A stretch of 64,000 bases of DNA from an uncultured Pseudoclavibacter sp. (GTDB lineage: Bacteria > Actinomycetota > Actinomycetes > Actinomycetales > Microbacteriaceae): NCBI GenBank assembly GCA_946221025.1, contig CAMIMS010000003.1, positions 2,512-66,511 of the forward strand. Reading direction: 5' to 3'. The notes under the pieces were generated by a model. It worked only from the letters and a program-made list of their open reading frames with translations. It ran no database searches and was not told the DNA's origin. The position numbers and the translations under genes were made by a program. Of this stretch, positions 1-64,000 are shown piece after piece (the first letter of the stretch is position 1; each line of letters begins with the position of its first letter).

Positions 1-203
1 CACGCCTGCAAGAAGCTTCACGCGCTCCCGAAGCGATCCTGAGAAATCGAGCTCACCGCGCATCGCGCGTTCGGTGATATCGGCGACTTCATCACGAACA
101 CCGATCCGGTCGGCGATGAGCTCAATCACCTCATCCTGGATGAGCGTCGAGTCAACATCGAGCACAACGAGGAACCGGGCGTGCCCGGCCGGCGTGGCGT
201 CGG

Positions 204-1445
204 TCACGGAAGAACGACGCCGTTCTTTTCGACCACGGTGATGCCCGAATCGGTCACGGTGAATCCGCGTGCGCGATCGTGGTTGTGGTCAATGCCCACC
301 TGCGCGTTCTCGTGAACGACGACGTTCTTATCGAGAATTGCTCGACGAATGACCGCGCCGGGGCGCACCTGCACGCGATCGAAGAGGATGGAGTCGGTGA
401 TCGACGACCCCGACTCGACCTTCGCCCAGGGTCCGAGCACCGAACGCTCAATGTGAGCGCCAGAAATCACCGAACCGAGCGAGATGATCGAATCAATCAT
501 CGTGCCGGTGACGCCTCGGCCATCGCGCGTGAACTTCGCCGGCGGCGAGTTGAGCTGCTGCGAGAAGATCGGCCACTGCTCGTTGTAGAGGTTGAAGATC
601 GGCAGCGTCGAAATGAGGTCCATGTGCGCGTCGTAGAACGAGTCGATCGTTCCCACATCGCGCCAGTAGTAGCGGTCACGCGGCGTTGAACCGGGAACGT
701 CGTTGTCGTTCAGGTCGTAGACACCGCAGTCACCGGCATCCACGAACGCCGGGATGATGTCGCCACCCATATCGTGCTTCGAGTCATCGATATCGGAGTC
801 GCGCTTGACCGCTTCAACGAGCTTGTTCGCATCGAACACGTAGTTGCCCATTGACGCGAGAATCTCGTGCGGCGAATCGGGCAGACCCTGCGCATCCTCG
901 GGCTTCTCGCGGAAGTTCGCGATCTTGTTCGGGTTCTCCGGGTCAACCTCGATGACGCCGAACGAGCGGGACATTTCAATCGGCTGGCGAATCGCCGCGA
1001 CCGTTGCGCCAAGCCCGGAGTCGATGTGGGCCTGCACCATCTGCGAAAAGTCCATGCGGTACACGTGATCGGCGCCCACCACGACAACGATGTCGGGGCG
1101 CTCATCGAAGATGAGGTTCAGGCTCTGGTGAATCGCATCCGCCGAACCCGAGAACCATTGCTTACCGAGGCGTTGCTGAGCCGGAACCGATGCCACGTAT
1201 GAGTTCAGCATCGCCGGCAACCGCCACGTGTGCGAGATGTGACGATCGAGCGAGTGCGACTTGTACTGCGTCAGCACGACGATCTTCTGGATACCGGAAT
1301 TGAACAAGTTCGACAGTGCGAAGTCGATGAGCCGGTATTGACCTGCGAACGGCACCGCCGGCTTCGCTCGATCCGACGTGAGCGGCATGAGCCGCTTGCC
1401 CTCTCCACCGGCAAGAACGATGCCGAACACCTTTTTCTGCGCCAT
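204..1445 (-). CDS. glgC: glucose-1-phosphate adenylyltransferase
   Basis: 413 aa; N-terminus [23 protein letters not shown] is the nucleotidyltransferase motif typical of GlgC; divergent from glgA as in mycobacteria. Confidence 0.93.
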
Positions 1446-1525
1446 GCCGTGAGCCTACGCATCCCCGGTGAACGCTCGCCGAACCCGCCATGCTTCGGTC
1501 GCGCAGATGGGTTAGCGTGAGTGGC

Positions 1526-2716
1526 GTGCGCATCGATGTGATTTCTCGCGAGTACCCGCCGGCCGTCTACGGGGGAGCGGGGGTGCACGTCACCGAGCTC
1601 GTTCGCGCAATGCGCCGACAGATCGACGTGAAGGTTCGCGCCTTCGGCGACGAGCGTGACGAGGCCGACACGTTCTCGTACCAGGTTCCGGATGCGCTCA
1701 AGGATTCGAACGCAGCGCTCGGCTTCCTCGGCACCGACCTTGAGATCGCTCGCGACGTTGAGGGCGCCGACCTCGTGCACTCGCACACCTGGTACGCCAA
1801 CGCCGCCGGCAACATCGCCGGGATGCTCCACGGCATCCCGCACCTGATCACCGCCCACAGCCTGGAGCCCCTTCGTCCGTGGAAGGCCGAGCAGCTCGGC
1901 GGCGGCTACCGACTCTCGAGCTGGATGGAGCGAACCAGCTACGAGCAGGCCAGCCGCATCATCGCGGTGAGCGAGGGGATGCGTCGCGACATTCTTCGCG
2001 CCTACCCGCAGCTCGACCCTGACAAGGTGACCGTCGTCTACAACGGCATCGATCTCGACGATTGGAAACCGCGCAACAACCCCGACCGGGCGCGAGAGCT
2101 CGGGATGGACCCCGATAAGCGTTCGGTCATCTTCGTTGGCCGCATCACTCGGCAGAAGGGCCTGCCGTACCTGCTTCGCGCGGTGCGCGAGATTCCAGAG
2201 GATGTGCAGATCGTTCTGTGCGCCGGCGCGCCCGACACTCCGGAAATTGAGCGCGAGGTCACCGGCCTCGTCGACAAGCTCCGCGAAGAGCGCGAGGGCG
2301 TGGTGTGGATCACCGAGCATCTTCCGAAGGAAGACCTCTCGGTGCTGCTGACGGCTGCGACGACCTTCGTGTGCCCCTCCATCTACGAACCGCTCGGCAT
2401 CGTGAACCTCGAAGCGATGGCCTGCGGCACGGCCGTGGTCGGAACCGCCACCGGTGGCATTCCGGAGGTCGTCGCCGACGGTGAGACCGGTCGCCTCGTG
2501 GAGATCGAGCAGCTCGATGACGGCACCGGCACCCCGGTCGACGAGGACGCCTACGTGGCTGACCTCGCGCGCCTGCTCACCGAAGTGCTGGACGATCCGC
2601 AGAAGGCTGAGGAGTACGGCCGCGCTGGCCGCGAGCGAGTCGAGCGGGAGTTCACCTGGTCGAAGATCGCCGACGAAACGATCGCGCTTTACCGCGAAGT
2701 CCTCGGCGAGCGCTAA
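1526..2716 (+). CDS. glgA: glycogen synthase (ADP-glucose-type alpha-1,4-glucan glucosyltransferase, GT4)
   Basis: VRIDVISREYPPAVYGGAGVHVTELV matches the actinobacterial GlgA N-terminus; GTG start at 1526 chosen by homology, ORF opens at ATG 1490 as an alternative. Confidence 0.88.
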   Translation: MRIDVISREYPPAVYGGAGVHVTELVRAMRRQIDVKVRAFGDERDEADTFSYQVPDALKDSNAALGFLGTDLEIARDVEGADLVHSHTWYANAAGNIAGMLHGIPHLITAHSLEPLRPWKAEQLGGGYRLSSWMERTSYEQASRIIAVSEGMRRDILRAYPQLDPDKVTVVYNGIDLDDWKPRNNPDRARELGMDPDKRSVIFVGRITRQKGLPYLLRAVREIPEDVQIVLCAGAPDTPEIEREVTGLVDKLREEREGVVWITEHLPKEDLSVLLTAATTFVCPSIYEPLGIVNLEAMACGTAVVGTATGGIPEVVADGETGRLVEIEQLDDGTGTPVDEDAYVADLARLLTEVLDDPQKAEEYGRAGRERVEREFTWSKIADETIALYREVLGER

Positions 2717-2740
2717 CCCTCGACAAGTACCCTTACCGGC

Positions 2741-3523
2741 ATGGTTGCCGTGCTGGATTTTCAGTCCGTGAGCGTCGTTCGATCCGGACAGCCCATCCTC
2801 AACAGAATTGACTGGCACGTCGAAGACGACGAGCGCTGGGTGATCCTCGGGCCGAACGGTGCGGGCAAGTCGACGCTGCTCGCGCTTGCCGCGGCACAGA
2901 TGCACCCGTCTTCGGGAAATGTCCAGATCCTCGAGGAAACGCTCGGGCGAACGGATGTGTTCGATCTGCGCCCGCGCATCGGACTCGCATCCTCCGCCGT
3001 CGCTCGACGCATTCCCGCAGGTGAGACGGTCAAGAACGTCGTGCTCACCGCGGCCTACGGGGTTACCGGGCGCTGGCGCGAACAGTATGACGACCTCGAT
3101 GAGGATCAGGCCGACTACGTGCTGCACCTTTGGCAGCTGACAGATCTCGCCGACCGCCGGTTCGGCACGCTCTCTGACGGTGAGCAAAAGCGCGTGCAGA
3201 TCGCACGGGCGGTAATGACCGACCCCGAGATCCTCCTCATGGATGAACCGAGCGCATCCCTCGACCTCGGTGCCCGCGAGCGGCTGCTCGCATCGCTCAC
3301 CAACTACCTGGCCTCCGAGGGGTCGCCGGCGATCATCATGGTCACCCACCACGTCGAAGAGATCCCGGTCGGCATCACGCACGCGCTTCTGCTTCGCGAT
3401 GGTGAGATCGTCGGCGCGGGCGCGATCGACGAGGTGGTCACGGGAGAGAAGCTCAGCGACACATTCGGGTTGCCGCTTCAGGTGACCCGCGAAGACGGGC
3501 GCTTCACGGCTCGCGCGAAATAG
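2741..3523 (+). CDS. ABC transporter ATP-binding protein (no adjacent permease)
   Basis: Walker A GPNGAGKST, signature LSDGEQKRVQIARA, Walker B LLMDEPSASLD; 260 aa. Confidence 0.85.
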   Translation: MVAVLDFQSVSVVRSGQPILNRIDWHVEDDERWVILGPNGAGKSTLLALAAAQMHPSSGNVQILEETLGRTDVFDLRPRIGLASSAVARRIPAGETVKNVVLTAAYGVTGRWREQYDDLDEDQADYVLHLWQLTDLADRRFGTLSDGEQKRVQIARAVMTDPEILLMDEPSASLDLGARERLLASLTNYLASEGSPAIIMVTHHVEEIPVGITHALLLRDGEIVGAGAIDEVVTGEKLSDTFGLPLQVTREDGRFTARAK

Positions 3524-3561
3524 CCGCACCACGACAACGCACGTCGCACGGCGAGAACAAC

Positions 3562-3598
3562 GAAGCGGGCGGAGGCACTGAGTGCTTCCGCCCGCTTC
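3562..3598. terminator. bidirectional intrinsic terminator hairpin between convergent genes
   Basis: gaagcgggcggaggcac-tga-gtgcttccgcccgcttc; 17-bp stem with one mismatch. Confidence 0.6.
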
Positions 3599-3613
3599 GT
3601 CGTCTGGCGCTCG

Positions 3614-4645
3614 TTATCGGTTCAGACCATCGAGGCGGTCGCGCACATTCGTCTCGAGCAACTCGTGCATGAGCGTTTCGAGCTTCTCGTGCACCCGCTT
3701 CATCGCGAGGTTGCTGCGCACCGCCTCCTGGTAGGCCTGTGTCTGGTCGACGGCAGAGAGGTCGGCCGGGTCTTCACCCGCGTGACGGGAGTTCCATTCG
3801 CGCAGCAGGCGAACCGCGGTGCCCGCAGCCCACTGATCGAACGTGGCTTCGCGAAGGTTCGTTTTCGCGGTGCGGATGAGCTCATCCCGAGCCTGCTGAG
3901 AGGCCTGCGCATCCGAACCGAACAGTCGCTCCTGCGCGTCTTGGCCGAGCTTCTCGATCGCGCCGGTCACGGCGGTATTCACGTCGTCAGCGACGCGATC
4001 CCATCCCCAGGCGCCCGGCATCATTGCGAAGGATGCGGGAAGGCGAACCGGCGCACGCAGCGCTTCGGCCACGCTCTTGACCGCGGGGAGCGACGACTCG
4101 CTGCCCTGGTCTGCAGCGGTCTGCGCCGGCTCACCCGCCGTTGCCGTGGTGTCGGGCGAGGCTTCCCCGCGTGCGATGGCCAGCTGCGCCTTCCACCATT
4201 CGGGGATGCGGTCCTCATCGCGCGGGTGCAGCTCAAGTTCGCGCGCCCACATCTCGGGCGTGGGGATCTGCCCGGCCTCGGGGTCTGTCGGGGGCTGGAG
4301 GGGCGCATCCGGGTGCATGCCGAACCAGACCTGGTCGTTCCAGATGACGTGCAGCTGCATCTCGCCCTCGCGAGAGAGCGTCATTTCAAGGGCCGTGAAC
4401 CAGCCACCCTTCGGGTCGCTCACCGCCTCCCGGTAGTCGTTCATAGCCGCCTGCAGCTCGGGGCTCACCTGACCGAGCATGGTTTGGCCATCCGCGGTGA
4501 CGAGGGTCAACTCCTGGAACTGCGCATTCACAACGCGCGACCAGATGACCCGGGAGCGCGTCCATTCAATGTTGGTTGGCATCAGTGCCCACCAGCTCTC
4601 GATCATGTTGTTCGAGGCTTCGGACATCCGCTGAAGATTGGGCAT
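3614..4645 (-). CDS. hypothetical two-domain protein (W-rich N-domain, P/E/A/T linker, helical C-domain)
   Basis: ORF with protein-like composition; start [11 protein letters not shown] chosen inside the longer 3614..4837 ORF; the antisense ORF 3665..4690 is R/G-rich and looks spurious. Confidence 0.55.
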
Positions 4646-4798
4646 GTCGCTCCTTGTTCCGGGGCCGGAAAGAATCGCTCGGCACGATAACAGCGCGGAT
4701 GAACGGCCAGCCGGAAACAAAGGCGAGAAACCGGGATGCGAGCCCGCGCACCCTCTCGCGCCTCGGCGAACGCAGTGGTATTGTTGCCGTTTGGCTCC

Positions 4799-4812
4799 CG
4801 CGCACGTGCGCG
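4799..4812. promoter_or_regulatory. perfect 14-bp palindrome CGCGCACGTGCGCG about 34 bp upstream of rpmE2
   Basis: seen directly; no canonical AT-rich Zur box found upstream of this L31 paralog. Confidence 0.25.
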
Positions 4813-4845
4813 ATGACGACATCAGAGTTTGACGCAAGGATTCGC

Positions 4846-5097
4846 ATGAAGAAGGACATTCACCCCGAGTACCGCCTCGTGGTCTTCAACGACCTCGCTT
4901 CGGGAGAGCGCTTCCTCACCCGTTCGACCGTCGCCACCGAGAAGACCACCGAGTGGGAAGACGGCAACACCTACCCGTCGGTCGACGTCGAGATCTCCAG
5001 CGCCTCGCACCCGTTCTACACGGGCAAGCAGCGCATCCTCGACTCGGCCGGTCGCGTCGAGAAGTTCAAGAACCGCTACGCGAAGTTCGGCAAGTAG
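4846..5097 (+). CDS. rpmE2: 50S ribosomal protein L31 type B (non-zinc-ribbon paralog)
   Basis: [23 protein letters not shown]...[24 protein letters not shown]; AAGGA RBS 6 nt upstream. Confidence 0.93.
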
Positions 5098-5114
5098 TTC
5101 GACCCGAAACGACG

Positions 5115-5152
5115 AGAGGGGCCCGCTGCCATCTGGCAGCGGGCCCCTCTCG
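5115..5152. terminator. strong bidirectional rho-independent terminator
   Basis: perfect 17-bp stem gagaggggcccgctgcc-atct-ggcagcgggcccctctc followed by gtttcg; lies between convergent rpmE2 and the exonuclease gene. Confidence 0.8.
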
Positions 5153-5176
5153 TTTCGCCCAGCACTCGTCAGGGGA

Positions 5177-5872
5177 TCAGCGACGACGGGTCGGCCAGCC
5201 GCGCGCCGCGGTGTAGGACGGGTCACGTTCGCGCCGCATGTACGACTCGAAGTCATCGGCCTGCGCATCCGCCCACTGCACTTGCATCCGGTGAATCTCA
5301 TCGAGTTCGCGGTCGAGCTCATCCGGGAACTTCACCGCGAGAGCCTGCGCGATGCGACCCGATGCGATCGCATCGTCTGATGCGGCATGCGCGTCCAGCA
5401 GCTCGACGCCGTAGGCGACCGCGGTATCGGTGAGGGTGCGCTTGCCCTTGCGGTAGCGGTCAACGGCGCGGTCAATCACGAGCGGATCGATGATTTGCTC
5501 GCCCAGCACGGGAATGATCGGCTCGAGCCCGTGGCGGTGGCATTCCGCATCAAGCAGTTCGAGGTCGTATGGCGCGTTGTAGATCACGAGCGGCACGCGG
5601 TTGCGCGCGATCCACTCGATGCCGGCGCGGATCGCGGCCACGACCTGCTCGGCCGGTTCGCCCTCTTCGCGCGCCATTTCGGTGGTGATCCCGTGCACGT
5701 TCGCGGCCTGTTCGGGAATCTCGACACCGGGGTCGGCAAGCCACTCGGTGCCGCGCATGATGTCGCCGTTCTCATCGAGCATGCCGATGAAGGCGGTCAC
5801 GATGCGCGCGTCGGCCGGGTTGATGCCGGTCGTTTCGGTGTCGAAGACGGCGATGCGCTCGTGCCAGCTCAT
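5177..5872 (-). CDS. DEDDh 3'-5' exonuclease (DNA polymerase III epsilon-like)
   Basis: VFDTETTGINPADARIV...NAPYDLELL...HAASDDA are Exo I/II/III motifs; start ATG overlaps the treS stop (ATGA). Confidence 0.85.
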   Translation of the reverse strand: MSWHERIAVFDTETTGINPADARIVTAFIGMLDENGDIMRGTEWLADPGVEIPEQAANVHGITTEMAREEGEPAEQVVAAIRAGIEWIARNRVPLVIYNAPYDLELLDAECHRHGLEPIIPVLGEQIIDPLVIDRAVDRYRKGKRTLTDTAVAYGVELLDAHAASDDAIASGRIAQALAVKFPDELDRELDEIHRMQVQWADAQADDFESYMRRERDPSYTAARGWPTRRR

Positions 5873-7662
5873 GCTTCGGCCCGACGCTCGGAGATCTCTG
5901 CTGCCGGGCGGATGATCGGGATGGCCGTGGTAGAGGTGGTCTGGTACTCCGCATCCGCCACGTAGAGCCAGTAGAAGGTCTGCGAACCGAAGGTCAGAGT
6001 CACCGTGCCGTCTTCGCAAACGCGCGGGAACTCCTGCCCACCGAAGAGGTCGAACAGGCGCGAGCCTTCGTAACCCGGCAGCTGGATCGTCGCGGTGGCG
6101 GGGTTGTGCGAGAACGAGAACACGCACAGCACCTGCTCGGGTCGGTCACCGGCGGTCGCGATGGGGGAGTCGGTGCCCCCGGCGTACGAACGGATGTAGG
6201 CGAGCACCGAGTCATGGCTGGTGGACATGACCGTGAGGTCGCCGAGCCCGAACACGGGGTGCTGACGACGCACCTGCAGCATTGATCGCAGCCACTGCAG
6301 GAATGAGCGCGACTGCCCGAGCTGCGCTTCGACGTTCACGGTGCGGAAGTTGTAGACGAGCGAATCCACGACCGGGAGGTAGAGCTTGCCGGGGTCTGCG
6401 GTTGAGAAGCCGGCGTTGCGGTCGGGCGTCCACTGCATCGGCGTGCGCGACGCGTCGCGGTCATCGAGCCAGATGTTGTCGCCCATGCCGATCTCATCGC
6501 CGTAGTAGAGGAAGGGTGAGCCCTTCAGCGAGAGCAGGATGGCGTGGGCGAGCTGGATCTCGTCGCGGGAGTTGTCGAGCAGTGGCGCGAGGCGGCGACG
6601 AATACCGATGTTGACGCGCATCCGCGGGTCGAAGGCGTACCAGCCGTACATTGCCTGGCGGTACTCCTCCGAGACCATCTCGAGGGTGAGCTCGTCGTGG
6701 TTGCGCAGGAACACGCCCCAGGCGGCCGCATCCGGAATCTCGAGCTGCTTCTCGAGAATGTTCTCGAGTTCGTGCTTCTCCTGCGAGCGAAGGGCGTAGA
6801 AAATGCGCGGCATCGTAGGAAAGTCGAATGCCATGTGGCACTCGGGGGCATCGTTGGTGCCGAGGAAGTCGACGACCTCTTCGGGCCACTGGTTGGCCTC
6901 GGCAAGCAGGATGCGGCCGGGGTATTCGCTGTCGACGAGGTCGCGAAGTTCGCGAATGTACTCGTGGGTCTCGGGCTCGCCCTCACCGTTGCCGTCTTCG
7001 GATTCGAACAGGTACGGGATGGCGTCGAGGCGCAGGCCGTCAACGCCGAGGTCGAGCCAGAACCGGATGATGTTCTTCATCTCTTCGCGCACGGCCGGGT
7101 TCTCGAAGTTGAGGTCGGGCTGATGCGAGAAGAAGCGGTGGAAGAAGAATTGGCGGCGAACCGGGTCGAAGGTCCAGTTCGACTCTTCGGTGTCGACGAA
7201 GATGATGCGGATGTCTTCGTACTTCTCGTCCGTGTCGCTCCACACGTAGTAGTCGCCGTACGGGCCCTCCGGGTCTTCGCGGGAGGCTTGGAACCACTCG
7301 TGCTGGTCGGAGGTGTGGTTGATGACCATGTCGATGATCACGCGCATCCCGCGCTCGTGCGCGCGGTGCACGAGTTCCTGGAACTCATCGATCGACCCGA
7401 ACTCGGGCAGCACCGCCCGATAGTCCTGCACGTCGTACCCACCGTCGCGAAGGGGCGAAAGGAAGAACGGCGGGATCCACAGCGCGTCAATGCCGAGCCA
7501 CTGCAGGTAGTCGAGCTTCGAGGTGAGCCCGGCGAAGTCGCCGACGCCGTCGCCGTTCGAGTCGGCGAACGAGCGCACCATCACCTCGTAGAACACCGCC
7601 CGCTTGTACCAGGATTCGTCCCGATCCAGTCCGGGCATGTGCAGTGGGGCGTTGAAGCTCAT
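5869..7662 (-). CDS. treS: trehalose synthase / maltose alpha-D-glucosyltransferase
   Basis: 597 aa GH13; WYKRAVFYEV, DGVGDFAGL and VINHTSDQHEWF are typical TreS motifs. Confidence 0.92.
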   Translation of the reverse strand: MSFNAPLHMPGLDRDESWYKRAVFYEVMVRSFADSNGDGVGDFAGLTSKLDYLQWLGIDALWIPPFFLSPLRDGGYDVQDYRAVLPEFGSIDEFQELVHRAHERGMRVIIDMVINHTSDQHEWFQASREDPEGPYGDYYVWSDTDEKYEDIRIIFVDTEESNWTFDPVRRQFFFHRFFSHQPDLNFENPAVREEMKNIIRFWLDLGVDGLRLDAIPYLFESEDGNGEGEPETHEYIRELRDLVDSEYPGRILLAEANQWPEEVVDFLGTNDAPECHMAFDFPTMPRIFYALRSQEKHELENILEKQLEIPDAAAWGVFLRNHDELTLEMVSEEYRQAMYGWYAFDPRMRVNIGIRRRLAPLLDNSRDEIQLAHAILLSLKGSPFLYYGDEIGMGDNIWLDDRDASRTPMQWTPDRNAGFSTADPGKLYLPVVDSLVYNFRTVNVEAQLGQSRSFLQWLRSMLQVRRQHPVFGLGDLTVMSTSHDSVLAYIRSYAGGTDSPIATAGDRPEQVLCVFSFSHNPATATIQLPGYEGSRLFDLFGGQEFPRVCEDGTVTLTFGSQTFYWLYVADAEYQTTSTTAIPIIRPAAEISERRAEA

Positions 7663-7722
7663 GGAGCGTCCTCTCGGGTGCGCGCGTGGTTGGCAAATAG
7701 CCGCGGCCTACACTTTCCCACG

Positions 7723-8643
7723 ATGGTGAACACTCACGCGCGCAGCGAGGCGCTTCTTGCCGGACGAACGGTGACCGAGCACCGCAACACGGTCGCGACA
7801 TCGGTCACCGGCTGGTGGGAATACGAGCCTGCCGAAGCAAGGGCTCGGGGCTTTGCTTCGGCGCCAACGCTCATCCTCGTGCACGGATTCCGTGGCACCC
7901 ACCACGGCCTCGAGGCGGTCGTCGCGCGGCTGCCGCAGTTTCGGGTGATTTCTCCCGACCTTCCCGGTTTCGGCGAGTCGACCCCGATGGCGGGGGAGCA
8001 GACCCTGGATGCGTACGCCGGGTGGCTGCGTCAATTCGTTGACCTCGTCGACCCCGCGGGCCGCGCGATCGTGCTCGGTCACTCCTTCGGATCGCTCATC
8101 GTCGCGCGCAACGTGCGAGCGCTCGGCGACCGGCGCATCGTGCTCGTGAACCCGATCTCGTCCCCGGCGCTCGAAGGCCCGGCAAAGATCGGCACGTTCC
8201 TTGCCATTGCCTACTACCGGATGGGGGAGATGCTCCCCGCGCCGCTCGGGCACACGCTGCTTGCGCATCCGGCGATGACGCGGGTAATGAGCGAGATCAT
8301 AGCGGTGACACGTGACCGGGCGCTGCGCCACTGGATTCACCGCCAGCACCTTGACCACTTCTCGTCGTTCTCTGACCGCTCGACGCTGCTGCAGGCGTTC
8401 AAGGCGTCCGTTTCTGACTCGGTCGCCGCGCACGCGGCTGAGTTCCCGCCGGGGACTGTGATGGTCGTGGGGGATCGTGACCAGATCGCACCGCTTGACG
8501 CGCAGCGCACGACGGCCGCCGCGATGCCAGGCGCCACCCTGCACATCCTTGAGGGGGTCGGGCACCTCATTCACTACGAGCGCCCGATCACGCTCGCCCG
8601 CATCCTCATCGATGAGTTCACAACCGGAACGGAAGTGATATGA
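7723..8643 (+). CDS. alpha/beta hydrolase fold protein
   Basis: LILVHGF...GHSFGS nucleophile elbow; start MVNTHAR chosen inside the longer ORF because upstream part is antisense to treS. Confidence 0.8.
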   Translation: MVNTHARSEALLAGRTVTEHRNTVATSVTGWWEYEPAEARARGFASAPTLILVHGFRGTHHGLEAVVARLPQFRVISPDLPGFGESTPMAGEQTLDAYAGWLRQFVDLVDPAGRAIVLGHSFGSLIVARNVRALGDRRIVLVNPISSPALEGPAKIGTFLAIAYYRMGEMLPAPLGHTLLAHPAMTRVMSEIIAVTRDRALRHWIHRQHLDHFSSFSDRSTLLQAFKASVSDSVAAHAAEFPPGTVMVVGDRDQIAPLDAQRTTAAAMPGATLHILEGVGHLIHYERPITLARILIDEFTTGTEVI

Positions 8644-9767
8644 GCGCTGACATGAGGCCGCGCATCCTGTTCGACTGCCGCTACGTGAAGCTTGAGCGCC
8701 ACGACGGCATTTCTCGATACTCCGCAGAGCTCGTGCGCGCGCTTAGCGACCTGCACCCGGTGACGATGCTCATTTCGGATGAGCGGCAACTGCAGATGCT
8801 GCCGAACCTCCCGTGGATTCTCGGGCCGAGCGAAACGAGCCCCCTGGAACCGTTCGTCGCCCTTCGCATCAACCGGATGCGCATTGACGGTAAGCGGCCG
8901 GATGTGGTGGTGAGCCCCATGCAAACGATGGGATCGATAGGGCGCCGCTACGGCCTCATCCTCACCATTCACGACCTCATCTATTACGTGAACCGCACGC
9001 CGCCGCGGGAGTTCAATCCGGCGATACGGCTGCTGTGGCGCATCTACCACCTCTCGTATTGGCCGCAGCGGGTGCTGCTGAGCGGTGCGGATGCGGTCGC
9101 CACGATCTCTCGAACCACCGGGCGCCTTATGCGCCGTCACCGGTTGACGCGAAAACCGCTCGTGCTCGTGCCGAATGCGCCCGAACAGAGCCTCGCCGCC
9201 TCCGCACGCTTTGCCCCGCCGACGAACCCGAACCTCGTGTACATGGGCTCGTTCATGCCCTACAAGAACGTTGAGACGGTCGCCCGGGCAATGCAGCACC
9301 TGCCCGGATGGACCCTGCACCTGTGCTCGAAGGCCGATGACGCGACAATTGCACGGCTCGAAGAGCTCGCTCCAGCCGGGTCGATCGTCGCCCACCGGGG
9401 CGTGAGCGATGACGCGTACCGGGAGCTGCTTCTTCAGGCGACCGCGCTCGTCACGGCATCCAGAAACGAGGGATTCGGGCTGCCGGTCATCGAGGCGATG
9501 TCCGCCGGCACGCCCGTGCTGTGCAGCGATATTCCGATCTTCCGCGAGGTTGGGGGAGAGGCAGCCCGATACTTCGATCCGGACAGCCCGGAAGACCTCG
9601 CTCGCGCCGCGGTTTCCCTTAGCGAGCAAGCAGCATGGGCCGACGCTTCTGCCGCCAGCGTCGAGCAGGCAGCGACATTTACGTGGACCGCGAGCGCGAC
9701 ATCGCTTCTTCGAGCCGTAGAACGCATCCACGCGGCTCGAACCGGCAACGCGCACGTGGATTCGTAG
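8640..9767 (+). CDS. glycosyltransferase family 4 (GT-B)
   Basis: 375 aa; C-terminal ...EGFGLPVIEAMSAGTPVLCSD is the GT4 EX7E region; 4-bp ATGA overlap with the upstream hydrolase. Confidence 0.82.
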   Translation: MSADMRPRILFDCRYVKLERHDGISRYSAELVRALSDLHPVTMLISDERQLQMLPNLPWILGPSETSPLEPFVALRINRMRIDGKRPDVVVSPMQTMGSIGRRYGLILTIHDLIYYVNRTPPREFNPAIRLLWRIYHLSYWPQRVLLSGADAVATISRTTGRLMRRHRLTRKPLVLVPNAPEQSLAASARFAPPTNPNLVYMGSFMPYKNVETVARAMQHLPGWTLHLCSKADDATIARLEELAPAGSIVAHRGVSDDAYRELLLQATALVTASRNEGFGLPVIEAMSAGTPVLCSDIPIFREVGGEAARYFDPDSPEDLARAAVSLSEQAAWADASAASVEQAATFTWTASATSLLRAVERIHAARTGNAHVDS

Positions 9768-9811
9768 CCCGCATCCCAAGCTCCGGTGCGCTGGCGCGAG
9801 AGAATACGCGA

Positions 9812-10678
9812 ATGCTCGTGCAGCGCATCCGGGATCTGAGCGACCCGCGACTCGATGATTTCATTCGACTCACCGACGTCGCGCTTCGCCGCCGGCTCGA
9901 GCCGGAGGGCGGTCTGTACCTGGCCGAATCACCGAAAGTGATTCAGCGTGCGATTGAGGCCGGGCACCGCCCCCGGGCCGTGCTGCTCGCGGAAGAGTGG
10001 CTCCCAACGGTTGAACCGCTTCTGGAGGCATACCCGGAAACGCCTGTCTTCATCGGCACGGATGAACAGCTTGAGGGCATCACCGGGTTCCGAATGCACC
10101 GCGGCGCGATCGCGTCGATGCACAGGCCTGAGCTTGCGCAACCGGCCGATCTGCTCGCGAACGCGCGCACGGTCATGGTTCTCGAGGACGTTGTCGACCA
10201 TACGAATGTGGGTGCCGCGTTTCGGGCTGCGGCCGGTCTCGGGGCGGATGCGGTGCTCGTGACCGAGCGATGCGCCGACCCCCTCTACCGGCGAAGCGTT
10301 CGCGTCAGCATGGGCACGGTGCTGCAGGTGCCCTGGTCGCGCATCGGCCCGTGGAATGAGGCCGCTGAGGTGCTGCATGCGAACGGCTTTCATATCGCGG
10401 CCCTCGCGCTCAGCGACGACGCTGTCGCACTGCCCGAGTTCGCCGCGCACCGTCCGGACCGCGTCGCGATCGTGCTCGGCACGGAGGGGGATGGGCTCAG
10501 CCGCCACGCGCTTCGCGCGGCCGACTCCATCGTCACGATTCCAATGCAGCACGGGGTTGACTCGCTGAATGTCGCCGCCGCGAGCGCGGTCGCGCTCTAC
10601 GCCGTGACGAGTGCTCATCCCGGCCGGGCCGCCGAACCCGGCTCATCCCCGGCGAGTACCCTTCGATCCGACTCGTGA
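9812..10678 (+). CDS. TrmH/SpoU-family RNA 2'-O-methyltransferase
   Basis: AIVLGTEGDGLS...IPMQHGVDSLNVAAA are SPOUT motifs; start MLVQRIRDLSD. Confidence 0.82.
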   Translation: MLVQRIRDLSDPRLDDFIRLTDVALRRRLEPEGGLYLAESPKVIQRAIEAGHRPRAVLLAEEWLPTVEPLLEAYPETPVFIGTDEQLEGITGFRMHRGAIASMHRPELAQPADLLANARTVMVLEDVVDHTNVGAAFRAAAGLGADAVLVTERCADPLYRRSVRVSMGTVLQVPWSRIGPWNEAAEVLHANGFHIAALALSDDAVALPEFAAHRPDRVAIVLGTEGDGLSRHALRAADSIVTIPMQHGVDSLNVAAASAVALYAVTSAHPGRAAEPGSSPASTLRSDS

Positions 10679-11274
10679 ACGAAAGGGGACCGCTCGTGCG
10701 CCTGCATCGGACGCTGCCCCTGTTCGCCGTGGGAATGAGCGTGGCGCTGCTGCTGCAGGGCTGCTCACCGCTTGACGAGACCCCGGTTCCCGACGCGCAA
10801 CCCGAGGGGCCAACGGCATGCGATGGCGTGGCCCGGCAGAGTGTCGAAGCGATCGTCGGTCGGCCCGCGAAGTCGTATCAGTTCGGGGACTGGCGAACGA
10901 TCCGCGAAACGGGCTTCTCATGCGAGGTCGATAGCCCGCACGGCGCGATCGATATTCGAGTCACACCGCTCTCGCGCGAGGACAAGGGCGCCGAAGCCGC
11001 CGAGCGCGTGACCGAGTGGCGGGATGCCGGCGGCGATCCGATCGAGACCGACCTCGCGCCGGGTGAGGGGTACCTGTTCGGCGAGCCCGGCCAGGTGATC
11101 ACCGCCGCGTGGGTGTGCACCGATCGAAGCCTCGAGGTAGTGCTGCAGGACGTGTGGATCGACGACCGCCGCGATCAACGTCAGGACGCGCAGAACCTGC
11201 TGTTCTCCCTCCTGCCGTACACCTGCGCTCAGCAGCAGGTGCCGGGCGTCGACTACACCGAGCCAGAGAAATAG
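10675..11274 (+). CDS. lipoprotein (hypothetical)
   Basis: signal peptide with lipobox LLQGC; GTG start overlapping upstream stop, alternative GTG at about 10696. Confidence 0.6.
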   Translation: MNERGPLVRLHRTLPLFAVGMSVALLLQGCSPLDETPVPDAQPEGPTACDGVARQSVEAIVGRPAKSYQFGDWRTIRETGFSCEVDSPHGAIDIRVTPLSREDKGAEAAERVTEWRDAGGDPIETDLAPGEGYLFGEPGQVITAAWVCTDRSLEVVLQDVWIDDRRDQRQDAQNLLFSLLPYTCAQQQVPGVDYTEPEK

Positions 11275-11318
11275 GCGCACCGTTCGCGGTGTCGGAGGGC
11301 GGGTCTACGGTAGACGGC

Positions 11319-12527
11319 ATGTCTTCTAAGGTTCAGCAGGTTCTTCCCGACGCGATGCTCGCGCGCTTTCGTGAGCGGGCCGGTGGCTACGACGAGTCGA
11401 ACTCGTTCCCAAACGAGGACCTTCAGGAGCTTCGAGAATCGGGCTACCTGCGCGCCCTCGTGCCGACCGAAATGGGCGGGCTCGGGTGGAGTCTCGAAGA
11501 GACATGCCGCGCACAGCGTCGCCTCGGTGCGCACGCTCCCGCGACGGCGCTCGCCGTGAACATGCATCTCATTTGGGCGGGCGTCGGCCGTCTGCTGCAC
11601 GCGGTGGGTGACGACACGGCTGACGGCGTGCTGCGCGATATTGCGAACGGCGAGGTCTACGCGCTCGGCATCTCAGAACCCGGTAATGACCTGGCCCTGC
11701 TCGACTCAGTCGTCGAGGCGACCCCGGATGGTCAGGGCGGCTACACCTACACCGGAACGAAGATCTTCACATCGCTCTCGCCGGTTTGGACGCGGCTTGG
11801 CATCTTCGGGCGCGACGATTCGGGCGACGAACCCCGCCTTATGCACGGTGTCGTACTGCGCGACGACGCCGGCGTCGAGATTCTCGAAGACTGGAACACC
11901 GTCGGGATGCGGGCGACGCAGTCGCACACCACCCGACTGAACAGCGTGCACATTCCGGCAGAACGCATTCTCGCCGCGGTACCCGTGGGGCCAAATGCGC
12001 ATCCGCTCATGTTCGGCATCTTCTCGAACTTCCTGCTGCTGCTTTCTTCGGTGTACCTCGGCATCAGCGACCGCGCGATCGAGCTGTCGGTCGAAGCGGC
12101 GAACGCGCGCACGCGGCGTTCGGCCGCAGGCGCGACGCTCGCGGCCGACCCGGTGGTTCGCGATGAGGTGGCGCGCATGGCGATGCGGCAGGAGGTGAGC
12201 GCGACCCTCGTCTCGGCAACCGCCCACGGAATCGATGCGCTTGCCGCATCCGGTTCGCTCGAGGGTGCGCCCATGTGGTTCCCGAAGCTGCAGTTGTCCA
12301 AGCACGAGGCAACGCGCACGGCGCGCGAAAACGTCGAAGCGGCGCTCGGCATCGTTGGGGGAGCGGCGATGCGACGTGATCACGAGCTGGCACGCCTGTA
12401 TCGCGATGTCGCCGCCGGCATCTTCCACCCCTCGCAAGATCGCTCAGTGCGCGAAGCATTCGCGGCGGGGCTTTTCCCGCCCTCGAGTGACGACGCTTCT
12501 GCGGAAGGCGCTGACTCTTCGCGATGA
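11319..12527 (+). CDS. acyl-CoA dehydrogenase family protein
   Basis: 402 aa; ACAD-like fold features (ELRESGYLRALVPTEMGG, GTKIFTS) ; start MSSKVQQ. Confidence 0.78.
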   Translation: MSSKVQQVLPDAMLARFRERAGGYDESNSFPNEDLQELRESGYLRALVPTEMGGLGWSLEETCRAQRRLGAHAPATALAVNMHLIWAGVGRLLHAVGDDTADGVLRDIANGEVYALGISEPGNDLALLDSVVEATPDGQGGYTYTGTKIFTSLSPVWTRLGIFGRDDSGDEPRLMHGVVLRDDAGVEILEDWNTVGMRATQSHTTRLNSVHIPAERILAAVPVGPNAHPLMFGIFSNFLLLLSSVYLGISDRAIELSVEAANARTRRSAAGATLAADPVVRDEVARMAMRQEVSATLVSATAHGIDALAASGSLEGAPMWFPKLQLSKHEATRTARENVEAALGIVGGAAMRRDHELARLYRDVAAGIFHPSQDRSVREAFAAGLFPPSSDDASAEGADSSR

Positions 12528-14305
12528 CGGGTCCCGATACTCGCCCGGTTGGTCTGAGTGCCGCCGAGCATCTCTCACCGGCGTTCCCGGAGCGCGCGCC
12601 CTGGGGAACCGCAGGGTCTCTGCGCGCCTGGCAGCAACAGGCCCTCGATGCGTACTTCGAACGCGAACCCCGGGACTTTCTCGCCGCCGCGACCCCGGGT
12701 GCCGGTAAGACGACGTTCGCGCTTCGCCTGGCGGCGGAGCTGCTGAACCGCGGCACCGTGAATCGCGTCACCGTCGTCGCTCCCACCGACCACTTGAAGA
12801 CCCAGTGGGCCGAAGCCGCGGCGCGCGTCGGCATCCGGTTGAACCCGCGGTTCGGCAATCAGAGCGGCGGGCTCACGCGCGACTTCCACGGGATCGCTGT
12901 GACGTACGCGCAGGTCGCGATGAAACCTTCCGTGCACGAGACCATGACCGTGAACGGCCGCACGCTCGTGATTCTCGATGAGGTGCACCACGGCGGCGAT
13001 GCGCTCAGCTGGGGCGATGGCATCCGCGAGGCGTTTCAGCACGCCGAGCGGCGGCTGCTGCTCACCGGAACCCCGTTCCGCTCCGACACCGCGCCCATTC
13101 CATTCGTGACCTATGCGCCGGATGAGACCGGGGCGCGCACCTCGGTCACCGACTACAGCTACGGGTACGCCAGGGCCCTCGAAGATGGCGTCGTTCGCCC
13201 GGTGATCTTCATGGCCTACGGGGGGCTTGTGAAGTGGCGCTCCACATCCGGCGACGATATGGCCGCGGGACTTGCCGAAGACAACACGAAAGACATCACC
13301 TCGCAGGCATGGCGCACCGCGCTCGACCCGGGCGGACAGTGGATGCCGCAGGTGCTGACCGCGGCGAACAAACGCCTCGATGAGGTGCGTGAACGCATCC
13401 CGGATGCGGGCGGACTCGTGATCGCGAGCGACCACGAAACGGCGCGCGCCTATGCGGCACTGCTGCACCAGATCACAGGCGAGCAGCCCGCGCTCATCCT
13501 CTCTGACGACGCGGGCGCATCCGACCGCATCACCGAGTTCTCGGAATCAACCGAACGGTGGATGGTCGCGGTTCGCATGGTGTCCGAAGGGGTCGACGTG
13601 CCGCGCCTGTGCGTCGGTGTGTACGCGACGAACGCATCCACCCCGCTGTTCTTCGCCCAGGCCATCGGCCGCTTCGTGCGCGCCAGGCGCCGCGGCGAGG
13701 TCGCGACCGTGTTCCTCCCGACGGTGCCGGTGCTCATGAACCTCGCCCGTGAACTCGAGCGACAGCGCGATCACGTGCTCGACCGGCAGGGCACCGATGT
13801 CGACCAGGAGCAGTCGCTGCTGGATGCGGCTGAGCGCCCCGATCGCGCATCCGATCAGCTTGAGCGGGTGAGCTTTCAAGCGGTCTCATCGGAGGCGAGC
13901 TTCGAGCGGGTGCTCTACGACGGCGGCGACTTCGGATTCACCGCCGAAGTCGGCAGTGAGGAGGAGCTCGAGTACCTCGGGCTTCCCGGCATTCTCGAGC
14001 CCGAGCAGGTGCGTCAGGTGCTCGCCCAGCGTCAACAACGACAGAGCCGGATGCAGGATGAGCGAGCGAAAGCGAACCCCACGCCTCCCGCCGAGCAGGC
14101 ACCGCGCACGATGCACCGAACCCTCAAGGAGCAGCGCACCCTGCTGAACTCGCTCGTGGGGCTTGCGGCGAAGCAGACGGGCGAGCCGCACGGCGTGATT
14201 CACGCGAGGCTTCGTCGTCAGTGCGGAGGGCCGGCCGTCGCGCAGGCGACGGTCACGCAGCTGCAGCAGCGCATCGACGCGTTGCGGCGAACGCTTCGCG
14301 AGTGA
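12524..14305 (+). CDS. superfamily-2 DEAD/DEAH-box helicase (type III restriction res-like domain)
   Basis: Walker A TPGAGKT, DEVHH box, TGTPFR motif III; 593 aa. Confidence 0.85.
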   Translation: MTGPDTRPVGLSAAEHLSPAFPERAPWGTAGSLRAWQQQALDAYFEREPRDFLAAATPGAGKTTFALRLAAELLNRGTVNRVTVVAPTDHLKTQWAEAAARVGIRLNPRFGNQSGGLTRDFHGIAVTYAQVAMKPSVHETMTVNGRTLVILDEVHHGGDALSWGDGIREAFQHAERRLLLTGTPFRSDTAPIPFVTYAPDETGARTSVTDYSYGYARALEDGVVRPVIFMAYGGLVKWRSTSGDDMAAGLAEDNTKDITSQAWRTALDPGGQWMPQVLTAANKRLDEVRERIPDAGGLVIASDHETARAYAALLHQITGEQPALILSDDAGASDRITEFSESTERWMVAVRMVSEGVDVPRLCVGVYATNASTPLFFAQAIGRFVRARRRGEVATVFLPTVPVLMNLARELERQRDHVLDRQGTDVDQEQSLLDAAERPDRASDQLERVSFQAVSSEASFERVLYDGGDFGFTAEVGSEEELEYLGLPGILEPEQVRQVLAQRQQRQSRMQDERAKANPTPPAEQAPRTMHRTLKEQRTLLNSLVGLAAKQTGEPHGVIHARLRRQCGGPAVAQATVTQLQQRIDALRRTLRE

Positions 14306-14326
14306 GCGAGCTCAGCTCCCGCCGCT

Positions 14327-15010
14327 TCAGTCGTCGACGGCCGATCGAGGCTCGTTCGCAGCTGACCCCGCGCCGCGGAGTCGCACCTTCGTCCAGATGA
14401 ACCAGGCGATGCCCGCGACGATCAGCGCGATGATGATGGCCTGCAGGATGTGGGCGTATTCGAGGACGAGCGTCCAGTTCTCGCCGAGCAGATACCCGGC
14501 GCCGATGAACAGCACGTTCCAGATCCCGGTGCCGATGAACGACAGCACGCCGAATCTCCACTGACTCATTCGGTTGATACCGGCCGGGATGGAAATGAAC
14601 ACCCGGAAGATCGGCATCATTCGCCCGAAGAAGATCACTTTCTCTCCGTGGCGCTCAAACCAGGCGATCGTGCGCTCGATATCGCTCGCATCCACCAGCG
14701 GAATCTTCGAGAAGATGCGAACGGTGCGCCGGTGACCAAGCAGCCGCCCGATCCAGTACATCGTGAATGCGCCCGCGGTCGCGATCACGGTCGAGCCGAA
14801 GATCGCCCATCCGAGGCCCATCTTTCCCTGCTGAACCGCGAGCCCGACCAGTGGCAGCACGATCTCGCTCGGCACAGCCGGGATGAAGTTCTCGGCGAAC
14901 ACGAGGAACCAGAGCCCCGGAACGCCGAGCACATCCACCAGCCACATGACCCATTCGCCGACCACGCCAATCGCGCTATCCGATTGCGCGAAGGGGGAGA
15001 GCGGGGGCAT
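14327..15010 (-). CDS. DedA/SNARE-associated family membrane protein
   Basis: ENFIPAVPSEIVLPLVG...KVIFFGRMMPIFR are DedA motifs; start MPPLSPF chosen. Confidence 0.8.
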   Translation of the reverse strand: MPPLSPFAQSDSAIGVVGEWVMWLVDVLGVPGLWFLVFAENFIPAVPSEIVLPLVGLAVQQGKMGLGWAIFGSTVIATAGAFTMYWIGRLLGHRRTVRIFSKIPLVDASDIERTIAWFERHGEKVIFFGRMMPIFRVFISIPAGINRMSQWRFGVLSFIGTGIWNVLFIGAGYLLGENWTLVLEYAHILQAIIIALIVAGIAWFIWTKVRLRGAGSAANEPRSAVDD

Positions 15011-15135
15011 GGGGCGGAGTCCTTCCGAAGGTTGACCACTCACCGTAACGGGGCGCCCTGCCCGTGACCTTGGGCGGATGCGAGCACCCCCGGGCATGGA
15101 CCACCGAGTGTCCATCAGAGGCCTGCGTGCTCGAA

Positions 15136-15171
15136 AAAGCCCCGGTGAGGGTTTCTCTCAACCGGGGCTTT
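15136..15171. terminator. hairpin terminator downstream of tRNA-Leu (bidirectional)
   Basis: aaagccccgg-16 nt loop-ccggggcttt; followed by a T5 run on the minus strand, 9 nt after the tRNA 3' end. Confidence 0.6.
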
Positions 15172-15180
15172 TCACCTGCG

Positions 15181-15266
15181 TGCGCGAGGGGGGACTTGAA
15201 CCCCCACGCCCTAATACGGGCACTAGCACCTCAAGCTAGCGCGTCTGCCTATTCCGCCACCCGCGC
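15181..15266 (-). tRNA. tRNA-Leu (anticodon GAG), type II with long variable arm, CCA not encoded
   Basis: hand-folded cloverleaf: acceptor GCGCGGG/CTCGCGC, 3-bp D-stem, anticodon loop TTGAGGT, 17-nt variable arm, T-arm GGGGG-TTCAAGT-CCCCC. Confidence 0.85.
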
Positions 15267-15337
15267 AGGTCTGGCGTGCATGAGCACGAAGAAGAACCTT
15301 ACCAGCGTCGCGACGGGCCGAGCAACTCATCCGCACC

Positions 15338-16699
15338 GTGAGTCGGGCCGGTAGCGTCGTGGTCATGGTGCCCGAGTCAGATCAGTCCCTTTCCGCCGGC
15401 GACACGCTCGAGAACGAGCCGGTCATCGCCACCACGAGAGACCTCATCCGGATGGATACGACCAACTACGGTCGTGGCAAATCCAACGGTGAGGCCGAGG
15501 CGGCCGAGTACATCGCAGACCGGTTGAAGGCGCTCGATCTCGATGTCACGATGCTCGAATCTGAGCCTGAGCGCGTGAGCCTCGTCACCCGAATCTCGGG
15601 GGCGAATCCCGAAAAGCCGGCACTCGTGGTGCACGGGCACACCGATGTGGTTCCCGCCGACCCGGCGGATTGGAGCGTAGATCCGTTCTCGGCCGAGATT
15701 CGCGACGGATGCATCTGGGGTCGCGGCGCAGTCGACATGAAGGATATGGACGCGATGATCCTCACGAGCCTGGAGGACATCATTCGCTCTGGCCGCCGGC
15801 CCGAACGAGACCTCATCGTCGCCTTCTTTGCCGATGAGGAGGACTCCGGTCACCTCGGGTCGCGGTACGTCGTCGATAACCGTCCCGACCTCTTCGAGGG
15901 CGCGACCGAAGCGATCTCTGAGGTCGGCGGCTACTCGGTGAATATCGGCGACAAGCGCGCGTACCTGCTGCAAACCGGCGAGAAAGCGCTCATGTGGCTC
16001 ACCCTTCGCGTGAAGCGTCCGGCCGGTCACGGCTCGCGCCTCGTTCCGGCGGAGAACAACGCCATTAGCGTGCTCGCGGGCGCGATCGCGCGGCTCGTCG
16101 AGCACGAATGGCCGGTTCGCCTGAACGAGACCACCGAGCAAATGGTCGATGCGCTCTCGCAACTCCTCGGCATGGACGGATCAGACCCCCACGCCGTGGC
16201 GACAAAGTCCGGCAAAGCGGCGGGCTTCCTCACCGCGAGCCTGCGCACCACCGTCAACCCGACCATGCTCAACGCCGGTTACAAGCACAATGTGATTCCC
16301 GAAACCGCGAGCGTCGCGATCGACGTTCGCCCGTTCCCGGATGAAGAGGATGCGGTCCTCGCCGAGATTCAGCGCATCGTTGGCGACGACATCGAAATCG
16401 AGACGAACTCGCGCGATGTCGGCACGCGCGCTCCCGTCGACTCGCCGCTGACGCAGACCGCCACGAGCATCCTCGAGCGCCATGACCCCGGCGCCCAGGT
16501 CGTCCCGTACTTCCTGTCGGCCGGCACTGACAACAAGGCCCTGTCGCGACTTGGCATCAACGGCTACGGGTTCGTGCCCCTGAAGCTGCCCGCCGACATG
16601 GACTTCCCGGCCATGTTCCACGGGGTGGATGAGCGCGTGCCGCTCGAATCGCTCGTGTTCGGCAAGCAGGTGCTCACCGACTTCCTGCTCGAGTACTGA
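15338..16699 (+). CDS. M20 family metallopeptidase (DapE/ArgE-like)
   Basis: VVHGHTDVVPAD...GRGAVDMKD are M20 metal-binding motifs; GTG at 15338 or ATG at 15365. Confidence 0.82.
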   Translation: MSRAGSVVVMVPESDQSLSAGDTLENEPVIATTRDLIRMDTTNYGRGKSNGEAEAAEYIADRLKALDLDVTMLESEPERVSLVTRISGANPEKPALVVHGHTDVVPADPADWSVDPFSAEIRDGCIWGRGAVDMKDMDAMILTSLEDIIRSGRRPERDLIVAFFADEEDSGHLGSRYVVDNRPDLFEGATEAISEVGGYSVNIGDKRAYLLQTGEKALMWLTLRVKRPAGHGSRLVPAENNAISVLAGAIARLVEHEWPVRLNETTEQMVDALSQLLGMDGSDPHAVATKSGKAAGFLTASLRTTVNPTMLNAGYKHNVIPETASVAIDVRPFPDEEDAVLAEIQRIVGDDIEIETNSRDVGTRAPVDSPLTQTATSILERHDPGAQVVPYFLSAGTDNKALSRLGINGYGFVPLKLPADMDFPAMFHGVDERVPLESLVFGKQVLTDFLLEY

Positions 16700-16789
16700 G
16701 TCGCCACATAGCGCGGGGGGCGCGAGCGCGTACTATCGGCGGGTTCTCTCGCGCCGCCCGCGCGCCGCAAACGTCTAGAAGAGGTACGC

Positions 16790-17638
16790 ATGGATTGGTT
16801 CACGGCGATCGTGCTGGGACTCGTGCAGGGACTGACTGAGTTTCTGCCGATCTCATCCAGCGCGCACCTGCGGATCGTGGGGGAGTGGCTGGGTCAAGAC
16901 CCCGGCGCGTCGTTCACCGCGATCACGCAGATCGGCACCGAGATCGCCGTTCTCGTCTACTTCTGGCCGGACATCATCCGCATCATTCGCCAGTGGATCG
17001 GCTCGCTGACCGGCAAGGTCCCGAAGGACGATCCGGATGCGCGCATGGGCTGGTACGTGATCATCGGATCCATCCCGATCGTGCTCGCGGGCGTGCTCCT
17101 GCAGTCGCTCATCCGCACGACCTTCCGGTCGCTGTGGTTCACGGGCGTGATGCTCATCGTCTTCGGCATCATTCTCGGCGTGGCCGACATCCTCGGCCGC
17201 CAGCACAAGAAGCTCGAACAGCTGAACGCGCGCGACGGCATCATCTACGGCCTCGCACAGTGCCTCGCCCTCATCCCCGGCGTCTCGCGCTCTGGAGGAA
17301 CGCTCACGGCCGGGCGCATGCTCGGATACGACCGCGCCGCTGCGACGCGCTACGCATTCCTCCTCGCGATCCCCGCCGTGTTTGGCGCGGGGCTGCATGA
17401 GATCTATTCGGTGTTCACGGATGATGAGACCGCGGCCGTGTCGTGGGGTCCGACGATCATCGCCACGATCATCGCGGGCATCACCGGATGGCTCGTGATC
17501 AAGTTCCTGATGCAGTACGTCGAGCGTCACACCTATGTGCCGTTCGTGCTCTACCGCATCGCTCTTGGCACGCTGGTGCTGGTGCTGCTCGCCTTCGGTG
17601 TCATGTCGGGTGAGCCGCCGCAGGTTCCGGCGACCTAG
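16790..17638 (+). CDS. uppP: undecaprenyl-diphosphate phosphatase
   Basis: [27 protein letters not shown] is the BacA/UppP signature. Confidence 0.92.
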
Positions 17639-17679
17639 CCGTCCGGATCCGTCCAACATCGCCCAGTTAGGCTTCGCGG

Positions 17680-18981
17680 GTGCGAGAGATTGCGAGCTGG
17701 CCACGCCCCGAAGTGCCGAAGCTTCCGGGCAAGAACGACCCGATCGGCATCTTCGATGGTCGCTTCGGTGAGGTTCGCCAAAGCGACAACGGCGAAACAG
17801 CGACGCTGTACGTCTGCGGCATCACGCCGTACGACGCCACCCACCTCGGTCACGCCGCCACCTACATCGCCTTCGACACGCTGCAGCGCGCGTGGCTTGA
17901 TGCGGGGCTCCAGGTGCGAACCGCGCAGAACGTGACCGATGTCGACGATCCGCTTTTCGAACGGGCGAACGCCACCGGCGCCGACTGGCGAGCACTCGCA
18001 AAAGCGCAAACCGATCTCTTCCGCGCCGATATGACGGCCCTTCGGGTCATTCCGCCCGACCACTACGTGCGGGTTCAGGATGCGGTCGATGAGATCGCAT
18101 CCGCGGTCGCCGCCCTCATCGAGCGCGACCTCGCGTATGACGTGCCGATCGACGAGAACGCCGACCCGAAGCCCGTCGATGAGAACGCGCGCGATATCTA
18201 TTTCGATCTCGAGCGCGCCCAGCGGCTTCCGGGCGTGCTTCAGACGATGGATGTCTCTCGCTTTGAGCCGATCGACCTCGAATACGTGTTTCGTGAGTTC
18301 GGCGGAGACCCGGACCGCCCAGGCAAACGCGGCCGGCTGGATCCGCTCCTGTGGCGCGCCGCCAGGCAGGGCGAACCTGCCTGGGAGACGAGCGTTGGCC
18401 TGGGCCGGCCCGGTTGGCACATCGAGTGCGCCTGCATCGCGAATGGCACGCTCGGGGAGACCGTCACCGTGCAGGGCGGCGGACGCGACCTGACCTTCCC
18501 GCATCACGAGATGAGCGCTCAGCACGCGAGCGCCCTGACCGGCAAGCCGTTCGCGCGCACTTTCCTGCACGCCGGTCTCATTGCCTACCGGGGCGAGAAG
18601 ATGTCGAAGTCGCTCGGAAACCTCGTCCTCGTCTCAAAGCTCGTCGAAGCCGGTGTAGATCCGGCCGCGATTCGCCTCGCGATCCTGTCTCACCGCTACT
18701 CGGCCGATTGGGAGTGGACCGACGGTGGCTTGGCGACTGCCGCAGCGAGGCTCGGTGTGTGGCGAAACGCGCTCCGGCGCCTGCGCGCGGGGAACGCCGC
18801 GAGTGCGGAGGTGACCGGAGACGCGGACCCCTCGCCGACGCTCACGCGCATGCGTGCCGCGCTCGCGAACGACCTCGACACCCCCGCCGCAATCGCAGCC
18901 GTTGATGCCTGGGCCGAGAACCCGTCCGGACAGCGCGATGTTCCCGCGGCCGTGGATGCGCTCCTGGGCATCAGACTGTGA
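17680..18981 (+). CDS. mshC: cysteine:1D-myo-inosityl 2-amino-2-deoxy-alpha-D-glucopyranoside ligase (mycothiol ligase)
   Basis: SWPRPEVPKLPG...YVCGITPYDATHLGHAATY...KMSKSLGN is a CysRS paralog with the MshC N-terminus; GTG start. Confidence 0.9.
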   Translation: MREIASWPRPEVPKLPGKNDPIGIFDGRFGEVRQSDNGETATLYVCGITPYDATHLGHAATYIAFDTLQRAWLDAGLQVRTAQNVTDVDDPLFERANATGADWRALAKAQTDLFRADMTALRVIPPDHYVRVQDAVDEIASAVAALIERDLAYDVPIDENADPKPVDENARDIYFDLERAQRLPGVLQTMDVSRFEPIDLEYVFREFGGDPDRPGKRGRLDPLLWRAARQGEPAWETSVGLGRPGWHIECACIANGTLGETVTVQGGGRDLTFPHHEMSAQHASALTGKPFARTFLHAGLIAYRGEKMSKSLGNLVLVSKLVEAGVDPAAIRLAILSHRYSADWEWTDGGLATAAARLGVWRNALRRLRAGNAASAEVTGDADPSPTLTRMRAALANDLDTPAAIAAVDAWAENPSGQRDVPAAVDALLGIRL

Positions 18982-19012
18982 CGCTCCAGGTGCGCATCCT
19001 GCAGTTTGAGCG

Positions 19013-19822
19013 TTAGAACGCGCGGTTTTCCTCCGCAGCAATGACGGCTATCTCGGTGCCAGAGTCGGGGTCTCGAGCGAGTAGCTCGCCGAGGTCGGGG
19101 CGGTGGGTGGCCAAGAAGCCGTGGCGAATCGACGTCGCGATGCTCGCGAGCATTGGCGGCTGGAAGGCAAAGAGCCCCGGTGTCGCGAGAAGCCGGTCGC
19201 GGTAGTCGGCGAGCGAGATCTCAACCACCGGCGCTCCCAGGCGCAGTGCCACGTCTGCGATCGTGAATGCGGGCCCGGTCAAGTCGTAGGTTCGACCGAC
19301 GTGCTGGTGCGCGGCAACGGCAACCCGCGCGGCAGCTTCCGCGAGGTTTTCGCGAGTGGCCGCGGCAACGGCGCCTGATCCGAAGGGAGAAAGGATTCTT
19401 TCCTCATCCCAAATGACCAAACCGCCAATGAGCTCGGCGTAGAGGCCGTTTCGCAGGATCGTCCACCCAATCCCGCTCTCCATGATCATGCGCTCCGTGG
19501 CCCGATGGGCAAGGGCGAACGCGAGATGGTCGCCCTCCGCGGCAAGGCTCGTATAGATCACGTGATTGACGCCATCGCGCTTAGCCGCATCCAGAACGTT
19601 GCCGTGCCGCGCCACCACCGAATCGTCTTCCGCATAGCCCGCAGAGACGAGCACCAGCGTCGAAACGCCGCGCAGGTCCAGTGTGGATGGCCGGTCGAAG
19701 TCCATGAGCATCCCATCCGCGTCCGGGGTGCGGCTCCCACCTATCACATCTGCTCCGAGCTCGCGGATGTGGTGAAGGATTCGGGAGCCGAGGTGGCCGT
19801 TTGCGCCGGTGACGAGAATCAT
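19013..19822 (-). CDS. NmrA-family NAD(P)-binding oxidoreductase
   Basis: MILVTGANGHLGSRIL is a Rossmann motif; divergent from an HxlR regulator (a common pairing). Confidence 0.8.
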   Translation of the reverse strand: MILVTGANGHLGSRILHHIRELGADVIGGSRTPDADGMLMDFDRPSTLDLRGVSTLVLVSAGYAEDDSVVARHGNVLDAAKRDGVNHVIYTSLAAEGDHLAFALAHRATERMIMESGIGWTILRNGLYAELIGGLVIWDEERILSPFGSGAVAAATRENLAEAAARVAVAAHQHVGRTYDLTGPAFTIADVALRLGAPVVEISLADYRDRLLATPGLFAFQPPMLASIATSIRHGFLATHRPDLGELLARDPDSGTEIAVIAAEENRAF

Positions 19823-19841
19823 CAGTCACGCCTTTCGTTGT

Positions 19842-19858
19842 GGTTATCGTGAGTAACC
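19842..19858. promoter_or_regulatory. imperfect inverted repeat GGTTAT-cgtga-GTAACC in the NmrA/HxlR divergent promoter
   Basis: seen directly; candidate operator of the HxlR-type regulator. Confidence 0.3.
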
Positions 19859-19917
19859 GGGTCGGGTTTCGACCTCATCCTGAGGCGCCGCGAATACCCG
19901 CACAAGGAGGCACTTTC

Positions 19918-20364
19918 ATGTCAGTCGGGCACACCGGAGTAACCGCCGCCTCGCGCGAAGATGCGGCGATGCTCGAACCCTGTGGGAGCGCCGATCACCC
20001 CGACTGCGGCATCCGGGATGTCCTCGATCGCGTGGGCGACAAGTGGTCGGTGCTCGTCATCGTCGAGCTGGCGTCGGGCCCCCGCCGATTTCGCGAGCTG
20101 CAGCGCGCGATCGACGGGATCTCTCAGCGGATGCTCACTGTGACGCTGCGCCGGCTCGAACGGGACGGACTCGTTATTCGCACGGTCTATCCGACCGTCC
20201 CCGCCCAGGTTGACTACCGACTCACGGGAATCGGCGCGAGCCTCACGCACCTCGTTAAAGCCCTCGCTGATTGGTCGCTCGAGCATCGAGCAGCCATCGC
20301 CCAGGCCCGAGTTGATTACGACGGGCGCGACGCATCGCCGAGCGCTTCAGCCGTGGATGCCTAG
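19918..20364 (+). CDS. HxlR-family winged-helix transcriptional regulator
   Basis: VLDRVGDKWSVLVIVELASGPRRFRELQRAI...TVPAQVDYRLT; AAGGAGG RBS 7 nt upstream of ATG 19918. Confidence 0.85.
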   Translation: MSVGHTGVTAASREDAAMLEPCGSADHPDCGIRDVLDRVGDKWSVLVIVELASGPRRFRELQRAIDGISQRMLTVTLRRLERDGLVIRTVYPTVPAQVDYRLTGIGASLTHLVKALADWSLEHRAAIAQARVDYDGRDASPSASAVDA

Positions 20365-21440
20365 TCGGCCAAATCGCCACTCGACGGTTGCGTGCCGGGC
20401 TGACCGTCCTCGTCGTCACGGTTGACGCGTGCATCCGGGGTGATCGGCTCATCCGTCGCTCGCGGCTGGCCGAGCCGGCGCGTCGATGGATGCGATGCCT
20501 GGCCCTTCGGCGGCTGCGGCTGGGACTGCTCAAGGAATCGCTCGAATTCCCTCGCGATTGCTTCGCCCGATGCCTCCGGCGCTTCGACCGTGTCGTAGGT
20601 GCTCTCGAGGAACGAGATGTAGCGAACGAGATCCTCATCTTCGGCGGTCATCTCGTTGATCTCCGCTTCCCAGGTCTCGACCTCGCTGAGGAGCTCCGAG
20701 CGCGGAATCGACAGGTCGAGCACTTCTTCGAGCTTGTCGAGCAGGGCGGATACGGCCTTCGGGGATGGGGATGAGTGCGCGTAGTGCGGAACGGACGCCC
20801 AGAGGCTCAGCGCCCGCAAATCGTCGCGCTCTCGAATAGCCGCGGAAATGATGCCGAGGATGCCGGTCGGCCCCTCGTACTCGCTCCGGCTGACGCCGAG
20901 CTCATCCCGCACGATCGCGTCGTCACTTGATGCGTAAACGGGGATGGGGCGGGTGTGCGGCGCGTCGGCCAGGAGCGCCCCGACCAGCACGATGCGCGTG
21001 ATCTCATGCTCATCAACGAATTCGATGACGCGCTTCGCGAACGTTTTCCATCGAAGGGTCGGCTCCACACCGCTCATGACGTAGATGCGCGAGTTTGAAG
21101 CCGAGATGCGCATTCCAGCGTCGGCGGCGATGTCATCGCCGCGCTCATCCGGGTTTTTCGGGCCGGTCACGACGATGTTGGGCCACACGATCTCGCGTTC
21201 GCCGCCGTTGAACTGCACCATCGGTCGGTGCAGCGAGTAGTCAAAGAACACTTCGTCGTCGCAGTTCCACAGCAGCTCCGACCGGTCGGCGAGGTGACGA
21301 CGAACCATTGAGACCGCATCGCTCGCGGCATCTCCGGCGTCGTTCCACCCGCGCAGACCGATCACGAGTGTTCGTCCGTCGGCAAACCCGTCCTTTTCGG
21401 ACGGGTCGTGAGCGGTGGATGAGTCGTGGTTCTCGGTCAC
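20361..21440 (-). CDS. PAC2-family (proteasome assembly chaperone-like) protein, Rv2125 homolog
   Basis: 359 aa; by synteny it occupies the mycobacterial Rv2125 position between mshC and trmI; shares CTAG stop with HxlR gene. Confidence 0.7.
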   Translation of the reverse strand: MTENHDSSTAHDPSEKDGFADGRTLVIGLRGWNDAGDAASDAVSMVRRHLADRSELLWNCDDEVFFDYSLHRPMVQFNGGEREIVWPNIVVTGPKNPDERGDDIAADAGMRISASNSRIYVMSGVEPTLRWKTFAKRVIEFVDEHEITRIVLVGALLADAPHTRPIPVYASSDDAIVRDELGVSRSEYEGPTGILGIISAAIRERDDLRALSLWASVPHYAHSSPSPKAVSALLDKLEEVLDLSIPRSELLSEVETWEAEINEMTAEDEDLVRYISFLESTYDTVEAPEASGEAIAREFERFLEQSQPQPPKGQASHPSTRRLGQPRATDEPITPDARVNRDDEDGQPGTQPSSGDLAD

Positions 21441-21593
21441 ATATCTCCTGACGGCGGCTGTGCGCCACCCGGTCGAGCTCGACCGGTGCTGGCAACACCA
21501 TCAAGAATAGGCGCGCGATCGCACGAGAATGCGGGGGCGCGACTGCGCGTCGATAGACTCGGGCGCCATGATTGCCGCCGTCGAGGTTTGCCA

Positions 21594-22706
21594 GTGAGCG
21601 CGAATCCCATTCCGATTCGCGGACCCTTCCAGCCCGGTGAGCGCGTGCAGATCACCGGCCCGAAGGGGCGCCTGTCGACGGTGCACCTGGAGCCCGGCGC
21701 CCGCTGGTTCACGCATCGCGGATGGATTGAGCACGACGACATCATCGGCCGCGATGACGCCTCGGTGGTGGTGGCATCTGACGGGGTGGAGCATCTCGTG
21801 ATGCGACCGCTCATGAAGGACATCGTCATGTCGATGCCCCGCGGCGCCGCGATCATCTACCCGAAGGATGCCGCGCAGATCCTCGCGAAGGCGGATATCG
21901 CTCCCGGCCAGCGAGTGGTCGAAGCGGGCCTCGGTTCGGGGGCTCTCAGCCTCTGGCTGCTTCGCACACTCGGTGGCTCCGGCGAGCTTGTCTCGTTCGA
22001 GCGCCGCGAGGAGTTCGCGGATGTGGCGCGCGGCAATGTGCACAGCGTGCACGGTCAGTCGCCACCGAATTGGCGCGTCGAGATCGGCGACCTGCAGGTG
22101 GCTCTGCCGGATGCGGTCGAGCCCGGGAGCGTCGATCGGGTTGTGCTCGACATGCTCGCCCCGTGGGAGTGCCTGGATGTCGTTGCCGGCGCCCTCACCC
22201 CGGGCGGGGTGCTGTGCTGTTACGTCGCAACGGTCACGCAACTTTCGCGCCTGACCGAAGCGATCCGTGACACGGAACGATTCACCGAGCCCGAGTGCAA
22301 CGAAACGATGGTGCGCGGGTGGCACGTCGACGGCCTTGCGGTTCGCCCCGATCACCGAATGGTCGGGCACACGGCATTCCTGCTCACCTGCCGGCGCATG
22401 GCGGATGGCTCCAAGCCGCTGCAGAAGAAGCGTCGCGGGTCGAAAACCGATTACACCGCCGAGGATGTCGAAATCTGGACTCCGGGGGCGCTCGGTGAGC
22501 GTGACATCAGCGACAAGCAGCTGCGAAAGCGTGCGAGGCGTGCGATGCGGGGGGCTGCGGCCGTTGCCTGCGAGCTCGATTCACCGGCGGAGCGCGATTC
22601 CACCACGTCACCGGCGGGTGAGACCATGAGCGACAGTGAGGCGCCCGCGGGCCCCGCACCCCACCCGGCACCCGCGGAAACGACACAACGAGAGGACACC
22701 GCGTGA
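21594..22706 (+). CDS. trmI: tRNA (adenine58-N1)-methyltransferase with about 90-aa C-terminal low-complexity extension
   Basis: class I SAM methyltransferase motif VVEAGLGSGALS plus the TrmI N-domain; GTG start at 21594. Confidence 0.82.
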   Translation: MSANPIPIRGPFQPGERVQITGPKGRLSTVHLEPGARWFTHRGWIEHDDIIGRDDASVVVASDGVEHLVMRPLMKDIVMSMPRGAAIIYPKDAAQILAKADIAPGQRVVEAGLGSGALSLWLLRTLGGSGELVSFERREEFADVARGNVHSVHGQSPPNWRVEIGDLQVALPDAVEPGSVDRVVLDMLAPWECLDVVAGALTPGGVLCCYVATVTQLSRLTEAIRDTERFTEPECNETMVRGWHVDGLAVRPDHRMVGHTAFLLTCRRMADGSKPLQKKRRGSKTDYTAEDVEIWTPGALGERDISDKQLRKRARRAMRGAAAVACELDSPAERDSTTSPAGETMSDSEAPAGPAPHPAPAETTQREDTA

Positions 22707-23725
22707 TTCCAAACCGATCGCGTTCCGCCAACGTCCGCCCCGCGGCGCTTCTGAGCGCCGCGCTTCTGCCGCTCTGGCTCGCGATGACCGGATGCACCGC
22801 GAGCGCGCAGAGCGATATGCCGGCGTTCGAATGCGAGTCCTCAGTCGAATCGGGCCCCGTGCTCGACTCGGTCGCCGTCAGTGGTCAGTTCGGGAATGCC
22901 ATCACGCTGAATCCGACGGGGGATATGACGGTCGACCAGCTGGTCGCGCACAGGCAGGGCGAGGGCGACGGGCGCCTGGTAACCGAGCGCGGCGTCATCG
23001 ATGCGAACTACACGATCGTGGACATGAGCAACGGCGCAGTGCTCGCACCGTACCGTCCGTTCACGATCACCGCTGACGAGAACTCCGCCGCAACGACAAT
23101 GGACGCGATCGCGGCGCAGCTGCCCGGGATCGCATCGGCGATGCAGTGCGCACGTGAGGGGCAGCGCGTCATCGCGGCCATGCCGATGTCGACGCTGTTC
23201 GGCGACGAGTCGGGAACATCGCTGCCGGTCGACACCTCCGTCGTCGTCGGGGTCGACATCGTGCGCGTGTACTCGTCAAGCGCCTCAGGCGTCGTCTCGA
23301 TGCCCAAGGACGGGTTCCCGGCCGTCGTGACGGCGCCCGACGGGCGGCCCGGCGTCACCATGCCGAAGGCTCCGGCCCCGGCCAACGAGCGCGCGTGGAT
23401 GCGCATCACCGGTCACGGGCCGACAGTCGCAGCGGGCGAGCAGGCGACCATTCACATGTCGATCTTCGACTGGGAGTCGGGCGAGGAGCTCGCCTCTACG
23501 TGGGATGCGCGAAACTCGGTCATCCGCGTTCCAATCGACCCGAACAACGATGGCATCTACGGGCTCACCAAGCACCTCGAGGGGCAGCCGACCGGGTCAC
23601 AGCTCGTGGCCGTCGTTCCCGCGGCCCGTGTGGCCGAAGCGCAGGGGCCGCTGCATCCGCAACTCGTCGCCGGGCGAACGCTCGTCGTCGTGGTCGATGT
23701 GCTCGGAACGGACGGTGCCGCCTAA
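22703..23725 (+). CDS. lipoprotein with C-terminal FKBP-like domain
   Basis: lipobox LAMTGC; C-terminal region resembles FKBP PPIase; GTG start overlaps trmI stop. Confidence 0.65.
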   Translation: MIPNRSRSANVRPAALLSAALLPLWLAMTGCTASAQSDMPAFECESSVESGPVLDSVAVSGQFGNAITLNPTGDMTVDQLVAHRQGEGDGRLVTERGVIDANYTIVDMSNGAVLAPYRPFTITADENSAATTMDAIAAQLPGIASAMQCAREGQRVIAAMPMSTLFGDESGTSLPVDTSVVVGVDIVRVYSSSASGVVSMPKDGFPAVVTAPDGRPGVTMPKAPAPANERAWMRITGHGPTVAAGEQATIHMSIFDWESGEELASTWDARNSVIRVPIDPNNDGIYGLTKHLEGQPTGSQLVAVVPAARVAEAQGPLHPQLVAGRTLVVVVDVLGTDGAA

Positions 23726-24639
23726 TGCTCGACGCACGCCGTCGCACGGCGAAACTCGCCATCACCCTCATCACCGCATCCCTGGCCCTGACCGGCTGCT
23801 CGGGCTCAGAAACCGAATCAACGACCATCTCGCAGAGCGTTCAGGTCTCGGACAACTACGGCGAGGCGCCCCGGGTGACGATCGGCGACACCTCCGGGCT
23901 CGGCACTGAGATCGAGCGAGAGATTCCTCACGAGGGAACGGGCGAGGTATTCACCGAGAACGACATCATCGTCGGTAGCAGCGTCATTTACGACGCGACC
24001 GACGGACGGGAGCTCGTCGCGTATGCGCCGCTCTCACAACCGTTCACGCTCACCTCGCAGGGCATCCCGCCCGTGTTCCGCGAAGCGTTCCAGGGGATTC
24101 GAAGCGGGTCGCGCGTGGCTGCCCTCATCCCGGGTTCGAAGATCGATGATTCGAACCAGTCAACGCACGCGGTGCTATTCGTCGCTGACGTCGAGCGACT
24201 CGAGCACACTGCCGCCTGGGGTGCACCCCAGGCACCGACGCAGACGCAGGTGACCGTCACCGACGGTGCGGATGGAGCGCTCGGCACCGTGACGGTCGAC
24301 TCGTCAAGCCCCGCGCCGACAGACCTCGTTCTCGACACGATCAAGCGGGGCGATGGGAAGGTCGTCACCGATGGAAGTTCGGTGGTGGTGCAGTACCGCG
24401 GCCTGCTCTACGACACGGGCGAGATCTTCGATGAGAGCTGGGCAAGAGACCTGCCCGCGCAGTTCGCCACGAATCAGGTCGTGCCGGGGTTCTCGCGGGC
24501 ACTGATCGACCAGACCGTTGGCTCCCGCGTGATCGCGATCATCCCGCCGGAGCTCGGCTATGGCGAGCAGGGGTCGGGAGACTCCATCCCGCCGAACTCG
24601 ACGCTCGTGTTCGTGATCGACATTCTCGGCGTGCTGTAG
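23725..24639 (+). CDS. FKBP-type peptidyl-prolyl cis-trans isomerase lipoprotein
   Basis: lipobox LALTGC; DGSSVVVQYRGLLYDTGEIFDES...LVFVIDILGV is an FKBP domain; TAATG coupling with upstream paralog. Confidence 0.8.
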   Translation: MLDARRRTAKLAITLITASLALTGCSGSETESTTISQSVQVSDNYGEAPRVTIGDTSGLGTEIEREIPHEGTGEVFTENDIIVGSSVIYDATDGRELVAYAPLSQPFTLTSQGIPPVFREAFQGIRSGSRVAALIPGSKIDDSNQSTHAVLFVADVERLEHTAAWGAPQAPTQTQVTVTDGADGALGTVTVDSSSPAPTDLVLDTIKRGDGKVVTDGSSVVVQYRGLLYDTGEIFDESWARDLPAQFATNQVVPGFSRALIDQTVGSRVIAIIPPELGYGEQGSGDSIPPNSTLVFVIDILGVL

Positions 24640-24687
24640 ACGAATGCGCACGAACCCGGATCGTCTCTGGCTCGAAAGCGGGCGCTG

Positions 24688-25725
24688 ATGGGGGAGCGGA
24701 TCTCGGCTGAGGAGCGTCAGTTTTCGCTCATTCTGGCGCTCATCGCTTCGCCTGCCGGCCTGAAGAAGCGAGACATTCTCGCGACTGTGAACGGGTACTC
24801 GCAGGATGCGAAAAACGGGGTCCCGGTCGAGAACCTCGAGCGGCGCTTCGAGCGAGACAAAGTCGATTTGCGCGAACTCGGCATTCCCGTTGACGTGTTC
24901 GATGACCCCGCCCATCCGGGCGACAATCGCGAATCTCGCTATCGCATTACCGAGGGCTCGTTCGCACTGGATGAGGGAATCACATTCGACGCCGACGAGA
25001 CAGCGCTCCTGGAGGCTGCGGCCGGCGTTTGGGCGCGGGGGAGCCTGTCGCTCGAATCGCAGCGAGGGCTTGCGAAGCTTCGGTCTCGCGGAGTCTCGAC
25101 CGCGAACCAGCACATCGGCGTCGCCCCGAGGCTCCGCAGCCGCGAGGCGGCGTTCGAGCCGCTGGCCGCCGCGATCGAGCGCGGACGCATCGTGGAGTTC
25201 TCGTATCGAAAGCCCGGATCCAATTCCACGGAACGGCGAAGACTCGCTCCCCACGCGCTCGTGCAGGCTGGCGGGAGGTGGATGGTCGGCGGGCACGATC
25301 TCGACCGGGAGGCAGACCGACGCTTTTTGCTCAGTCGCATTGAGGGAAGCGTTCGCGACGTAGGGCCGGCACCGTCACACCTGCGAACGAGCGAAGATGC
25401 GGCAAGCCGGCACCGCGCCGAACTCGACCGACTCGCCGAATCGCAGCGCGCGACGGTCGCGCTGCGACCCGGCAGCGATGCCGCGGTCAGACTCTCGCGC
25501 CGAGGGAGAGCGCCTGCTGAACGCAGTGCGGTCGCGTCGTGGCCCACGGTCGAGATTCCCTACGTCGATATCGAAGTGCTGGCGGATGAGCTCGCAGGGT
25601 TCGGACCAGAAGTTCGCGCGATCGCGCCAGCTGAGCTCGCCGAGCGCATCGCACAACGGCACCGGCAAACGATCGACACGCATGCCGCGCGCGTGGCAGA
25701 TGACGATTCGGGGCGGGAACGGTGA
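24688..25725 (+). CDS. pafB: proteasome accessory factor B (HTH plus WYL domain transcriptional regulator)
   Basis: N-terminal HTH (LILALIASPAGLKKRDIL), central WYL region, position upstream of pafC-tatA-tatC-helY. Confidence 0.85.
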   Translation: MGERISAEERQFSLILALIASPAGLKKRDILATVNGYSQDAKNGVPVENLERRFERDKVDLRELGIPVDVFDDPAHPGDNRESRYRITEGSFALDEGITFDADETALLEAAAGVWARGSLSLESQRGLAKLRSRGVSTANQHIGVAPRLRSREAAFEPLAAAIERGRIVEFSYRKPGSNSTERRRLAPHALVQAGGRWMVGGHDLDREADRRFLLSRIEGSVRDVGPAPSHLRTSEDAASRHRAELDRLAESQRATVALRPGSDAAVRLSRRGRAPAERSAVASWPTVEIPYVDIEVLADELAGFGPEVRAIAPAELAERIAQRHRQTIDTHAARVADDDSGRER

Positions 25726-26726
25726 GCCCGACGAGGGAGCAGCCCGACGGCCTCGTGCTGCTGGTGGCGCTTGTTCCGTTCCTTCGACGCCAGGATGGGC
25801 CGATCAGCGTCGATGAACTCGCGACTCAGTTCGGAACGAGCCCAAAGCACATGCGGGAAACCGTGCGCCTTCTCGCGATGAGCGGTGCTCCCGGCGATAG
25901 CGGCGCCTACCTCGATGCTGACCTCTTCGACATCGACTGGGACCTGTTCGAGGAGCACGACGAGGTGTGGGTCACGCACTTCGTCGCGCTCGAGCACACC
26001 CCGAACCTGTCGAACCGCGAGGCGGCCGCGTTGCTTGCGGGCATCCAGCAGCTTCGCTCGGCGGGTAGCCTCGTTGATGCGGCGCTCGTCGAGCGGGGGA
26101 CGGCCAAACTGACGAGCGCGACGCCGAGCTCGACCTTCGATCGACTCGCGTCGATCTCACCCGAGATCAACGACGCCACCTCGCGGGAAGCGCAGTTGAT
26201 CTCAACGGCGATCGCGAGCTCGCGTCGCGTTCGCTTTCTCTACGCATCCCCGACGTCTCCTGCCGCCGTTCGCACCGTGGATCCGGCAAGCCTTGAAGCC
26301 ATCGACGGTGACCGGTACCTGAGCGGCTGGTGCCTCGAACGGGATGCGCCCCGGCGCTTTCGACTCGACCGGATGCGTGACCTTGAAGTGCTCGAGGATG
26401 CGGCCGAAGAGCACGAGATTCCCGTGACCAACGTCACGTACACGCCGGGTGAGAGCGATGTCGAGGTTCAACTGCGCGTGGCCGAATCGGTCATGCCTCA
26501 GGTGCGAGAGTTCCTCCCGCCGTCACGGCGCATCCCGAAGCCCGACGCGACCGGATGGCGGAGCATCACCGTGCAGATGGGTTCCCTCGACGCGCTTTCG
26601 CGCCTGGTCGCAGCCAATGCCGGACAGATTGTGGTCGTGTCGCCACATGCTGCTCGGGATGCGGTTCGTCAGTGGAGCGAGACGGCTCTGGCGACCGCTC
26701 GTCAGACCGCTGTGACCGAATCGTGA
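25722..26726 (+). CDS. pafC: proteasome accessory factor C (WYL domain)
   Basis: LVLLVALVPFLRRQDGPISVDELATQFG HTH; RFRLDRM WYL-type motif; GTG start overlapping pafB stop. Confidence 0.85.
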   Translation: MSPTREQPDGLVLLVALVPFLRRQDGPISVDELATQFGTSPKHMRETVRLLAMSGAPGDSGAYLDADLFDIDWDLFEEHDEVWVTHFVALEHTPNLSNREAAALLAGIQQLRSAGSLVDAALVERGTAKLTSATPSSTFDRLASISPEINDATSREAQLISTAIASSRRVRFLYASPTSPAAVRTVDPASLEAIDGDRYLSGWCLERDAPRRFRLDRMRDLEVLEDAAEEHEIPVTNVTYTPGESDVEVQLRVAESVMPQVREFLPPSRRIPKPDATGWRSITVQMGSLDALSRLVAANAGQIVVVSPHAARDAVRQWSETALATARQTAVTES

Positions 26727-26751
26727 CCATTTCTCAGCATTCCGCGTAAGC

Positions 26752-27117
26752 TTGGGTTCCATGTTGCCGTGGTGGTCGTGGGTTCTGATCTGGGGAGGAT
26801 GCGTTGTCATCCTCGTCGCAGTGCTCGCGATTCTCGGTGTCCAACTGTTCCGCAAGTTTGAGGCGCTGAGCTCCGAACTCGAGAGGTTCTACGACCTGAT
26901 CGATGCGTTCGAAGCCCGCGCCGAGGAACTCGTAACGCCATACGAGCCACGCCCCAACGCCATCCTGCGCGGACCCGCGGCAGTCGCGGCAGAACGTGAG
27001 GAGCTTCGCCGTCGCATCGACGCGCGCAAACTCGCAAGCCGTGAACGCCGAATCGCGAAGGGCCGCCGCCTCGTCAACGACGATCCGCTCAAATACGCCC
27101 ACCTGGTCAGAAAGTAG
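26752..27117 (+). CDS. small single-TM membrane-anchored coiled-coil protein (hypothetical)
   Basis: N-terminal TM WWSWVLIWGGCVVILVAVLAILGV then charged helical region; TTG start 26752 or ATG 26761. Confidence 0.5.
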   Translation: MGSMLPWWSWVLIWGGCVVILVAVLAILGVQLFRKFEALSSELERFYDLIDAFEARAEELVTPYEPRPNAILRGPAAVAAEREELRRRIDARKLASRERRIAKGRRLVNDDPLKYAHLVRK

Positions 27118-27127
27118 GTAGCCGATC

Positions 27128-27400
27128 ATGCAAGGACTCACCGGCTGGCACTTGGTTGTTCTTCTCGTTCTGGTGCTGCTGCTGTTCGGCGCCTCCAAGC
27201 TGCCGAACCTCGCGCGCAGCCTCGGGCAGTCAATGCGCATCTTCCGCAGCGAAGTGCGCACGATGAGCGACGAGCGCGAAGCCGACGCTGCCCGCAAGGA
27301 AGAGCTGCGCTCCGGCAGCGACTCGGCGGCAACCCGCGTTACTGACCCCGCTCGTTCGACGGTCGATCCCGATCGGGACGACCGCACCGGCACGCGCTAG
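27128..27400 (+). CDS. tatA: twin-arginine translocase subunit TatA
   Basis: HLVVLLVLVLLLFGASKLPNLARSLGQSMRIFRSEV is the TatA TM plus amphipathic helix. Confidence 0.92.
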   Translation: MQGLTGWHLVVLLVLVLLLFGASKLPNLARSLGQSMRIFRSEVRTMSDEREADAARKEELRSGSDSAATRVTDPARSTVDPDRDDRTGTR

Positions 27401-27405
27401 CGAGG

Positions 27406-28272
27406 GTGACGGCTTCGCGTTCGGCGAATGCCTCCGGCCGAGACGATCGCGACCGCAGCAAGAAGAAACGCCGACAAAAACGTTCCCGCAACCCCGATGG
27501 GCGGATGCGGCTGGTCGAGCACCTGACCGAGTTTCGCAACCGCTTCATCGTGTGCGCGATTGCGATCCTCATCACGACGATCATCGGGTTTGCACTGACC
27601 ACACCGGTACTGGACGCCATCCGCGTTCCGGTTGAACAGTTGGATGCCGGGCGTACGGGCACCACCGCTATCAACTGGACCAATGTGACGACCGCGTTCG
27701 ACCTGCGCATGCGCATGGGCATCACGCTCGGCATCGTGCTCGCCTGCCCGGTCTGGCTCTACGAAATATGGATGTTCGTGATGCCCGGCTTGAAGAAGGC
27801 CGAGCGTCGCTACGTGATCGGCTTCGTCGCATCTGCAGTGCCCCTGTTCCTGGCGGGATGCGTGACCGGTTGGCTCGTGCTTCCACGCATTGTTGACGTG
27901 ATGGCGAGCTTCGCGCCGACTCCGGATGCGGTGCTCTTTGACGCGAGGGCGTACTACGACTTCGTGCTAAACCTGTGCCTCGCGGTGGGCGTCGCGTATG
28001 TGATTCCCGTGTTTCTCGTCATGCTGAACCTCGCCGGCGTGCTGTCGGGTAAGGCGATTTTGTCGGCGTGGCGATGGGCGGTTCTCGGCATCGCGGTATT
28101 CGCGGCTATGGCGACGCCCGCGGCTGATGTTCTCTCGATGTTCCTGCTCATGATTCCGATGACAGTGCTGTATTTTCTCGCCGTCGGTGTGGCACTTCTC
28201 AACGATCGCCGTAGGGTGAAGCGCGAGCACAAACGCCAGGAACAGATCGAAGAAGAACTCGCCAATAGATAA
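27406..28272 (+). CDS. tatC: twin-arginine translocase subunit TatC
   Basis: MRLVEHLTEFRNRFI then 6 TM helices; basic N-terminal extension as in mycobacterial TatC; GTG 27406, alternative ATG 27505. Confidence 0.88.
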   Translation: MTASRSANASGRDDRDRSKKKRRQKRSRNPDGRMRLVEHLTEFRNRFIVCAIAILITTIIGFALTTPVLDAIRVPVEQLDAGRTGTTAINWTNVTTAFDLRMRMGITLGIVLACPVWLYEIWMFVMPGLKKAERRYVIGFVASAVPLFLAGCVTGWLVLPRIVDVMASFAPTPDAVLFDARAYYDFVLNLCLAVGVAYVIPVFLVMLNLAGVLSGKAILSAWRWAVLGIAVFAAMATPAADVLSMFLLMIPMTVLYFLAVGVALLNDRRRVKREHKRQEQIEEELANR

Positions 28273-30786
28273 ATGAACCCCCGAGAGCTGAGCCCCGCCG
28301 AACGGATGGCCGCAGCCCGAGCGCGTCGGAATCATCCCATCCTCGAACAATTCGCGGCAGAGCTGCCGTACGACCTCGACCCGTTCCAGCGCGAGGCGGG
28401 GGAGCAGCTTGAAGACGGCCACAGCGTGCTCGTGGCCGCCCCCACAGGTGCGGGCAAGACAATGGTCGCGGAATTCGCGGTCTATCTGGGAATGCGGGAT
28501 GCCCGCGACAAGATCTTTTACACCGCGCCCATTAAGGCGTTGAGCAATCAGAAATTCAACGAACTGACTGAGCGGTACGGCGCCGCCGAGGTGGGCCTTC
28601 TCACGGGCGACACCAATGTGAACCCCAGGGCGCGCATCGTGGTGATGACTACCGAAGTGCTTCGCAACATGCTCTACGCGGGCAGCGACCTGCTCGAGAA
28701 TCTCGCATTCGTCGTGATGGACGAGGTGCACTACCTCGCCGATCGGTTCCGCGGCGCGGTGTGGGAAGAGGTCATCATTCACCTGCCGCAGCACGTGCGG
28801 CTCGTCTCGCTGTCGGCGACTGTTTCCAACGCCGAAGAGTTCGGAGACTGGCTCGAAGCGGTGCGTGGCGATACCCGCGTGATCGTTTCCGAGGATCGCC
28901 CGATTCCCCTCGACTACCACGTGCTCGTCGGCAACCGCATGCTCGAACTCTTCGCTACGCGCAAGGGAAACCGCACCGACCTGGTCAACCCGGACCTCGT
29001 GCAAGCGGTACGCCAGCGCGGTCGGCCGCAGGGCCGGGGGCCGCGCTCGCGTGGCCGTGGCGGTCGTAGCGGACCGCCCCTGACGCACGCCGACCGCGTT
29101 GATCGCCCGGAGCTTGCGCGCATGCTTGACGATGCGCGGATGCTCCCGGCGATTTTCTTCATTTTCAGCCGCAAGGGATGCGACGAGGCGGTCGAGCAGG
29201 TCAAACGCGCCGGAATCTCACTCACCACGCAAGAGGAGCGCGACGAGATCGCGTGGGTCGTGGAGGAGAGCACCCGAAACCTCGATGACGAGGACCTCGC
29301 GGTCCTCGGCTACTTCGAGTGGTTCGAGGGGCTGCAGCGCGGCATTGCTGCGCATCACGCGGGGCTTCTTCCCACGTTCAAAGAGGTCGTGGAGGAACTC
29401 TTCCGGCGAAAGCTCGTGAAGCTCGTATTCGCGACCGAAACGCTCGCCCTCGGCATCAACATGCCGGCGCGCACCGTCGTTCTCGAACGACTCGAGAAGT
29501 TCAACGGTGAGTCTCGCGTGCCGATCACGCCGGGGGAGTTCACCCAGCTCACCGGCCGCGCGGGTCGCCGCGGCATCGATGTCGAAGGGCATGCGCTGGT
29601 CGTGTGGCGAGATGGCATGAACCCGCAGGCCGTCGCCTCGCTCGCCTCGAAACGCACCTACCCGCTGAACTCATCCTTCCGGCCCACCTACAACATGACC
29701 GTGAACCTCATCGACCGCTTCGGTCGGGAGCGCACCCGGGATGTGCTCGAGTCATCATTCGCGCAGTTCCAGGCCGACCGCGCGGTCGTCGATCTTGCCC
29801 GGCGAGCCGCTCAGCAGCGCGAGTCGCTCGAGGGGTACGCCGAGGCGATGCAGTGTCACCTCGGCGACTTTCTCGAGTACTCGCAGATTCGCCGCGAGCT
29901 GTCGGATGAAGAAAAGAACCGCATCCCCGAAGACGCTCCGCGGGCTCACGCGCTGCGCTCTGAGCGGCAGAAACGTCTGCACGCGCTTCGCGAGCAGATG
30001 CGCCGCCACCCCTGCCACCACTGTCCGGATCGTGAGGACCACGCCCGCTGGGCCGAACGGTACTGGCGCCTGAAGCGCGACACCGACCGGCTCGTTCGAC
30101 AGATCGATGCACGCACCGGCGCGATCGCGGCGGTGTTCGACCGGTTGGCGGACCTCCTCATCGAGCGGGGATACCTGACCGAGAGCGACCGACCACTTGA
30201 CGTCGAGGCTGACGAGCCTGCTCCGGGTGACGAGGCGTCACCCGCGAATGCCGAATCGGGCGACGACACGGTCGCGCTGACCGTGCACGGGCATACGCTC
30301 AAACGCATCTACGGCGAGCGAGACCTGCTTATCGCCGAATGCATCCGCCGCCAAGCCTGGATTCGCCTGGATGCGGCGGGGCTCGCCGCGATGGCCGCCG
30401 CGCTCGTCTACGAGCCGCGCCGAGACGAAGAGAACCCGCCAGAGCGGTTCCTCCCAAAGGGCGCATTCAGGGATGCGCTCGAGCGCACCAGCGAACTGTG
30501 GGAAGAGCTCGACGAGCTTGAAGACCGCTACCGGGTACCGCGCACCCAGCCGCTTGCGACGGGCCTCGCGCCGGCAATGCACCGCTGGGCTCGCGGGGGG
30601 CGTCTGGACTCCGTGCTCGAGCGTGCGGATATGCAGGCGGGCGACTTCGTGAGGTGGTCAAAGCAGGTGCTCGATTTGCTCGATCAGCTCGCAAAGGTCG
30701 CCGAGGGCGGGCTGCGGTCGACCGCGATTGAGGCCCAGGATGCGGTTCGTCGCGGCATCGTCGCAATGGCGAGCGTCGGCGCATGA
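28273..30786 (+). CDS. helY: Ski2-like DEAD/DEAH-box ATP-dependent RNA helicase
   Basis: APTGAGKT, DEVHY, SATVSN motifs; 837 aa; conserved position after tatC. Confidence 0.9.
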   Translation: MNPRELSPAERMAAARARRNHPILEQFAAELPYDLDPFQREAGEQLEDGHSVLVAAPTGAGKTMVAEFAVYLGMRDARDKIFYTAPIKALSNQKFNELTERYGAAEVGLLTGDTNVNPRARIVVMTTEVLRNMLYAGSDLLENLAFVVMDEVHYLADRFRGAVWEEVIIHLPQHVRLVSLSATVSNAEEFGDWLEAVRGDTRVIVSEDRPIPLDYHVLVGNRMLELFATRKGNRTDLVNPDLVQAVRQRGRPQGRGPRSRGRGGRSGPPLTHADRVDRPELARMLDDARMLPAIFFIFSRKGCDEAVEQVKRAGISLTTQEERDEIAWVVEESTRNLDDEDLAVLGYFEWFEGLQRGIAAHHAGLLPTFKEVVEELFRRKLVKLVFATETLALGINMPARTVVLERLEKFNGESRVPITPGEFTQLTGRAGRRGIDVEGHALVVWRDGMNPQAVASLASKRTYPLNSSFRPTYNMTVNLIDRFGRERTRDVLESSFAQFQADRAVVDLARRAAQQRESLEGYAEAMQCHLGDFLEYSQIRRELSDEEKNRIPEDAPRAHALRSERQKRLHALREQMRRHPCHHCPDREDHARWAERYWRLKRDTDRLVRQIDARTGAIAAVFDRLADLLIERGYLTESDRPLDVEADEPAPGDEASPANAESGDDTVALTVHGHTLKRIYGERDLLIAECIRRQAWIRLDAAGLAAMAAALVYEPRRDEENPPERFLPKGAFRDALERTSELWEELDELEDRYRVPRTQPLATGLAPAMHRWARGGRLDSVLERADMQAGDFVRWSKQVLDLLDQLAKVAEGGLRSTAIEAQDAVRRGIVAMASVGA

Positions 30787-32408
30787 CCCAAACCGCGTCG
30801 CGTCAACACCGGTTCGCCCCGGCGCCACGGCGAGATTGGATCGGCGAAACGCCACGAGTCCCCGCGTCCTCGAGAGTCGTGGCGCTCTGCGCGGCGGCAC
30901 TGTCCGGGCTTCTGCTCGCCCTGAGTTTTCCGCCCTACGGGATGTGGCCGCTTGCCCTGGTCGCGCCCGGCCTGTTCGCGTATTCGATTCGCGGCCGCGG
31001 GTTCTGGGCCGGTGCCGGACTCGGATTCGTGTCCGGCTTCGCGTTTTACACCCCGCTCGTTTCCTGGACCTCACTCTTTCTCGGGCCGGTGCCGTGGATG
31101 GCGCTCGCCGTCGCGATGGGCGGAACATTCGCCCTCGGCGGAGCGTTCATGGCGCTCGCCACCCCATCCGCAGAGGAGGATGACCGCCCCTGGTGGTCGC
31201 AGTTCGTGCTCGGCCCCCTCGTGCTCGCCGGGATCTGGACGCTTCGCGAATCACTCTTCTCGATGTGGCCGTGGGGCGGATTCGCGTGGGGGAGACTCGC
31301 GCAATCTCAGGCGGGAAGCCCCCTTGCTGAAATCGTCGCGTGGACGGGACTGTCCGCGATGGGCACGCTGATTGCCTGGTGGTCGATCGCCGGCATGGAG
31401 GTGCTGCTTGCCGCTCACCGCACACCGCGTGCGCGACCGGATCGGGTTCACCTGCCTGCGCTCGGCGCAGCGTTCGCCGTGCTCATGCTCGCGCCGTCGT
31501 GGCAGCTTCCCGAGCACGGAACCGTTCGCGTGGCCGCGGTGCAGGGGGACACTCCCGAGTCGGCGTACTTCATTCCCTCAGAGCCGGGCTACATCCTGCA
31601 GCGATACCTCGACGTGACGCGCGAAACGGTGCCAGAGAACGGGAGAGTAGAGGCGATCCTCTGGCCCGAAGGCTCGCTTGATTCCAGCCCCGAATACGTT
31701 CGTTCGACTGATCGGAAACTCCGCGGACTCAGCAGCGAATACGGTGGCGCTCCGATTGTCGCGAACACGGTCACCATTTCGGATGAGAACGGCGAAGAGC
31801 GGTATTTCAATACGCAGTTCACCCTCACCGAGGACGGATGGCAACAAGACATTCAAAAAGTGCATCCGGTTCCATTCGGCGAGTACATTCCCGAGCGGGA
31901 TTTCTTTTACCTCTTGGCACCCGATCTCGTTGGCCTCGTGGAGCGCAGCTATTCGCCGGGGGATGGATGGGTTGTGCTCGATATCGCGGGGCACCCAGCG
32001 GGCACGCTCATTTGCTTCGACGTGATCGATGACGCGGCCGCCAGGGGAGCGGTGGCCCAGGGGGCCGAGTTCCTCTACCTTCCGTCGAATAACGCCGACT
32101 TCGGGCAAACGCACGAAGCCGATCAGCAACTCGCGTTCGGCACGCTTCGCGCGATAGAGACCGGCCGCACCGTCGTGCAGGTGTCAACGGTCGGTCATAC
32201 CGTCGTTATCGGCCCGGATGGGCGGGTCAAGCAGTCGCTCAACCAGTTCGAGTCCGGAGCAATCGTGGCGGACATACCGCTCGTGTCCGGGACAACCCCG
32301 GCGCTGGTGCTCGGCCGGGCGCTTGAACTGTTGGCGAGCGGCATTGGCGCGGTCGGTCTGTTCTCGCGCCTCGATGCGCGACGGCTCGCTCGGCGTTCGC
32401 GCGCCTAG
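30783..32408 (+). CDS. lnt: apolipoprotein N-acyltransferase (no Ppm1 fusion)
   Basis: N-terminal polytopic membrane domain plus C-terminal CN-hydrolase domain (WPEGS...TLICFD); ATGA overlap with helY. Confidence 0.85.
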   Translation: MTQTASRQHRFAPAPRRDWIGETPRVPASSRVVALCAAALSGLLLALSFPPYGMWPLALVAPGLFAYSIRGRGFWAGAGLGFVSGFAFYTPLVSWTSLFLGPVPWMALAVAMGGTFALGGAFMALATPSAEEDDRPWWSQFVLGPLVLAGIWTLRESLFSMWPWGGFAWGRLAQSQAGSPLAEIVAWTGLSAMGTLIAWWSIAGMEVLLAAHRTPRARPDRVHLPALGAAFAVLMLAPSWQLPEHGTVRVAAVQGDTPESAYFIPSEPGYILQRYLDVTRETVPENGRVEAILWPEGSLDSSPEYVRSTDRKLRGLSSEYGGAPIVANTVTISDENGEERYFNTQFTLTEDGWQQDIQKVHPVPFGEYIPERDFFYLLAPDLVGLVERSYSPGDGWVVLDIAGHPAGTLICFDVIDDAAARGAVAQGAEFLYLPSNNADFGQTHEADQQLAFGTLRAIETGRTVVQVSTVGHTVVIGPDGRVKQSLNQFESGAIVADIPLVSGTTPALVLGRALELLASGIGAVGLFSRLDARRLARRSRA

Positions 32409-32764
32409 GAGCGCTTCGTTCCGCGACGCTCGCGAAGGTATGTCAGACGCTCCTCGAGGATCTCTTCCAGTTCCTCTTCGGTGCGACGCTCGAGCAGCAT
32501 GTCCCAGTGAGTACGCTGCGGTTTTTCTTCGGCCTCTTCAACTTCGACGAGGTCGCCTTCCTCATCGAGCAGGCGACCCTCCATGCCCGTCTTCGGGGAA
32601 GGCCACGTCTCGGGCACTTCCGCGTCGGCGGCGAAGGTCACGACGAACTTCTCACCCTCTTCGGTCACGAAGGTGCGGTGCTGGCGCTCAACGAGCACAA
32701 CGCCCTCATCGCTTTGGAGGCTTTGTGAGCCCAGCCGCATTCCTCGCAGACTCCGATCGGCCAT
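32405..32764 (-). CDS. rbpA: RNA polymerase-binding protein RbpA
   Basis: MADRSLRGMRLG...PRTHWDMLLERRTEEELEEIL aligns closely to mycobacterial RbpA. Confidence 0.93.
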   Translation of the reverse strand: MADRSLRGMRLGSQSLQSDEGVVLVERQHRTFVTEEGEKFVVTFAADAEVPETWPSPKTGMEGRLLDEEGDLVEVEEAEEKPQRTHWDMLLERRTEEELEEILEERLTYLRERRGTKRS

Positions 32765-32876
32765 GGCACCCTCCTTGATTGGCGGTCGCTGTCACTCCCT
32801 GTCTACCGGTTCACCTCGAAAGTCCCGTGCACATTCCCAGGCTTTCCGGTGTGTGTCTGGCGGATACACTCCGCCC

Positions 32877-33674
32877 ATGACCGTCAGCGAAGCCACGATC
32901 CCGCTTGGCAGCGGCACGCTTGATGTGCGGGAAGCGTGCGTGATCATCACCGGATCGTCCCGGGGGATCGGCGCGGAGGCTGCTCGCGTGCTCGGCGCAC
33001 GGGGCGCGAACGTCGTCGTCACCTACCGCGAGAAGGCCGCGCGCGCGAAGCGCATCGCCGACGCCATCACCGAGGCGGGGCCCGGCCGCGCCATCACCAC
33101 CCAGCTCGATCTGACGAATGCCGTCGATCGACAGCGAGTGTTCGAGACGGCCGCGAATGAGGTCGGTACGCCGAAGGTCGTTATTTTGAACGCATCCGGC
33201 GGCATGGAAATGGGTGCCGATGCTGATTACGCGATGCGGCTCAATCGGGATGCACAGCGACACATGGCCGAAGAGGCCATGAAGCACCTGCCGGAGGGTG
33301 GACGAATCGTATTCGTGACCAGTCACCAGGCGCATTTTCATCCGCACGGCCAAAGCGTTCCCGAATATCAGCCGGTCGCTGAGTCCAAGCGCGCGGGGGA
33401 GAGCGCGGTGCGCGAGCTCGTACCCGACCTGCACGCGAAGGGAATTGACCTGGTCGTCATCTCGGCCGACATGATCGAGGGAACGGCGACCGCGATGCTC
33501 ATGGAGCGCAAGCATCCGGGTGCTCTTCAAACCCGGCGCGAGCAGGTCGGGCGTCTCTGGTCGGCGGCAGAGTTTGGGGAAGAGGTCGCGAATGCGGCTA
33601 TGAACCCGATTCCGGATGGGTTGACAATCCTCATTGGGGACACATCCGATTTCGCAAACACTCCCGCGAACTGA
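32877..33674 (+). CDS. SDR-family oxidoreductase
   Basis: ITGSSRGIGAEAA glycine-rich NAD(P) motif; start MTVSEAT. Confidence 0.82.
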   Translation: MTVSEATIPLGSGTLDVREACVIITGSSRGIGAEAARVLGARGANVVVTYREKAARAKRIADAITEAGPGRAITTQLDLTNAVDRQRVFETAANEVGTPKVVILNASGGMEMGADADYAMRLNRDAQRHMAEEAMKHLPEGGRIVFVTSHQAHFHPHGQSVPEYQPVAESKRAGESAVRELVPDLHAKGIDLVVISADMIEGTATAMLMERKHPGALQTRREQVGRLWSAAEFGEEVANAAMNPIPDGLTILIGDTSDFANTPAN

Positions 33675-33727
33675 GCGATTCACCACTCGCCGAATCGAGG
33701 CGCCATTCCTCGATTACTGCGAAAACC

Positions 33728-34168
33728 CTATTCTCCGGTAGACATTTCGAATTGCTTCAGATAATCTGAGAGCACGTTAATGCGAAATCGCCAATACTGG
33801 CGCATTTGGTCAATCGTGATGGCGCCCGCGGGGGAGTCAGAGAACCCCGCCTCAACCACGCGAATCTTCGTGAGTTCCTTGGCCTCCGAAACGCGAATCG
33901 TGACGACGCTCGCGTCGCGGATACCACGGGTACGCCACGACCATCGGATGAATTCATTCTCGTGAACAGCATCAATGTGGCCATCGGCATGTCGCGACAC
34001 ACAGCCCGGAGCTTCGTCGCGAACGGAGATCGCTTCGCCATCTCGCCAACGACCAGCGAACTCGGGCCACCAGATGCCGCGATGCTCAGCGGACGCCATG
34101 ACCCGCCAGACACTCTCGAGCGGCACGCTCACGCGGTGCGAAACATCCAGGGCGGGTGATCGGTTCAT
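33728..34168 (-). CDS. SRPBCC-family protein (AHSA1/polyketide cyclase-like)
   Basis: about 146 aa; SRPBCC-like pattern; locally lower GC; start MNRSPALD chosen. Confidence 0.65.
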   Translation of the reverse strand: MNRSPALDVSHRVSVPLESVWRVMASAEHRGIWWPEFAGRWRDGEAISVRDEAPGCVSRHADGHIDAVHENEFIRWSWRTRGIRDASVVTIRVSEAKELTKIRVVEAGFSDSPAGAITIDQMRQYWRFRINVLSDYLKQFEMSTGE

Positions 34169-34225
34169 GAGAACAGTTCGGCGGCACCGCAGAAGCGGCA
34201 CCGCCGATTGAGGACTGGAGTGGGC

Positions 34226-34414
34226 CTAGTGGTTGTCCTTGCGGCTGTGGCCGATGATCTGCCACGGGATGAAGAACGCGATCGAGTTCAGCAGGATGCC
34301 GGCGGTGAACACGAGCAGCGCGAGCGTGTCGGAGTCCATCTGGAACGCCAAGCCGTAGCAGGCGCAGCCCAGCAGGAAGATGCCCACGCAGACGATGGTG
34401 AGAATGATGCTCAC
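34226..34414 (-). CDS. small 2-TM membrane peptide (63 aa, hypothetical)
   Basis: GTG start preceded by AAGGAG RBS (7-nt spacing); two hydrophobic helices. Confidence 0.5.
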   Translation of the reverse strand: MSIILTIVCVGIFLLGCACYGLAFQMDSDTLALLVFTAGILLNSIAFFIPWQIIGHSRKDNH

Positions 34415-34530
34415 GTGAAAACTCCTTGAAGTGCCCGAGAAACGCTCCAACGAGTTTAACCGACCCGTCGCCAGCCGATGGGCACCGCAGCGGTGTGCTC
34501 AGCTCCCGCTCGTGCACCGGGATGACATCC

Positions 34531-34567
34531 GATAATGCACATTATGACAATCAAAGATTGTCAGAAT
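34531..34567. promoter_or_regulatory. AT-rich double palindrome GATAATgcacATTATg / TGACAATC-aaa-GATTGTCA (candidate Fur-family-like operator)
   Basis: perfect 8-bp arms seen directly; about 85 bp upstream of the zinc-ribbon gene and divergent from the small membrane peptide gene. Confidence 0.4.
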
Positions 34568-34647
34568 GTGCCCTTTGCTGCGGCCGGCGGAAACTGCGGC
34601 CCTGCCACTCCCCGGGTGGGCTGGTGATCGGCACAGGTGGATGTGGG

Positions 34648-34896
34648 ATGCTCGCGAGCATGTTTTTCGTGGTCGGGTCAGCTCCGTCGCTCAAGGACGC
34701 CGGTGAGGTGAACACGCGCTGTCGGCTTTGCGGGCAGTTCGCGAGGCAGCGCGTCACGAAGCGTTCGCAGCGGGTGAACCTCTTTTTCGTGCTGCCAGTT
34801 GCGTCGTTTGGAACCCGATATGTGCTCGAGTGCAGTGCCTGCCACGGCATCGACGTGCTCGACAAGGACCAGGCACGCGACGCCGGTATTCGATAA
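34648..34896 (+). CDS. zinc-ribbon domain protein (CxxC...CxxC, zinc_ribbon_15-like)
   Basis: CRLCGQ...VNLFFVLPV...ECSACHG resembles the small actinobacterial zinc-ribbon family; AGGTGG RBS upstream of ATG 34648. Confidence 0.6.
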   Translation: MLASMFFVVGSAPSLKDAGEVNTRCRLCGQFARQRVTKRSQRVNLFFVLPVASFGTRYVLECSACHGIDVLDKDQARDAGIR

Positions 34897-34923
34897 AGAC
34901 CGATTTCAGCGGTCGCGACTCCC

Positions 34924-36378
34924 CTAGGTGCCGCAGAACGTGACGACCGAAGGCGCATCCGGCGCGGGCGCCGGTAGCAGCTCATCCGCTTCGGCACTCA
35001 GCTTGAACGGTGAGCGCAACGCGTCGAGCACGCGCTCTGTCGGTTCGAGATCGCCCGCTTCGGCAGCCCGCAGCACCTCATCGAGCACGTGATTTCGTGG
35101 GGTGACCGTGGGGTTCGCAAGCCGCATCCGCTCGAGTGAGGCATCCCCCTCCCCCTCAGACGTGGCGATGGTTGCCAGGCGCCGGTCGTTCAAGGCATCG
35201 AATCGAGCCGTATCGCGCACGAGACCGCGGGCCGAACCGTCAGCGAGGCCGCGGAAGAACAGCGTGAAATCGGGCTGCTCATCCCGGAGAATCGCGAGGC
35301 ACTCCGCCTGCAGGTCAGTGTCGGGTTCGGCAAGGCCGAGCTTCGCGGCGAACCCGGATGTGAACGCTGCCTCGTATTCGCGCGGGAATCCGTTGATCGC
35401 GTCAATGGCCAAATTGGTCGCGGTTTCGCGATCAGAGTCGAGCAACGGGATGAGCGTCTCGGCGAATCTCGTGAGGTTCCACTGCGCTGCCAACGGCTGA
35501 TTGCCGTAGCGGTATCGCCCACCGGTATCGATCGAACTGAACCAGGCGTCATCGTCGTACGTGTCGACGAACGCGCACGGCCCGTAATCAATCGTTTCGC
35601 CGGAGATCGTCATGTTGTCGGTGTTCATGACCCCGTGCACGAACCCGACGAGCATCCACTCCGCGACGAGCTTCGCCTGGGCGGAAATCACCTGCTCGAG
35701 AAGCGCGAGCGGCGGATTGTCAGATTCGGCGGCGATCGGCCAGTGCCGCTCGATCGCGTAGTCGGTGAGCGCCTGCATCCGCCCATCGACACCGGTCGCG
35801 GCCGCGAACTGGAAGGTGCCGACGCGCAGGTGGCTCGACGCGACCCGGCACACCAGCGCACCGGTCCCCTCGTCGCGCCCTCGGCGCACCCGCTCCCCCG
35901 TCGTGACCACGCCGAGCACGCGCGTTGTGGGAATGCCGACGGCTTCCATCCATTCGCTGACGAGGTATTCGCGAAGCATTGGCCCAAGGAGCGCCCGGCC
36001 GTCGCCGGCGCGACTGAAGGGAGTGAGCCCCGCGCCCTTCACGTGCAGGTCGACGAGCTCGCCGGTCGGAGTGGTCAACTCCCCCACGAGCACCGCTCGG
36101 CCGTCTCCAAGCAGTGGCGAATACATCCCGAATTGATGCCCCGCATACGCCTGCGAGTAGGTGCGCTGCCCTTCGGGCGCCCGCCCGGTCAGCAGCAACA
36201 CGCCTTCATCACTTCTGAGAAAGTCAGTGTCGAGTCCGAGTTCGGCAACGAGCGACTCATTCAGGAAGGCAAGCTCGGGATCTGGCCATTCCGACGCGCG
36301 AACCTGCCGCGACATGCCGCGCACCCGCTCCGCATACGAATGGCGCAGGGCCGGCCAATACGCGCTGCTCTTCCCCAT
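34924..36378 (-). CDS. selO: protein adenylyltransferase SelO (YdiU/UPF0061)
   Basis: YAGHQFG, GDGRA, HGVMNTDNMTI(S)GETIDYGP are SelO motifs; start MGKSSAYW with GGGTGA RBS. Confidence 0.88.
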   Translation of the reverse strand: MGKSSAYWPALRHSYAERVRGMSRQVRASEWPDPELAFLNESLVAELGLDTDFLRSDEGVLLLTGRAPEGQRTYSQAYAGHQFGMYSPLLGDGRAVLVGELTTPTGELVDLHVKGAGLTPFSRAGDGRALLGPMLREYLVSEWMEAVGIPTTRVLGVVTTGERVRRGRDEGTGALVCRVASSHLRVGTFQFAAATGVDGRMQALTDYAIERHWPIAAESDNPPLALLEQVISAQAKLVAEWMLVGFVHGVMNTDNMTISGETIDYGPCAFVDTYDDDAWFSSIDTGGRYRYGNQPLAAQWNLTRFAETLIPLLDSDRETATNLAIDAINGFPREYEAAFTSGFAAKLGLAEPDTDLQAECLAILRDEQPDFTLFFRGLADGSARGLVRDTARFDALNDRRLATIATSEGEGDASLERMRLANPTVTPRNHVLDEVLRAAEAGDLEPTERVLDALRSPFKLSAEADELLPAPAPDAPSVVTFCGT

Positions 36379-36512
36379 CGAAATCACCCTTTCGCCGCAT
36401 TCACGAAGCCCAAAACAGGCTATCCGCCGGGGGTGCGAGCCCATGCCCCAATCATCCGGATGCGCCGAATCGCTCGATCGTGCGATTACGCTTACGCGCG
36501 CGCCACCGCCGG

Positions 36513-36541
36513 GCGAATGCACCATCGGTCGACGCATTCGC
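36513..36541. promoter_or_regulatory. inverted repeat GCGAATGC-N13-GCATTCGC, 22 bp upstream of the DUF808 gene
   Basis: perfect 8-bp arms seen directly in the selO/DUF808 divergent region. Confidence 0.3.
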
Positions 36542-36563
36542 ATCCCCTACCCCAAGGAGACCC

Positions 36564-37619
36564 ATGAGCGGTGGACTTGCTGCCCTCCTCGACGACATCG
36601 CCGCACTCGCGCGCGCGGCAGCGGCAAGCGTCGACGACGTTGCCGCCGCCGCAGGCAAAGCGAGCGTGAAAGCCACCGGCATCGTCGTCGACGACACCGC
36701 CGTTGTGCCTCAGTACATGCAGGGCATTCGACCCGAGCGCGAACTACCGATGATCTGGCGCATCGCGAAGGGATCGCTGTTCAACAAGCTCGTGATCATC
36801 CTCCCGGTGGCGATGCTGCTCAGTCAGTTCGCGCCGATTCTGCTGACACCGATACTCATGCTCGGCGGCACCTTCCTCGCATTCGAGGGCGCCGAGAAGG
36901 TGTGGGAGCTGATCACAGGCAAGGGCCATGACACCGAGGAGTCGAACCCCGATCGGCAGGTTGAGGGCCAGCAGGATGAAGACACGATCGTCAAGAACGC
37001 GATCCGCACCGACATCATCCTCTCGGCCGAGATCATGGTGCTCTCACTGAACGATGTCGCGGACCGCACATTCTGGATGCGCCTTGCGGTCATGATCGTC
37101 ATCGCCCTGTTCATGACGGTCATGGTGTACGGCGTTGTCGCGCTCATCGTGAAGCTCGACGATGTGGGCCTTCGCATGATGCGGCGCGAGGGCGGGTCGA
37201 AACTCGGTGAGCTGCTCGTGAAGGCAATGCCGATCGTGCTCGCGATCCTCCAGTACGTCGGCATGGTCGCGATGCTCTGGGTCGGTGGGCACATTCTGCT
37301 CCAGGGCACGCACGACCTCGGCTGGACGACCCCGTTCGACCTCGTTCACAGCGCCGAGCACTGGGTGTCAGGCCTCGTTCCGGCCGCCATCGCCCCGGTT
37401 GTCGGATGGATCACGGAGACGTTCATCTCGGCGATTGTCGGATTCGTCGTCGGCTCGATCGTTGCCGGCATCGTGTCGCTCTTCCACCGCGACCAGGGCG
37501 ATACGGATCGGGATGGGCAGCCTCGCGATGCGCAATCGTCTCGCGCGGCCGGTGCTCGCAAGACGACGCGCACCGACCAGCCGAATGCCAGCGGCTCGAC
37601 GGCAATCACCGCGCAATAG
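36564..37619 (+). CDS. DUF808 family inner-membrane protein (YedI-like)
   Basis: AKGSLFNKLVIILPVAMLL...AEIMVLSL typical DUF808; AAGGAG RBS. Confidence 0.8.
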   Translation: MSGGLAALLDDIAALARAAAASVDDVAAAAGKASVKATGIVVDDTAVVPQYMQGIRPERELPMIWRIAKGSLFNKLVIILPVAMLLSQFAPILLTPILMLGGTFLAFEGAEKVWELITGKGHDTEESNPDRQVEGQQDEDTIVKNAIRTDIILSAEIMVLSLNDVADRTFWMRLAVMIVIALFMTVMVYGVVALIVKLDDVGLRMMRREGGSKLGELLVKAMPIVLAILQYVGMVAMLWVGGHILLQGTHDLGWTTPFDLVHSAEHWVSGLVPAAIAPVVGWITETFISAIVGFVVGSIVAGIVSLFHRDQGDTDRDGQPRDAQSSRAAGARKTTRTDQPNASGSTAITAQ

Positions 37620-37635
37620 CGCTCCGTCAACGCGA

Positions 37636-37674
37636 GAAGCGGGGTGGCCATCGTCGTGATGACCACCCCGCTTC
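37636..37674. terminator. bidirectional terminator hairpin
   Basis: perfect 12-bp stem GAAGCGGGGTGG / CCACCCCGCTTC with 15-nt loop between convergent genes. Confidence 0.6.
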
Positions 37675-37693
37675 GCGTATCTCCAGCGTCGGT

Positions 37694-38797
37694 TTAGGGG
37701 AATGCCGCGAGCACGAGGAATGCGATACCGAGGATGAGGTGAATCGCTGCCTGCTGCCGCGTCGCGCGCCCGCGAGCGACCGTGAGAATGCTGCAGGCGG
37801 CGGTCATCGCGAGCAGTGCCATCTCTACACCGGAAAGTCCAAGGTGCAGCGGAATGTCTCCCACGATCGAGATGATCGCGATTGCGGGAACCGTCAGACC
37901 AATCGATGCGATCGCCGAACCGTACGCCAGGTTGAAGCTCGTCTGCACGCGGTCTCGACGTCCGGCGCGCGCGGCGGCGAGCGTCTCCGGGGCAAGCACG
38001 AGCAGCGCGATGATCACGCCGACGAATGACGACGGAAGACCCGCCCCCGCAACGAACGACTCGATCGCGGGCGATGCCACCTTGGACAGTCCGACCACGC
38101 CAACGAGTGCGACCAGGAGCAGCACGGCTGACGCCCACGTCTCACCGGTCGACGGCGGCTCGGCATGCTCTTCGCCGCCCTTCATTGGCTCGCCCTCTTT
38201 ATCAACGGGAAGGAAGAAATCCCGGTGACGGACCGTTTGCGTCGCAACGAACGAGCCCCAGAGCGCAAGCGACGCGATCGCCGCGAATACGAGCTGAACA
38301 GTCGTGAACACCGGCCCATCCGCACTTCGGGTGAGTGCCGGGAGCACCATCGTGAGCGTTGCCAGCGCAATGACGGCCGCCAGCGCCGCCGACGCACCCT
38401 CAGCGCTGAAGCGAACCATGCCGTGCTTGAGTGTCGCCAGTGTCAGCGAGATACCGACGATGAGGTTCGTGGTGATCATCACCGCCGAGAACACCGTGTC
38501 CCGCGCCAGTGACTCCGACCCCTCTCCCCCGGCGTACATGAGCGTGAGAATCATGCCGACCTCGATGATCGTCACGGCGAGCGCGAGAATCAACGCACCG
38601 AACGGCTCGCCGACTTTCGCCGCGAGCACCTCGGCGTGATGCACGGCAGCGAGCACCGAACCGGCGAGAAAGAGCGCCGATATGCCGTAGGTGATCGGAC
38701 CTTCAAGGCTGAACGCGAGGGCGGCGATGAGCACGAGCGCGCCGAGCAGCGGCACGAAACCCGTCCATCGCACCAGGGGGCGGGCGACATCCTTCAT
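37694..38797 (-). CDS. calcium:proton antiporter (CaCA family, ChaA-like)
   Basis: two alpha-repeat regions (GNAAE-like: ...AVHHAEVL..., ...LAPETLAA...), 10-11 TM. Confidence 0.8.
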   Translation of the reverse strand: MKDVARPLVRWTGFVPLLGALVLIAALAFSLEGPITYGISALFLAGSVLAAVHHAEVLAAKVGEPFGALILALAVTIIEVGMILTLMYAGGEGSESLARDTVFSAVMITTNLIVGISLTLATLKHGMVRFSAEGASAALAAVIALATLTMVLPALTRSADGPVFTTVQLVFAAIASLALWGSFVATQTVRHRDFFLPVDKEGEPMKGGEEHAEPPSTGETWASAVLLLVALVGVVGLSKVASPAIESFVAGAGLPSSFVGVIIALLVLAPETLAAARAGRRDRVQTSFNLAYGSAIASIGLTVPAIAIISIVGDIPLHLGLSGVEMALLAMTAACSILTVARGRATRQQAAIHLILGIAFLVLAAFP

Positions 38798-38976
38798 AGG
38801 CGGGGCGTTCCTTCCGGTGGCGTGAAATGACCAATCCAGCCGCGGCTCGCAGATCGCGCCGGACTGGATGCAAAGGGCACCAGCCTGAAACGTCTCGTTC
38901 GCCGAAGCGTTCGGCACGCGGCCTTTCCACCGTAAGTTGTCAGCCTGACCAAACCTCGCGACCGTACGTTGATCCT

Positions 38977-39639
38977 ATGTCTTTCGCGACTCGAGAACGA
39001 AACGCGCTCGCTGATCTTCTGCTCGAGGTCGGGCCGGATGCGCCGACCCTGTGCGAAGGGTGGACGACGCGAGACCTCGCCGCGCACGTGTGGACGCGTG
39101 AACACGACCCGATCTCCCTCGTTGGCATGGCGATCGAGCCGGCCACGGCGGCCCTTCGCGAGAAGCGTCACGAACGCGCGCTCACCCGGCACGGCTACGA
39201 AGGGCTCGTCGAGCGCCTGCGTTCACGTCCGGGCTTCCCCTCCCCCTTTGCGATCCCGAATGTCGACGGCGCTGTGAATGCGGCGGAGTATTTCATCCAC
39301 CACGAGGACGTCAGGCGCGCTGTCGACGCAAACGCTGGCCCGCGCGACCTCCCGACAGAAGCGGAGGCAGCGCTTTGGCGCATCGCCCCCGTCGTCGCCC
39401 GCTCGTTCACGCACGGCTCACCGGTTCCGGTCATTCTCGAGCGCCTTGGCGCGTCGGGCCTTCCGGTCGACCGTGTTCGCGCTGCGGGAACGCGAAACAG
39501 GGCGGGCGTCATCGTGAGCGGACGAGCGAGCGAACTCCTCTTCGCAATGTTCGGGCGCTGGAAAAACGCAGCAATCGAGATTCGCGGGAACGAAGATGAC
39601 GTCGCAGCGTTTCAATCGTTCCTCGAGCAGAAGGGCTGA
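38977..39639 (+). CDS. DinB/TIGR03085-type (mycothiol-dependent maleylpyruvate isomerase N-domain-like) protein
   Basis: N-terminal LCEGWTTRDLAAHV motif of the DinB_2-like fold. Confidence 0.7.
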   Translation: MSFATRERNALADLLLEVGPDAPTLCEGWTTRDLAAHVWTREHDPISLVGMAIEPATAALREKRHERALTRHGYEGLVERLRSRPGFPSPFAIPNVDGAVNAAEYFIHHEDVRRAVDANAGPRDLPTEAEAALWRIAPVVARSFTHGSPVPVILERLGASGLPVDRVRAAGTRNRAGVIVSGRASELLFAMFGRWKNAAIEIRGNEDDVAAFQSFLEQKG

Positions 39640-39689
39640 CACTTCGCGCAGCCTCATGCCGAAGCGCGCGCCGATTGCAGCGAGCCCGG

Positions 39690-40094
39690 TTACGAGTCGC
39701 TGATGTCGGGCTGACTATCCGGATCCCACATGAGCGTGTGCTGGTGGGTGATCAGACGCATACCCTCATCTGTCATTGCCCATGTGGATACGACGTCGGC
39801 AATGTATTCCACACCGTTTCTGGACGCGGTGAATCGGTACACGACCGCCCACGAGTCGCGCGAGAGCTCGACGACGAGCTCATTCGAGATCGTCGAACGC
39901 TCAAACGGACCGGCCGACTGGAGCGCGTCGAGCCACTGCCCACCAGTCATGACGAATCCCGGAAGCACGACGATTGTGCGTTCGGCAATGCAGGTGCGCA
40001 TACGAGCAACGTCACCCGAAGTCGCAATGATCGCTTCGCATCCGAGCACATCTTCTGCGTTCATGTGTTGCGCGTCGTGGGAAGCCGAGTTCAT
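39690..40094 (-). CDS. NTF2-like / SnoaL-like domain protein
   Basis: about 130 aa with NTF2-fold pattern; moderate confidence. Confidence 0.55.
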   Translation of the reverse strand: MNSASHDAQHMNAEDVLGCEAIIATSGDVARMRTCIAERTIVVLPGFVMTGGQWLDALQSAGPFERSTISNELVVELSRDSWAVVYRFTASRNGVEYIADVVSTWAMTDEGMRLITHQHTLMWDPDSQPDISDS

Positions 40095-40610
40095 CTATTC
40101 GTCCGCCTTCGGTTCTTCGATTTCGCCCTGGTCTGAATCGCCGGTCAGTTCAGTGAATCGAGTCGCATACTCGGGCATCACGGTCGCCCACGTGAACAGG
40201 GTGACCATGACGAGGGCAAAGGTCAGCAGTCGCATGATGTCTGTCGCGGCAATGGCGAGCAGTGCCGTCGCCGCCATTGCACCGAATCCAGCCGCGAGCG
40301 AATCGATCACTGCGAGTCGGAAGATTCCACGCTTCGTGACTGGTCGCAGGCCTGCGCTGAGCGCTCGCCGAACGCTCAGAAGGAGCCATGCTCCCCCGAG
40401 TGTGACAACGACATAGATGAGCCAACCCACGGCCGTGGCAACGATGCCGCGCGCGTCGATCGTGGCGCTCCCTTCGGGCGTGAAGCCAAAGTACGCGATG
40501 CCCGCCAGGATCCCGACGATGCTGAGGGTCGCCAGCATCCGCGGTGCGATCGCTTTAAGCGGAGGGCGAATATCCGCCTCGATCACCCGGGCCGGGGTGT
40601 CGTCTGTCAT
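40095..40610 (-). CDS. hypothetical membrane protein (4 TM)
   Basis: hydrophobic segments; contiguous with the upstream NTF2-like gene. Confidence 0.5.
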   Translation of the reverse strand: MTDDTPARVIEADIRPPLKAIAPRMLATLSIVGILAGIAYFGFTPEGSATIDARGIVATAVGWLIYVVVTLGGAWLLLSVRRALSAGLRPVTKRGIFRLAVIDSLAAGFGAMAATALLAIAATDIMRLLTFALVMVTLFTWATVMPEYATRFTELTGDSDQGEIEEPKADE

Positions 40611-40699
40611 GCGAGCGCCTGGATCGACCTCGCGCTTCGAACGCTCATTCGTGCCGCGGGGATCTGATTGCCGAGTCACGTTCCGAGTGTAGGCACACG

Positions 40700-40731
40700 G
40701 CAAACGGCGCCCCCGAAGGGACGCCGTTTGC
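40700..40731. terminator. hairpin downstream of the GlsB-family gene (no U-tract)
   Basis: gcaaacggcgcccc-cgaa-gggacgccgtttgc. Confidence 0.4.
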
Positions 40732-40748
40732 TGAGATTCGGTGAATGC

Positions 40749-41066
40749 CTAGTGGCGGTCAACCTGCTTGCCCGCACCGGTGTTCGAGCCGCTGTTGCGG
40801 CCCGCGAGCCACTGCCAAATAACGATCACGAGGATCGCGCCAATGGTCGAGAAGACCCAGGTCAGCGGGTTCCACAGGCCCCAGCTCTGCTCACCGGGGA
40901 GAAGACCGGCGATCAGACCACCGAGCGCGGCACCGAGCAGACCCGGGATCAGGGTGCCGAGGAAGCCACCACCCTGGCGTCCGGGAATGATGAACTTCGC
41001 GACGATGCCCGCGAGAAGTCCGACGATGATCCATGCGAGAAAACCAAGCGAAAATGCCGTGTTCAT
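40749..41066 (-). CDS. GlsB/YeaQ/YmgE-family stress membrane protein
   Basis: GFLAWIIVGLLAGIVAKFIIPG...G-rich TM pattern typical of the transglycosylase-associated family. Confidence 0.8.
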   Translation of the reverse strand: MNTAFSLGFLAWIIVGLLAGIVAKFIIPGRQGGGFLGTLIPGLLGAALGGLIAGLLPGEQSWGLWNPLTWVFSTIGAILVIVIWQWLAGRNSGSNTGAGKQVDRH

Positions 41067-41220
41067 AACAACCTCTAAATATTCGTTGGGAAGGAGCACG
41101 CGCGGAGCGTGCGCTCACGGGTGTGAACCCGTTTGCTCCTCGACGATAGTCAGCGACCCTGAGCAAGCCCGGGGTACTTCGACCCATCCGCTCCCCGTGC
41201 CGGTTGCGACCTCATCTCGA

Positions 41221-41532
41221 TCAGAGCTGAGAGGGGCCCGAATCATCCCCGGACTCGACCTCATCCGGTTCCGACAGAATCGCGCAAATCCGATCGAGAA
41301 TCTCGTCTGCATCCATGCCCGAAACGGTGATTTCCACGCTGTCCCCCGGATGCAGTTCTAACGCGACAATGCCGAGGACGCTTCGCGCGTCACGGTTCCC
41401 GATCCGCACGCTCGCAGAGACCTGTCGGGCGATCTCGGCAATCTCCGTGGCAGGCCGGAGGTGCAGGCCATCGGCACGAGTCACCCGGACCCGTTGAGTC
41501 AACAGTCCGTCACGCTCTACCCGTGCGTGCAT
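41221..41532 (-). CDS. HPr-family phosphocarrier protein (orphan)
   Basis: ADGLHLRPATEIAEIA contains the His15-equivalent; about 100 aa with acidic tail. Confidence 0.75.
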   Translation of the reverse strand: MHARVERDGLLTQRVRVTRADGLHLRPATEIAEIARQVSASVRIGNRDARSVLGIVALELHPGDSVEITVSGMDADEILDRICAILSEPDEVESGDDSGPSQL

Positions 41533-41625
41533 CGCGTGGCCCCGTTCCTCGTCGTCCAACGGTGCGACCGTCCTTGCTACTCCATCGGCGTTTCGGCCCT
41601 GTTCACCGCCATCTAGCTGGTCTTG

Positions 41626-41647
41626 ACGCGGATCGTCCCTACCACGC
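41626..41647. promoter_or_regulatory. perfect inverted repeat TCCCTACC-acgctc-GGTAGGGA in the HPr/glpF divergent region
   Basis: seen directly; about 80 bp upstream of glpF. Confidence 0.35.
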
Positions 41648-41724
41648 TCGGTAGGGAGCTACAGTTATGCGGATCGCGCGTCGCAGAGTGGTGGCGCGCA
41701 CACGATTGAGAAGGGCTATTTCTC

Positions 41725-42498
41725 GTGGGAACGATTTTTCTTTCCGAGATGGTAGGCATGACCCTGCTGATTCTCCTCGGATGCGGTGTGGTCGCGAACG
41801 TCGCGCTTGCCGGCACGAAGGGCAACGGTGCCGGATTCCTCACCGTCAACATCGGATGGGGCCTCGCGGTGTTCGTGGGTGTCCTCGCTTCGGCGGCCTC
41901 TGGCGGACACATCAACCCGGCAGTGACGCTGGGGCTTGCCGCAAACGACCTCGTCAACGGTGCTGCCGTTGACTGGGCCGATGTCGCCATCCGCATTGCC
42001 GCCCAGATGGTCGGCGCCATCCTCGGTGCGATCCTGTGCTGGCTGTCGTACAAGACGCACTTCGACGACGAGCCGGACCCGGCCAACAAGCTCGGCGTGT
42101 TCGCTACCGGCCCGGCTACGCGTTCGTACGGCTGGAACTTCGTGACCGAGGTCATCGCGACCTTCGTGCTCGTGCTCGCCGTCATCTCGTTCGCGAACTT
42201 CAACGCACCGGCTGAGCCCGCGCAGGGCGGCCAGGTCTTCTCTGAGCTCGGCAACCTCGCCCCGCTTGCGGTCGCGCTCGTCGTGATCGCGATCGGCGCC
42301 TGCCTCGGTGGTCCCACCGGTTACGCCATCAACCCTGCCCGTGACCTCGGCCCGCGCATCGCGCACGCGATTCTTCCGATCCGCGGCAAGGGCGGCAGCG
42401 ACTGGGCCTACTCGTGGGTCCCGGTTGCCGGTCCGATCGTCGGTGGTGTGCTCGCGGGCCTGATCGGCACCGCGATCCTGCCGCCGGCAATGGGCTAA
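41725..42498 (+). CDS. glpF: glycerol uptake facilitator (MIP/aquaglyceroporin)
   Basis: two NPA boxes (HINPAVT, AINPARD); GTG start. Confidence 0.9.
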   Translation: MGTIFLSEMVGMTLLILLGCGVVANVALAGTKGNGAGFLTVNIGWGLAVFVGVLASAASGGHINPAVTLGLAANDLVNGAAVDWADVAIRIAAQMVGAILGAILCWLSYKTHFDDEPDPANKLGVFATGPATRSYGWNFVTEVIATFVLVLAVISFANFNAPAEPAQGGQVFSELGNLAPLAVALVVIAIGACLGGPTGYAINPARDLGPRIAHAILPIRGKGGSDWAYSWVPVAGPIVGGVLAGLIGTAILPPAMG

Positions 42499-42549
42499 CC
42501 CGAAGCTTCACCTCCAAGTCAACGACGACAAGAGAAAGAGAGCGCCCTC

Positions 42550-44079
42550 GTGGCAGAAAACAAGTACGTGATCGCACTCGACCAGGGCACGACCTCGAGC
42601 CGTGCCATCGTGTTCGATCACTCCGGTTCGATCATCTCGACCGGTCAGCTCGAGCACGAGCAGATCTTCCCCAAGGCCGGATGGGTCGAGCACGACCCGA
42701 CGGAGATCATTCGCAACGTGCGCGAGGCGATCGGTCAGGCACTTTCGCGTGCAAACCTGACCCGTCACGACATCGAAGCGGTCGGTATCACCAACCAGCG
42801 TGAAACCACGGTGGTCTGGGACAAGAACACCGGTGAGCCGATCTACAACGCGATCGTGTGGCAGGACACCCGCACGCAGGCGATTGTCGACCGTCTCGCA
42901 CAGGATGGCGGCGAAGACCGCTTCCGCGAGACGGTGGGTCTTCCCCTCAGCACCTACTTCTCGGGAACGAAGATCCTCTGGATCCTCGAGAACGTGGAGG
43001 GTGCGCGCGAGAAGGCCGAGGCCGGCGATCTGCTGTTCGGTACGACCGACACCTGGGTGCTTTGGAACCTCACCGGCGGCGTGAACGGTGGCGTGCACGC
43101 CACCGACGTCACGAACGCGTCGCGCACGCTCCTCATGGACCTGCGCACGCTCGACTGGGATGAGGACATTCTCGAGGTCTTCGGCATTCCCCGGTCGATG
43201 CTCCCGGAGATCAAGTCGTCGTCCGAGGTCTACGGCAACATCGAGTCGAGCTCGCTGCTTCGCGAAGTTCCGGTCGCCGGAATCCTCGGTGACCAGCAGG
43301 CCGCCACGTTCGGCCAGACCGCCTTCGAAAGCGGTTCGGCGAAGAACACCTACGGCACCGGCTCGTTCCTCATTTACAACACCGGTGAGGAAATCGTTCA
43401 GTCGGACAACGGCCTGCTGACCACCGTTTGCTACAAGCTCGGTGACAACAAGCCGGTGTACGCTCTCGAGGGTTCGATCGCGGTCACGGGTTCGCTCGTG
43501 CAGTGGCTGCGCGACAACCTGCGCATGTTCGACCAGGCCCCCGAGGTTGAGAAGCTCGCCCTCGAGGTCGAGGACAACGGTGGCTGCTACGTCGTGCCGG
43601 CCTTCTCGGGTCTGTACGCGCCGTACTGGCGCTCGGACGCGCGTGGAGCGATCGTGGGCCTGACCCGCTACGTGAACCGTCACCACATCGCGCGTGCCGT
43701 TCTCGAGTCGACCGCCTTCCAGACGCGTGACGTGCTTGAGGCGAGCAATGCCGACTCCGGTGTGCCGCTCGAGGAGCTGCGCGTGGACGGCGGCATGGTC
43801 GAGAACGACACCCTCATGCAGTTCCAGGCCGACATCCTCGGCACCGAGGTCGTTCGCCCGAAGGTCGCGGAGACGACCGCACTCGGCGCGGCGTACGCGG
43901 CCGGTCTTGCCGTCGGGTTCTGGAAGGACCTCGACGAGGTTCGCCAGAACTGGCAGGAGGACAAGCGCTGGACCCCGCAGATGTCGGAGGACGAGCGTGA
44001 GCGTCGCTACCGCATCTGGAAGAAGGCTGTCGAGCGCACCTTCGACTGGGTCGACGAAGACACGACCGAACTGGCCTAG
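42550..44079 (+). CDS. glpK: glycerol kinase
   Basis: [23 protein letters not shown]...[17 protein letters not shown] kinase motifs. Confidence 0.95.
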
Positions 44080-44093
44080 TCCTGAGGCGACAA

Positions 44094-44128
44094 GGAGGGC
44101 GTCCCCGGTTTCGGGGGCGCCCTCCTTT
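44094..44128 (+). terminator. glpK intrinsic terminator
   Basis: ggagggcgtccccg-gttt-cgggggcgccctcc followed by TTTG. Confidence 0.7.
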
Positions 44129-44162
44129 GTCATCAGCAGGCGGTTTTGTCATCAGCAGGCGG
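44127..44162. repeat. tandem direct repeat, two copies of TTGTCATCAGCAGGCGG (19-bp period)
   Basis: seen directly, immediately after the glpK terminator. Confidence 0.6.
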
Positions 44163-44178
44163 GTGCCGTGCAGATAAG

Positions 44179-44219
44179 ACGGTCCCGGCGAAGCGGTGTG
44201 TTCGCTTCACCGGGACCGT
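44179..44219. terminator. long hairpin (17-bp stem, one mismatch) in the glpK/trpD convergent spacer
   Basis: acggtcccggcgaagcg-gtgtgtt-cgcttcaccgggaccgt. Confidence 0.45.
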
Positions 44220-44237
44220 TCGTTCGTGCCCGGGGCA

Positions 44238-44259
44238 GGCAGTGGCAACGACCACTGCC
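44238..44259 (-). terminator. hairpin directly downstream of trpD
   Basis: GGCAGTGG-caacga-CCACTGCC perfect 8-bp stem (extendable to about 12 bp). Confidence 0.45.
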
Positions 44260-44274
44260 GGCACGTCACTGCGC

Positions 44275-45363
44275 CTATGCGGACGCGTTCGTGGCCGTCA
44301 CCCAGTCATCGAGCTTCTTGATGGCGGCCCCTGACTCGATCGCTTCGCGAGCGGTCAGGATGCGCTCGCTCAGGCGATGGCGAATCGGGCGCCCTGCAAG
44401 CTCCGGGTTCTTCGCGAGGTCGAAGGCGACCATGCCCGCGGCGGCGTTCAGCAGCACGATGTCGCGCACCGCATCCCGCCCACTTCCGGCGAGCGTCTCG
44501 CGCGCAACTGCCGCGTTCTCCTCCGGGCTTCCCCCGAGGAGCTCTTCGATCGGGTGCACGGTAAGACCTACATCGCTCGGGTGCACATCGTGCTCGTTGA
44601 TGTCTCCGTTCGCGACTTCCCAGATGTGGGAGTAGCCGGTGACCGTCATCTCATCCAGTCCGTCTTGACCGCGGAACACCAGCGCGGTCGCACCGCGCGT
44701 TCGGAACACGCCAGTGATGATCGGAATCGCCCGCTCACGGGCGACCCCAATCGCGCTCGCCTCGGGTCGCGCGGGATTGGTGAGGGGGCCGAGGAAGTTG
44801 AACACCGTTTCGACACCGAGATCCTTGCGGGTGGATGCCGCATGCGCGAACCCCGGATGAAAGAGCGTCGCGAACAGGAAGGCAAGGCCGGTGTCTTCGA
44901 AGATGCGAGTAATCTCGCCCGGCTCGTTGGTGTGCTTCGCGCCAAGCGCCGTGAGCACATCAGAGCTGCCGGACTTTCCACTGGCAGCGCGGGAGCCGTG
45001 CTTGACAACGGGGATGCCGGATGCGGCGATGACCATTGACGCCATCGTTGAAACATTGACTGTTCCGATCATGTCGCCACCGGTACCCACGATGTCGACC
45101 GCCCACGGGGTGAGGTCGGTGGGCCTGCTTCGTTCGAGGACCGCATCGCGAAATCCGATGACTTCCTCGACGGTCTCGCCTTTTGCGCGCAGGGCAATGA
45201 GGAAGGCGGCGAGCCTGGCTTCGCTCACTTGGCCATCCATGATCTGCCGCATCGCCCACGTAGCCTCGGAGATCGAGAGGTCGTTGCCTGCAAGCAGCGA
45301 GTTGAGCATGGTCGGCCAGGTGAGTTCGGCAGTCATGGACTCGAGCGTATCGGCCGAGTGCAA
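44275..45363 (-). CDS. trpD: anthranilate phosphoribosyltransferase
   Basis: VDIVGTGGD, KHGSRAASGKSGSSD, NPARP are TrpD motifs; start at 45363 or MTAEL at 45336. Confidence 0.92.
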   Translation of the reverse strand: MHSADTLESMTAELTWPTMLNSLLAGNDLSISEATWAMRQIMDGQVSEARLAAFLIALRAKGETVEEVIGFRDAVLERSRPTDLTPWAVDIVGTGGDMIGTVNVSTMASMVIAASGIPVVKHGSRAASGKSGSSDVLTALGAKHTNEPGEITRIFEDTGLAFLFATLFHPGFAHAASTRKDLGVETVFNFLGPLTNPARPEASAIGVARERAIPIITGVFRTRGATALVFRGQDGLDEMTVTGYSHIWEVANGDINEHDVHPSDVGLTVHPIEELLGGSPEENAAVARETLAGSGRDAVRDIVLLNAAAGMVAFDLAKNPELAGRPIRHRLSERILTAREAIESGAAIKKLDDWVTATNASA

Positions 45364-45503
45364 CAGCCTGCCCTGCCGGCGTCCACGCGGGTACCTGAAG
45401 CGCGGGCGCCTACGAATTCGCTGATCAGGCTGAAATCGAGCGGATCAGGGTCAACTGCGATCGGGGCGTGCCTCGGTTAGAAATTCCTGGGAAATCGGCC
45501 ATA

Positions 45504-46136
45504 ATGGACAGCGTGACTTCAACTACCGCTGCGCCCGCTGTGCACACCGTTCACCGGCCGAACACCGTCGCAATCGGGGTGATCGTGTGGCTCGGGTCCG
45601 AGGTCATGTTCTTCGCGGGCCTGTTCGCGATCTACTTCACGCTCCGCGCGATGGCGCCGGAGCAGTTCCAGGTCGGGCACGATGCCTTCAACATTCCCTT
45701 CGCCGTGTTCAACACCCTGGTGCTGGTGTCGTCTTCGTTCACCTGCCAGTTCGGCGTGTTCGCCGCAGAGCGTGGCCAGAAGACTCGTGCAAACGGCAAG
45801 TGGGGCGTCGTTGAGTGGTTCTTCCTCACGTTCCTGCTCGGCGCGTTCTTCATCGGCGGTCAGGTCTTCGAGTACGCGAGCCTGGTTCAGGAAGGCTTCC
45901 CCCTGAACCGCGATGCCTTCACGAGCGCGTTCTACATGTCCACCGGCTTCCACGGCATTCACGTGACGGGCGGCCTCATCGCCTTCCTGCTGGTCATCGG
46001 CCGTATGTACTCGGTGCGCCGCATGAGCCACCGCGAAGCGACTAACGCCATCGTCGTGTCCTACTACTGGCACTTCGTCGACGTTGTGTGGGTCGGTCTC
46101 TTCTTCGTCATCTACCTCCTCCCGTTCATTGCCTAG
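45504..46136 (+). CDS. ctaE: cytochrome c oxidase subunit III
   Basis: 5 TM, GFHGIHVTGG...YWHFVDVVW motifs; start MDSVTS. Confidence 0.9.
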   Translation: MDSVTSTTAAPAVHTVHRPNTVAIGVIVWLGSEVMFFAGLFAIYFTLRAMAPEQFQVGHDAFNIPFAVFNTLVLVSSSFTCQFGVFAAERGQKTRANGKWGVVEWFFLTFLLGAFFIGGQVFEYASLVQEGFPLNRDAFTSAFYMSTGFHGIHVTGGLIAFLLVIGRMYSVRRMSHREATNAIVVSYYWHFVDVVWVGLFFVIYLLPFIA

Positions 46137-46155
46137 TTCGAGCAGGTCTTCTCTT

Positions 46156-46992
46156 ATGTCGCTCCCCTCACGCACACCGCGTCGCACCTCAACCCGCGCC
46201 ACCGCTAAGAAGCGCTCCTCGCGTCGCTCGCCGCTACGCTCTGCGCTGCTTCTCGGAACGGGTCTGCTGCTTGCCGGCGCCGCGTACAGCGCGGCTGACT
46301 CGGCTACCGAAGCGAGCGCCACGACTGACCTGACCTCGCCGCAGACGATCGCCGAAGGCGAGAAGCTCTTCAACAGCAACTGCGCGAGCTGCCACGGTGT
46401 GAACGCGGTCGGCACTGACGCCGGTCCGTCACTCGTTGGCGTGGGTGCGGCTGCGGTCGACTTCCAGGTCGGCACCGGTCGCATGCCGATGCAGAACAAC
46501 AGCGCGCAGGCACCGAAGAAGCCGAACCAGTTCACGGATGAGCAGACCAAGCAGCTCGCTGCCTACGTCGCCTCCCTCGGTGCCGGACCGGACATCCCCG
46601 ATGCGAAGTACCTCGACGCGCAGGGCGATGCCGCACGGGGCGCCGAGCTGTTCCGAATCAACTGCGCGATGTGCCACAACGTCGCCGGTGCCGGCGGCGC
46701 GCTGACCGAAGGCAAGTTCGCCCCCGAGCTGCAGACCGTTCAGCCCGTGCACATCTACGAGGCCATGATCATCGGGCCGCAGAACATGCCGGTCTTCAAC
46801 GACGCGAACCTCTCCCCCGAGGACAAGCGCGACATCATTACCGCGCTTCGCTACCAGACCGAGGTGTCGGGCCCGGTCGCCGGTTACCCCCTCGGCTCGA
46901 TCGGCCCGGTCTCCGAAGGTCTGTTCATCTGGATCTTCGGCATCGGCAGCGTCTTGGCCATCACGGTCTGGCTCACGAAGCGCCCGAACTAG
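46156..46992 (+). CDS. qcrC: cytochrome bc1 complex diheme cytochrome c subunit
   Basis: two CxxCH motifs (CASCHG, CAMCHN), C-terminal TM anchor. Confidence 0.92.
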   Translation: MSLPSRTPRRTSTRATAKKRSSRRSPLRSALLLGTGLLLAGAAYSAADSATEASATTDLTSPQTIAEGEKLFNSNCASCHGVNAVGTDAGPSLVGVGAAAVDFQVGTGRMPMQNNSAQAPKKPNQFTDEQTKQLAAYVASLGAGPDIPDAKYLDAQGDAARGAELFRINCAMCHNVAGAGGALTEGKFAPELQTVQPVHIYEAMIIGPQNMPVFNDANLSPEDKRDIITALRYQTEVSGPVAGYPLGSIGPVSEGLFIWIFGIGSVLAITVWLTKRPN

Positions 46993-47065
46993 CCGCTTCC
47001 GCGGCTCTTATCGCCGCGTTTGAGCACACATTCGACGAAGAACGAACATAGGAAAGCGAGACCCC

Positions 47066-48139
47066 ATGGCTGGAGACGAACACGGCTCGGCACTGGCTGC
47101 CGCCGACTCGTCGGGCCGACAGGAACAAGTGGGCACGGCAATCATCCGCAAGGACACCGGCTTCACTGACCCCGGCCTGCCCGAGCACCGCGACCGCGTT
47201 GTCGATCGGGATCCTGCAAAGGCGAAGAGCGTTGAGCGGATCATCGCGGCGCTGTTCATCCTCTCGGTCCTCGCGAGCATCTTCGCCATCGCGGCCTACT
47301 TCATCTGGCCGATTGACCGCAACGACCTGACGTCGGTCCGCCCGAACAACATGTTCCTCGGCATCGGCATCTCGGCCGCCATGCTTGCCGTGGGAATCGG
47401 CACGGTGCTGTGGGCGAAGTACCTCATGAAGGACCACGAGCAGGTCGAGATGCGCCACGACATCGCCGGCTCGCCCTCGACCCGACAGCGCGCCGTAGAG
47501 ATCTTCGCGCAGGCGAACGAGGAATCGGGTTTCGGGCGCCGCACGCTTCTGCGGAACACGCTCATTGGCGCCATCGTTGCGCTTCCGCTGCCCGGCATTG
47601 TGCTGTTCCGCGATCTGTACAACGGGAACAACCCCGCCCCTGCTGACCTCATGAAGCACACGATGTGGAAGGAAGGAACCCGACTCGTTCAAGACCCGTC
47701 GGGAACCCCGATCAAGGCGTCCGAGGTCACGATCGGTTCGGTCTTCCACGTCATTCCCGAAGGCCTGAACGAGCTCGAGCATCACCGCCTCGAGGAGAAG
47801 GCGAAGGCCGTCGTGCTTCTCATGCGCCTCGAACCTTCCGATCTGAAGGAACTGCCCGAGCGTAAGACCTGGTCCTACAACGGCATCGTGGCCTACTCGA
47901 AGGTGTGCACGCACGTTGGTTGCCCGGTCGCGCTTTACGAGCAGGAGACGCACCACCTGCTGTGCCCCTGCCACCAGTCGCAGTGGGACGTCACCGAGCA
48001 CTGCAAGGTGATCTTCGGACCTGCCGGACGTCCGCTGCCGCAGCTGCCGATTACCGTTGATAACGAGGGCTACCTGGTCGCGCAGAGCGACTTCCACGAG
48101 CCCGTTGGACCGACCTTCTGGGAGCGCCCGAATGCCTAG
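47066..48139 (+). CDS. qcrA: cytochrome bc1 complex Rieske iron-sulfur subunit
   Basis: CTHVGC and CPCHQS Rieske boxes; 3 N-terminal TM. Confidence 0.92.
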   Translation: MAGDEHGSALAAADSSGRQEQVGTAIIRKDTGFTDPGLPEHRDRVVDRDPAKAKSVERIIAALFILSVLASIFAIAAYFIWPIDRNDLTSVRPNNMFLGIGISAAMLAVGIGTVLWAKYLMKDHEQVEMRHDIAGSPSTRQRAVEIFAQANEESGFGRRTLLRNTLIGAIVALPLPGIVLFRDLYNGNNPAPADLMKHTMWKEGTRLVQDPSGTPIKASEVTIGSVFHVIPEGLNELEHHRLEEKAKAVVLLMRLEPSDLKELPERKTWSYNGIVAYSKVCTHVGCPVALYEQETHHLLCPCHQSQWDVTEHCKVIFGPAGRPLPQLPITVDNEGYLVAQSDFHEPVGPTFWERPNA

Positions 48140-49814
48140 CACCAGTCACGCCGAACCCCAGGCCACCGTTGCTGCCGAGCGCGTGACGTCCTCCTCGCAC
48201 AGCGCACAGACGACACCGGTCAAAGCCCCGGTCAAGGAGGGCGGCTTCATCGCCGGCGCATCGAACTACCTCGACCAGCGCACGGGACTGTCGGTCGCCG
48301 TCAAGGAGTTCGGTCGCAAGATCTTCCCCGACCACTGGTCGTTCATGCTCGGTGAGGTCGCGCTCTACAGCTTCATCGCGATCCTCCTCTCGGGCGCGTT
48401 CCTGACGTTCTTCTTCGACCCCTCGATGGCGCATTCGCGCTATGAGGGCTCGTACGTGCCGCTCAAGGGCGTTGAGATGTCGGCCGCAATGCGTTCAACG
48501 CTCGACATTTCGTTCGATGTGCGCGGTGGCCTGCTCATGCGCCAAGTGCACCACTGGGCAGCGCTGCTGTTCGTCGCCTCAATCGGTGCGCACATGCTTC
48601 GCGTGTTCTTCACGGGCGCGTTCCGTAAGCCGCGTGAACTCAACTGGGTGATCGGTTTCGTGCTGTTCGTCCTCGCGATGGGTGAAGGCTTTACCGGTTA
48701 CTCGCTGCCCGACGACCTGCTCTCGGGCAACGGTCTTCGAATCATTGACGGCATGGTCAAGGGCATTCCGCTCATCGGAACTTGGATTTCATTCCTGCTC
48801 TTCGGTGACGAGTTCCCGGGCGAGAACATCGTGGGCCGTCTGTACTCGCTGCACATCATGATCCTGCCGGCGCTCGTGATCCTGTTCATCGCGCTGCACC
48901 TCGTGCTCATGGTGATTCACAAGCACACCCAATGGGCAGGACCGGGTCGCACCCAGCAGAACGTCGTCGGTAACCCCGTCCTGCCGTACTTCGCCGCGAA
49001 GGCTGTCGGCTTCATGTTCCTCGTGCTCGGTCTGATCTTCTTCATCGCCTCGATGTTCGCGATCAACCCGATCTGGAACTACGGACCCTACGACCCCTCC
49101 CCCGTGTCGGCAGGTACGCAGCCTGACTGGTACATCGGATTCGCAGATGGTGCGCTTCGTCTGATTCCGCCGGGGCTGGAATGGCACCTGCCGGGGAACA
49201 CGGTTTCGTTCGCGATCCTCATTCCCCTCCTCACCCTGATGCTGTTCCTCGGCCTCGTTGCGGTCTACCCGTTCATTGAGGCGTGGATCACCGGGGATCA
49301 GCGAGAGCACCACCTGCTCGACCGTCCGCGTAACGCGCCCACTCGCACGGGCATCGGTGTGGCCGGCGTGATCTTCTACGCCGTCATGTGGGCTGCGGCA
49401 AGCTCCGACCTCATGTCGACCCACTTCGGGTTCGCCATGGAGCACGTGATTCACTTCCTGCAGTTCTCACTGTTCGCGGGCCCCATCCTCGGGTTCTTCA
49501 TCACGAAGCGAATTTGCATCGCGCTGCAGAAGTCCGACCGCGCTCGGGTCCTCCACGGTGTCGAAACCGGCCACGTGCTGCGTCTTCCGCACGGTGAGTT
49601 CATTGAGCGTCACGCTGAACTGTCGGATGAGGAGCGCTGGGAGCTCGTGTCGTACAACGACTACGCGCCGCTTGTGCTTCGTCCGGATGAGAATGGGAAG
49701 ATCAGCGGGAAGGCCCGTCGCCGCGCGGCACTCTCACGCTGGTTCTTCGAGGACCGCATCGAGCCGGTGACGCGTACCGAGCTTGAGCGGGCGCAACTCG
49801 AGTCGCACCATTAG
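48132..49814 (+). CDS. qcrB: cytochrome bc1 complex cytochrome b subunit
   Basis: polytopic, heme-ligand His pairs; 8-bp overlap (ATGCCTAG) with qcrA. Confidence 0.92.
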   Translation: MPSTSHAEPQATVAAERVTSSSHSAQTTPVKAPVKEGGFIAGASNYLDQRTGLSVAVKEFGRKIFPDHWSFMLGEVALYSFIAILLSGAFLTFFFDPSMAHSRYEGSYVPLKGVEMSAAMRSTLDISFDVRGGLLMRQVHHWAALLFVASIGAHMLRVFFTGAFRKPRELNWVIGFVLFVLAMGEGFTGYSLPDDLLSGNGLRIIDGMVKGIPLIGTWISFLLFGDEFPGENIVGRLYSLHIMILPALVILFIALHLVLMVIHKHTQWAGPGRTQQNVVGNPVLPYFAAKAVGFMFLVLGLIFFIASMFAINPIWNYGPYDPSPVSAGTQPDWYIGFADGALRLIPPGLEWHLPGNTVSFAILIPLLTLMLFLGLVAVYPFIEAWITGDQREHHLLDRPRNAPTRTGIGVAGVIFYAVMWAAASSDLMSTHFGFAMEHVIHFLQFSLFAGPILGFFITKRICIALQKSDRARVLHGVETGHVLRLPHGEFIERHAELSDEERWELVSYNDYAPLVLRPDENGKISGKARRRAALSRWFFEDRIEPVTRTELERAQLESHH

Positions 49815-49929
49815 ATCAACGAGTTGGGGCTGAGGGATTCTCCCTCAGCCCCAACTTGCATGAGCGGGCACATCCTCGTCACGGAGTCTTGCCGTCCCCC
49901 GCGTCATGAGGCAGGTTCGTCCGTGGCAG

Positions 49930-51048
49930 TCATGTCGCGAGCCACGGATGAGCGTTGAATGCGCGCACGAATGCCGCGCGCGAACGATTCGACATCGCAC
50001 GGGAATCCTCGAAGGGCGTGAGTTCAAGTCTGGATTTGACGCCTGACCCGGCACGCCGCCATGTTGCCCGCGCCTCGGAGCGCTCGATCGCGAGCCCCCG
50101 AAACACACCATTGCGCCCCGGCACCGTAGCTTGCTCCTGTGCTTTCGTCAGCAAGAACGCGCGATCGCCATAGCCGAGGACGAGCTCGTCGAATCCTGGC
50201 GTGAGCATCGCACGGTCAGCGGCTTGAAGAACTTCACCGTGCGCATCGGCAATGGCTGGATCACACCAAGCGGGCGAATCATTAACGGTGACCTCGGCGA
50301 GTCCTGTCGTCGCCGCCGGCAAGGCGGCGCGAATCTCCTTCAGGCTGAGCTTTGTCCACCAGGCAAAATCACGAATGGTTGCCGGCCCGTGCGACCTGAA
50401 GTACCGGTTGAGCCACTCACTGATGGCTGCGATCCGGTCTCCGTTGAAACGCGCCTCGAGCGTCGAGTCAGGCGGAAGGTACTCCGCGGCCATCACGATC
50501 CGCTGCTCCCCCACCTCGTCATCCCAGGGACCGTATGCGAGTCGGCCCTCCATCATGAGAGTGGAGATGAAGTGATATGTCCGACCACTCTTCATCTCTT
50601 CCCCACCCTCCGACCACGCACACGCGAGCTCCGCCCGTGTGAGACCTTGCCGCGTGTCCGGTTGAGCGTCCAGGGCTTGATGTGCGGTGTCGATGATGCG
50701 CGTCAGGGTGGGAGCATCAACACCCTGATTGGCTCGTCGGCGTTGCAGCTCAGTCGTGAACGAAGGTCGAAGCAGGTCATTCATCCAGGCGAGATCGTCC
50801 GCGTGGACGGCGAATACCGTGCCGCGCATCGGATATCCCCGGACAATCTCGCCAGCTGACATCGCGTCAGTCACGGCCGTCGCGGTGCCCCCGGGGACTC
50901 GTAGAGCGATGCTCGCGATCACTCCGGGCAGGTCTTGGCCTTGGGCGCAACCAAGTCGGGCAACGGCCTCGGACGGATGCGCAGCGGACGGCGCCGCGAG
51001 GCCGGTCGAAACGATTCGCTGACGGATGAGGTCGGTACGAGGGCTCAC
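49930..51048 (-). CDS. winged-helix DNA glycosylase family protein (YcaQ/AlkZ-like, DUF1006)
   Basis: 372 aa, family pattern recognised from N-terminal wHTH and central region. Confidence 0.7.
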   Translation of the reverse strand: MSPRTDLIRQRIVSTGLAAPSAAHPSEAVARLGCAQGQDLPGVIASIALRVPGGTATAVTDAMSAGEIVRGYPMRGTVFAVHADDLAWMNDLLRPSFTTELQRRRANQGVDAPTLTRIIDTAHQALDAQPDTRQGLTRAELACAWSEGGEEMKSGRTYHFISTLMMEGRLAYGPWDDEVGEQRIVMAAEYLPPDSTLEARFNGDRIAAISEWLNRYFRSHGPATIRDFAWWTKLSLKEIRAALPAATTGLAEVTVNDSPAWCDPAIADAHGEVLQAADRAMLTPGFDELVLGYGDRAFLLTKAQEQATVPGRNGVFRGLAIERSEARATWRRAGSGVKSRLELTPFEDSRAMSNRSRAAFVRAFNAHPWLAT

Positions 51049-51177
51049 GCCCTCACGGTAACAACGTCACTCACCCGGCTCGCACACCACTTCGGGTGGG
51101 TATCTGAACGTCCGCAGGGCTCTCAATTGCGGGTTTCGGCGATCCTGGGATCGCCGCAGCCGTGAACGCGACCCGAA

Positions 51178-51747
51178 TCACCGACCCGCGAACGCGAGCA
51201 GGGCGGCCCGGGCCGAACCATCTGCCGGGCTTTGGGCAGGTCCAATCGTGCCCTCACGTCGAAGTCGCTCGATGATTCCGCGTCCTGTGTCGAGCAACTT
51301 CAACGCCAATGCCTCACTGAGTTCGGGAACGGCACCCGCGTGCTCCAGGTCGAGGGCGTGAAGCACCATCTCGAGGCATCGGAGCGTCAGAAGCTCCTCG
51401 GCGGTGAGCACCCCGACGCTGTGCTGTACCTCCGTGGTGGGTTCGAGGTTCGCGAGAAACGCTCGCAGGTACGCCTCTTCGGTTTCAAAGATGCTGCGAG
51501 GCTCGGGGCTTCCGAAATCCATCGTGCGCGTCGCCTCCGCTGCTTCGGCATCCCCTTCGCTCGCCCGGATTCGGTAGCGCCGGGCCTGCCCGTTCACGTG
51601 GCTGACGAGATCACGCGCAGTCCACTCCCCACAGATGGCCTCATCCGCCGACAGAGCCCCGTCAGGGAGTGTCTGGAGTGCTGTACGCCACACATCTTCC
51701 GATGGCTGAAGGAGCTGGCCGATCAGATCCCGCATGGATTCGATCAT
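51178..51747 (-). CDS. DinB/TIGR03083-type mycothiol-dependent maleylpyruvate isomerase N-domain protein
   Basis: WTARDLVSHV motif; second paralog of this fold in the window. Confidence 0.65.
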   Translation of the reverse strand: MIESMRDLIGQLLQPSEDVWRTALQTLPDGALSADEAICGEWTARDLVSHVNGQARRYRIRASEGDAEAAEATRTMDFGSPEPRSIFETEEAYLRAFLANLEPTTEVQHSVGVLTAEELLTLRCLEMVLHALDLEHAGAVPELSEALALKLLDTGRGIIERLRREGTIGPAQSPADGSARAALLAFAGR

Positions 51748-51852
51748 GCAACGAACCTACGGGAAATGCGTCGACGCCACGGGATACGGCAATCGGCGTC
51801 CAGCCCCGATCAATTGGGGCTGGACGCCGATGCTCAGGCCAGAGGCTTCAGC

Positions 51853-52272
51853 TCAGTGCTTGAAGTCACCCGTGTAGTACTGGAACACCCAGCCGAGAAT
51901 GCCGATCACCAGCAGCGGTGCCGCGAAGAACACGACCCACCATCCCACCGCGATTCCGAACAGAATCACGCCGATCGCGACCGAGCAGACGAGGGGCCAC
52001 CAGCTCGACGGTGGGTAGAAGCCGAGGTCTTCATCTGCGTCTTCGATGTTGGCGTCGAGACGATCTTCCGGCAGCGGGCGGTTACGGAACGGCTTGCGCT
52101 CGACACCCAGGTAGAAGCCGACGAACGCCGAGAATGCCGCCAGCAGGAAGAAGCAGACCGCTCCCACCCATTCGACCTGGCCGTTCTCAATCGACGTCCA
52201 CGCGGTGTAGCCGACACCAACGATGAGGTAGAAGACGATCAGGACGTTGAAGATCGTTTGCGTGCTCTTCAT
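51853..52272 (-). CDS. ctaF: cytochrome c oxidase subunit IV
   Basis: 139 aa, 4 TM; LGFYPPSSWWP...FQYYTGDFKH matches mycobacterial Rv2199c. Confidence 0.85.
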   Translation of the reverse strand: MKSTQTIFNVLIVFYLIVGVGYTAWTSIENGQVEWVGAVCFFLLAAFSAFVGFYLGVERKPFRNRPLPEDRLDANIEDADEDLGFYPPSSWWPLVCSVAIGVILFGIAVGWWVVFFAAPLLVIGILGWVFQYYTGDFKH

Positions 52273-52278
52273 GAGGTG

Positions 52279-54021
52279 CTAGCTGACCTTTCCAGTCTCT
52301 TCTTCGACAACAGGGGCGTCGGGCGCATCCTTCGCCGGACCCTGCCCGACCGGAATCATCGCTTCGGGGTGGTTGAGGTCGAAGGCGGGGCGCTCCGAAC
52401 GGATGCGCGGGATCTCAGTGAAGTTGTGACGCGGCGGCGGGCAGCTGGTTGCCCACTCGAGCGAGCCACCGTAACCCCACGGGTCGTTGACCGTCACCTT
52501 CGGGGATCGGGTCATCGTGAGGATCACGTTCAGGAAGAACGGAATCATCGAGATCGCGATGGTCGCGGCACCGATGGTGGACAGCTGGTTCATCCACGCG
52601 TAGCCGTCCTCAGGCTGGTAGGTGGCGTAGCGGCGGGGGAAGCCCATGACACCGAGCCAGTGCTGAATGAGGAAGGTCATGTTGAAGCCAACGAACAGGA
52701 TCCAGAACTGGATCTTGCCGAGTCGCTCGTTGAGCATCCTGCCCGTCCACTTTGGCCACCAGAAGAAGAAGCCGCCGAACATCGCGAAGACGATGGTGCC
52801 GAAGAGCACGTAGTGGAAGTGCGCGACGACGAAGTACGTGTCAGACACGTGGAAGTCGAGCACGGGCGAGGCGAGGATGACGCCGGTCAGACCACCGAAG
52901 ACGAAGCACACGAGGAAGCCGAGCGAGTACAGCATCGGCGTCTCGAAGGTGATCGAACCGCGCCACATAGTGCCGAGCCAGTTGAAGATCTTCACACCCG
53001 TCGGGACCGCGATGAGCATCGTCATGAGGGCGAAGAAGGGCAGCAGCACCGACCCGGTCACGTACATGTGGTGCGCCCACACCGAGGCCGAGAGCGCAGC
53101 GATCGAGATCGTCGCGTAGACGAGCGTCTTGTACCCGAAGATCGGCTTGCGGCTGAACACCGGGAAGATCTCGGAGACGATGCCGAAGAACGGCAGCGCG
53201 AGCACGTACACCTCGGGGTGGCCGAAGAACCAGAACAGGTGCTGGTAGAGGATCGCGCCGCCCGCGTCGATGTCGTAGATGTGCGTGAGGAACACGCGGT
53301 CCATGAGCAGACCGAACCAGGCGACCGCGAGCACCGGGAACGCGAAGAGCACCAGGATCGAAGTGATCAGCGTGTTCCAGGTGAAGATCGGCATGCGCCA
53401 CATGGTCATGCCCGGGGCGCGCATCGTGATGATCGTGGTGATGAAGTTGACCGCACCGAAGATCGTGGCGAAACCGGTTGCGGCAAGGCCCGCCACCCAG
53501 AGGTTGCCGCCAATGCCCGGCGAGAAGGTCTGCGTCGAGAGCGGCACGTATGCCGTCCAACCGAAGGCCGCCGCACCGTTCGGGGTGAGGAAGCCCATCA
53601 CGGCGACGACCGAGCCGGCCGTGTACAGCCAGTAGCTGAACGCGTTCAGGCGCGGGAACGCCACATCCGCCGTACCGATCTGCAGCGGCACGAGCGCGTT
53701 CGCGAAGCCCGAGAACAGCGGCGTCGCGAACATGAGCAGCATGATCGTTCCGTGCATCGTGAACAGCTGGTTGTACTGCTCCTTGGTATTCACCAGCTCC
53801 AGGCCCGGCTCAAATAGCTGGGCACGGATGACAAGGGCGAGCACACCACCGATGCAGAACCACACGAACGACGAGACCAGGTACATGTACCCGATCTTCT
53901 TGTGGTCAGTCGTGGTGAGCAGATCGATGATGAGGTTGCCCTTGCGGCCGACACTGCGGCTAGGGACGTCGTGCGCCTGCGGAACATTCTGTGTTCCGGG
54001 CTGATTCAGGGTCGCAGTCAT
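52279..54021 (-). CDS. ctaD: cytochrome c oxidase subunit I
   Basis: 580 aa; HHMYVTG, WAHHMY heme-copper motifs. Confidence 0.95.
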
Positions 54022-54039
54022 GCGCGTCGCTCCCAGTTC

Positions 54040-54984
54040 CTAGTTCTCGCTGTTGCTTTGCGACTGGCCCTCTTCGGTACTGGAGGGCGCCGGAGTCGTG
54101 GTCAGAAGCTTCGGGTTGCGGTTGTACTGGTCACCGGGTGCTTCTTCGCCCGGCTTGATGACCTGACCGGACTCGCGCACCGATGCGATGTAGGCGTTGT
54201 ACTCCTCCTGGGATACAACGTGCACCTCGAAGAGCATCATCGCGTGGTACTCACCGCACAGCTCCGCGCACTTACCGATGTACACGCCCTCACGCTCAGT
54301 GTGGATCGACATCGAGTTGGTCTGGCCGGGGATGGTGTCCTTCTTGTAGAGGAAGTCAACGACCCAGAACGAGTGCGCCACGTCGCGCGACTTCAGGTCA
54401 ATCTTCACGTTCGCGTTGACCGGCAGGTACAGCTTCGGCAGCTGGTCGTAGTCGATGTCGTCGCCGACCTGCTGCGCCTGAATACCCACGGTGTAGACCC
54501 CCGAGTCGTACTGGCTGTTCGGGACGTTCAGGTAGTTGAAGTCCCACGCCCACTGCTTGCCGTACACCTCAACGTGCACGTCAACCTCTTCGGCGGCGTA
54601 CGCCTCTTCAATCACGGCCTGCTCGCGAGCCGTGAAGGCAAAGAACGCGCCGACGAGCACGATCGGAATCGTGGTGAAGAGGATCTCGATCGGCATGTGG
54701 TAGCGCATCTGGAAGGGAAGGCCCTTCTCGCCCTTGCGGCGACGGTACGCGATGGTCGCCCAGATGATGAGGGACCAGACGAGAAGACCAACGCCGAGCA
54801 GGACGATCCACGAGTTGACCCAGAACGTCTGAATGGTGTCGGAGTGGTTCGTCACCGGCCCTTCGGCTCCGCCCTGGTTACCGGGCATGAACCCATCCAT
54901 CTGCTGCTGGGTGCAACCCGCCAGGACTGCAACCAGCACGAGTGCAGTGGGAACCACTGCCCATCCGGAGCGTTTTGTGCGCAC
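54040..54984 (-). CDS. ctaC: cytochrome c oxidase subunit II (lipoprotein)
   Basis: CuA motif CAELCGEYHAMM; lipobox LAGC. Confidence 0.93.
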   Translation of the reverse strand: MRTKRSGWAVVPTALVLVAVLAGCTQQQMDGFMPGNQGGAEGPVTNHSDTIQTFWVNSWIVLLGVGLLVWSLIIWATIAYRRRKGEKGLPFQMRYHMPIEILFTTIPIVLVGAFFAFTAREQAVIEEAYAAEEVDVHVEVYGKQWAWDFNYLNVPNSQYDSGVYTVGIQAQQVGDDIDYDQLPKLYLPVNANVKIDLKSRDVAHSFWVVDFLYKKDTIPGQTNSMSIHTEREGVYIGKCAELCGEYHAMMLFEVHVVSQEEYNAYIASVRESGQVIKPGEEAPGDQYNRNPKLLTTTPAPSSTEEGQSQSNSEN

Positions 54985-55084
54985 ACCGACCCCTTCGAGA
55001 CGTCTCAGCTAGTTAGAACCAGTGTATCGGGATTGAAGACGCTGAGAGTCCCCTGATCAGGGCGCGTTTTCTCCCTGAGATCGA

Positions 55085-55450
55085 TCAGTGGAATGAATCG
55101 CCACACGCACAGCTGCCAGTGGCGCTCGGGTTGTCGATCGTGAAGCCCTGCTTCTGAATGGTGTCCTCAAAGTCGATCGTGGCGCCTTCGAGATAGGGCG
55201 AGCTCATCGGGTCGATGATGACTTCCACGTCGTCGAAGTCCATGATCGCGTCACCCTCGAGCTCTCGTTCGTCGAAGTAGAGCTGGTAGATGAGGCCGCT
55301 GCATCCGCCCGGCTGCACGGCGATGCGAAGGCGCAGGTCGTCGCGACCTTCGCGGCTGAGGAGATTCTTGACTTTGTCGGCCGCGGCCTGCGTAATGGCG
55401 ACTCCGTGCGCCTGCTCGGTCATGGCGATTCCGGTGAGTGCTTCTGTCAT
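55085..55450 (-). CDS. erpA: iron-sulfur cluster insertion protein (HesB/IscA/ErpA family)
   Basis: GGCSGL...GSCACGDSFH conserved Cys triad; matches Rv2204c. Confidence 0.9.
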   Translation of the reverse strand: MTEALTGIAMTEQAHGVAITQAAADKVKNLLSREGRDDLRLRIAVQPGGCSGLIYQLYFDERELEGDAIMDFDDVEVIIDPMSSPYLEGATIDFEDTIQKQGFTIDNPSATGSCACGDSFH

Positions 55451-55506
55451 GGCGGCTCCTTCCGTGGGTGTTCAGCCTTCAACGCGCGAGGGCGCTCGAA
55501 GATTCC

Positions 55507-56937
55507 TCAGTCTCCCGCGACGCCCGCACTTCGACCGCGGGCGTTCATGCGCACAAGGAACAGCGCCTCGCTGAGGATCGCGCGGCGAAGCACTCCCAGG
55601 TGCTGCGATTCGTTGGGGCTGTGCGCCATGGTGAGGGGGTCTTCCACACCCGTGACGAGGATCTCCGCATCCGGAATCATCTCGAGGAAGTCGGTAATGA
55701 ATGGGATGGAGCCACCGATACCGGTGAGTTCGGGGTCGGTTCCCCAGCCATCACGCATCGATTCACGCATGACCGTGACCGCTTCACCGTCGGTGTTCGC
55801 GAGGAATGGGCTACCGGCGCTGAGGTTCTCAATCTCGATGGCAGCGCCGAAGGGGGCGTGCGAGCGGAGGTGTTCCTCGATCGCGCGCGCCGCGTCTTCC
55901 GCGGTCTGACCGGGCGCAATTCGGCACGAGACATGCACGCGAACGCTTGGCAGAAGCGTGTTCGATGCGTTGGCGACATCGGGAGCATCAATGCCGGTGA
56001 TCGTGATCGCCGGCTGGTTCCACACCCGCGAAAGCACCGGGCCCGAACCGATCAACTGGACGCCGTCGAGGAGATCGGCATCGGCGCGGTATTCGTCGGC
56101 GTCGCGCTCGGGGACGGGTGCCTCGTGCGTGCGCAGGCCCGCGACGGCGACCGAACCCGCGTCGTCCCAGAGAGTCGACAGCAGCTTGATAGTCGCGAGC
56201 ATCGCATCCGGCACCGCTCCCCCGAACATGCCCGAGTGCCAGGCGTGCTCGATGGTGCGCACGCGCAGGTCGAAGGCAACGTTTCCGCGCAGCGAAACGG
56301 TGAGACCGGGAACGGTCGCCGACGGGTTGTCCGAGTCCGCAACGATGATCGCGTCGGCCTTCAGGTCATCAAGGTGCGCGCGGAGGGTGTTCCGGAAGCT
56401 GCCGGATCCGCTCTCTTCCTCGCCCTCAATGAAGACGTTGAGACCGAGCCCGAAGTCATCACCGAGCGCGTCCCGTACGGCTTCGATGGCCGCGACGTGG
56501 GCGATGACTCCCGCCTTGTCGTCGCTGGCGCCGCGCCCGTACAGCCGCTCTCCCCTCAGGGTCGGCTCGAATGCCGGCGTGTCCCAAAGTGCAGCGTCGC
56601 CCTCTGGTTGCACATCGTGGTGCGCGTACAGGGTGACCGTGGGAAAACCCGGCTTCGCCGGGCGCACGGCAATCACGCTCGGCCGACCGTCGTCGCCCGC
56701 ATCCGTTTGATGGGTGAAGACTCCGACGCGATCAAAGACACCGGTCGCCGCGAACAGCTCACGGACCCGGTCCGCGCTCTGATCGAGCAGCGTCGGGTCA
56801 CGACCCTCCCAGGAGACCGAGGGGATGCGCACGAGATCACCAAGGCGCGCGATCGTGTGCGCCATGTTCTCGGAAACGCGCGCTTCGAGGTCGTTCTCGA
56901 GAGCTGAACCAGGTACCTGCGAATCGGAGTTGGCCAT
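55507..56937 (-). CDS. M20 family dipeptidase
   Basis: LYAHHDVQPEG...GRGASDDKAG...FIEGEEESGS are M20 motifs; ATG 56937 chosen (GTG 56958 would overlap the divergent neighbour). Confidence 0.82.
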   Translation of the reverse strand: MANSDSQVPGSALENDLEARVSENMAHTIARLGDLVRIPSVSWEGRDPTLLDQSADRVRELFAATGVFDRVGVFTHQTDAGDDGRPSVIAVRPAKPGFPTVTLYAHHDVQPEGDAALWDTPAFEPTLRGERLYGRGASDDKAGVIAHVAAIEAVRDALGDDFGLGLNVFIEGEEESGSGSFRNTLRAHLDDLKADAIIVADSDNPSATVPGLTVSLRGNVAFDLRVRTIEHAWHSGMFGGAVPDAMLATIKLLSTLWDDAGSVAVAGLRTHEAPVPERDADEYRADADLLDGVQLIGSGPVLSRVWNQPAITITGIDAPDVANASNTLLPSVRVHVSCRIAPGQTAEDAARAIEEHLRSHAPFGAAIEIENLSAGSPFLANTDGEAVTVMRESMRDGWGTDPELTGIGGSIPFITDFLEMIPDAEILVTGVEDPLTMAHSPNESQHLGVLRRAILSEALFLVRMNARGRSAGVAGD

Positions 56938-56970
56938 GTCGATAAGCTTAGAGTTCACCTTCTGAGAGGC

Positions 56971-57600
56971 ATGATGGCATCTACTCCCAAGCGCTTCTGG
57001 GCGAACCGTTCGCGTCAGGCTGATTCATCCGCACCCGCCGACACTCAGCCCGAGTCCGGCACTGAGAAGAATCCGCAGGGAAAAAAGGGGCCGACCCCGC
57101 GCCGTAAGGATCGCGAAGCCGAAAATCTGCGGCCCCTCGTTCCGGCCGATCGCAAAGAAGCTGAGCGGCAGGCTCGCGCGCAGATGCGTCAGCGACAGCA
57201 GGAGGCGCGCGAGGGCGTCGCCCGCGGTGACGAGCAGTTCCTGCGCGAATCCGAGCGCGGCCCGCAGAAAAAGTTCGTGCGCGACACCGTTGATGCGCGC
57301 TTCACCTTCGGTGAGTTCCTCATCCCGGTCATGCTCATCGTGCTGCTGCTGAACTTCTACCCCGACCCGCGCGTGGCCGTCGTCGGGTTTCTCGTCACGT
57401 TCATCGGCATCGGAATCGCCCTCATCGAGGGAGTGATTCTCGGGGCAGTGATCCGAAAGCGGATTGGCCGAGTCGTGGGGCCGGATGCGGTTGAACGCGG
57501 GATCATTCTCGCGACGGTCGCCAGGTGCATGCAGATTCGCCGGATGCGCCTTCCCCGCCCCCAGGTTCGCCGGGGCGAGCGCATCGAGTTCCGAAAGTAG
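56971..57600 (+). CDS. DUF3043 membrane protein (Rv2206 homolog)
   Basis: basic K/R/E-rich N-terminus then 2 TM (FLIPVMLIVLLLNFYPD...); same location as in mycobacteria. Confidence 0.78.
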   Translation: MMASTPKRFWANRSRQADSSAPADTQPESGTEKNPQGKKGPTPRRKDREAENLRPLVPADRKEAERQARAQMRQRQQEAREGVARGDEQFLRESERGPQKKFVRDTVDARFTFGEFLIPVMLIVLLLNFYPDPRVAVVGFLVTFIGIGIALIEGVILGAVIRKRIGRVVGPDAVERGIILATVARCMQIRRMRLPRPQVRRGERIEFRK

Positions 57601-57628
57601 CGCGGGAGCCGCTGCGGATCCGTCGGGA

Positions 57629-58690
57629 TCAGCGGTCGTTCGTCGTCCCTCGGGCTCGGGATGCGTGCGCCCACGCCGCGAGCTCCCGATTCATCCGTCG
57701 CGCCCAGAGCGGGCCGCGGTACACGAATCCGGTATACCCCTGGACCAGCGTCGCCCCCGCTTCTACGCGCGCGATCACGTCACGAGCGGTTTCAACGCCG
57801 CCCACTGAAATCACCACGGCATCCTCGGGCAACCGGGCGCGCAGACGGTGAAGCACCTCGATCGATCGCTCTTTCAAAACCGGCCCAGAAAGCCCGCCTT
57901 CGCCGTAGGCTTCCACGATGCGCTTGGGCGTGCGAAGGCCCTCCCGACCCATGGTGGTATTGGTGGCGACGACGCCCGCGATGCCGCATTTCGCCACGAG
58001 ATCGGCGATCTCATCCACCTCCTCATCGAGCATGTCCGGCGAAATCTTGACCAGCAGCGGAACTCCCGGCGCCGCCTCCTGGGTGGCGCGAATGATCGGC
58101 TCCAACGACCGGGATCGCTGGAGTTCCCGAAGACCCGGGGTATTCGGGGATGAGACATTGATCACGAAGTATTCGGCGACGTCTTTCAATCCCCGCGCCG
58201 CCAACTCGTAGTCCCGCACCGCGTCGGCGGCGCCGGTATCCCGGTTCTTTCCGATATTGACGCCGATAACGATGCGGCTGGTCGTGACCGAACGAAGGTT
58301 CGTGCGCACCGCATCGGGGCCGGGGCTGTTGAATCCGAGGCGGTTGATCAGGGCACGATCCGCGGGAAGTCGATACAGCCGCGGGCGGGGGTTGCCCGAC
58401 TGGGGCCTCGGAGTGACGGTGCCGACCTCGACGAACCCGAAGCCGAGGGCTTCCAGACCGTCGACCAGCACACCCTCTTTGTCGAAGCCTGCCGCGATAC
58501 CGAACGGCGACGGGAATTCCATGCCGAGCGCACGCGTGGTCAAGATCGGGTCGGGGCGGCAGAAGCGGTACACGATTGATGCGATCCCGGGCCGACCGGC
58601 GGCACGGATGAGGCGAGATCCGATCACGTGGGCGCGCTCAGGATCGAGTCGCGTCAGCACTCGGCGAAACAGCACGTCGTACAGGCTCAT
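57629..58690 (-). CDS. pyrD: quinone-dependent dihydroorotate dehydrogenase (class 2)
   Basis: [10 protein letters not shown]...[11 protein letters not shown]...[11 protein letters not shown] motifs. Confidence 0.93.
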
Positions 58691-59175
58691 CTGTCCCCCA
58701 CTTCCACGCTGCCGGAAATGCCGGCGCTTCGCTGCTCATCGCGCATCCGGTCAATCGCGGATGCGAAGTCTTCGAGGGATGCGAACCCCTGGTAGACGCT
58801 CGCGAACCTGAGGTACGCGACATCGTCGAGCTCGCGCAGGGGTGGGAGGATCGCGAGGCCGATGTCGTTCGTTTCGATCTGCGAGGCACCGGACTGCCGA
58901 ATGGTCTCTTCGACCCGCTGCGCGAGCAGCGCGAGATCGGAGTCGGTCACCGGCCGGCCCTGGCAGGCTTTTCGCACTCCGGCAACGACTTTGTCGCGCG
59001 AGAACGGTTCGACGACCCCGCTGCGTTTGACGACGGTCAGGCTCGCGGTTTCGACGGTTGAAAACCGGCGTCCACAGTTCGGGCACTGGCGACGGCGGCG
59101 AATAGATGTGCCGTCGTCGCTCGTGCGCGAATCCACGACTCGGGAATCATCGTGTCGGCAAAAGGGGCAGTGCAT
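58687..59175 (-). CDS. nrdR: transcriptional repressor NrdR
   Basis: [17 protein letters not shown]...[10 protein letters not shown] zinc ribbon plus ATP-cone; start MHCPF. Confidence 0.92.
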
Positions 59176-60497
59176 TAGGCACCATCCGTGAATCGGGCGC
59201 GAACGCAATCGCCGTGCGCGGGAAGATCCTCGGCGCCCGCCAGGGCAACGACGTGGTCCGCCGCTTCCGCGAGGGCCTGGCGGTCATATTCAATGATCTG
59301 CTGCGCGCGAAGGAACGTGTGCGCGCCGAGCCCCGCGGTGTGACCGGCCTGCCCGCCGGTCGGCAGCACGTGATTCGAGCCGGCCAGGTAATCGCCCAGG
59401 GGAACCGGCGAGTTCGCGCCGACGAAGATCGCGCCCGCGGACGTGATGTCACTGAGCGTTGCGGTGTCGTCGATCGTTTGAATCTCAAGATGCTCCGGCG
59501 CGTAGGCATTGCTCACCCGCGCCGCCTGCGCGAGATCATCGACGAGCACGACCGCCGATTGGGTGCCGGTCAGCGCCGTGGTTGCCCGTTCACGGTGCTT
59601 CGTGGAGGAGACGAGTCGCGTGAGTGTCGCTGTCACCTCGTGCGCGAAATCGACATCCGGGGTCACGAGCAGGGATGCGGCCATCTCGTCGTGCTCCGCC
59701 TGCGAGAGGAGGTCGCTGGCAACGAGTTCGGCATCGGCGGTCGCATCGGCGATCACGAGAATCTCGGTTGGCCCGGCCTCCGCGTCGATGCCGACAATGG
59801 AGCTCACCGCGCGCTTCGCGGCAGCCACCCAGACATTGCCTGGACCGGTAATGAGGTTCACCGGTCGAAGCCCGATCTCCTCCACACCGTAGGCGAGCGC
59901 GCCAATGGCACCCGCTCCCCCGATCGCGTAGATCTCCGTGACGCCGAGCAGCGCGCACGCCGCGAGGATCGTCGGGTGCACGCCGCCCCCGGCGGACGCC
60001 TGGGGTGGCGAAACGATCACGAGTTCGTTCACACCGGCCGTTTGCGCGGCGACCGCGTTCATGACGACGCTCGACGGGTAGACGGCTTTGCCGCCTGGAA
60101 CGTAGAGCCCCACTCGATCAACGGGCTGCCATCGCTGCGTGATGACCGCGCCGGGTGCGATCTCGGTTCGCGTGGACGGGGGCACCTGCGCCTGCGAGGC
60201 GGCACGCACGCGACGAATCATTTCTTCGAGACCGGCTCGCACCGTCGCATCGAGACTCGAGACAGCCCGCTCGAGCTCATCGGGCTGCACGCGAAACTCG
60301 GCCGGTGCACCGCCGTCGAAGCGCTCGGCCTGTTCGCGAAGGGCCTCCTCTCCCCGCTCGCGCACCGCATTCACGAGGTCGCTTGCTGCCGCCGATGCCG
60401 CGGCGACATCCACGGCGGGCCGTGGCAGCGTGGCGCGCAGTTCAGCGTCGGACAGATCGCGTTCGCGAAGATCGAGGGTGCGCAGCATGATGCTCAA
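59175..60497 (-). CDS. hisD: histidinol dehydrogenase
   Basis: 440 aa; [22 protein letters not shown] are HisD motifs. Confidence 0.92.
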
Positions 60498-60551
60498 TCG
60501 TATCGGCGCGCGGTCGCATCCGCCCCGCCGACAAGTCCCCCGAAGAGTGCC

Positions 60552-63500
60552 CTACCCGAAGCAACCCGGGCCGAGCAGCGCCTTCAACTCGCCGTACATC
60601 CCCGCTGAGACACCCACGCGATGCGGAAGCGCGAAGCGGCGCAGGCTCGTTGCGGCCTGAACGGTGATCGTCACTTCGGATTCGCCAGGGTGCCGCTTCA
60701 GGGTCGCATCCAGGTCGCGGGCAAGCGACTCGGTCGCGCGCCGATCGGGAACGATGAGGTTCAGTGCGCGCGGCTCGTCGCCGGTTGACAGCGACGGAAT
60801 CTTCAACCCCTGCGCGTGAATGTTCTTTCCGTCATCGCGCAGCGACACCCGCCCGCGAATGGCGGCGATCGTGTCGGCGACGAGGTCGCGCTGGTGTTCC
60901 TGGTACACCTTGCCCATGAACATGATCGTCATCTCGCCGCCGAAGTCTTCGAGCGTGACGATCCCGTAGGGGTTGCCCGAGTTCTTCGCGACCCGGTGCT
61001 GCACGCTCGTGATGAGACCGGCGATCGTGACCTGATCGCCATCCTGTGCGGTCTCGGATTCGATGAGATCGAGAATGCCGGTGGTGGCGAGTTTCGCCAG
61101 TTCGAGTTCAAGCCCGGCGAGCGGATGGTCGGAGACGTAGAGCCCGAGCATGTCGCGCTCAAAGGCGAGCTTGTCGCGCCGCGCGTACTCGGGGCGCTCG
61201 GGCACCGAAGGCGCTGCCTCTTCAAGATCCATGAGGCCCGCGAAGAGGTCGACCTGGCCGTGCGCTTCGTTGCGCTTTCGCGAGATGACTTCGTCGATCG
61301 CCTGCTCGTGCACATCCACGAGCGCACGCCGGGTGTCGCCGAGTGAATCGAATGCGCCCGCTTTGATGAGCGATTCGATGGTGCGCTTGTTCGTGACCCC
61401 GAGCGGGACCTTCTCGAGGAAGTCGTGGAACGACGTGAAGTCCCCCTGCGATTCGCGCGCTTCCTTGATTTGCTCGACCACCTGCGCACCGACGTTTCGC
61501 ACCGCGGCCATGCCGAATCGAATATCGTCGCCGACTGCCGTGAAGTTCACATCGGATGCGTTCACATCCGGCGGAAGCACCCGAATGCCCATTCGCCGGC
61601 ATTCATTGAGGTAGATGCCCAGCTTGTCTTTCGCGTCACCCACCGACGTGAGGAGTGCCGCCATGTATTCGGCCGGGTAGTGCGCTTTGAGGTAGGCCGT
61701 CCAGTATGAGACCACCCCGTAGGCCGCCGAGTGGGCCTTATTGAACGCGTAATCCGAGAACGGCAGCAGGATGTTCCAAAGCGTGTTGACCGCTTCATCG
61801 GAGTATCCGCGCTCACGCATGCCCTCGGAGAACCCCACGAACTGCTTATCGAGTTCCGCCTTCTTTTTCTTGCCCATGGCGCGACGGAGAATGTCCGCCT
61901 GGCCGAGCGAGTACCCCGCCACGCGCTGGGCGATCGACATGACCTGCTCTTGGTAGATGATGAGACCGTAGGTCCCCTCGAGAATGTCTCGCAGTGGCTC
62001 TTCGAGTTCGCGGTGGATGGGCGTGATCGCCTGCTGCCCGTTCTTTCGTAGGGCGTAATTCGTGTGCGAATTCGCACCCATTGGTCCGGGGCGGTACAGC
62101 GCGAGCACAGCCGAAATGTCTTCGAAGTTATCCGGCTTCATCAGGCGCAAAAGGCCACGCATCGGACCGCCGTCCAACTGGAAGACGCCGAGGGTGTCAC
62201 CGCGCGCAAGCAGTTCATACGACGCTGCGTCATCGAGCGCGAGGTCTTCGAGAACGAGCTCGAAATCGCGGTTTTGCCGAATGTTCTCGAGCGCATCCGA
62301 GATGATCGTGAGGTTTCGAAGCCCCAGGAAGTCCATCTTGATGAGGCCGAGGGATTCGCAGGCCGGGTAGTCGAATTGCGTGACGACCTGCCCATCCTGC
62401 TCGCGCTTCATGATCGGGATGATGTCGATGAGCGGATCGCTCGACATGATGACGCCGGCGGCGTGCACGCCCCACTGTCTCTTGAGGTTTTCAACGCCGC
62501 GCGCGGTGTCGAAGACCTTCTTCGCGTCCTGGTCGGTCTCGATGACCTCGCGCAGCTCCCCCGCTTCGTTGTAGCGCGGATGCTCGGGATCGAATACGCC
62601 AGAGAGCGGAATGTCTTTGCCCATGACCGCCGGCGGCATGGCCTTGGTGAGCCGCTCCCCCATGGAGAACGGGTATCCGAGCACGCGGGATGCGTCTTTC
62701 AGCGCCTGCTTTGCCTTGATGGTTCCATAGGTCACGATCTGGGCGACGCGTTCGGAGCCGTACTTCTCGGTGACGTATTTGATGACTTCACCGCGGCGGC
62801 GATCGTCAAAGTCGACATCGAAGTCGGGCATGGAAACGCGATCCGGATTCAGGAATCGCTCGAAGATCAGACCATGCTCAAGCGGATCGAGATCGGTAAT
62901 GCGCATCGCGTACGCCGCCATTGACCCCGCACCGGAACCGCGCCCGGGGCCGACGCGAATGCCGTTGTCTTTGGACCAGTTGATGAAGTCGGCAACCACG
63001 AGAAAGTACCCGGGGAACCCCATCTTGGTGATGACGTCAATCTCGTATTCGGCCTGCTGGCGCACTTTCTCGGGCACCCCGTTGGGGTAGCGCAGATCGA
63101 GGCCGCGCTCAACCTCTTTCACGAACCACGTCGCTTCGGTCTCACCCTCGGGAACCGGGAATCGCGGCATGTAGTTCGCGGACTCGTCGAATTCGGCGTT
63201 GCAGCGCTCGGCAACCAGCAGCGTGTTGTCGCAGGCTTCGGGGTGCTCGCGGAACATCGCGCGCATTTCCGCGGCGGTTTTCAGGTAATACCCGCCACCC
63301 TCCAGCTGGAAGCGGTTCGGGTCATCCATCGTGGAACCGGACTGCACGCACAGCAGCGCCGCGTGCGATTCGGCGTCGTGCGCGTGCGTGTAGTGCAGAT
63401 CGTTGGTCGCCAGAAGCGGAAGGTTCAGTTCCTTCGCGAGTCGAAGAAGGTCCGCCCGCACGCGTCGCTCAATGTCCAGTCCGTGGTCCATGAGCTCGCA

Positions 63501-64000
63501 GAAGAAATTCTCGGGGCCGAAGATGTCGCGGAACTCGGCGGCCGCCTCCAGCGCTCGGTCGTACTGCCCGAGGCGCAGGCGCGTTTGAATCTCCCCCGAC
63601 GGGCATCCCGTCGTGGCAATGAGGCCGGGGGCATATTCCTGAAGCAGTTCCCGGTCCATCCGCGGCTTGAAGTAGTAGCCCTCCAGCGACGCGCGACTCG
63701 AGAGGCGGAACAGGTTGTGCATCCCCTCGGTCGTTTCCGCGAGAAGCGTCATATGCGTATACGCGCCACCACCGGAAACGTCATCACGACCGCCATCGCC
63801 CCACTGCACCCGACTGCGGTCGCTGCGATGCGTGCCCGGGGTCAGGTACGCCTCGGTTCCGATGATCGGCTTGATGCCGTATTTGTTGGCCGCTTTAGCG
63901 AACTCATACGCACCGAACACATTGCCGTGGTCGGTGCAGGCGATGGCGGGCATGCCCTGCTCGCTCGCGGCCTGCATGAGTTCATCAATGCGCGCCGCGC
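60552..64000 (-). CDS. dnaE: DNA polymerase III alpha subunit DnaE1 (partial; N-terminal part of PHP domain lies beyond the window end)
   Basis: PHP domain, polymerase core, OB fold; ORF open to the window edge. Confidence 0.93.
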   Translation of the reverse strand, partial: AARIDELMQAASEQGMPAIACTDHGNVFGAYEFAKAANKYGIKPIIGTEAYLTPGTHRSDRSRVQWGDGGRDDVSGGGAYTHMTLLAETTEGMHNLFRLSSRASLEGYYFKPRMDRELLQEYAPGLIATTGCPSGEIQTRLRLGQYDRALEAAAEFRDIFGPENFFCELMDHGLDIERRVRADLLRLAKELNLPLLATNDLHYTHAHDAESHAALLCVQSGSTMDDPNRFQLEGGGYYLKTAAEMRAMFREHPEACDNTLLVAERCNAEFDESANYMPRFPVPEGETEATWFVKEVERGLDLRYPNGVPEKVRQQAEYEIDVITKMGFPGYFLVVADFINWSKDNGIRVGPGRGSGAGSMAAYAMRITDLDPLEHGLIFERFLNPDRVSMPDFDVDFDDRRRGEVIKYVTEKYGSERVAQIVTYGTIKAKQALKDASRVLGYPFSMGERLTKAMPPAVMGKDIPLSGVFDPEHPRYNEAGELREVIETDQDAKKVFDTARGVENLKRQWGVHAAGVIMSSDPLIDIIPIMKREQDGQVVTQFDYPACESLGLIKMDFLGLRNLTIISDALENIRQNRDFELVLEDLALDDAASYELLARGDTLGVFQLDGGPMRGLLRLMKPDNFEDISAVLALYRPGPMGANSHTNYALRKNGQQAITPIHRELEEPLRDILEGTYGLIIYQEQVMSIAQRVAGYSLGQADILRRAMGKKKKAELDKQFVGFSEGMRERGYSDEAVNTLWNILLPFSDYAFNKAHSAAYGVVSYWTAYLKAHYPAEYMAALLTSVGDAKDKLGIYLNECRRMGIRVLPPDVNASDVNFTAVGDDIRFGMAAVRNVGAQVVEQIKEARESQGDFTSFHDFLEKVPLGVTNKRTIESLIKAGAFDSLGDTRRALVDVHEQAIDEVISRKRNEAHGQVDLFAGLMDLEEAAPSVPERPEYARRDKLAFERDMLGLYVSDHPLAGLELELAKLATTGILDLIESETAQDGDQVTIAGLITSVQHRVAKNSGNPYGIVTLEDFGGEMTIMFMGKVYQEHQRDLVADTIAAIRGRVSLRDDGKNIHAQGLKIPSLSTGDEPRALNLIVPDRRATESLARDLDATLKRHPGESEVTITVQAATSLRRFALPHRVGVSAGMYGELKALLGPGCFG

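Follow-up and report, generated by a model that had tools for sequence, protein, structure and literature searches.

Background

[quoted passage not shown] The FKBP pair in this neighbourhood was noted by Iyer 2008. PafBC of M. smegmatis is described as an activator with WYL domains that responds to single-stranded DNA and works by sigma adaptation of RNAP-SigA (PMC8635444; PMC11804915), at promoters whose consensus is a -26 tGTCgg element, an N10 spacer and a -10 tA-N3-T (PMC8635444). Mycobacterial regulon proteins, RecA among them, are later cleared by the PPS, a shut-off step without evident counterpart in the locus studied here.

The PAC2 protein of the Rv2125 type is, in the account given in PMC4255298, the orthologue of ParJ, a signature protein of actinobacteria that takes ParA polymers apart; binding to ParA and promotion of its depolymerisation are known from S. 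coelicolor ParJ alone (Ditkowski 2010, cited in PMC4255298). ParJ (SCO1662)/Rv2125 is a PAC2-family homotrimer (5UN0, 3MNF) and has its Pfam family, PF09754, in common with eukaryotic PAC2 and the archaeal PbaA/PbaB assembly chaperones. The M. tuberculosis 20S proteasome apparently needs no assembly factor, according to Bai 2017 as cited in PMC5515868.

Results and discussion

Gene content of the locus

The 64-kb stretch of DNA analysed here (the window) comes from an uncultured member of the Microbacteriaceae (order Micrococcales); the named best homologues in a TrmI search all belonged to that family, and searches with TrmI and with an AidB-like protein both gave Pseudoclavibacter species as the closest cultured relatives. 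Leifsonia xyli is a member of the same family. Along the window run mshC, PAC2 (reverse strand), trmI, two FKBP-type lipoprotein genes, pafB, pafC, tatA, tatC and helY (Table 1). The initial annotation had proposed synteny with the Pup-proteasome locus of mycobacteria and streptomycetes; this is real, with flanking genes in matching order, and the series given (mshC-PAC2-trmI...pafB-pafC-tatA) is correct as an order, but mshC and PAC2 are separated by two further genes, and pafC and tatA by one. The former two, an NAD(P)-binding protein gene and an HxlR regulator gene, are a lineage-specific insertion (19013-20364), neither having a tblastn match in any of the relatives' loci; PAC2 directly adjoins mshC in loci such as L003, L016, L025 and L026, and Pseudoclavibacter helvolus (L006) carries another insertion at this place. 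The third encodes a small membrane protein that had no match in the Pfam search and has homologues at the same position in L006, L025, L029 and L042. Only two FKBP lipoprotein genes had been said to separate trmI from pafB, and two lipobox genes that are paralogous over their full length do so (BLASTP E 2e-18, 26% identity), but Pfam FKBP_C was not found in the first of them even at E<=1. In PPS-positive loci, pafA and pafB flank an FKBP pair, which belongs to the ancestral make-up of the neighbourhood.

Table 1. Features of the window, with positions, strand and the evidence for each
Feature	Position	Strand	Evidence or remark
Candidate PafBC-dependent promoter, TGTCGG-N10-TACGGT	11290-11311	+	Consensus from PMC8635444
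AidB-like acyl-CoA dehydrogenase gene	11319-12527	+	Pfam
ResIII/DEAD helicase gene	12524-14305	+	Pfam
mshC (Cys-tRNA-synthetase-like mycothiol ligase)	17680-18981	+	PF01406, 252 bits; syntenic in relatives; left flank of conserved neighbourhood
NAD(P)-binding protein gene	19013-19822	-	Pfam
HxlR regulator gene	19840-20364	+	Pfam
PAC2-family gene, Rv2125/ParJ orthologue	20361-21440	-	PF09754, 157.7 bits; PDB 5UN0
trmI, tRNA (adenine-N1) methyltransferase	21594-22706	+	PF14801 and PF08704; last gene before missing block
trmI/next-gene junction, expected site of arc-dop-pup-prcB-prcA-pafA	22703-22706	+	GTGA in sequence
Divergent FKBP-like lipoprotein gene, lipobox LAMTGC	22703-23725	+	Paralogue of next gene (BLASTP)
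FKBP-type peptidyl-prolyl isomerase lipoprotein gene, lipobox LALTGC	23725-24639	+	PF00254, 74.8 bits
pafB (HTH-WYL-WCX), promoter-DNA-reading subunit	24688-25725	+	WYL and WCX domains; PDB 7P5X/9FND PafB, 6e-32
pafC (HTH_PafC-WYL-WCX)	25722-26726	+	PF19187, 83 bits; PafC half of 6SJ9, 2e-29
118-aa small membrane protein gene	26761-27117	+	Gene call; position conserved
tatA	27128-27400	+	PF02416
tatC	27406-28272	+	PF00902
helY (Ski2-like DEAD/DSHCT helicase), right flank	28273-30786	+	PF00270 and PF08148

As had been annotated at first, the core genes arc/mpa, dop, pup, prcB, prcA and pafA are missing from their expected place, and none of them was found elsewhere in the window by Pfam search, tblastn or a scan of C-termini. 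The Pup_ligase, Pup, Proteasome and proteasomal-ATPase domains were absent from the scanned ORFs of the window, which include every one long enough for Arc, Dop or PafA; PF03136 (Dop/PafA) had zero matches among them, and neither an AAA domain with Prot_ATP_ID_OB (ARC/Mpa) nor PF00227 (PrcA, PrcB) was present in the window. Real Arc, Dop, Pup, PrcB, PrcA and PafA sequences used as tblastn queries (those for Dop and PafA from L075 and L028, and two for Pup) returned nothing from the window at E<=1e-3. No ORF in the window has the Pup-like C-terminus GG[QE], and the seven that end in G[QE] bear no resemblance to Pup. The two FKBP-like genes share 1 nt and pafB starts 48 bp later; as the stop of trmI overlaps the start of the gene after it and the genes are tightly packed, the trmI-pafB interval has no room for PPS remnants.

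Comparison with related loci

Across related Micrococcales, the trmI-pafB interval is PPS-less in the Microbacteriaceae clade and PPS-positive in the Micrococcaceae clade. Neither the window nor any of 53 related loci, whose TrmI proteins are 57-71% identical to that of the window, has the arc-to-pafA block. The identical junction occurs in cultured P. helvolus, in Herbiconiux sp. L3-i23 and in 50 metagenomic or MAG loci, and the peculiarity of this genome that the initial annotation implied thus falls away. The same order is found in the complete Herbiconiux genome (AP025737.1), in the MAG locus L003 and in 50 of the 80 loci returned by a metagenome scan. Another 18 loci contain arc-dop-pup(-prcBA)-pafA, with FKBP-FKBP-pafB next on contigs that extend far enough, and the order in the neighbouring Micrococcaceae clade is trmI-arc-dop-pup-(prcBA)-pafA-FKBP-FKBP-pafB. 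At the trmI junction site of the PPS-positive loci L075 and L028 lie 6-7 kb, the entire core of arc, dop, pup, prcB, prcA and pafA that the window lacks. Loci of the Corynebacterium and Micrococcus type have lost prcBA only, whereas the window locus is without the pupylation enzymes too. In a TrmI tree (single-gene NJ, midpoint-rooted), 54 PPS-less sequences (the 53 loci and the window) formed one clade, split from 18 PPS-positive ones at 99/100 bootstrap, yet two more PPS-less loci, L004 and L005, fall outside the main clade. The PPS-less junction is the normal arrangement throughout the family Microbacteriaceae.

We consider it likely that the block was cleanly deleted in an ancestor of the clade and that the genes retained around it have proteasome-independent jobs. 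In the ancestor of this family-level clade, contiguous arc/mpa, dop, pup, prcB, prcA and pafA would have been excised cleanly between trmI and the FKBP pair, leaving the flanks in place and bringing trmI into translational coupling with the FKBP genes. The gene orders would be read most simply as a single ancient, clean loss of the block from arc to pafA, and more than one PPS loss may have occurred because L004 and L005 fall outside the main clade. Given that the window comes from metagenome contigs, the missing block could in principle reflect a misassembly or a chimeric join, but we regard this as extremely improbable: the junction is not a misassembly because it is shared by two independent assemblies from different projects (one JGI, one ENA) with identical gene order, the order recurs in dozens of further contigs and in genomes of isolates, one of them a complete chromosome, and composition is uniform across the junction.

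A different possibility is that the arc-dop-pup-(prcBA)-pafA cluster has moved elsewhere on the chromosome, in which case pupylation would persist and only the neighbourhood would have been broken up. Reviews present the PPS as universal in Actinobacteria, or Dop and PafA as largely conserved there (one such statement is hard to reconcile with full loss but is plainly a generalisation), and the sequence searched comprises the window and stretches of up to ~21 kb from relatives, less than whole genomes. Against this, PMC3511204 states that pupylation-competent organisms all keep the pupylation genes in a rigidly conserved order, and about 0.7 Mb of PPS-less locus sequence from relatives contained no PPS gene. 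The identical, tightly packed junction in 53 loci of such divergence means that any relocation would be ancient and never reversed. The best 120 matches of a PafA profile search were all Micrococcaceae and so speak neither for nor against relocation. We therefore hold relocation to be unlikely, prefer deletion, and infer that pupylation is absent genome-wide.

PafB, PafC and a candidate PafBC promoter

The pafB and pafC genes are adjacent paralogues that overlap by 4 nt, both with WYL and WCX domains, and their identities could be confirmed individually. The best PDB match of PafB was M. smegmatis PafB (114.6 bits), and its N-terminal part can be aligned with the PafB HTH starting at residue 5; PafC scored 106 bits with the PafC half of 6SJ9, 73 bits with M. 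smegmatis PafC (7P5X, 3e-19) and 19 bits with PafB. Arginines R46 and R50 of M. smegmatis PafB, which read the GTC triplet from the HTH, are conserved as R52 and R56 in the window PafB, which has RWMV at the position of the name-giving WYL motif. Across the PPS-less loci, the first of these two arginine positions holds R or K. With PafBC of M. smegmatis (7P5X/9FND) and A. aurescens (6SJ9), the window pair thus shares the HTH-WYL-WCX architecture and the promoter-reading arginines, along with a tGTCgg-N10-tA-N3-T promoter; unlike known PafBC, it is not co-transcribed with pafA, there being none in the locus.

The sole match to this promoter in the window ends 7 nt before the leaderless ATG of the AidB-like gene, which forms an operon (11319-14305) with the helicase gene that is conserved in relatives; some sources label the AidB-like homologues "alkylation response protein AidB-like". 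The box has a background rate of ~3e-6 per position, and the single site in the window stands against a chance expectation of 0.6 for a looser pattern. At the same offset it precedes the orthologous operons of L090, L095 and L096 and was not found in that of L094 (three of four relatives, or 4/5 with the window). The promoter of recA, the canonical PafBC target, lies outside the window.

PafBC is probably active in this organism. As an activator triggered by ssDNA, the pair would adapt RNA polymerase-SigA to promoters with the -26 and -10 elements and switch on DNA-repair genes, here at least the AidB-like dehydrogenase and helicase operon. The alternative that pafB, pafC and PAC2 are purposeless leftovers of proteasome loss, drifting towards pseudogenes, could draw on the low identity of PafB and PafC between PPS-less loci (27-50%) and on the first FKBP paralogue, which has no recognisable FKBP domain. 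Yet tblastn gave near-full-length, in-frame matches in every long-enough locus of a deep clade, the HTH-WYL-WCX architectures are complete, 51 of the 52 PafB sequences from PPS-less loci retain the DNA-reading FERDK motif, the matching promoter element is conserved before a repair-type operon, and the published functions are independent of the proteasome, all of which makes decay very unlikely. Proteasome-independent roles had been one of the two options of the initial annotation; this option is supported, and such roles are already established in the literature.

The PAC2-family protein

The proposed structural likeness of the PAC2-family protein to PAC2/Rv2125 was confirmed, with 189 bits to 5UN0 (Rv2125; E 1e-54) and 182 bits to 3MNF (2e-52), against E values of 1e-10 to 4e-21 for structures of the Rv2714/SCO1997 type (79 bits for 2P90, 61 for 2WAM and 45 for 3E35). 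The likeness to ParJ/Rv2125 extends over residues 25-284, and the position by trmI and mshC is alike; relative to the crystallised proteins, the window protein is longer by an insertion of ~20 residues (at about 84-106) and a ~75-residue tail at the C-terminus. Judged by these similarities, it is an orthologue of Rv2125 and Streptomyces ParJ and not a demonstrated proteasome chaperone. As such it would be linked to ParA depolymerisation and chromosome segregation, and it may act on ParA in this organism too. The parA gene lies outside the window.

PafBC and PAC2 have indeed been kept without a proteasome in the locus, but the suggestion that PAC2 represents a proteasome chaperone left behind was rejected. 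Unlike chaperones of the PAC2/PbaA type, the window protein has no HbYX motif at its C-terminus (...SSGDLAD) and no 20S partner genes were found in the window, and the 20S proteasome of M. tuberculosis is reported to manage without an assembly factor.

Conclusions

The finding in itself is of little importance, as this gene order is usual in a family that has been sequenced extensively, and published work covers what the retained genes do. These neighbours are not orphaned proteasome accessories, since their jobs never required a proteasome, and in this setting the names "proteasome accessory factor" and "PAC2" mislead. The Microbacteriaceae as a whole probably lack the pupylation machinery genome-wide and would then form a large, culturable, natural Pup-null clade of Actinobacteria in which a conserved PafBC DNA-damage regulon still runs. 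If so, one may ask which process takes the place of the Pup-proteasome in clearing RecA and other regulon proteins once the damage response is turned off. The family thus offers a convenient natural background for studying how a PafBC-driven DNA-damage response ends without Pup-proteasome degradation, and what the Rv2125/ParJ protein does where the proteasome does not exist.

Gene order at the locus

Gene order was derived by combining Pfam scans and solved-structure matches with the public gene calls on identical contigs (see table). G+C content stays at 62-68% across the window and shows no break in composition at the locus, and the remaining content is that of an ordinary actinomycete core chromosome (glgC/glgA, glpF/glpK, trpD, ctaE, qcrCAB, ctaFDC, pyrD, hisD, dnaE). 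The only RNA gene found by Rfam and tRNA scans was tRNA-Leu(GAG), and a promoter/terminator scan across the locus returned matches at chance level. Several ORFs, including three listed in the table, lacked a significant Pfam match despite coding-like GC3.

Coordinates of the features discussed, in window positions
Feature	Position	Strand
ORF without significant Pfam match	3614-4885	-
ORF without significant Pfam match, probable lipoprotein	10675-11274	+
Candidate PafBC box	11290-11311	+
AidB-like operon including candidate box	11290-14305	+
tRNA-Leu(GAG)	15180-15266	-
M20 peptidase	15338-16699	+
uppP	16790-17638	+
mshC	17680-18981	+
Inserted divergent pair	19013-20364	
NAD(P)-binding protein	19013-19822	-
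HxlR regulator	19840-20364	+
PAC2-family protein	20361-21440	-
PAC2/trmI intergenic region	21441-21593	
trmI	21594-22706	+
340-aa lipoprotein	22703-23725	+
FKBP lipoprotein	23725-24639	+
pafB	24688-25725	+
pafC	25722-26726	+
118-aa membrane protein	26761-27117	+
tatA	27128-27400	+
tatC	27406-28272	+
helY	28273-30786	+
lnt	30783-32408	+
rbpA	after lnt	opposite to lnt
ORF without significant Pfam match	39690-41114	-
AlkZ-like glycosylase	49930-51066	-

The initial annotation placed two FKBP lipoprotein genes between trmI and pafB, which is essentially right: the 340-aa protein had no Pfam match even at E ≤ 1, and it is a full-length paralogue of the FKBP lipoprotein (E 2e-18), with a lipobox in each (LAMTGC and LALTGC, respectively). 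The 118-aa protein has a transmembrane helix at its N-terminus and lacks a Pfam match; several Microbacteriaceae loci (L006, L025, L029, L042) keep it at the same place, between pafC and tatA. Between mshC and the PAC2 gene lies an inserted divergent pair; the stop codons of the HxlR and PAC2 genes overlap. The relatives' loci had no match to either gene of the pair, mshC directly adjoins PAC2 in several of them, and in Pseudoclavibacter helvolus (L006) the spot is occupied instead by a DAO oxidase and by an ISL3 transposase. A HAD-family hydrolase gene is located between PAC2 and trmI in P. helvolus (9264-10004) and Herbiconiux sp. L3-i23 (L008; 9303-10004) and is fused to TrmI in some other homologues (P0006, P0008; 589-619 aa); the window has no such gene, and only a 153-bp divergent intergenic region separates PAC2 from trmI.

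Absence of the Pup-proteasome core genes

[quoted passage not shown] Pfam scans took in the main GC3-supported ORFs of the 64-kb window, among them all ORFs of sufficient length for Arc, Dop or PafA, and none of the ORFs scanned had a domain of Pup ligase/Dop, Pup, a proteasome subunit or a proteasomal ATPase. Two related loci supplied authentic Arc, Dop, Pup, PrcB, PrcA and PafA sequences (identities confirmed by Pfam) as tblastn queries, which gave no match in the window at E ≤ 1e-3, and the Pup-like C-terminus GGQ/GGE was absent from all window ORFs. A remnant of the core genes between the remaining genes is excluded, since the trmI stop overlaps the next start (GTGA), the two FKBP-type genes share one base, and only 48 bp separates the second of them from pafB. 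Misassembly was ruled out because the JGI contig and an independent ENA contig carry the identical arrangement.

Distribution and origin of the arrangement

Among named homologues of TrmI, the best (63-73% identity) all came from Microbacteriaceae, including Pseudoclavibacter, Leifsonia, Paramicrobacterium, Herbiconiux, Agromyces and Microbacterium. The window's order is shared by cultured P. helvolus (GCA_042652545.1) and Herbiconiux sp. L3-i23 (complete chromosome, AP025737.1), in which it reads PAC2, (HAD), trmI, FKBP(s), pafB, pafC, small ORF, tatA, tatC, helY, lnt, rbpA, with no PPS genes at the locus in either genome; it was also found in three MAG loci when a genome collection was searched with TrmI. 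Scanning metagenomes with an alignment of TrmI added 80 loci, which were sorted by the gene 3' of trmI where the TrmI match was usable. In 50 of these, trmI led directly to FKBP-pafB-pafC with no PPS match, and 18 were PPS-positive: four with arc-dop-pup-prcB-prcA-pafA fully seen (L075, L058, L055, L082), five with arc-dop-pup-pafA and no prcBA (L028, L030, L032, L037, L049), and nine in which the contig ended inside the block; the remaining 12 contigs were too short to classify. The implied uniqueness of the window is thus not borne out, as cultured, MAG and metagenome loci all share its arrangement. Loci with close TrmI relatives occur in three states: the full block, the pupylation genes without prcBA, or nothing. 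The PafA of L075 is 100% identical to that of Arthrobacter woluwensis, and we assign this locus to that Micrococcaceae species, which still has prcBA.

In PPS-positive loci long enough to tell, the FKBP genes sit between pafA and pafB, as Iyer et al. likewise described in Arthrobacter and Streptomyces; the arc-to-pafA block is thus precisely what the window lacks relative to the ancestral layout. A neighbour-joining tree built from TrmI alone gathered the 54 PPS-less sequences (the window, MAG locus L003, P. helvolus, Herbiconiux and the 50 scan loci) into one group. A split with bootstrap 99/100 sets this group apart from the 18 PPS-positive loci, which include Micrococcaceae; the PPS-less group is deep, since its locus G+C spans 47% to 74%. 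The simplest reading of this single-gene tree would be one clean arc-to-pafA deletion in the ancestor of a Microbacteriaceae-like clade. Two MAG loci, L004 (1445-9109) and L005 (5-9178), with TrmI 53% and 52% identical to the window's, also have trmI followed directly by a short FKBP gene and then pafB; because they are PPS-less yet fall outside the main PPS-less clade, they may represent a separate, independent loss.

The initial annotation also allowed that the Pup system had moved elsewhere in the genome. Such a relocation is improbable, as PMC3511204 describes the order of pupylation genes as rigidly conserved in every organism capable of pupylation, and tblastn found no PPS genes in any PPS-less locus sequence fetched. 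The best 120 matches of a PafA profile search were all Micrococcaceae and so carry no weight for or against a relocation.

Retention of PafBC and a candidate target promoter

PafBC is not in the service of the proteasome, since deletion of pafBC leaves pupylation and degradation unaffected. It acts by sigma adaptation, in which the PafB HTH reads the -26 element and PafC touches SigA domain 4; the ChIP consensus is tGTCgg-N10-tA-N3-T, whose GTC triplet is read by PafB R46 and R50 (PMC8635444). The window's PafB and PafC each had their own orthologue as best match, and the R46/R50 equivalents in PafB are conserved as R52/R56. Across 52 PPS-less PafB sequences, the FERDK signature was found in 51 and the R46 equivalent was Arg in 35. 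It is replaced in the other 17 (e.g., L039, L051, L062, L069); the replacement is Lys wherever FERDK is kept (16 of the 17, reading EKMFERDK, with the R50 equivalent retained), the exception being L060 with FEHDK.

A strict RecA-NDp pattern (TGTCRGTG-N8-TANNNT) proved too strict and had no match in the window, and the published consensus had one, TGTCGGAGGGCGGGTCTACGGT (TGTCGG-N10-TACGGT). This candidate box lies in intergenic sequence and stops 7 nt short of the ATG of a leaderless gene; that gene encodes an AidB-like acyl-CoA dehydrogenase and overlaps a ResIII/DEAD helicase gene by 4 nt; the probable lipoprotein ORF lies directly upstream. The chance expectation in the window is 0.6 with a looser box pattern, so a single site is near chance. 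Three orthologous operons, those of P. triregionum OU365335.1, of a 2.6-Mb MAG and of Gulosibacter bifidus, have the same box at an identical offset (loci L090, L095 and L096) with differing spacer and flanks; the box was missing in P. endophyticus (L094), and its background rate was ~3e-6 per position (~1.9 million positions scanned). AidB-like homologues of Herbiconiux, Agromyces and Arthrobacter, which are in unrelated contexts and are probably paralogues, were left out. Inspection upstream of the AlkZ-like glycosylase gene found no box. The conservation at the same offset in three orthologous operons supports, at the sequence level, a functional PafBC regulon in a lineage that has no PPS at this locus.

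Retention of the PAC2 protein

The predicted similarity of the PAC2 protein to Rv2125 was found: its best structure matches were Rv2125 (5UN0, E 1e-54) and 3MNF (E 2e-52), the latter presumably, from its PDB title, the S. avermitilis structure discussed below. Matches to the other paralogue group, Cgl1923 (2P90), Rv2714 (2WAM) and SCO1997 (3E35), were much weaker. Compared with Rv2125 and 3MNF, the window protein has a ~20-residue internal insertion (~84-106) and an extra ~75-residue C-terminal tail (285-359). PMC4255298 describes the S. avermitilis structure as the ParJ orthologue and counts ParJ (SCO1662) among the near-universal signature proteins of Actinobacteria; ParJ takes ParA filaments apart, and accurate partitioning of chromosomes depends on it. 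The puzzle of a chaperone kept without its proteasome dissolves, because the protein is of the Rv2125/ParJ type, its C-terminus (...SSGDLAD) has no HbYX docking motif, and the mycobacterial 20S requires no assembly factors according to a review that cites Bai et al. 2017 (PMC5515868).

Implications for Microbacteriaceae

Of the initial interpretation, the roles independent of the proteasome hold up and were known before, and the chaperone angle and uniqueness fall away; the missing block with PafBC and PAC2 kept is ordinary, already-known biology of Microbacteriaceae. No paper tying Microbacteriaceae or Microbacterium to pupylation or its lack was found in the literature searched, and the family-wide loss seems to be little discussed although public genomes show it plainly. 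Microbacteriaceae likely form a natural clade that lacks Pup entirely and keeps its PafBC response intact, which, if true, would be of only modest interest.

Follow-up and report, generated by a model that had tools for sequence, protein, structure and literature searches.

The HPr gene that faces glpF-glpK in the 64-kb stretch of Pseudoclavibacter DNA analysed here (the window) is very probably what remains of the 3' end of an ancestral dhaM, a gene encoding EIIA-Man fused to HPr. A sequence-only reading had described a stand-alone HPr gene with an equivalent of His15, placed head-to-head with the genes of the glycerol facilitator and the glycerol kinase, and had proposed an operator between them. 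Gene identity and arrangement hold, with HPr on the minus strand and glpF and glpK on the plus strand (Table 1). We consider the HPr-glpFK locus most likely to be a case of ordinary gene-cluster decay, because the HPr gene would be the tail of dhaM left after a deletion of about 2.2 kb and the palindrome would have arisen by chance.

Table 1. Features of the HPr-glpFK locus, in coordinates of the window
Feature	Position	Strand	Remarks
Small membrane protein gene, left synteny anchor directly downstream of the HPr ORF	40749..41099	-	Transgly_assoc E=0.0013, below the cut-off
HPr-domain ORF	41221..41532	-	103 aa from ATG 41532; alternative start TTG 41559 gives 112 aa
Hypervariable leader upstream of the ATG	41533..41596	-	In frame with the HPr ORF, behaves as non-coding
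Inverted repeat TCCCTACC-acgctc-GGTAGGGA	41636..41657	.	Perfect in the window strain only
glpF, glycerol facilitator (MIP family)	41725..42498	+	GTG start; Pfam MIP E=2.5e-36
glpK, glycerol kinase	42550..44079	+	FGGY_N and FGGY_C domains
GlpK loop N230-E239, counterpart of the Firmicute activation loop	43237..43266	+	Without His

Related glpFK loci were gathered by a genome-contig search with GlpF as the query. In 19 of the 80 loci, glpF has dhaK-dhaL-dhaM upstream of it, encoded on the other strand and directly adjacent in all but one of the 19 (18/19). These loci come from Pseudoclavibacter, Agromyces, Cryobacterium, Marisediminicola, Frigoribacterium and metagenome-assembled genomes (MAGs). 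The closest genome is that of Pseudoclavibacter sp. 125703-2019 (OU365335.1, locus L002), whose GlpK and GlpF are 87% and 80% identical to the window proteins and in which the start context of glpF is conserved. Here dhaK (Dak1, E=4.5e-136), dhaL (Dak2, E=1.2e-55) and dhaM are divergent from glpF, and both an EIIA-Man and a PTS-HPr domain were detected in the fusion protein DhaM. Such fusions have been documented in the dha-kinase operons of Actinobacteria, including that of the Microbacteriaceae member Leifsonia xyli (PMC2405797). Comparison of the window with L002 by tblastx revealed a common order of a 134-aa ORF, a 202-aa membrane ORF, the small membrane protein, the HPr domain and glpF. 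The small membrane protein gene matches L002 2798-3022, just downstream of L002 dhaM, with 71% identity in blastn. The HPr ORF has the same orientation and position as the HPr domain of L002 dhaM and aligns with DhaM residues 170-242. Window positions 41275-41475 correspond to L002 3369-3569 (HPr domain) and glpF at 41725 corresponds to L002 6001; between these two points the window is shorter than L002 by 2182 bp, seen as a jump in the coordinate offset.

The genes that accompany the HPr domain in these relatives are missing from the window. Pfam scans of the window ORFs found no EI, EIIA, Dak1 or Dak2 gene anywhere in the 64 kb, tblastn gave no match to DhaK or DhaL over the same length, and relaxed tblastn thresholds uncovered no relics of dhaK, dhaL or EIIA in 41000-41800. 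The earlier observation that no EI, EIIA or Dha kinase gene is nearby can be extended to the whole window. An Rfam scan of the window returned only a tRNA-Leu at 15181-15266, and a search of the literature for the Pseudoclavibacter PTS yielded nothing useful.

We propose that in the ancestor dhaK-dhaL-dhaM was divergent from glpF-glpK, as it is in the related Microbacteriaceae, and that DhaM would have been the two-domain (EIIA-Man and HPr) phosphotransfer subunit of a PTS-dependent dihydroxyacetone kinase. Some 2.2 kb would then have been deleted, including dhaK, dhaL and the portion of dhaM that encodes EIIA-Man, and the HPr-domain coding sequence would have come to lie beside the upstream region of glpF, with a new start codon that is probably ATG 41532. 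As to the direction of the event, we infer a deletion in the lineage of the window and not an insertion elsewhere. The junction must lie between about 41485 and 41724. Within these limits it is unmappable, because local DNA alignment of window 41476-41724 with L002 3500-6000 gave scores no better than those of shuffled controls. No intermediately diverged genome came to light, and no relative falls between 46% and 95% identity. One of the earlier suggestions was that the HPr serves a DhaM-type system encoded elsewhere. The relation to DhaM was rightly recognized, but the synteny at the dhaM position makes it an ancestral and local one rather than a link to a distant partner.

The identity of the ORF as a member of the HPr family is well supported. 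It matches the Pfam PTS-HPr model (41221-41559, minus strand) with E=6.9e-19 and 68.1 bits (cut-off 23), and it passes NCBIfam TIGR01003 with 50.2 bits (cut-off 47.9). PTS-HPr is the only domain detected in it; EIIA-Man (PF03610 / TIGR02364) is missing. In alignments to the solved HPr chains 3ihs, 1kkl and 1jem, the His of the motif GLHLRPA corresponds to His15 and the Ser of DARSVLGI to Ser46. The equivalent of Arg17 is present as well, and four residues are deleted just before the Ser46 equivalent relative to the solved HPr structures. The AlphaFold2 model predicts an HPr fold with a core pLDDT of 83-92, and a Foldseek search with this model returned HPr, Crh or NPr for all of the top matches (best PDB entry 3ihs, TM 0.84, rmsd 1.6 Å). 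Translation likely starts at ATG 41532, and the resulting 103-aa form is also the one found in public collections including NCBI. With this start the HPr-glpF spacer measures 192 bp; the divergent spacer reported earlier is real, but its length of 165 bp would be too short.

With PtsH (PF00381 / TIGR01003) the window HPr shares the predicted beta-alpha-beta-beta-alpha-beta-alpha order, the active-site His-x-Arg-Pro, the Ser46 context and the organisation as a stand-alone gene of about 100 aa. It differs from PtsH in the shorter loop before Ser46, in that no ptsI or EII gene adjoins it and in its proposed origin by truncation of a fusion gene. With the actinobacterial DhaM fusion it has in common the loop that is shorter by four residues, giving a His-to-Ser spacing of 27, and the position and orientation of dhaM, next to and divergent from glpFK, an arrangement also found in 18 related loci. 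Unlike DhaM, it lacks the EIIA-Man domain and has neither dhaK nor dhaL within 64 kb; its N- and C-terminal tails are new, it carries GLHLRPA in place of GLHARPA and it does not end in SGFGE. The window HPr aligns without gaps to 14 of 15 HPr domains of Microbacteriaceae DhaM proteins. Its best relatives in a collection of 1.84 billion representatives reach E values of only about 1e-9. Among the 150 best of these matches, a spacing of 27 occurs in EIIA-Man and HPr fusions and in shorter products, whereas the stand-alone HPr proteins have a spacing of 31 or more, 40 of them exactly 31. The contigs of two short products with spacing 27 were looked up; one product overlaps an EIIA-man ORF, and for the other no context emerged.

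The resemblances to PtsH raise the question of an ordinary stand-alone ptsH that did not descend from dhaM and, for example, replaced the dha operon. Several sequence measures point in this direction. An HMM of stand-alone HPr proteins gives the window HPr 90 bits and a DhaM-type HMM gives it 78 bits, a comparison that we judge to be biased because both sets were chosen for their similarity to the query. It also passes the generic model TIGR01003, and GLHLRPA is found in several stand-alone matches and in no DhaM-type match. Between the core and the HPr domains of Microbacteriaceae DhaM proteins, identity amounts to only 29-36%; those domains are 47-60% identical to the L002 domain. Sequence by itself would not place the window HPr with DhaM. 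Nevertheless, the gene matches the dhaM HPr domain in both location and orientation, with the same neighbours on either side, and its spacing of 27 is confined to the short-loop group of the 150 best matches and is seen in none of the 40 stand-alone proteins with spacing 31. Moreover, replacement would require two events, a loss and an insertion at one and the same spot, whereas a deletion requires one. We therefore regard an independent ptsH as improbable and retain descent from dhaM as the preferred reading.

Strain comparisons bear on the present state of the gene. Comparison of three close strains shows purifying selection acting on the HPr core. Compared to the strain of locus L082, it shows six synonymous and one non-synonymous change (omega 0.06), which departs from neutrality with p ~0.002 by binomial arithmetic. 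Over the whole ORF, comparison with L001 gave five synonymous and three non-synonymous changes (pN/pS 0.22). Because of the selection on its core, the HPr ORF probably still makes protein. In the six strain variants the ORF is intact throughout (6/6) and the contexts of His15 and Ser46 are invariant, while the N- and C-terminal tails vary freely. The in-frame extension upstream of the ATG (41533-41658) behaves differently from the core: 7-8% of its bases differ in close strains, against an average of 2.2% elsewhere, and it evolves neutrally with a pN/pS of 0.8-1.1. All of these differences but one fall within 41533-41596.

An intact reading frame could still be a dead relic, that is, an untranslated ORF or a functionless pseudogene fragment whose decay is pending. 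The loss of the partners dhaK, dhaL and the EIIA domain would agree with this, as would the freely varying tails and the very long branch of the HPr relative to the orthologous DhaM domains. In addition, no sigma-70-like promoter was detected; scanning 41000-42000 for promoters and terminators produced no hits. Yet the His15, Arg17 and Ser46 equivalents are kept in an ORF that is intact in six variants, the substitution pattern in the core speaks against neutral drift, the whole ORF counts five synonymous to three non-synonymous changes in the comparison with L001, and an HPr fold is predicted with confidence. On balance a dead relic seems unlikely. The remnant of DhaM would rather still be expressed and may still accept phosphate from Enzyme I. 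It could act as a spare or general phosphocarrier, or serve an EIIA-Man/DhaKL set encoded elsewhere.

The neighbouring genes invite comparison with the HPr-dependent activation of GlpK in Firmicutes, where the residue targeted by HPr is His230 in the Bacillus subtilis enzyme. In Enterococcus casseliflavus GlpK the target is His232 (PMC2680290). The assignment of the window GlpK is firm, with 763 bits for the equivalog model TIGR01311 (cut-off 590.35) and chain 2d4w as the best solved relative (E=1.8e-251). The likeness to the Firmicute system is that an HPr-family gene and glpK share one locus. The difference lies in the loop, which is one residue shorter in the window protein and without His: the HMMER alignment with chain 3d7e of E. 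casseliflavus (htrsyAfygse) puts Ser235 (43252-43254) at the position of His232. The loop was also aligned to other GlpK structures, and the His is likewise missing from GlpK in the nearest relatives (L002-L004). This bears out the earlier remark that the loop has no His, and the alignment to Enterococcus GlpK that had been proposed as a check turned up no phosphorylatable one. Because of the absent loop His, the window GlpK cannot be activated in the Firmicute way. HPr kinase has also been reported to be absent from Actinobacteria (PMC2405797).

The sequence-only reading had concluded that any action of this HPr on glycerol metabolism must use a different mechanism. In its full form, this idea would have the HPr linked in function to glpFK and controlling glycerol uptake or GlpK otherwise than through phosphorylation of a His, with the palindrome as the operator of a glycerol regulator. 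The purifying selection on the HPr core would fit such a coupling, and so would the near-invariance among strains of the 128 bp of spacer closest to glpF (41597-41724). The divergent HPr-glpFK arrangement of the window also recurs in strains that have diverged by about 2.2% and is kept throughout the clade, but this carries little weight because strains only about 2% apart are compared. A further point in favour is a second lineage, the Lacisediminihabitans MAG of locus L034, which also has dhaM adjoining glpF without dhaKL. Against this stand the GlpK target loop without His and, above all, the ancestry of the locus: the adjacency is accounted for by the dhaKLM-glpFK cluster. Since it was inherited from a glycerol/dihydroxyacetone cluster, it provides no evidence for regulation of GlpK by HPr. 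Together with the properties of the palindrome described below, these points make the coupling highly improbable. There is also a slight chance that the HPr was freed from DhaM and has been kept under selection in a new role, for instance as a phosphocarrier or regulator linked to glycerol catabolism and expressed from the old divergent dha/glp control region. If this were true, the independent survival of dhaM at the Lacisediminihabitans locus would hint at a recurrent functional link between DhaM/HPr and glpFK.

The palindrome itself is best described as a chance feature, this being the most likely explanation, and it is without a demonstrable role. It lies 10 bp from the previously reported coordinates (41626-41647) and is imperfect in six of the seven sequences compared: base 41652 is T in the window strain and C in 6/6 relatives, which carry the 7/8 version GGCAGGGA. 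No second copy exists in the window, no match was found in 81 related loci, and L002 lacks the repeat in its orthologous intergenic region, so the motif search suggested earlier for further copies came back empty. Its frequency is that expected by chance. The window contains 58 perfect 8-bp inverted repeats with loops of 0-12 nt, or 0.15 per 165 bp, and 795 that have at most one mismatch (about 2 per 165 bp); among shuffled spacers, 2.7% contain a perfect inverted repeat. The RNA hairpin z-score at the repeat is -2.6 in the window and -0.7 for the relatives' version. Known glycerol regulators are GylR of the IclR family in Streptomyces and Mycobacterium and GlpR of the DeoR family in Proteobacteria. 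As with their operators, a short inverted repeat is located upstream of glpF in the window. In contrast to them, it is single-copy, imperfect in sister strains and unconserved, and no regulator gene is adjacent, as had been noted before. The operator interpretation is not supported by these observations. By eye, the repeat arms resemble the blocks ACCTACGCG and GGTAAGGGG in the dhaK-glpF spacers of Cryobacterium and Agromyces, blocks that may be the -10 and -35 elements of dhaK. Homology between arms and blocks was dropped as an explanation, as the spacing is 7 nt versus 17 and further support was lacking.

The main value of these findings is a correction: a suggestive neighbourhood of HPr and glpFK reads as a deletion scar in a conserved divergent dhaKLM-glpFK cluster combined with a chance repeat. 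The locus gives no grounds for a new regulatory mechanism between HPr and GlpK. Of minor interest is that one domain of a fusion protein outlived its partner domain and both kinase subunits, strongly diverged and with its core under purifying selection. The window HPr represents a small natural example of a freed domain and is a candidate for asking what role an HPr has without its cognate pathway.

The HPr-like ORF divergent from glpF and glpK does belong to the HPr family, as the sequence-only reading had concluded from its active-site context. Pfam and the NCBIfam model TIGR01003 'HPr family' (50.2 bits, cut-off 47.9) both recognize it, and alignment with solved HPr structures places the His15 equivalent in GLHLRPA, the Ser46 equivalent in DARSVLGI and a 4-residue deletion in the loop directly before the latter. 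The AlphaFold2 model has the beta-alpha-beta-beta-alpha-beta-alpha HPr core (pLDDT 83-92) between disordered tails. All significant Foldseek matches to this model in the PDB (E <= 0.001) are HPr or Crh, with 3ihs at the top (TM 0.84, rmsd 1.6 A); NPr follows at E = 0.024. Among 1.84 billion cluster representatives, the protein's own cluster is the sole match below E=1e-10, and further matches start at ~1e-9 with 33-46% identity. Many of the latter are proteins of 225-270 aa with a C-terminal HPr domain, and most of those tested with Pfam are EIIA-Man + HPr fusions, i.e. DhaM-type. The window HPr aligns with these DhaM-type domains without gaps. Among the 150 best matches, a His-to-Ser spacing of 27 is found only in the window HPr, the DhaM-type matches and some shorter products; the stand-alone HPr proteins have spacings of 31 or more. 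Genomic context was checked for two of the shorter products: P0006 overlaps an EIIA-man ORF, as expected of a frameshifted or split DhaM, and P0008 lies on a 793-bp contig too short for gene context.

Related loci were collected with GlpF as the query. Pseudoclavibacter sp. 125703-2019 (L002) is nearest with 80% GlpF identity, and all other loci, mostly from Microbacteriaceae and other Micrococcales, reach 66% or below. An HPr-domain HMM detected opposite-strand HPr-domain ORFs upstream of glpF in 17 loci. L002 carries dhaK, dhaL and a two-domain dhaM divergent from glpF (Table), and Pfam gives the same layout for Cryobacterium tagatosivorans (L048). By tblastn, 19 of 80 loci have dhaK-dhaL-dhaM on the strand opposite to glpF and upstream of it (Pseudoclavibacter, Agromyces, Cryobacterium, Marisediminicola, Frigoribacterium and MAGs), immediately adjoining glpF in 18 and ~1.5 kb further upstream in Frigoribacterium (L052). 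The dhaK-glpF spacer of L048 contains a tandem array of ~6 copies of the 16-nt unit CTGTGGGGGTACTGAC (about 5667-5780), which stretches it to 334 bp; other loci have 204-264 bp. A MAG of Lacisediminihabitans sp. (L034) has a full two-domain dhaM (EIIA-man + HPr, 5032-5730, minus strand, 56% identical to L002 DhaM) divergent from glpF (6001, plus strand) and ~270 bp upstream of it, followed by an amidase gene, with dhaK and dhaL absent within +/-6 kb of the locus. This is a second, independent retention of a phosphotransfer subunit beside glpFK without the kinase subunits.

The window (G+C 64.5%) has housekeeping surroundings: glgC/glgA-like genes, pafB/pafC, tatC, lnt, rbpA, selO, qcrCAB, ctaE/ctaD/ctaC, trpD, hisD and dnaE. 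Neither Pfam scans of its ORFs nor the gene annotation of a nearly identical contig spanning 31.2-51.6 kb contain EI, EIIA, Dak1 or Dak2 in the region, and tblastn with L002 queries found no DhaK or DhaL match in 64 kb, which bears out the earlier statement that no EI, EIIA or Dha kinase gene is nearby. In a tblastx comparison, the window and L002 are collinear on both sides of the HPr gene (Table), and from the HPr domain to glpF their coordinate offset shifts by 2182 bp. Missing from the window is thus exactly the L002 stretch that codes for dhaK and dhaL and for the EIIA-Man half of dhaM. A deletion in the window lineage is the most parsimonious explanation, since the divergent dhaKLM-glpFK arrangement occurs in several genera and IIA-Man-HPr fusions are documented in actinobacterial dha operons, including that of Leifsonia xyli (PMC2405797). 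An ancestral cluster would have lost both kinase subunit genes together with the EIIA-Man half of dhaM, and the HPr part would have stayed. The junction has left no trace at the nucleotide level between window and L002, and the window locus holds no relics of dhaK or dhaL.

Features of the window and of related loci
Feature	Genome	Coordinates	Orientation	L002 counterpart	Evidence
134-aa ORF	window	39726-40085		1604-1963	tblastx
202-aa membrane ORF	window	40296-40586		2173-2463	tblastx
Small membrane protein	window	40815-41039		2798-3022	tblastx; blastn 71%
HPr ORF	window	41221-41559	-		Pfam PTS-HPr, E=6.9e-19
HPr, matched segment	window	41275-41475		3369-3569, inside DhaM HPr domain (residues 170-242)	tblastx
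HPr core vs L082	window	41278-41508			6 synonymous, 1 non-synonymous; omega 0.06
Whole ORF vs L082	window	from ATG 41532			8 synonymous, 8 non-synonymous; omega 0.35
Whole ORF vs L001	window	from ATG 41532			5 synonymous, 3 non-synonymous; pN/pS 0.22
In-frame extension vs L001 / L082	window	41533-41658			synonymous 2 / 3, non-synonymous 7 / 7; pN/pS 1.1 / 0.8
Palindrome	window	41636-41657			in HPr-glpF spacer
glpF	window	41725-42498	+	starts 6001, then glpK and trpD	MIP (Pfam), E=2.5e-36; tblastx
glpK	window	42550-44079	+		FGGY_N E=7.4e-82, FGGY_C E=7.2e-49 (Pfam)
dhaM	L002	3348-4085	divergent from glpF		EIIA-man + PTS-HPr (Pfam)
dhaL	L002	4082-4726	divergent from glpF		Dak2, E=1.2e-55
dhaK	L002	4729-5736	divergent from glpF		Dak1, E=4.5e-136
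glpK, partial match	L048	about 6835-7635			tblastn
glpK, partial match	L080	about 7577-8329			tblastn

The window HPr is likely a remnant of dhaM, given its location and orientation and the 4-residue deletion that it has in common with DhaM-type domains. That it is instead an independent ptsH appears improbable to us; the main evidence for such an origin is that it scores 90 bits with an HMM built on stand-alone HPr proteins and 78 bits with one built on DhaM-type domains, both sets having been picked for similarity to the query. Over its 77-residue core, the window HPr has no more than 29-36% identity with the HPr domains of 15 Microbacteriaceae DhaM proteins; these domains share 47-60% identity with that of L002, except for the divergent L052 copy (21%). 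As the core identity is low although the window GlpK is closest to L002 (87%; other loci 63-81%), the dhaM remnant sits on a long branch. The suggestion that the gene might serve a DhaM-type system encoded elsewhere was partly right: the connection to DhaM is upheld, but as one of ancestry.

The 90% cluster of this HPr comprises six variants from several metagenomes, on contigs with the same arrangement and ~97.7% identity to the window. Against the close strain L082, the excess non-synonymous changes of the whole ORF fall in the N- and C-terminal tails. With 27% of sites synonymous, six synonymous changes among seven in the core correspond to p ~0.002 in a binomial calculation; by this substitution pattern the core is under constraint at present and the gene is probably expressed. 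The start was placed at ATG 41532 (103 aa) because of the pN/pS of the in-frame upstream extension and its 7-8% divergence from close strains; the 103-aa form is also the one in public collections including NCBI. Just upstream of this ATG, 41533-41596 is a hot spot of strain substitutions (8-9 differences per 64 bp; average ~2.2%) that adjoins a nearly invariant 128 bp beside glpF. Another dense cluster, 16 substitutions against L001 in ~90 bp (37535-37623), covers the 3' end of a DUF808 gene (36480-37619) and lies far above the rest of the 4.7 kb alignment.

The window GlpK scores 763 bits against TIGR01311 (cut-off 590), and its closest solved chain is 2d4w (E=1.8e-251), the enzyme of a Cellulomonas sp. 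A fragment of it was aligned with solved chains to compare the loop. There, chain 3d7e of E. casseliflavus has htrsyAfygsevp, and its chain index 231 is residue 232; 3d7e is the His232Ala mutant, consistent with the Ala seen at this residue. Window Ser235 aligns with the His232 position and the whole loop is without His, in agreement with the sequence-only reading. In E. casseliflavus GlpK, His232 is the target of HPr (PMC2680290). The GlpK loops of the closest relatives, L002-L004, likewise lack His. Many related Micrococcales GlpKs (L011, L013, L015, L021, L024, L046, L066, L068 and others) have a loop His at one of two positions, e.g. TVHTSQLL and VNEHSLL, the second of which could match the Firmicute His232 given other gap placement; its presence does not track with that of dhaKLM. 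In the Cryobacterium loci L048 and L080, tblastn covers GlpK only partly (residues 6-272 and 258-508, respectively), the L080 loop region reads frameshifted (GHCRPSTKVRRR), and both glpK copies may be disrupted.

The palindrome in the HPr-glpF spacer, earlier proposed as the likely operator of a glycerol regulator, is real and lies 10 bp from where it had been placed. It has no second copy in the window with 3 mismatches allowed, and its half-site occurs nowhere else there. Six of six related sequences carry GGCAGGGA as the right arm, so its perfect symmetry depends on one strain-specific base, 41652 T. It is missing from the dhaK-glpF spacer of L002 and from all 81 loci searched. For inverted repeats with arms of 8 bp and loops of 0-12 nt, the window count is 58 perfect ones and 795 with one mismatch or fewer (~2 per 165 bp); a perfect one is present in 2.7% of shuffled spacers. 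RNA folding gave -14.3 kcal/mol (z -2.6) for the window version and -9.6 kcal/mol (z -0.7) for that of the relatives. Chance-level frequency, strain-specific perfection and absence from L002 and the 81 loci leave no grounds for an operator or structured element, and we attach no significance to the repeat. A partial third half-site, TGGTAGGCATGACCC (41750-41764), lies within the first glpF codons and is 80% complementary to 41630-41644, and the palindrome lies between the two copies of GCGGATCG, a direct repeat of 8 nt (41628-41635 and 41669-41676, spacing 41 nt). Both are fully kept in close strains, which retain all of 41597-41780 except for single-base differences at 41652 and 41736.

Taken on comparative sequence evidence, the locus is a decayed dhaKLM-glpFK cluster in a Pseudoclavibacter-like actinobacterium, and its HPr looks like a truncated DhaM that has kept the appearance of a working HPr domain. 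It is not a new system but belongs to a known family, and its history is unusual.
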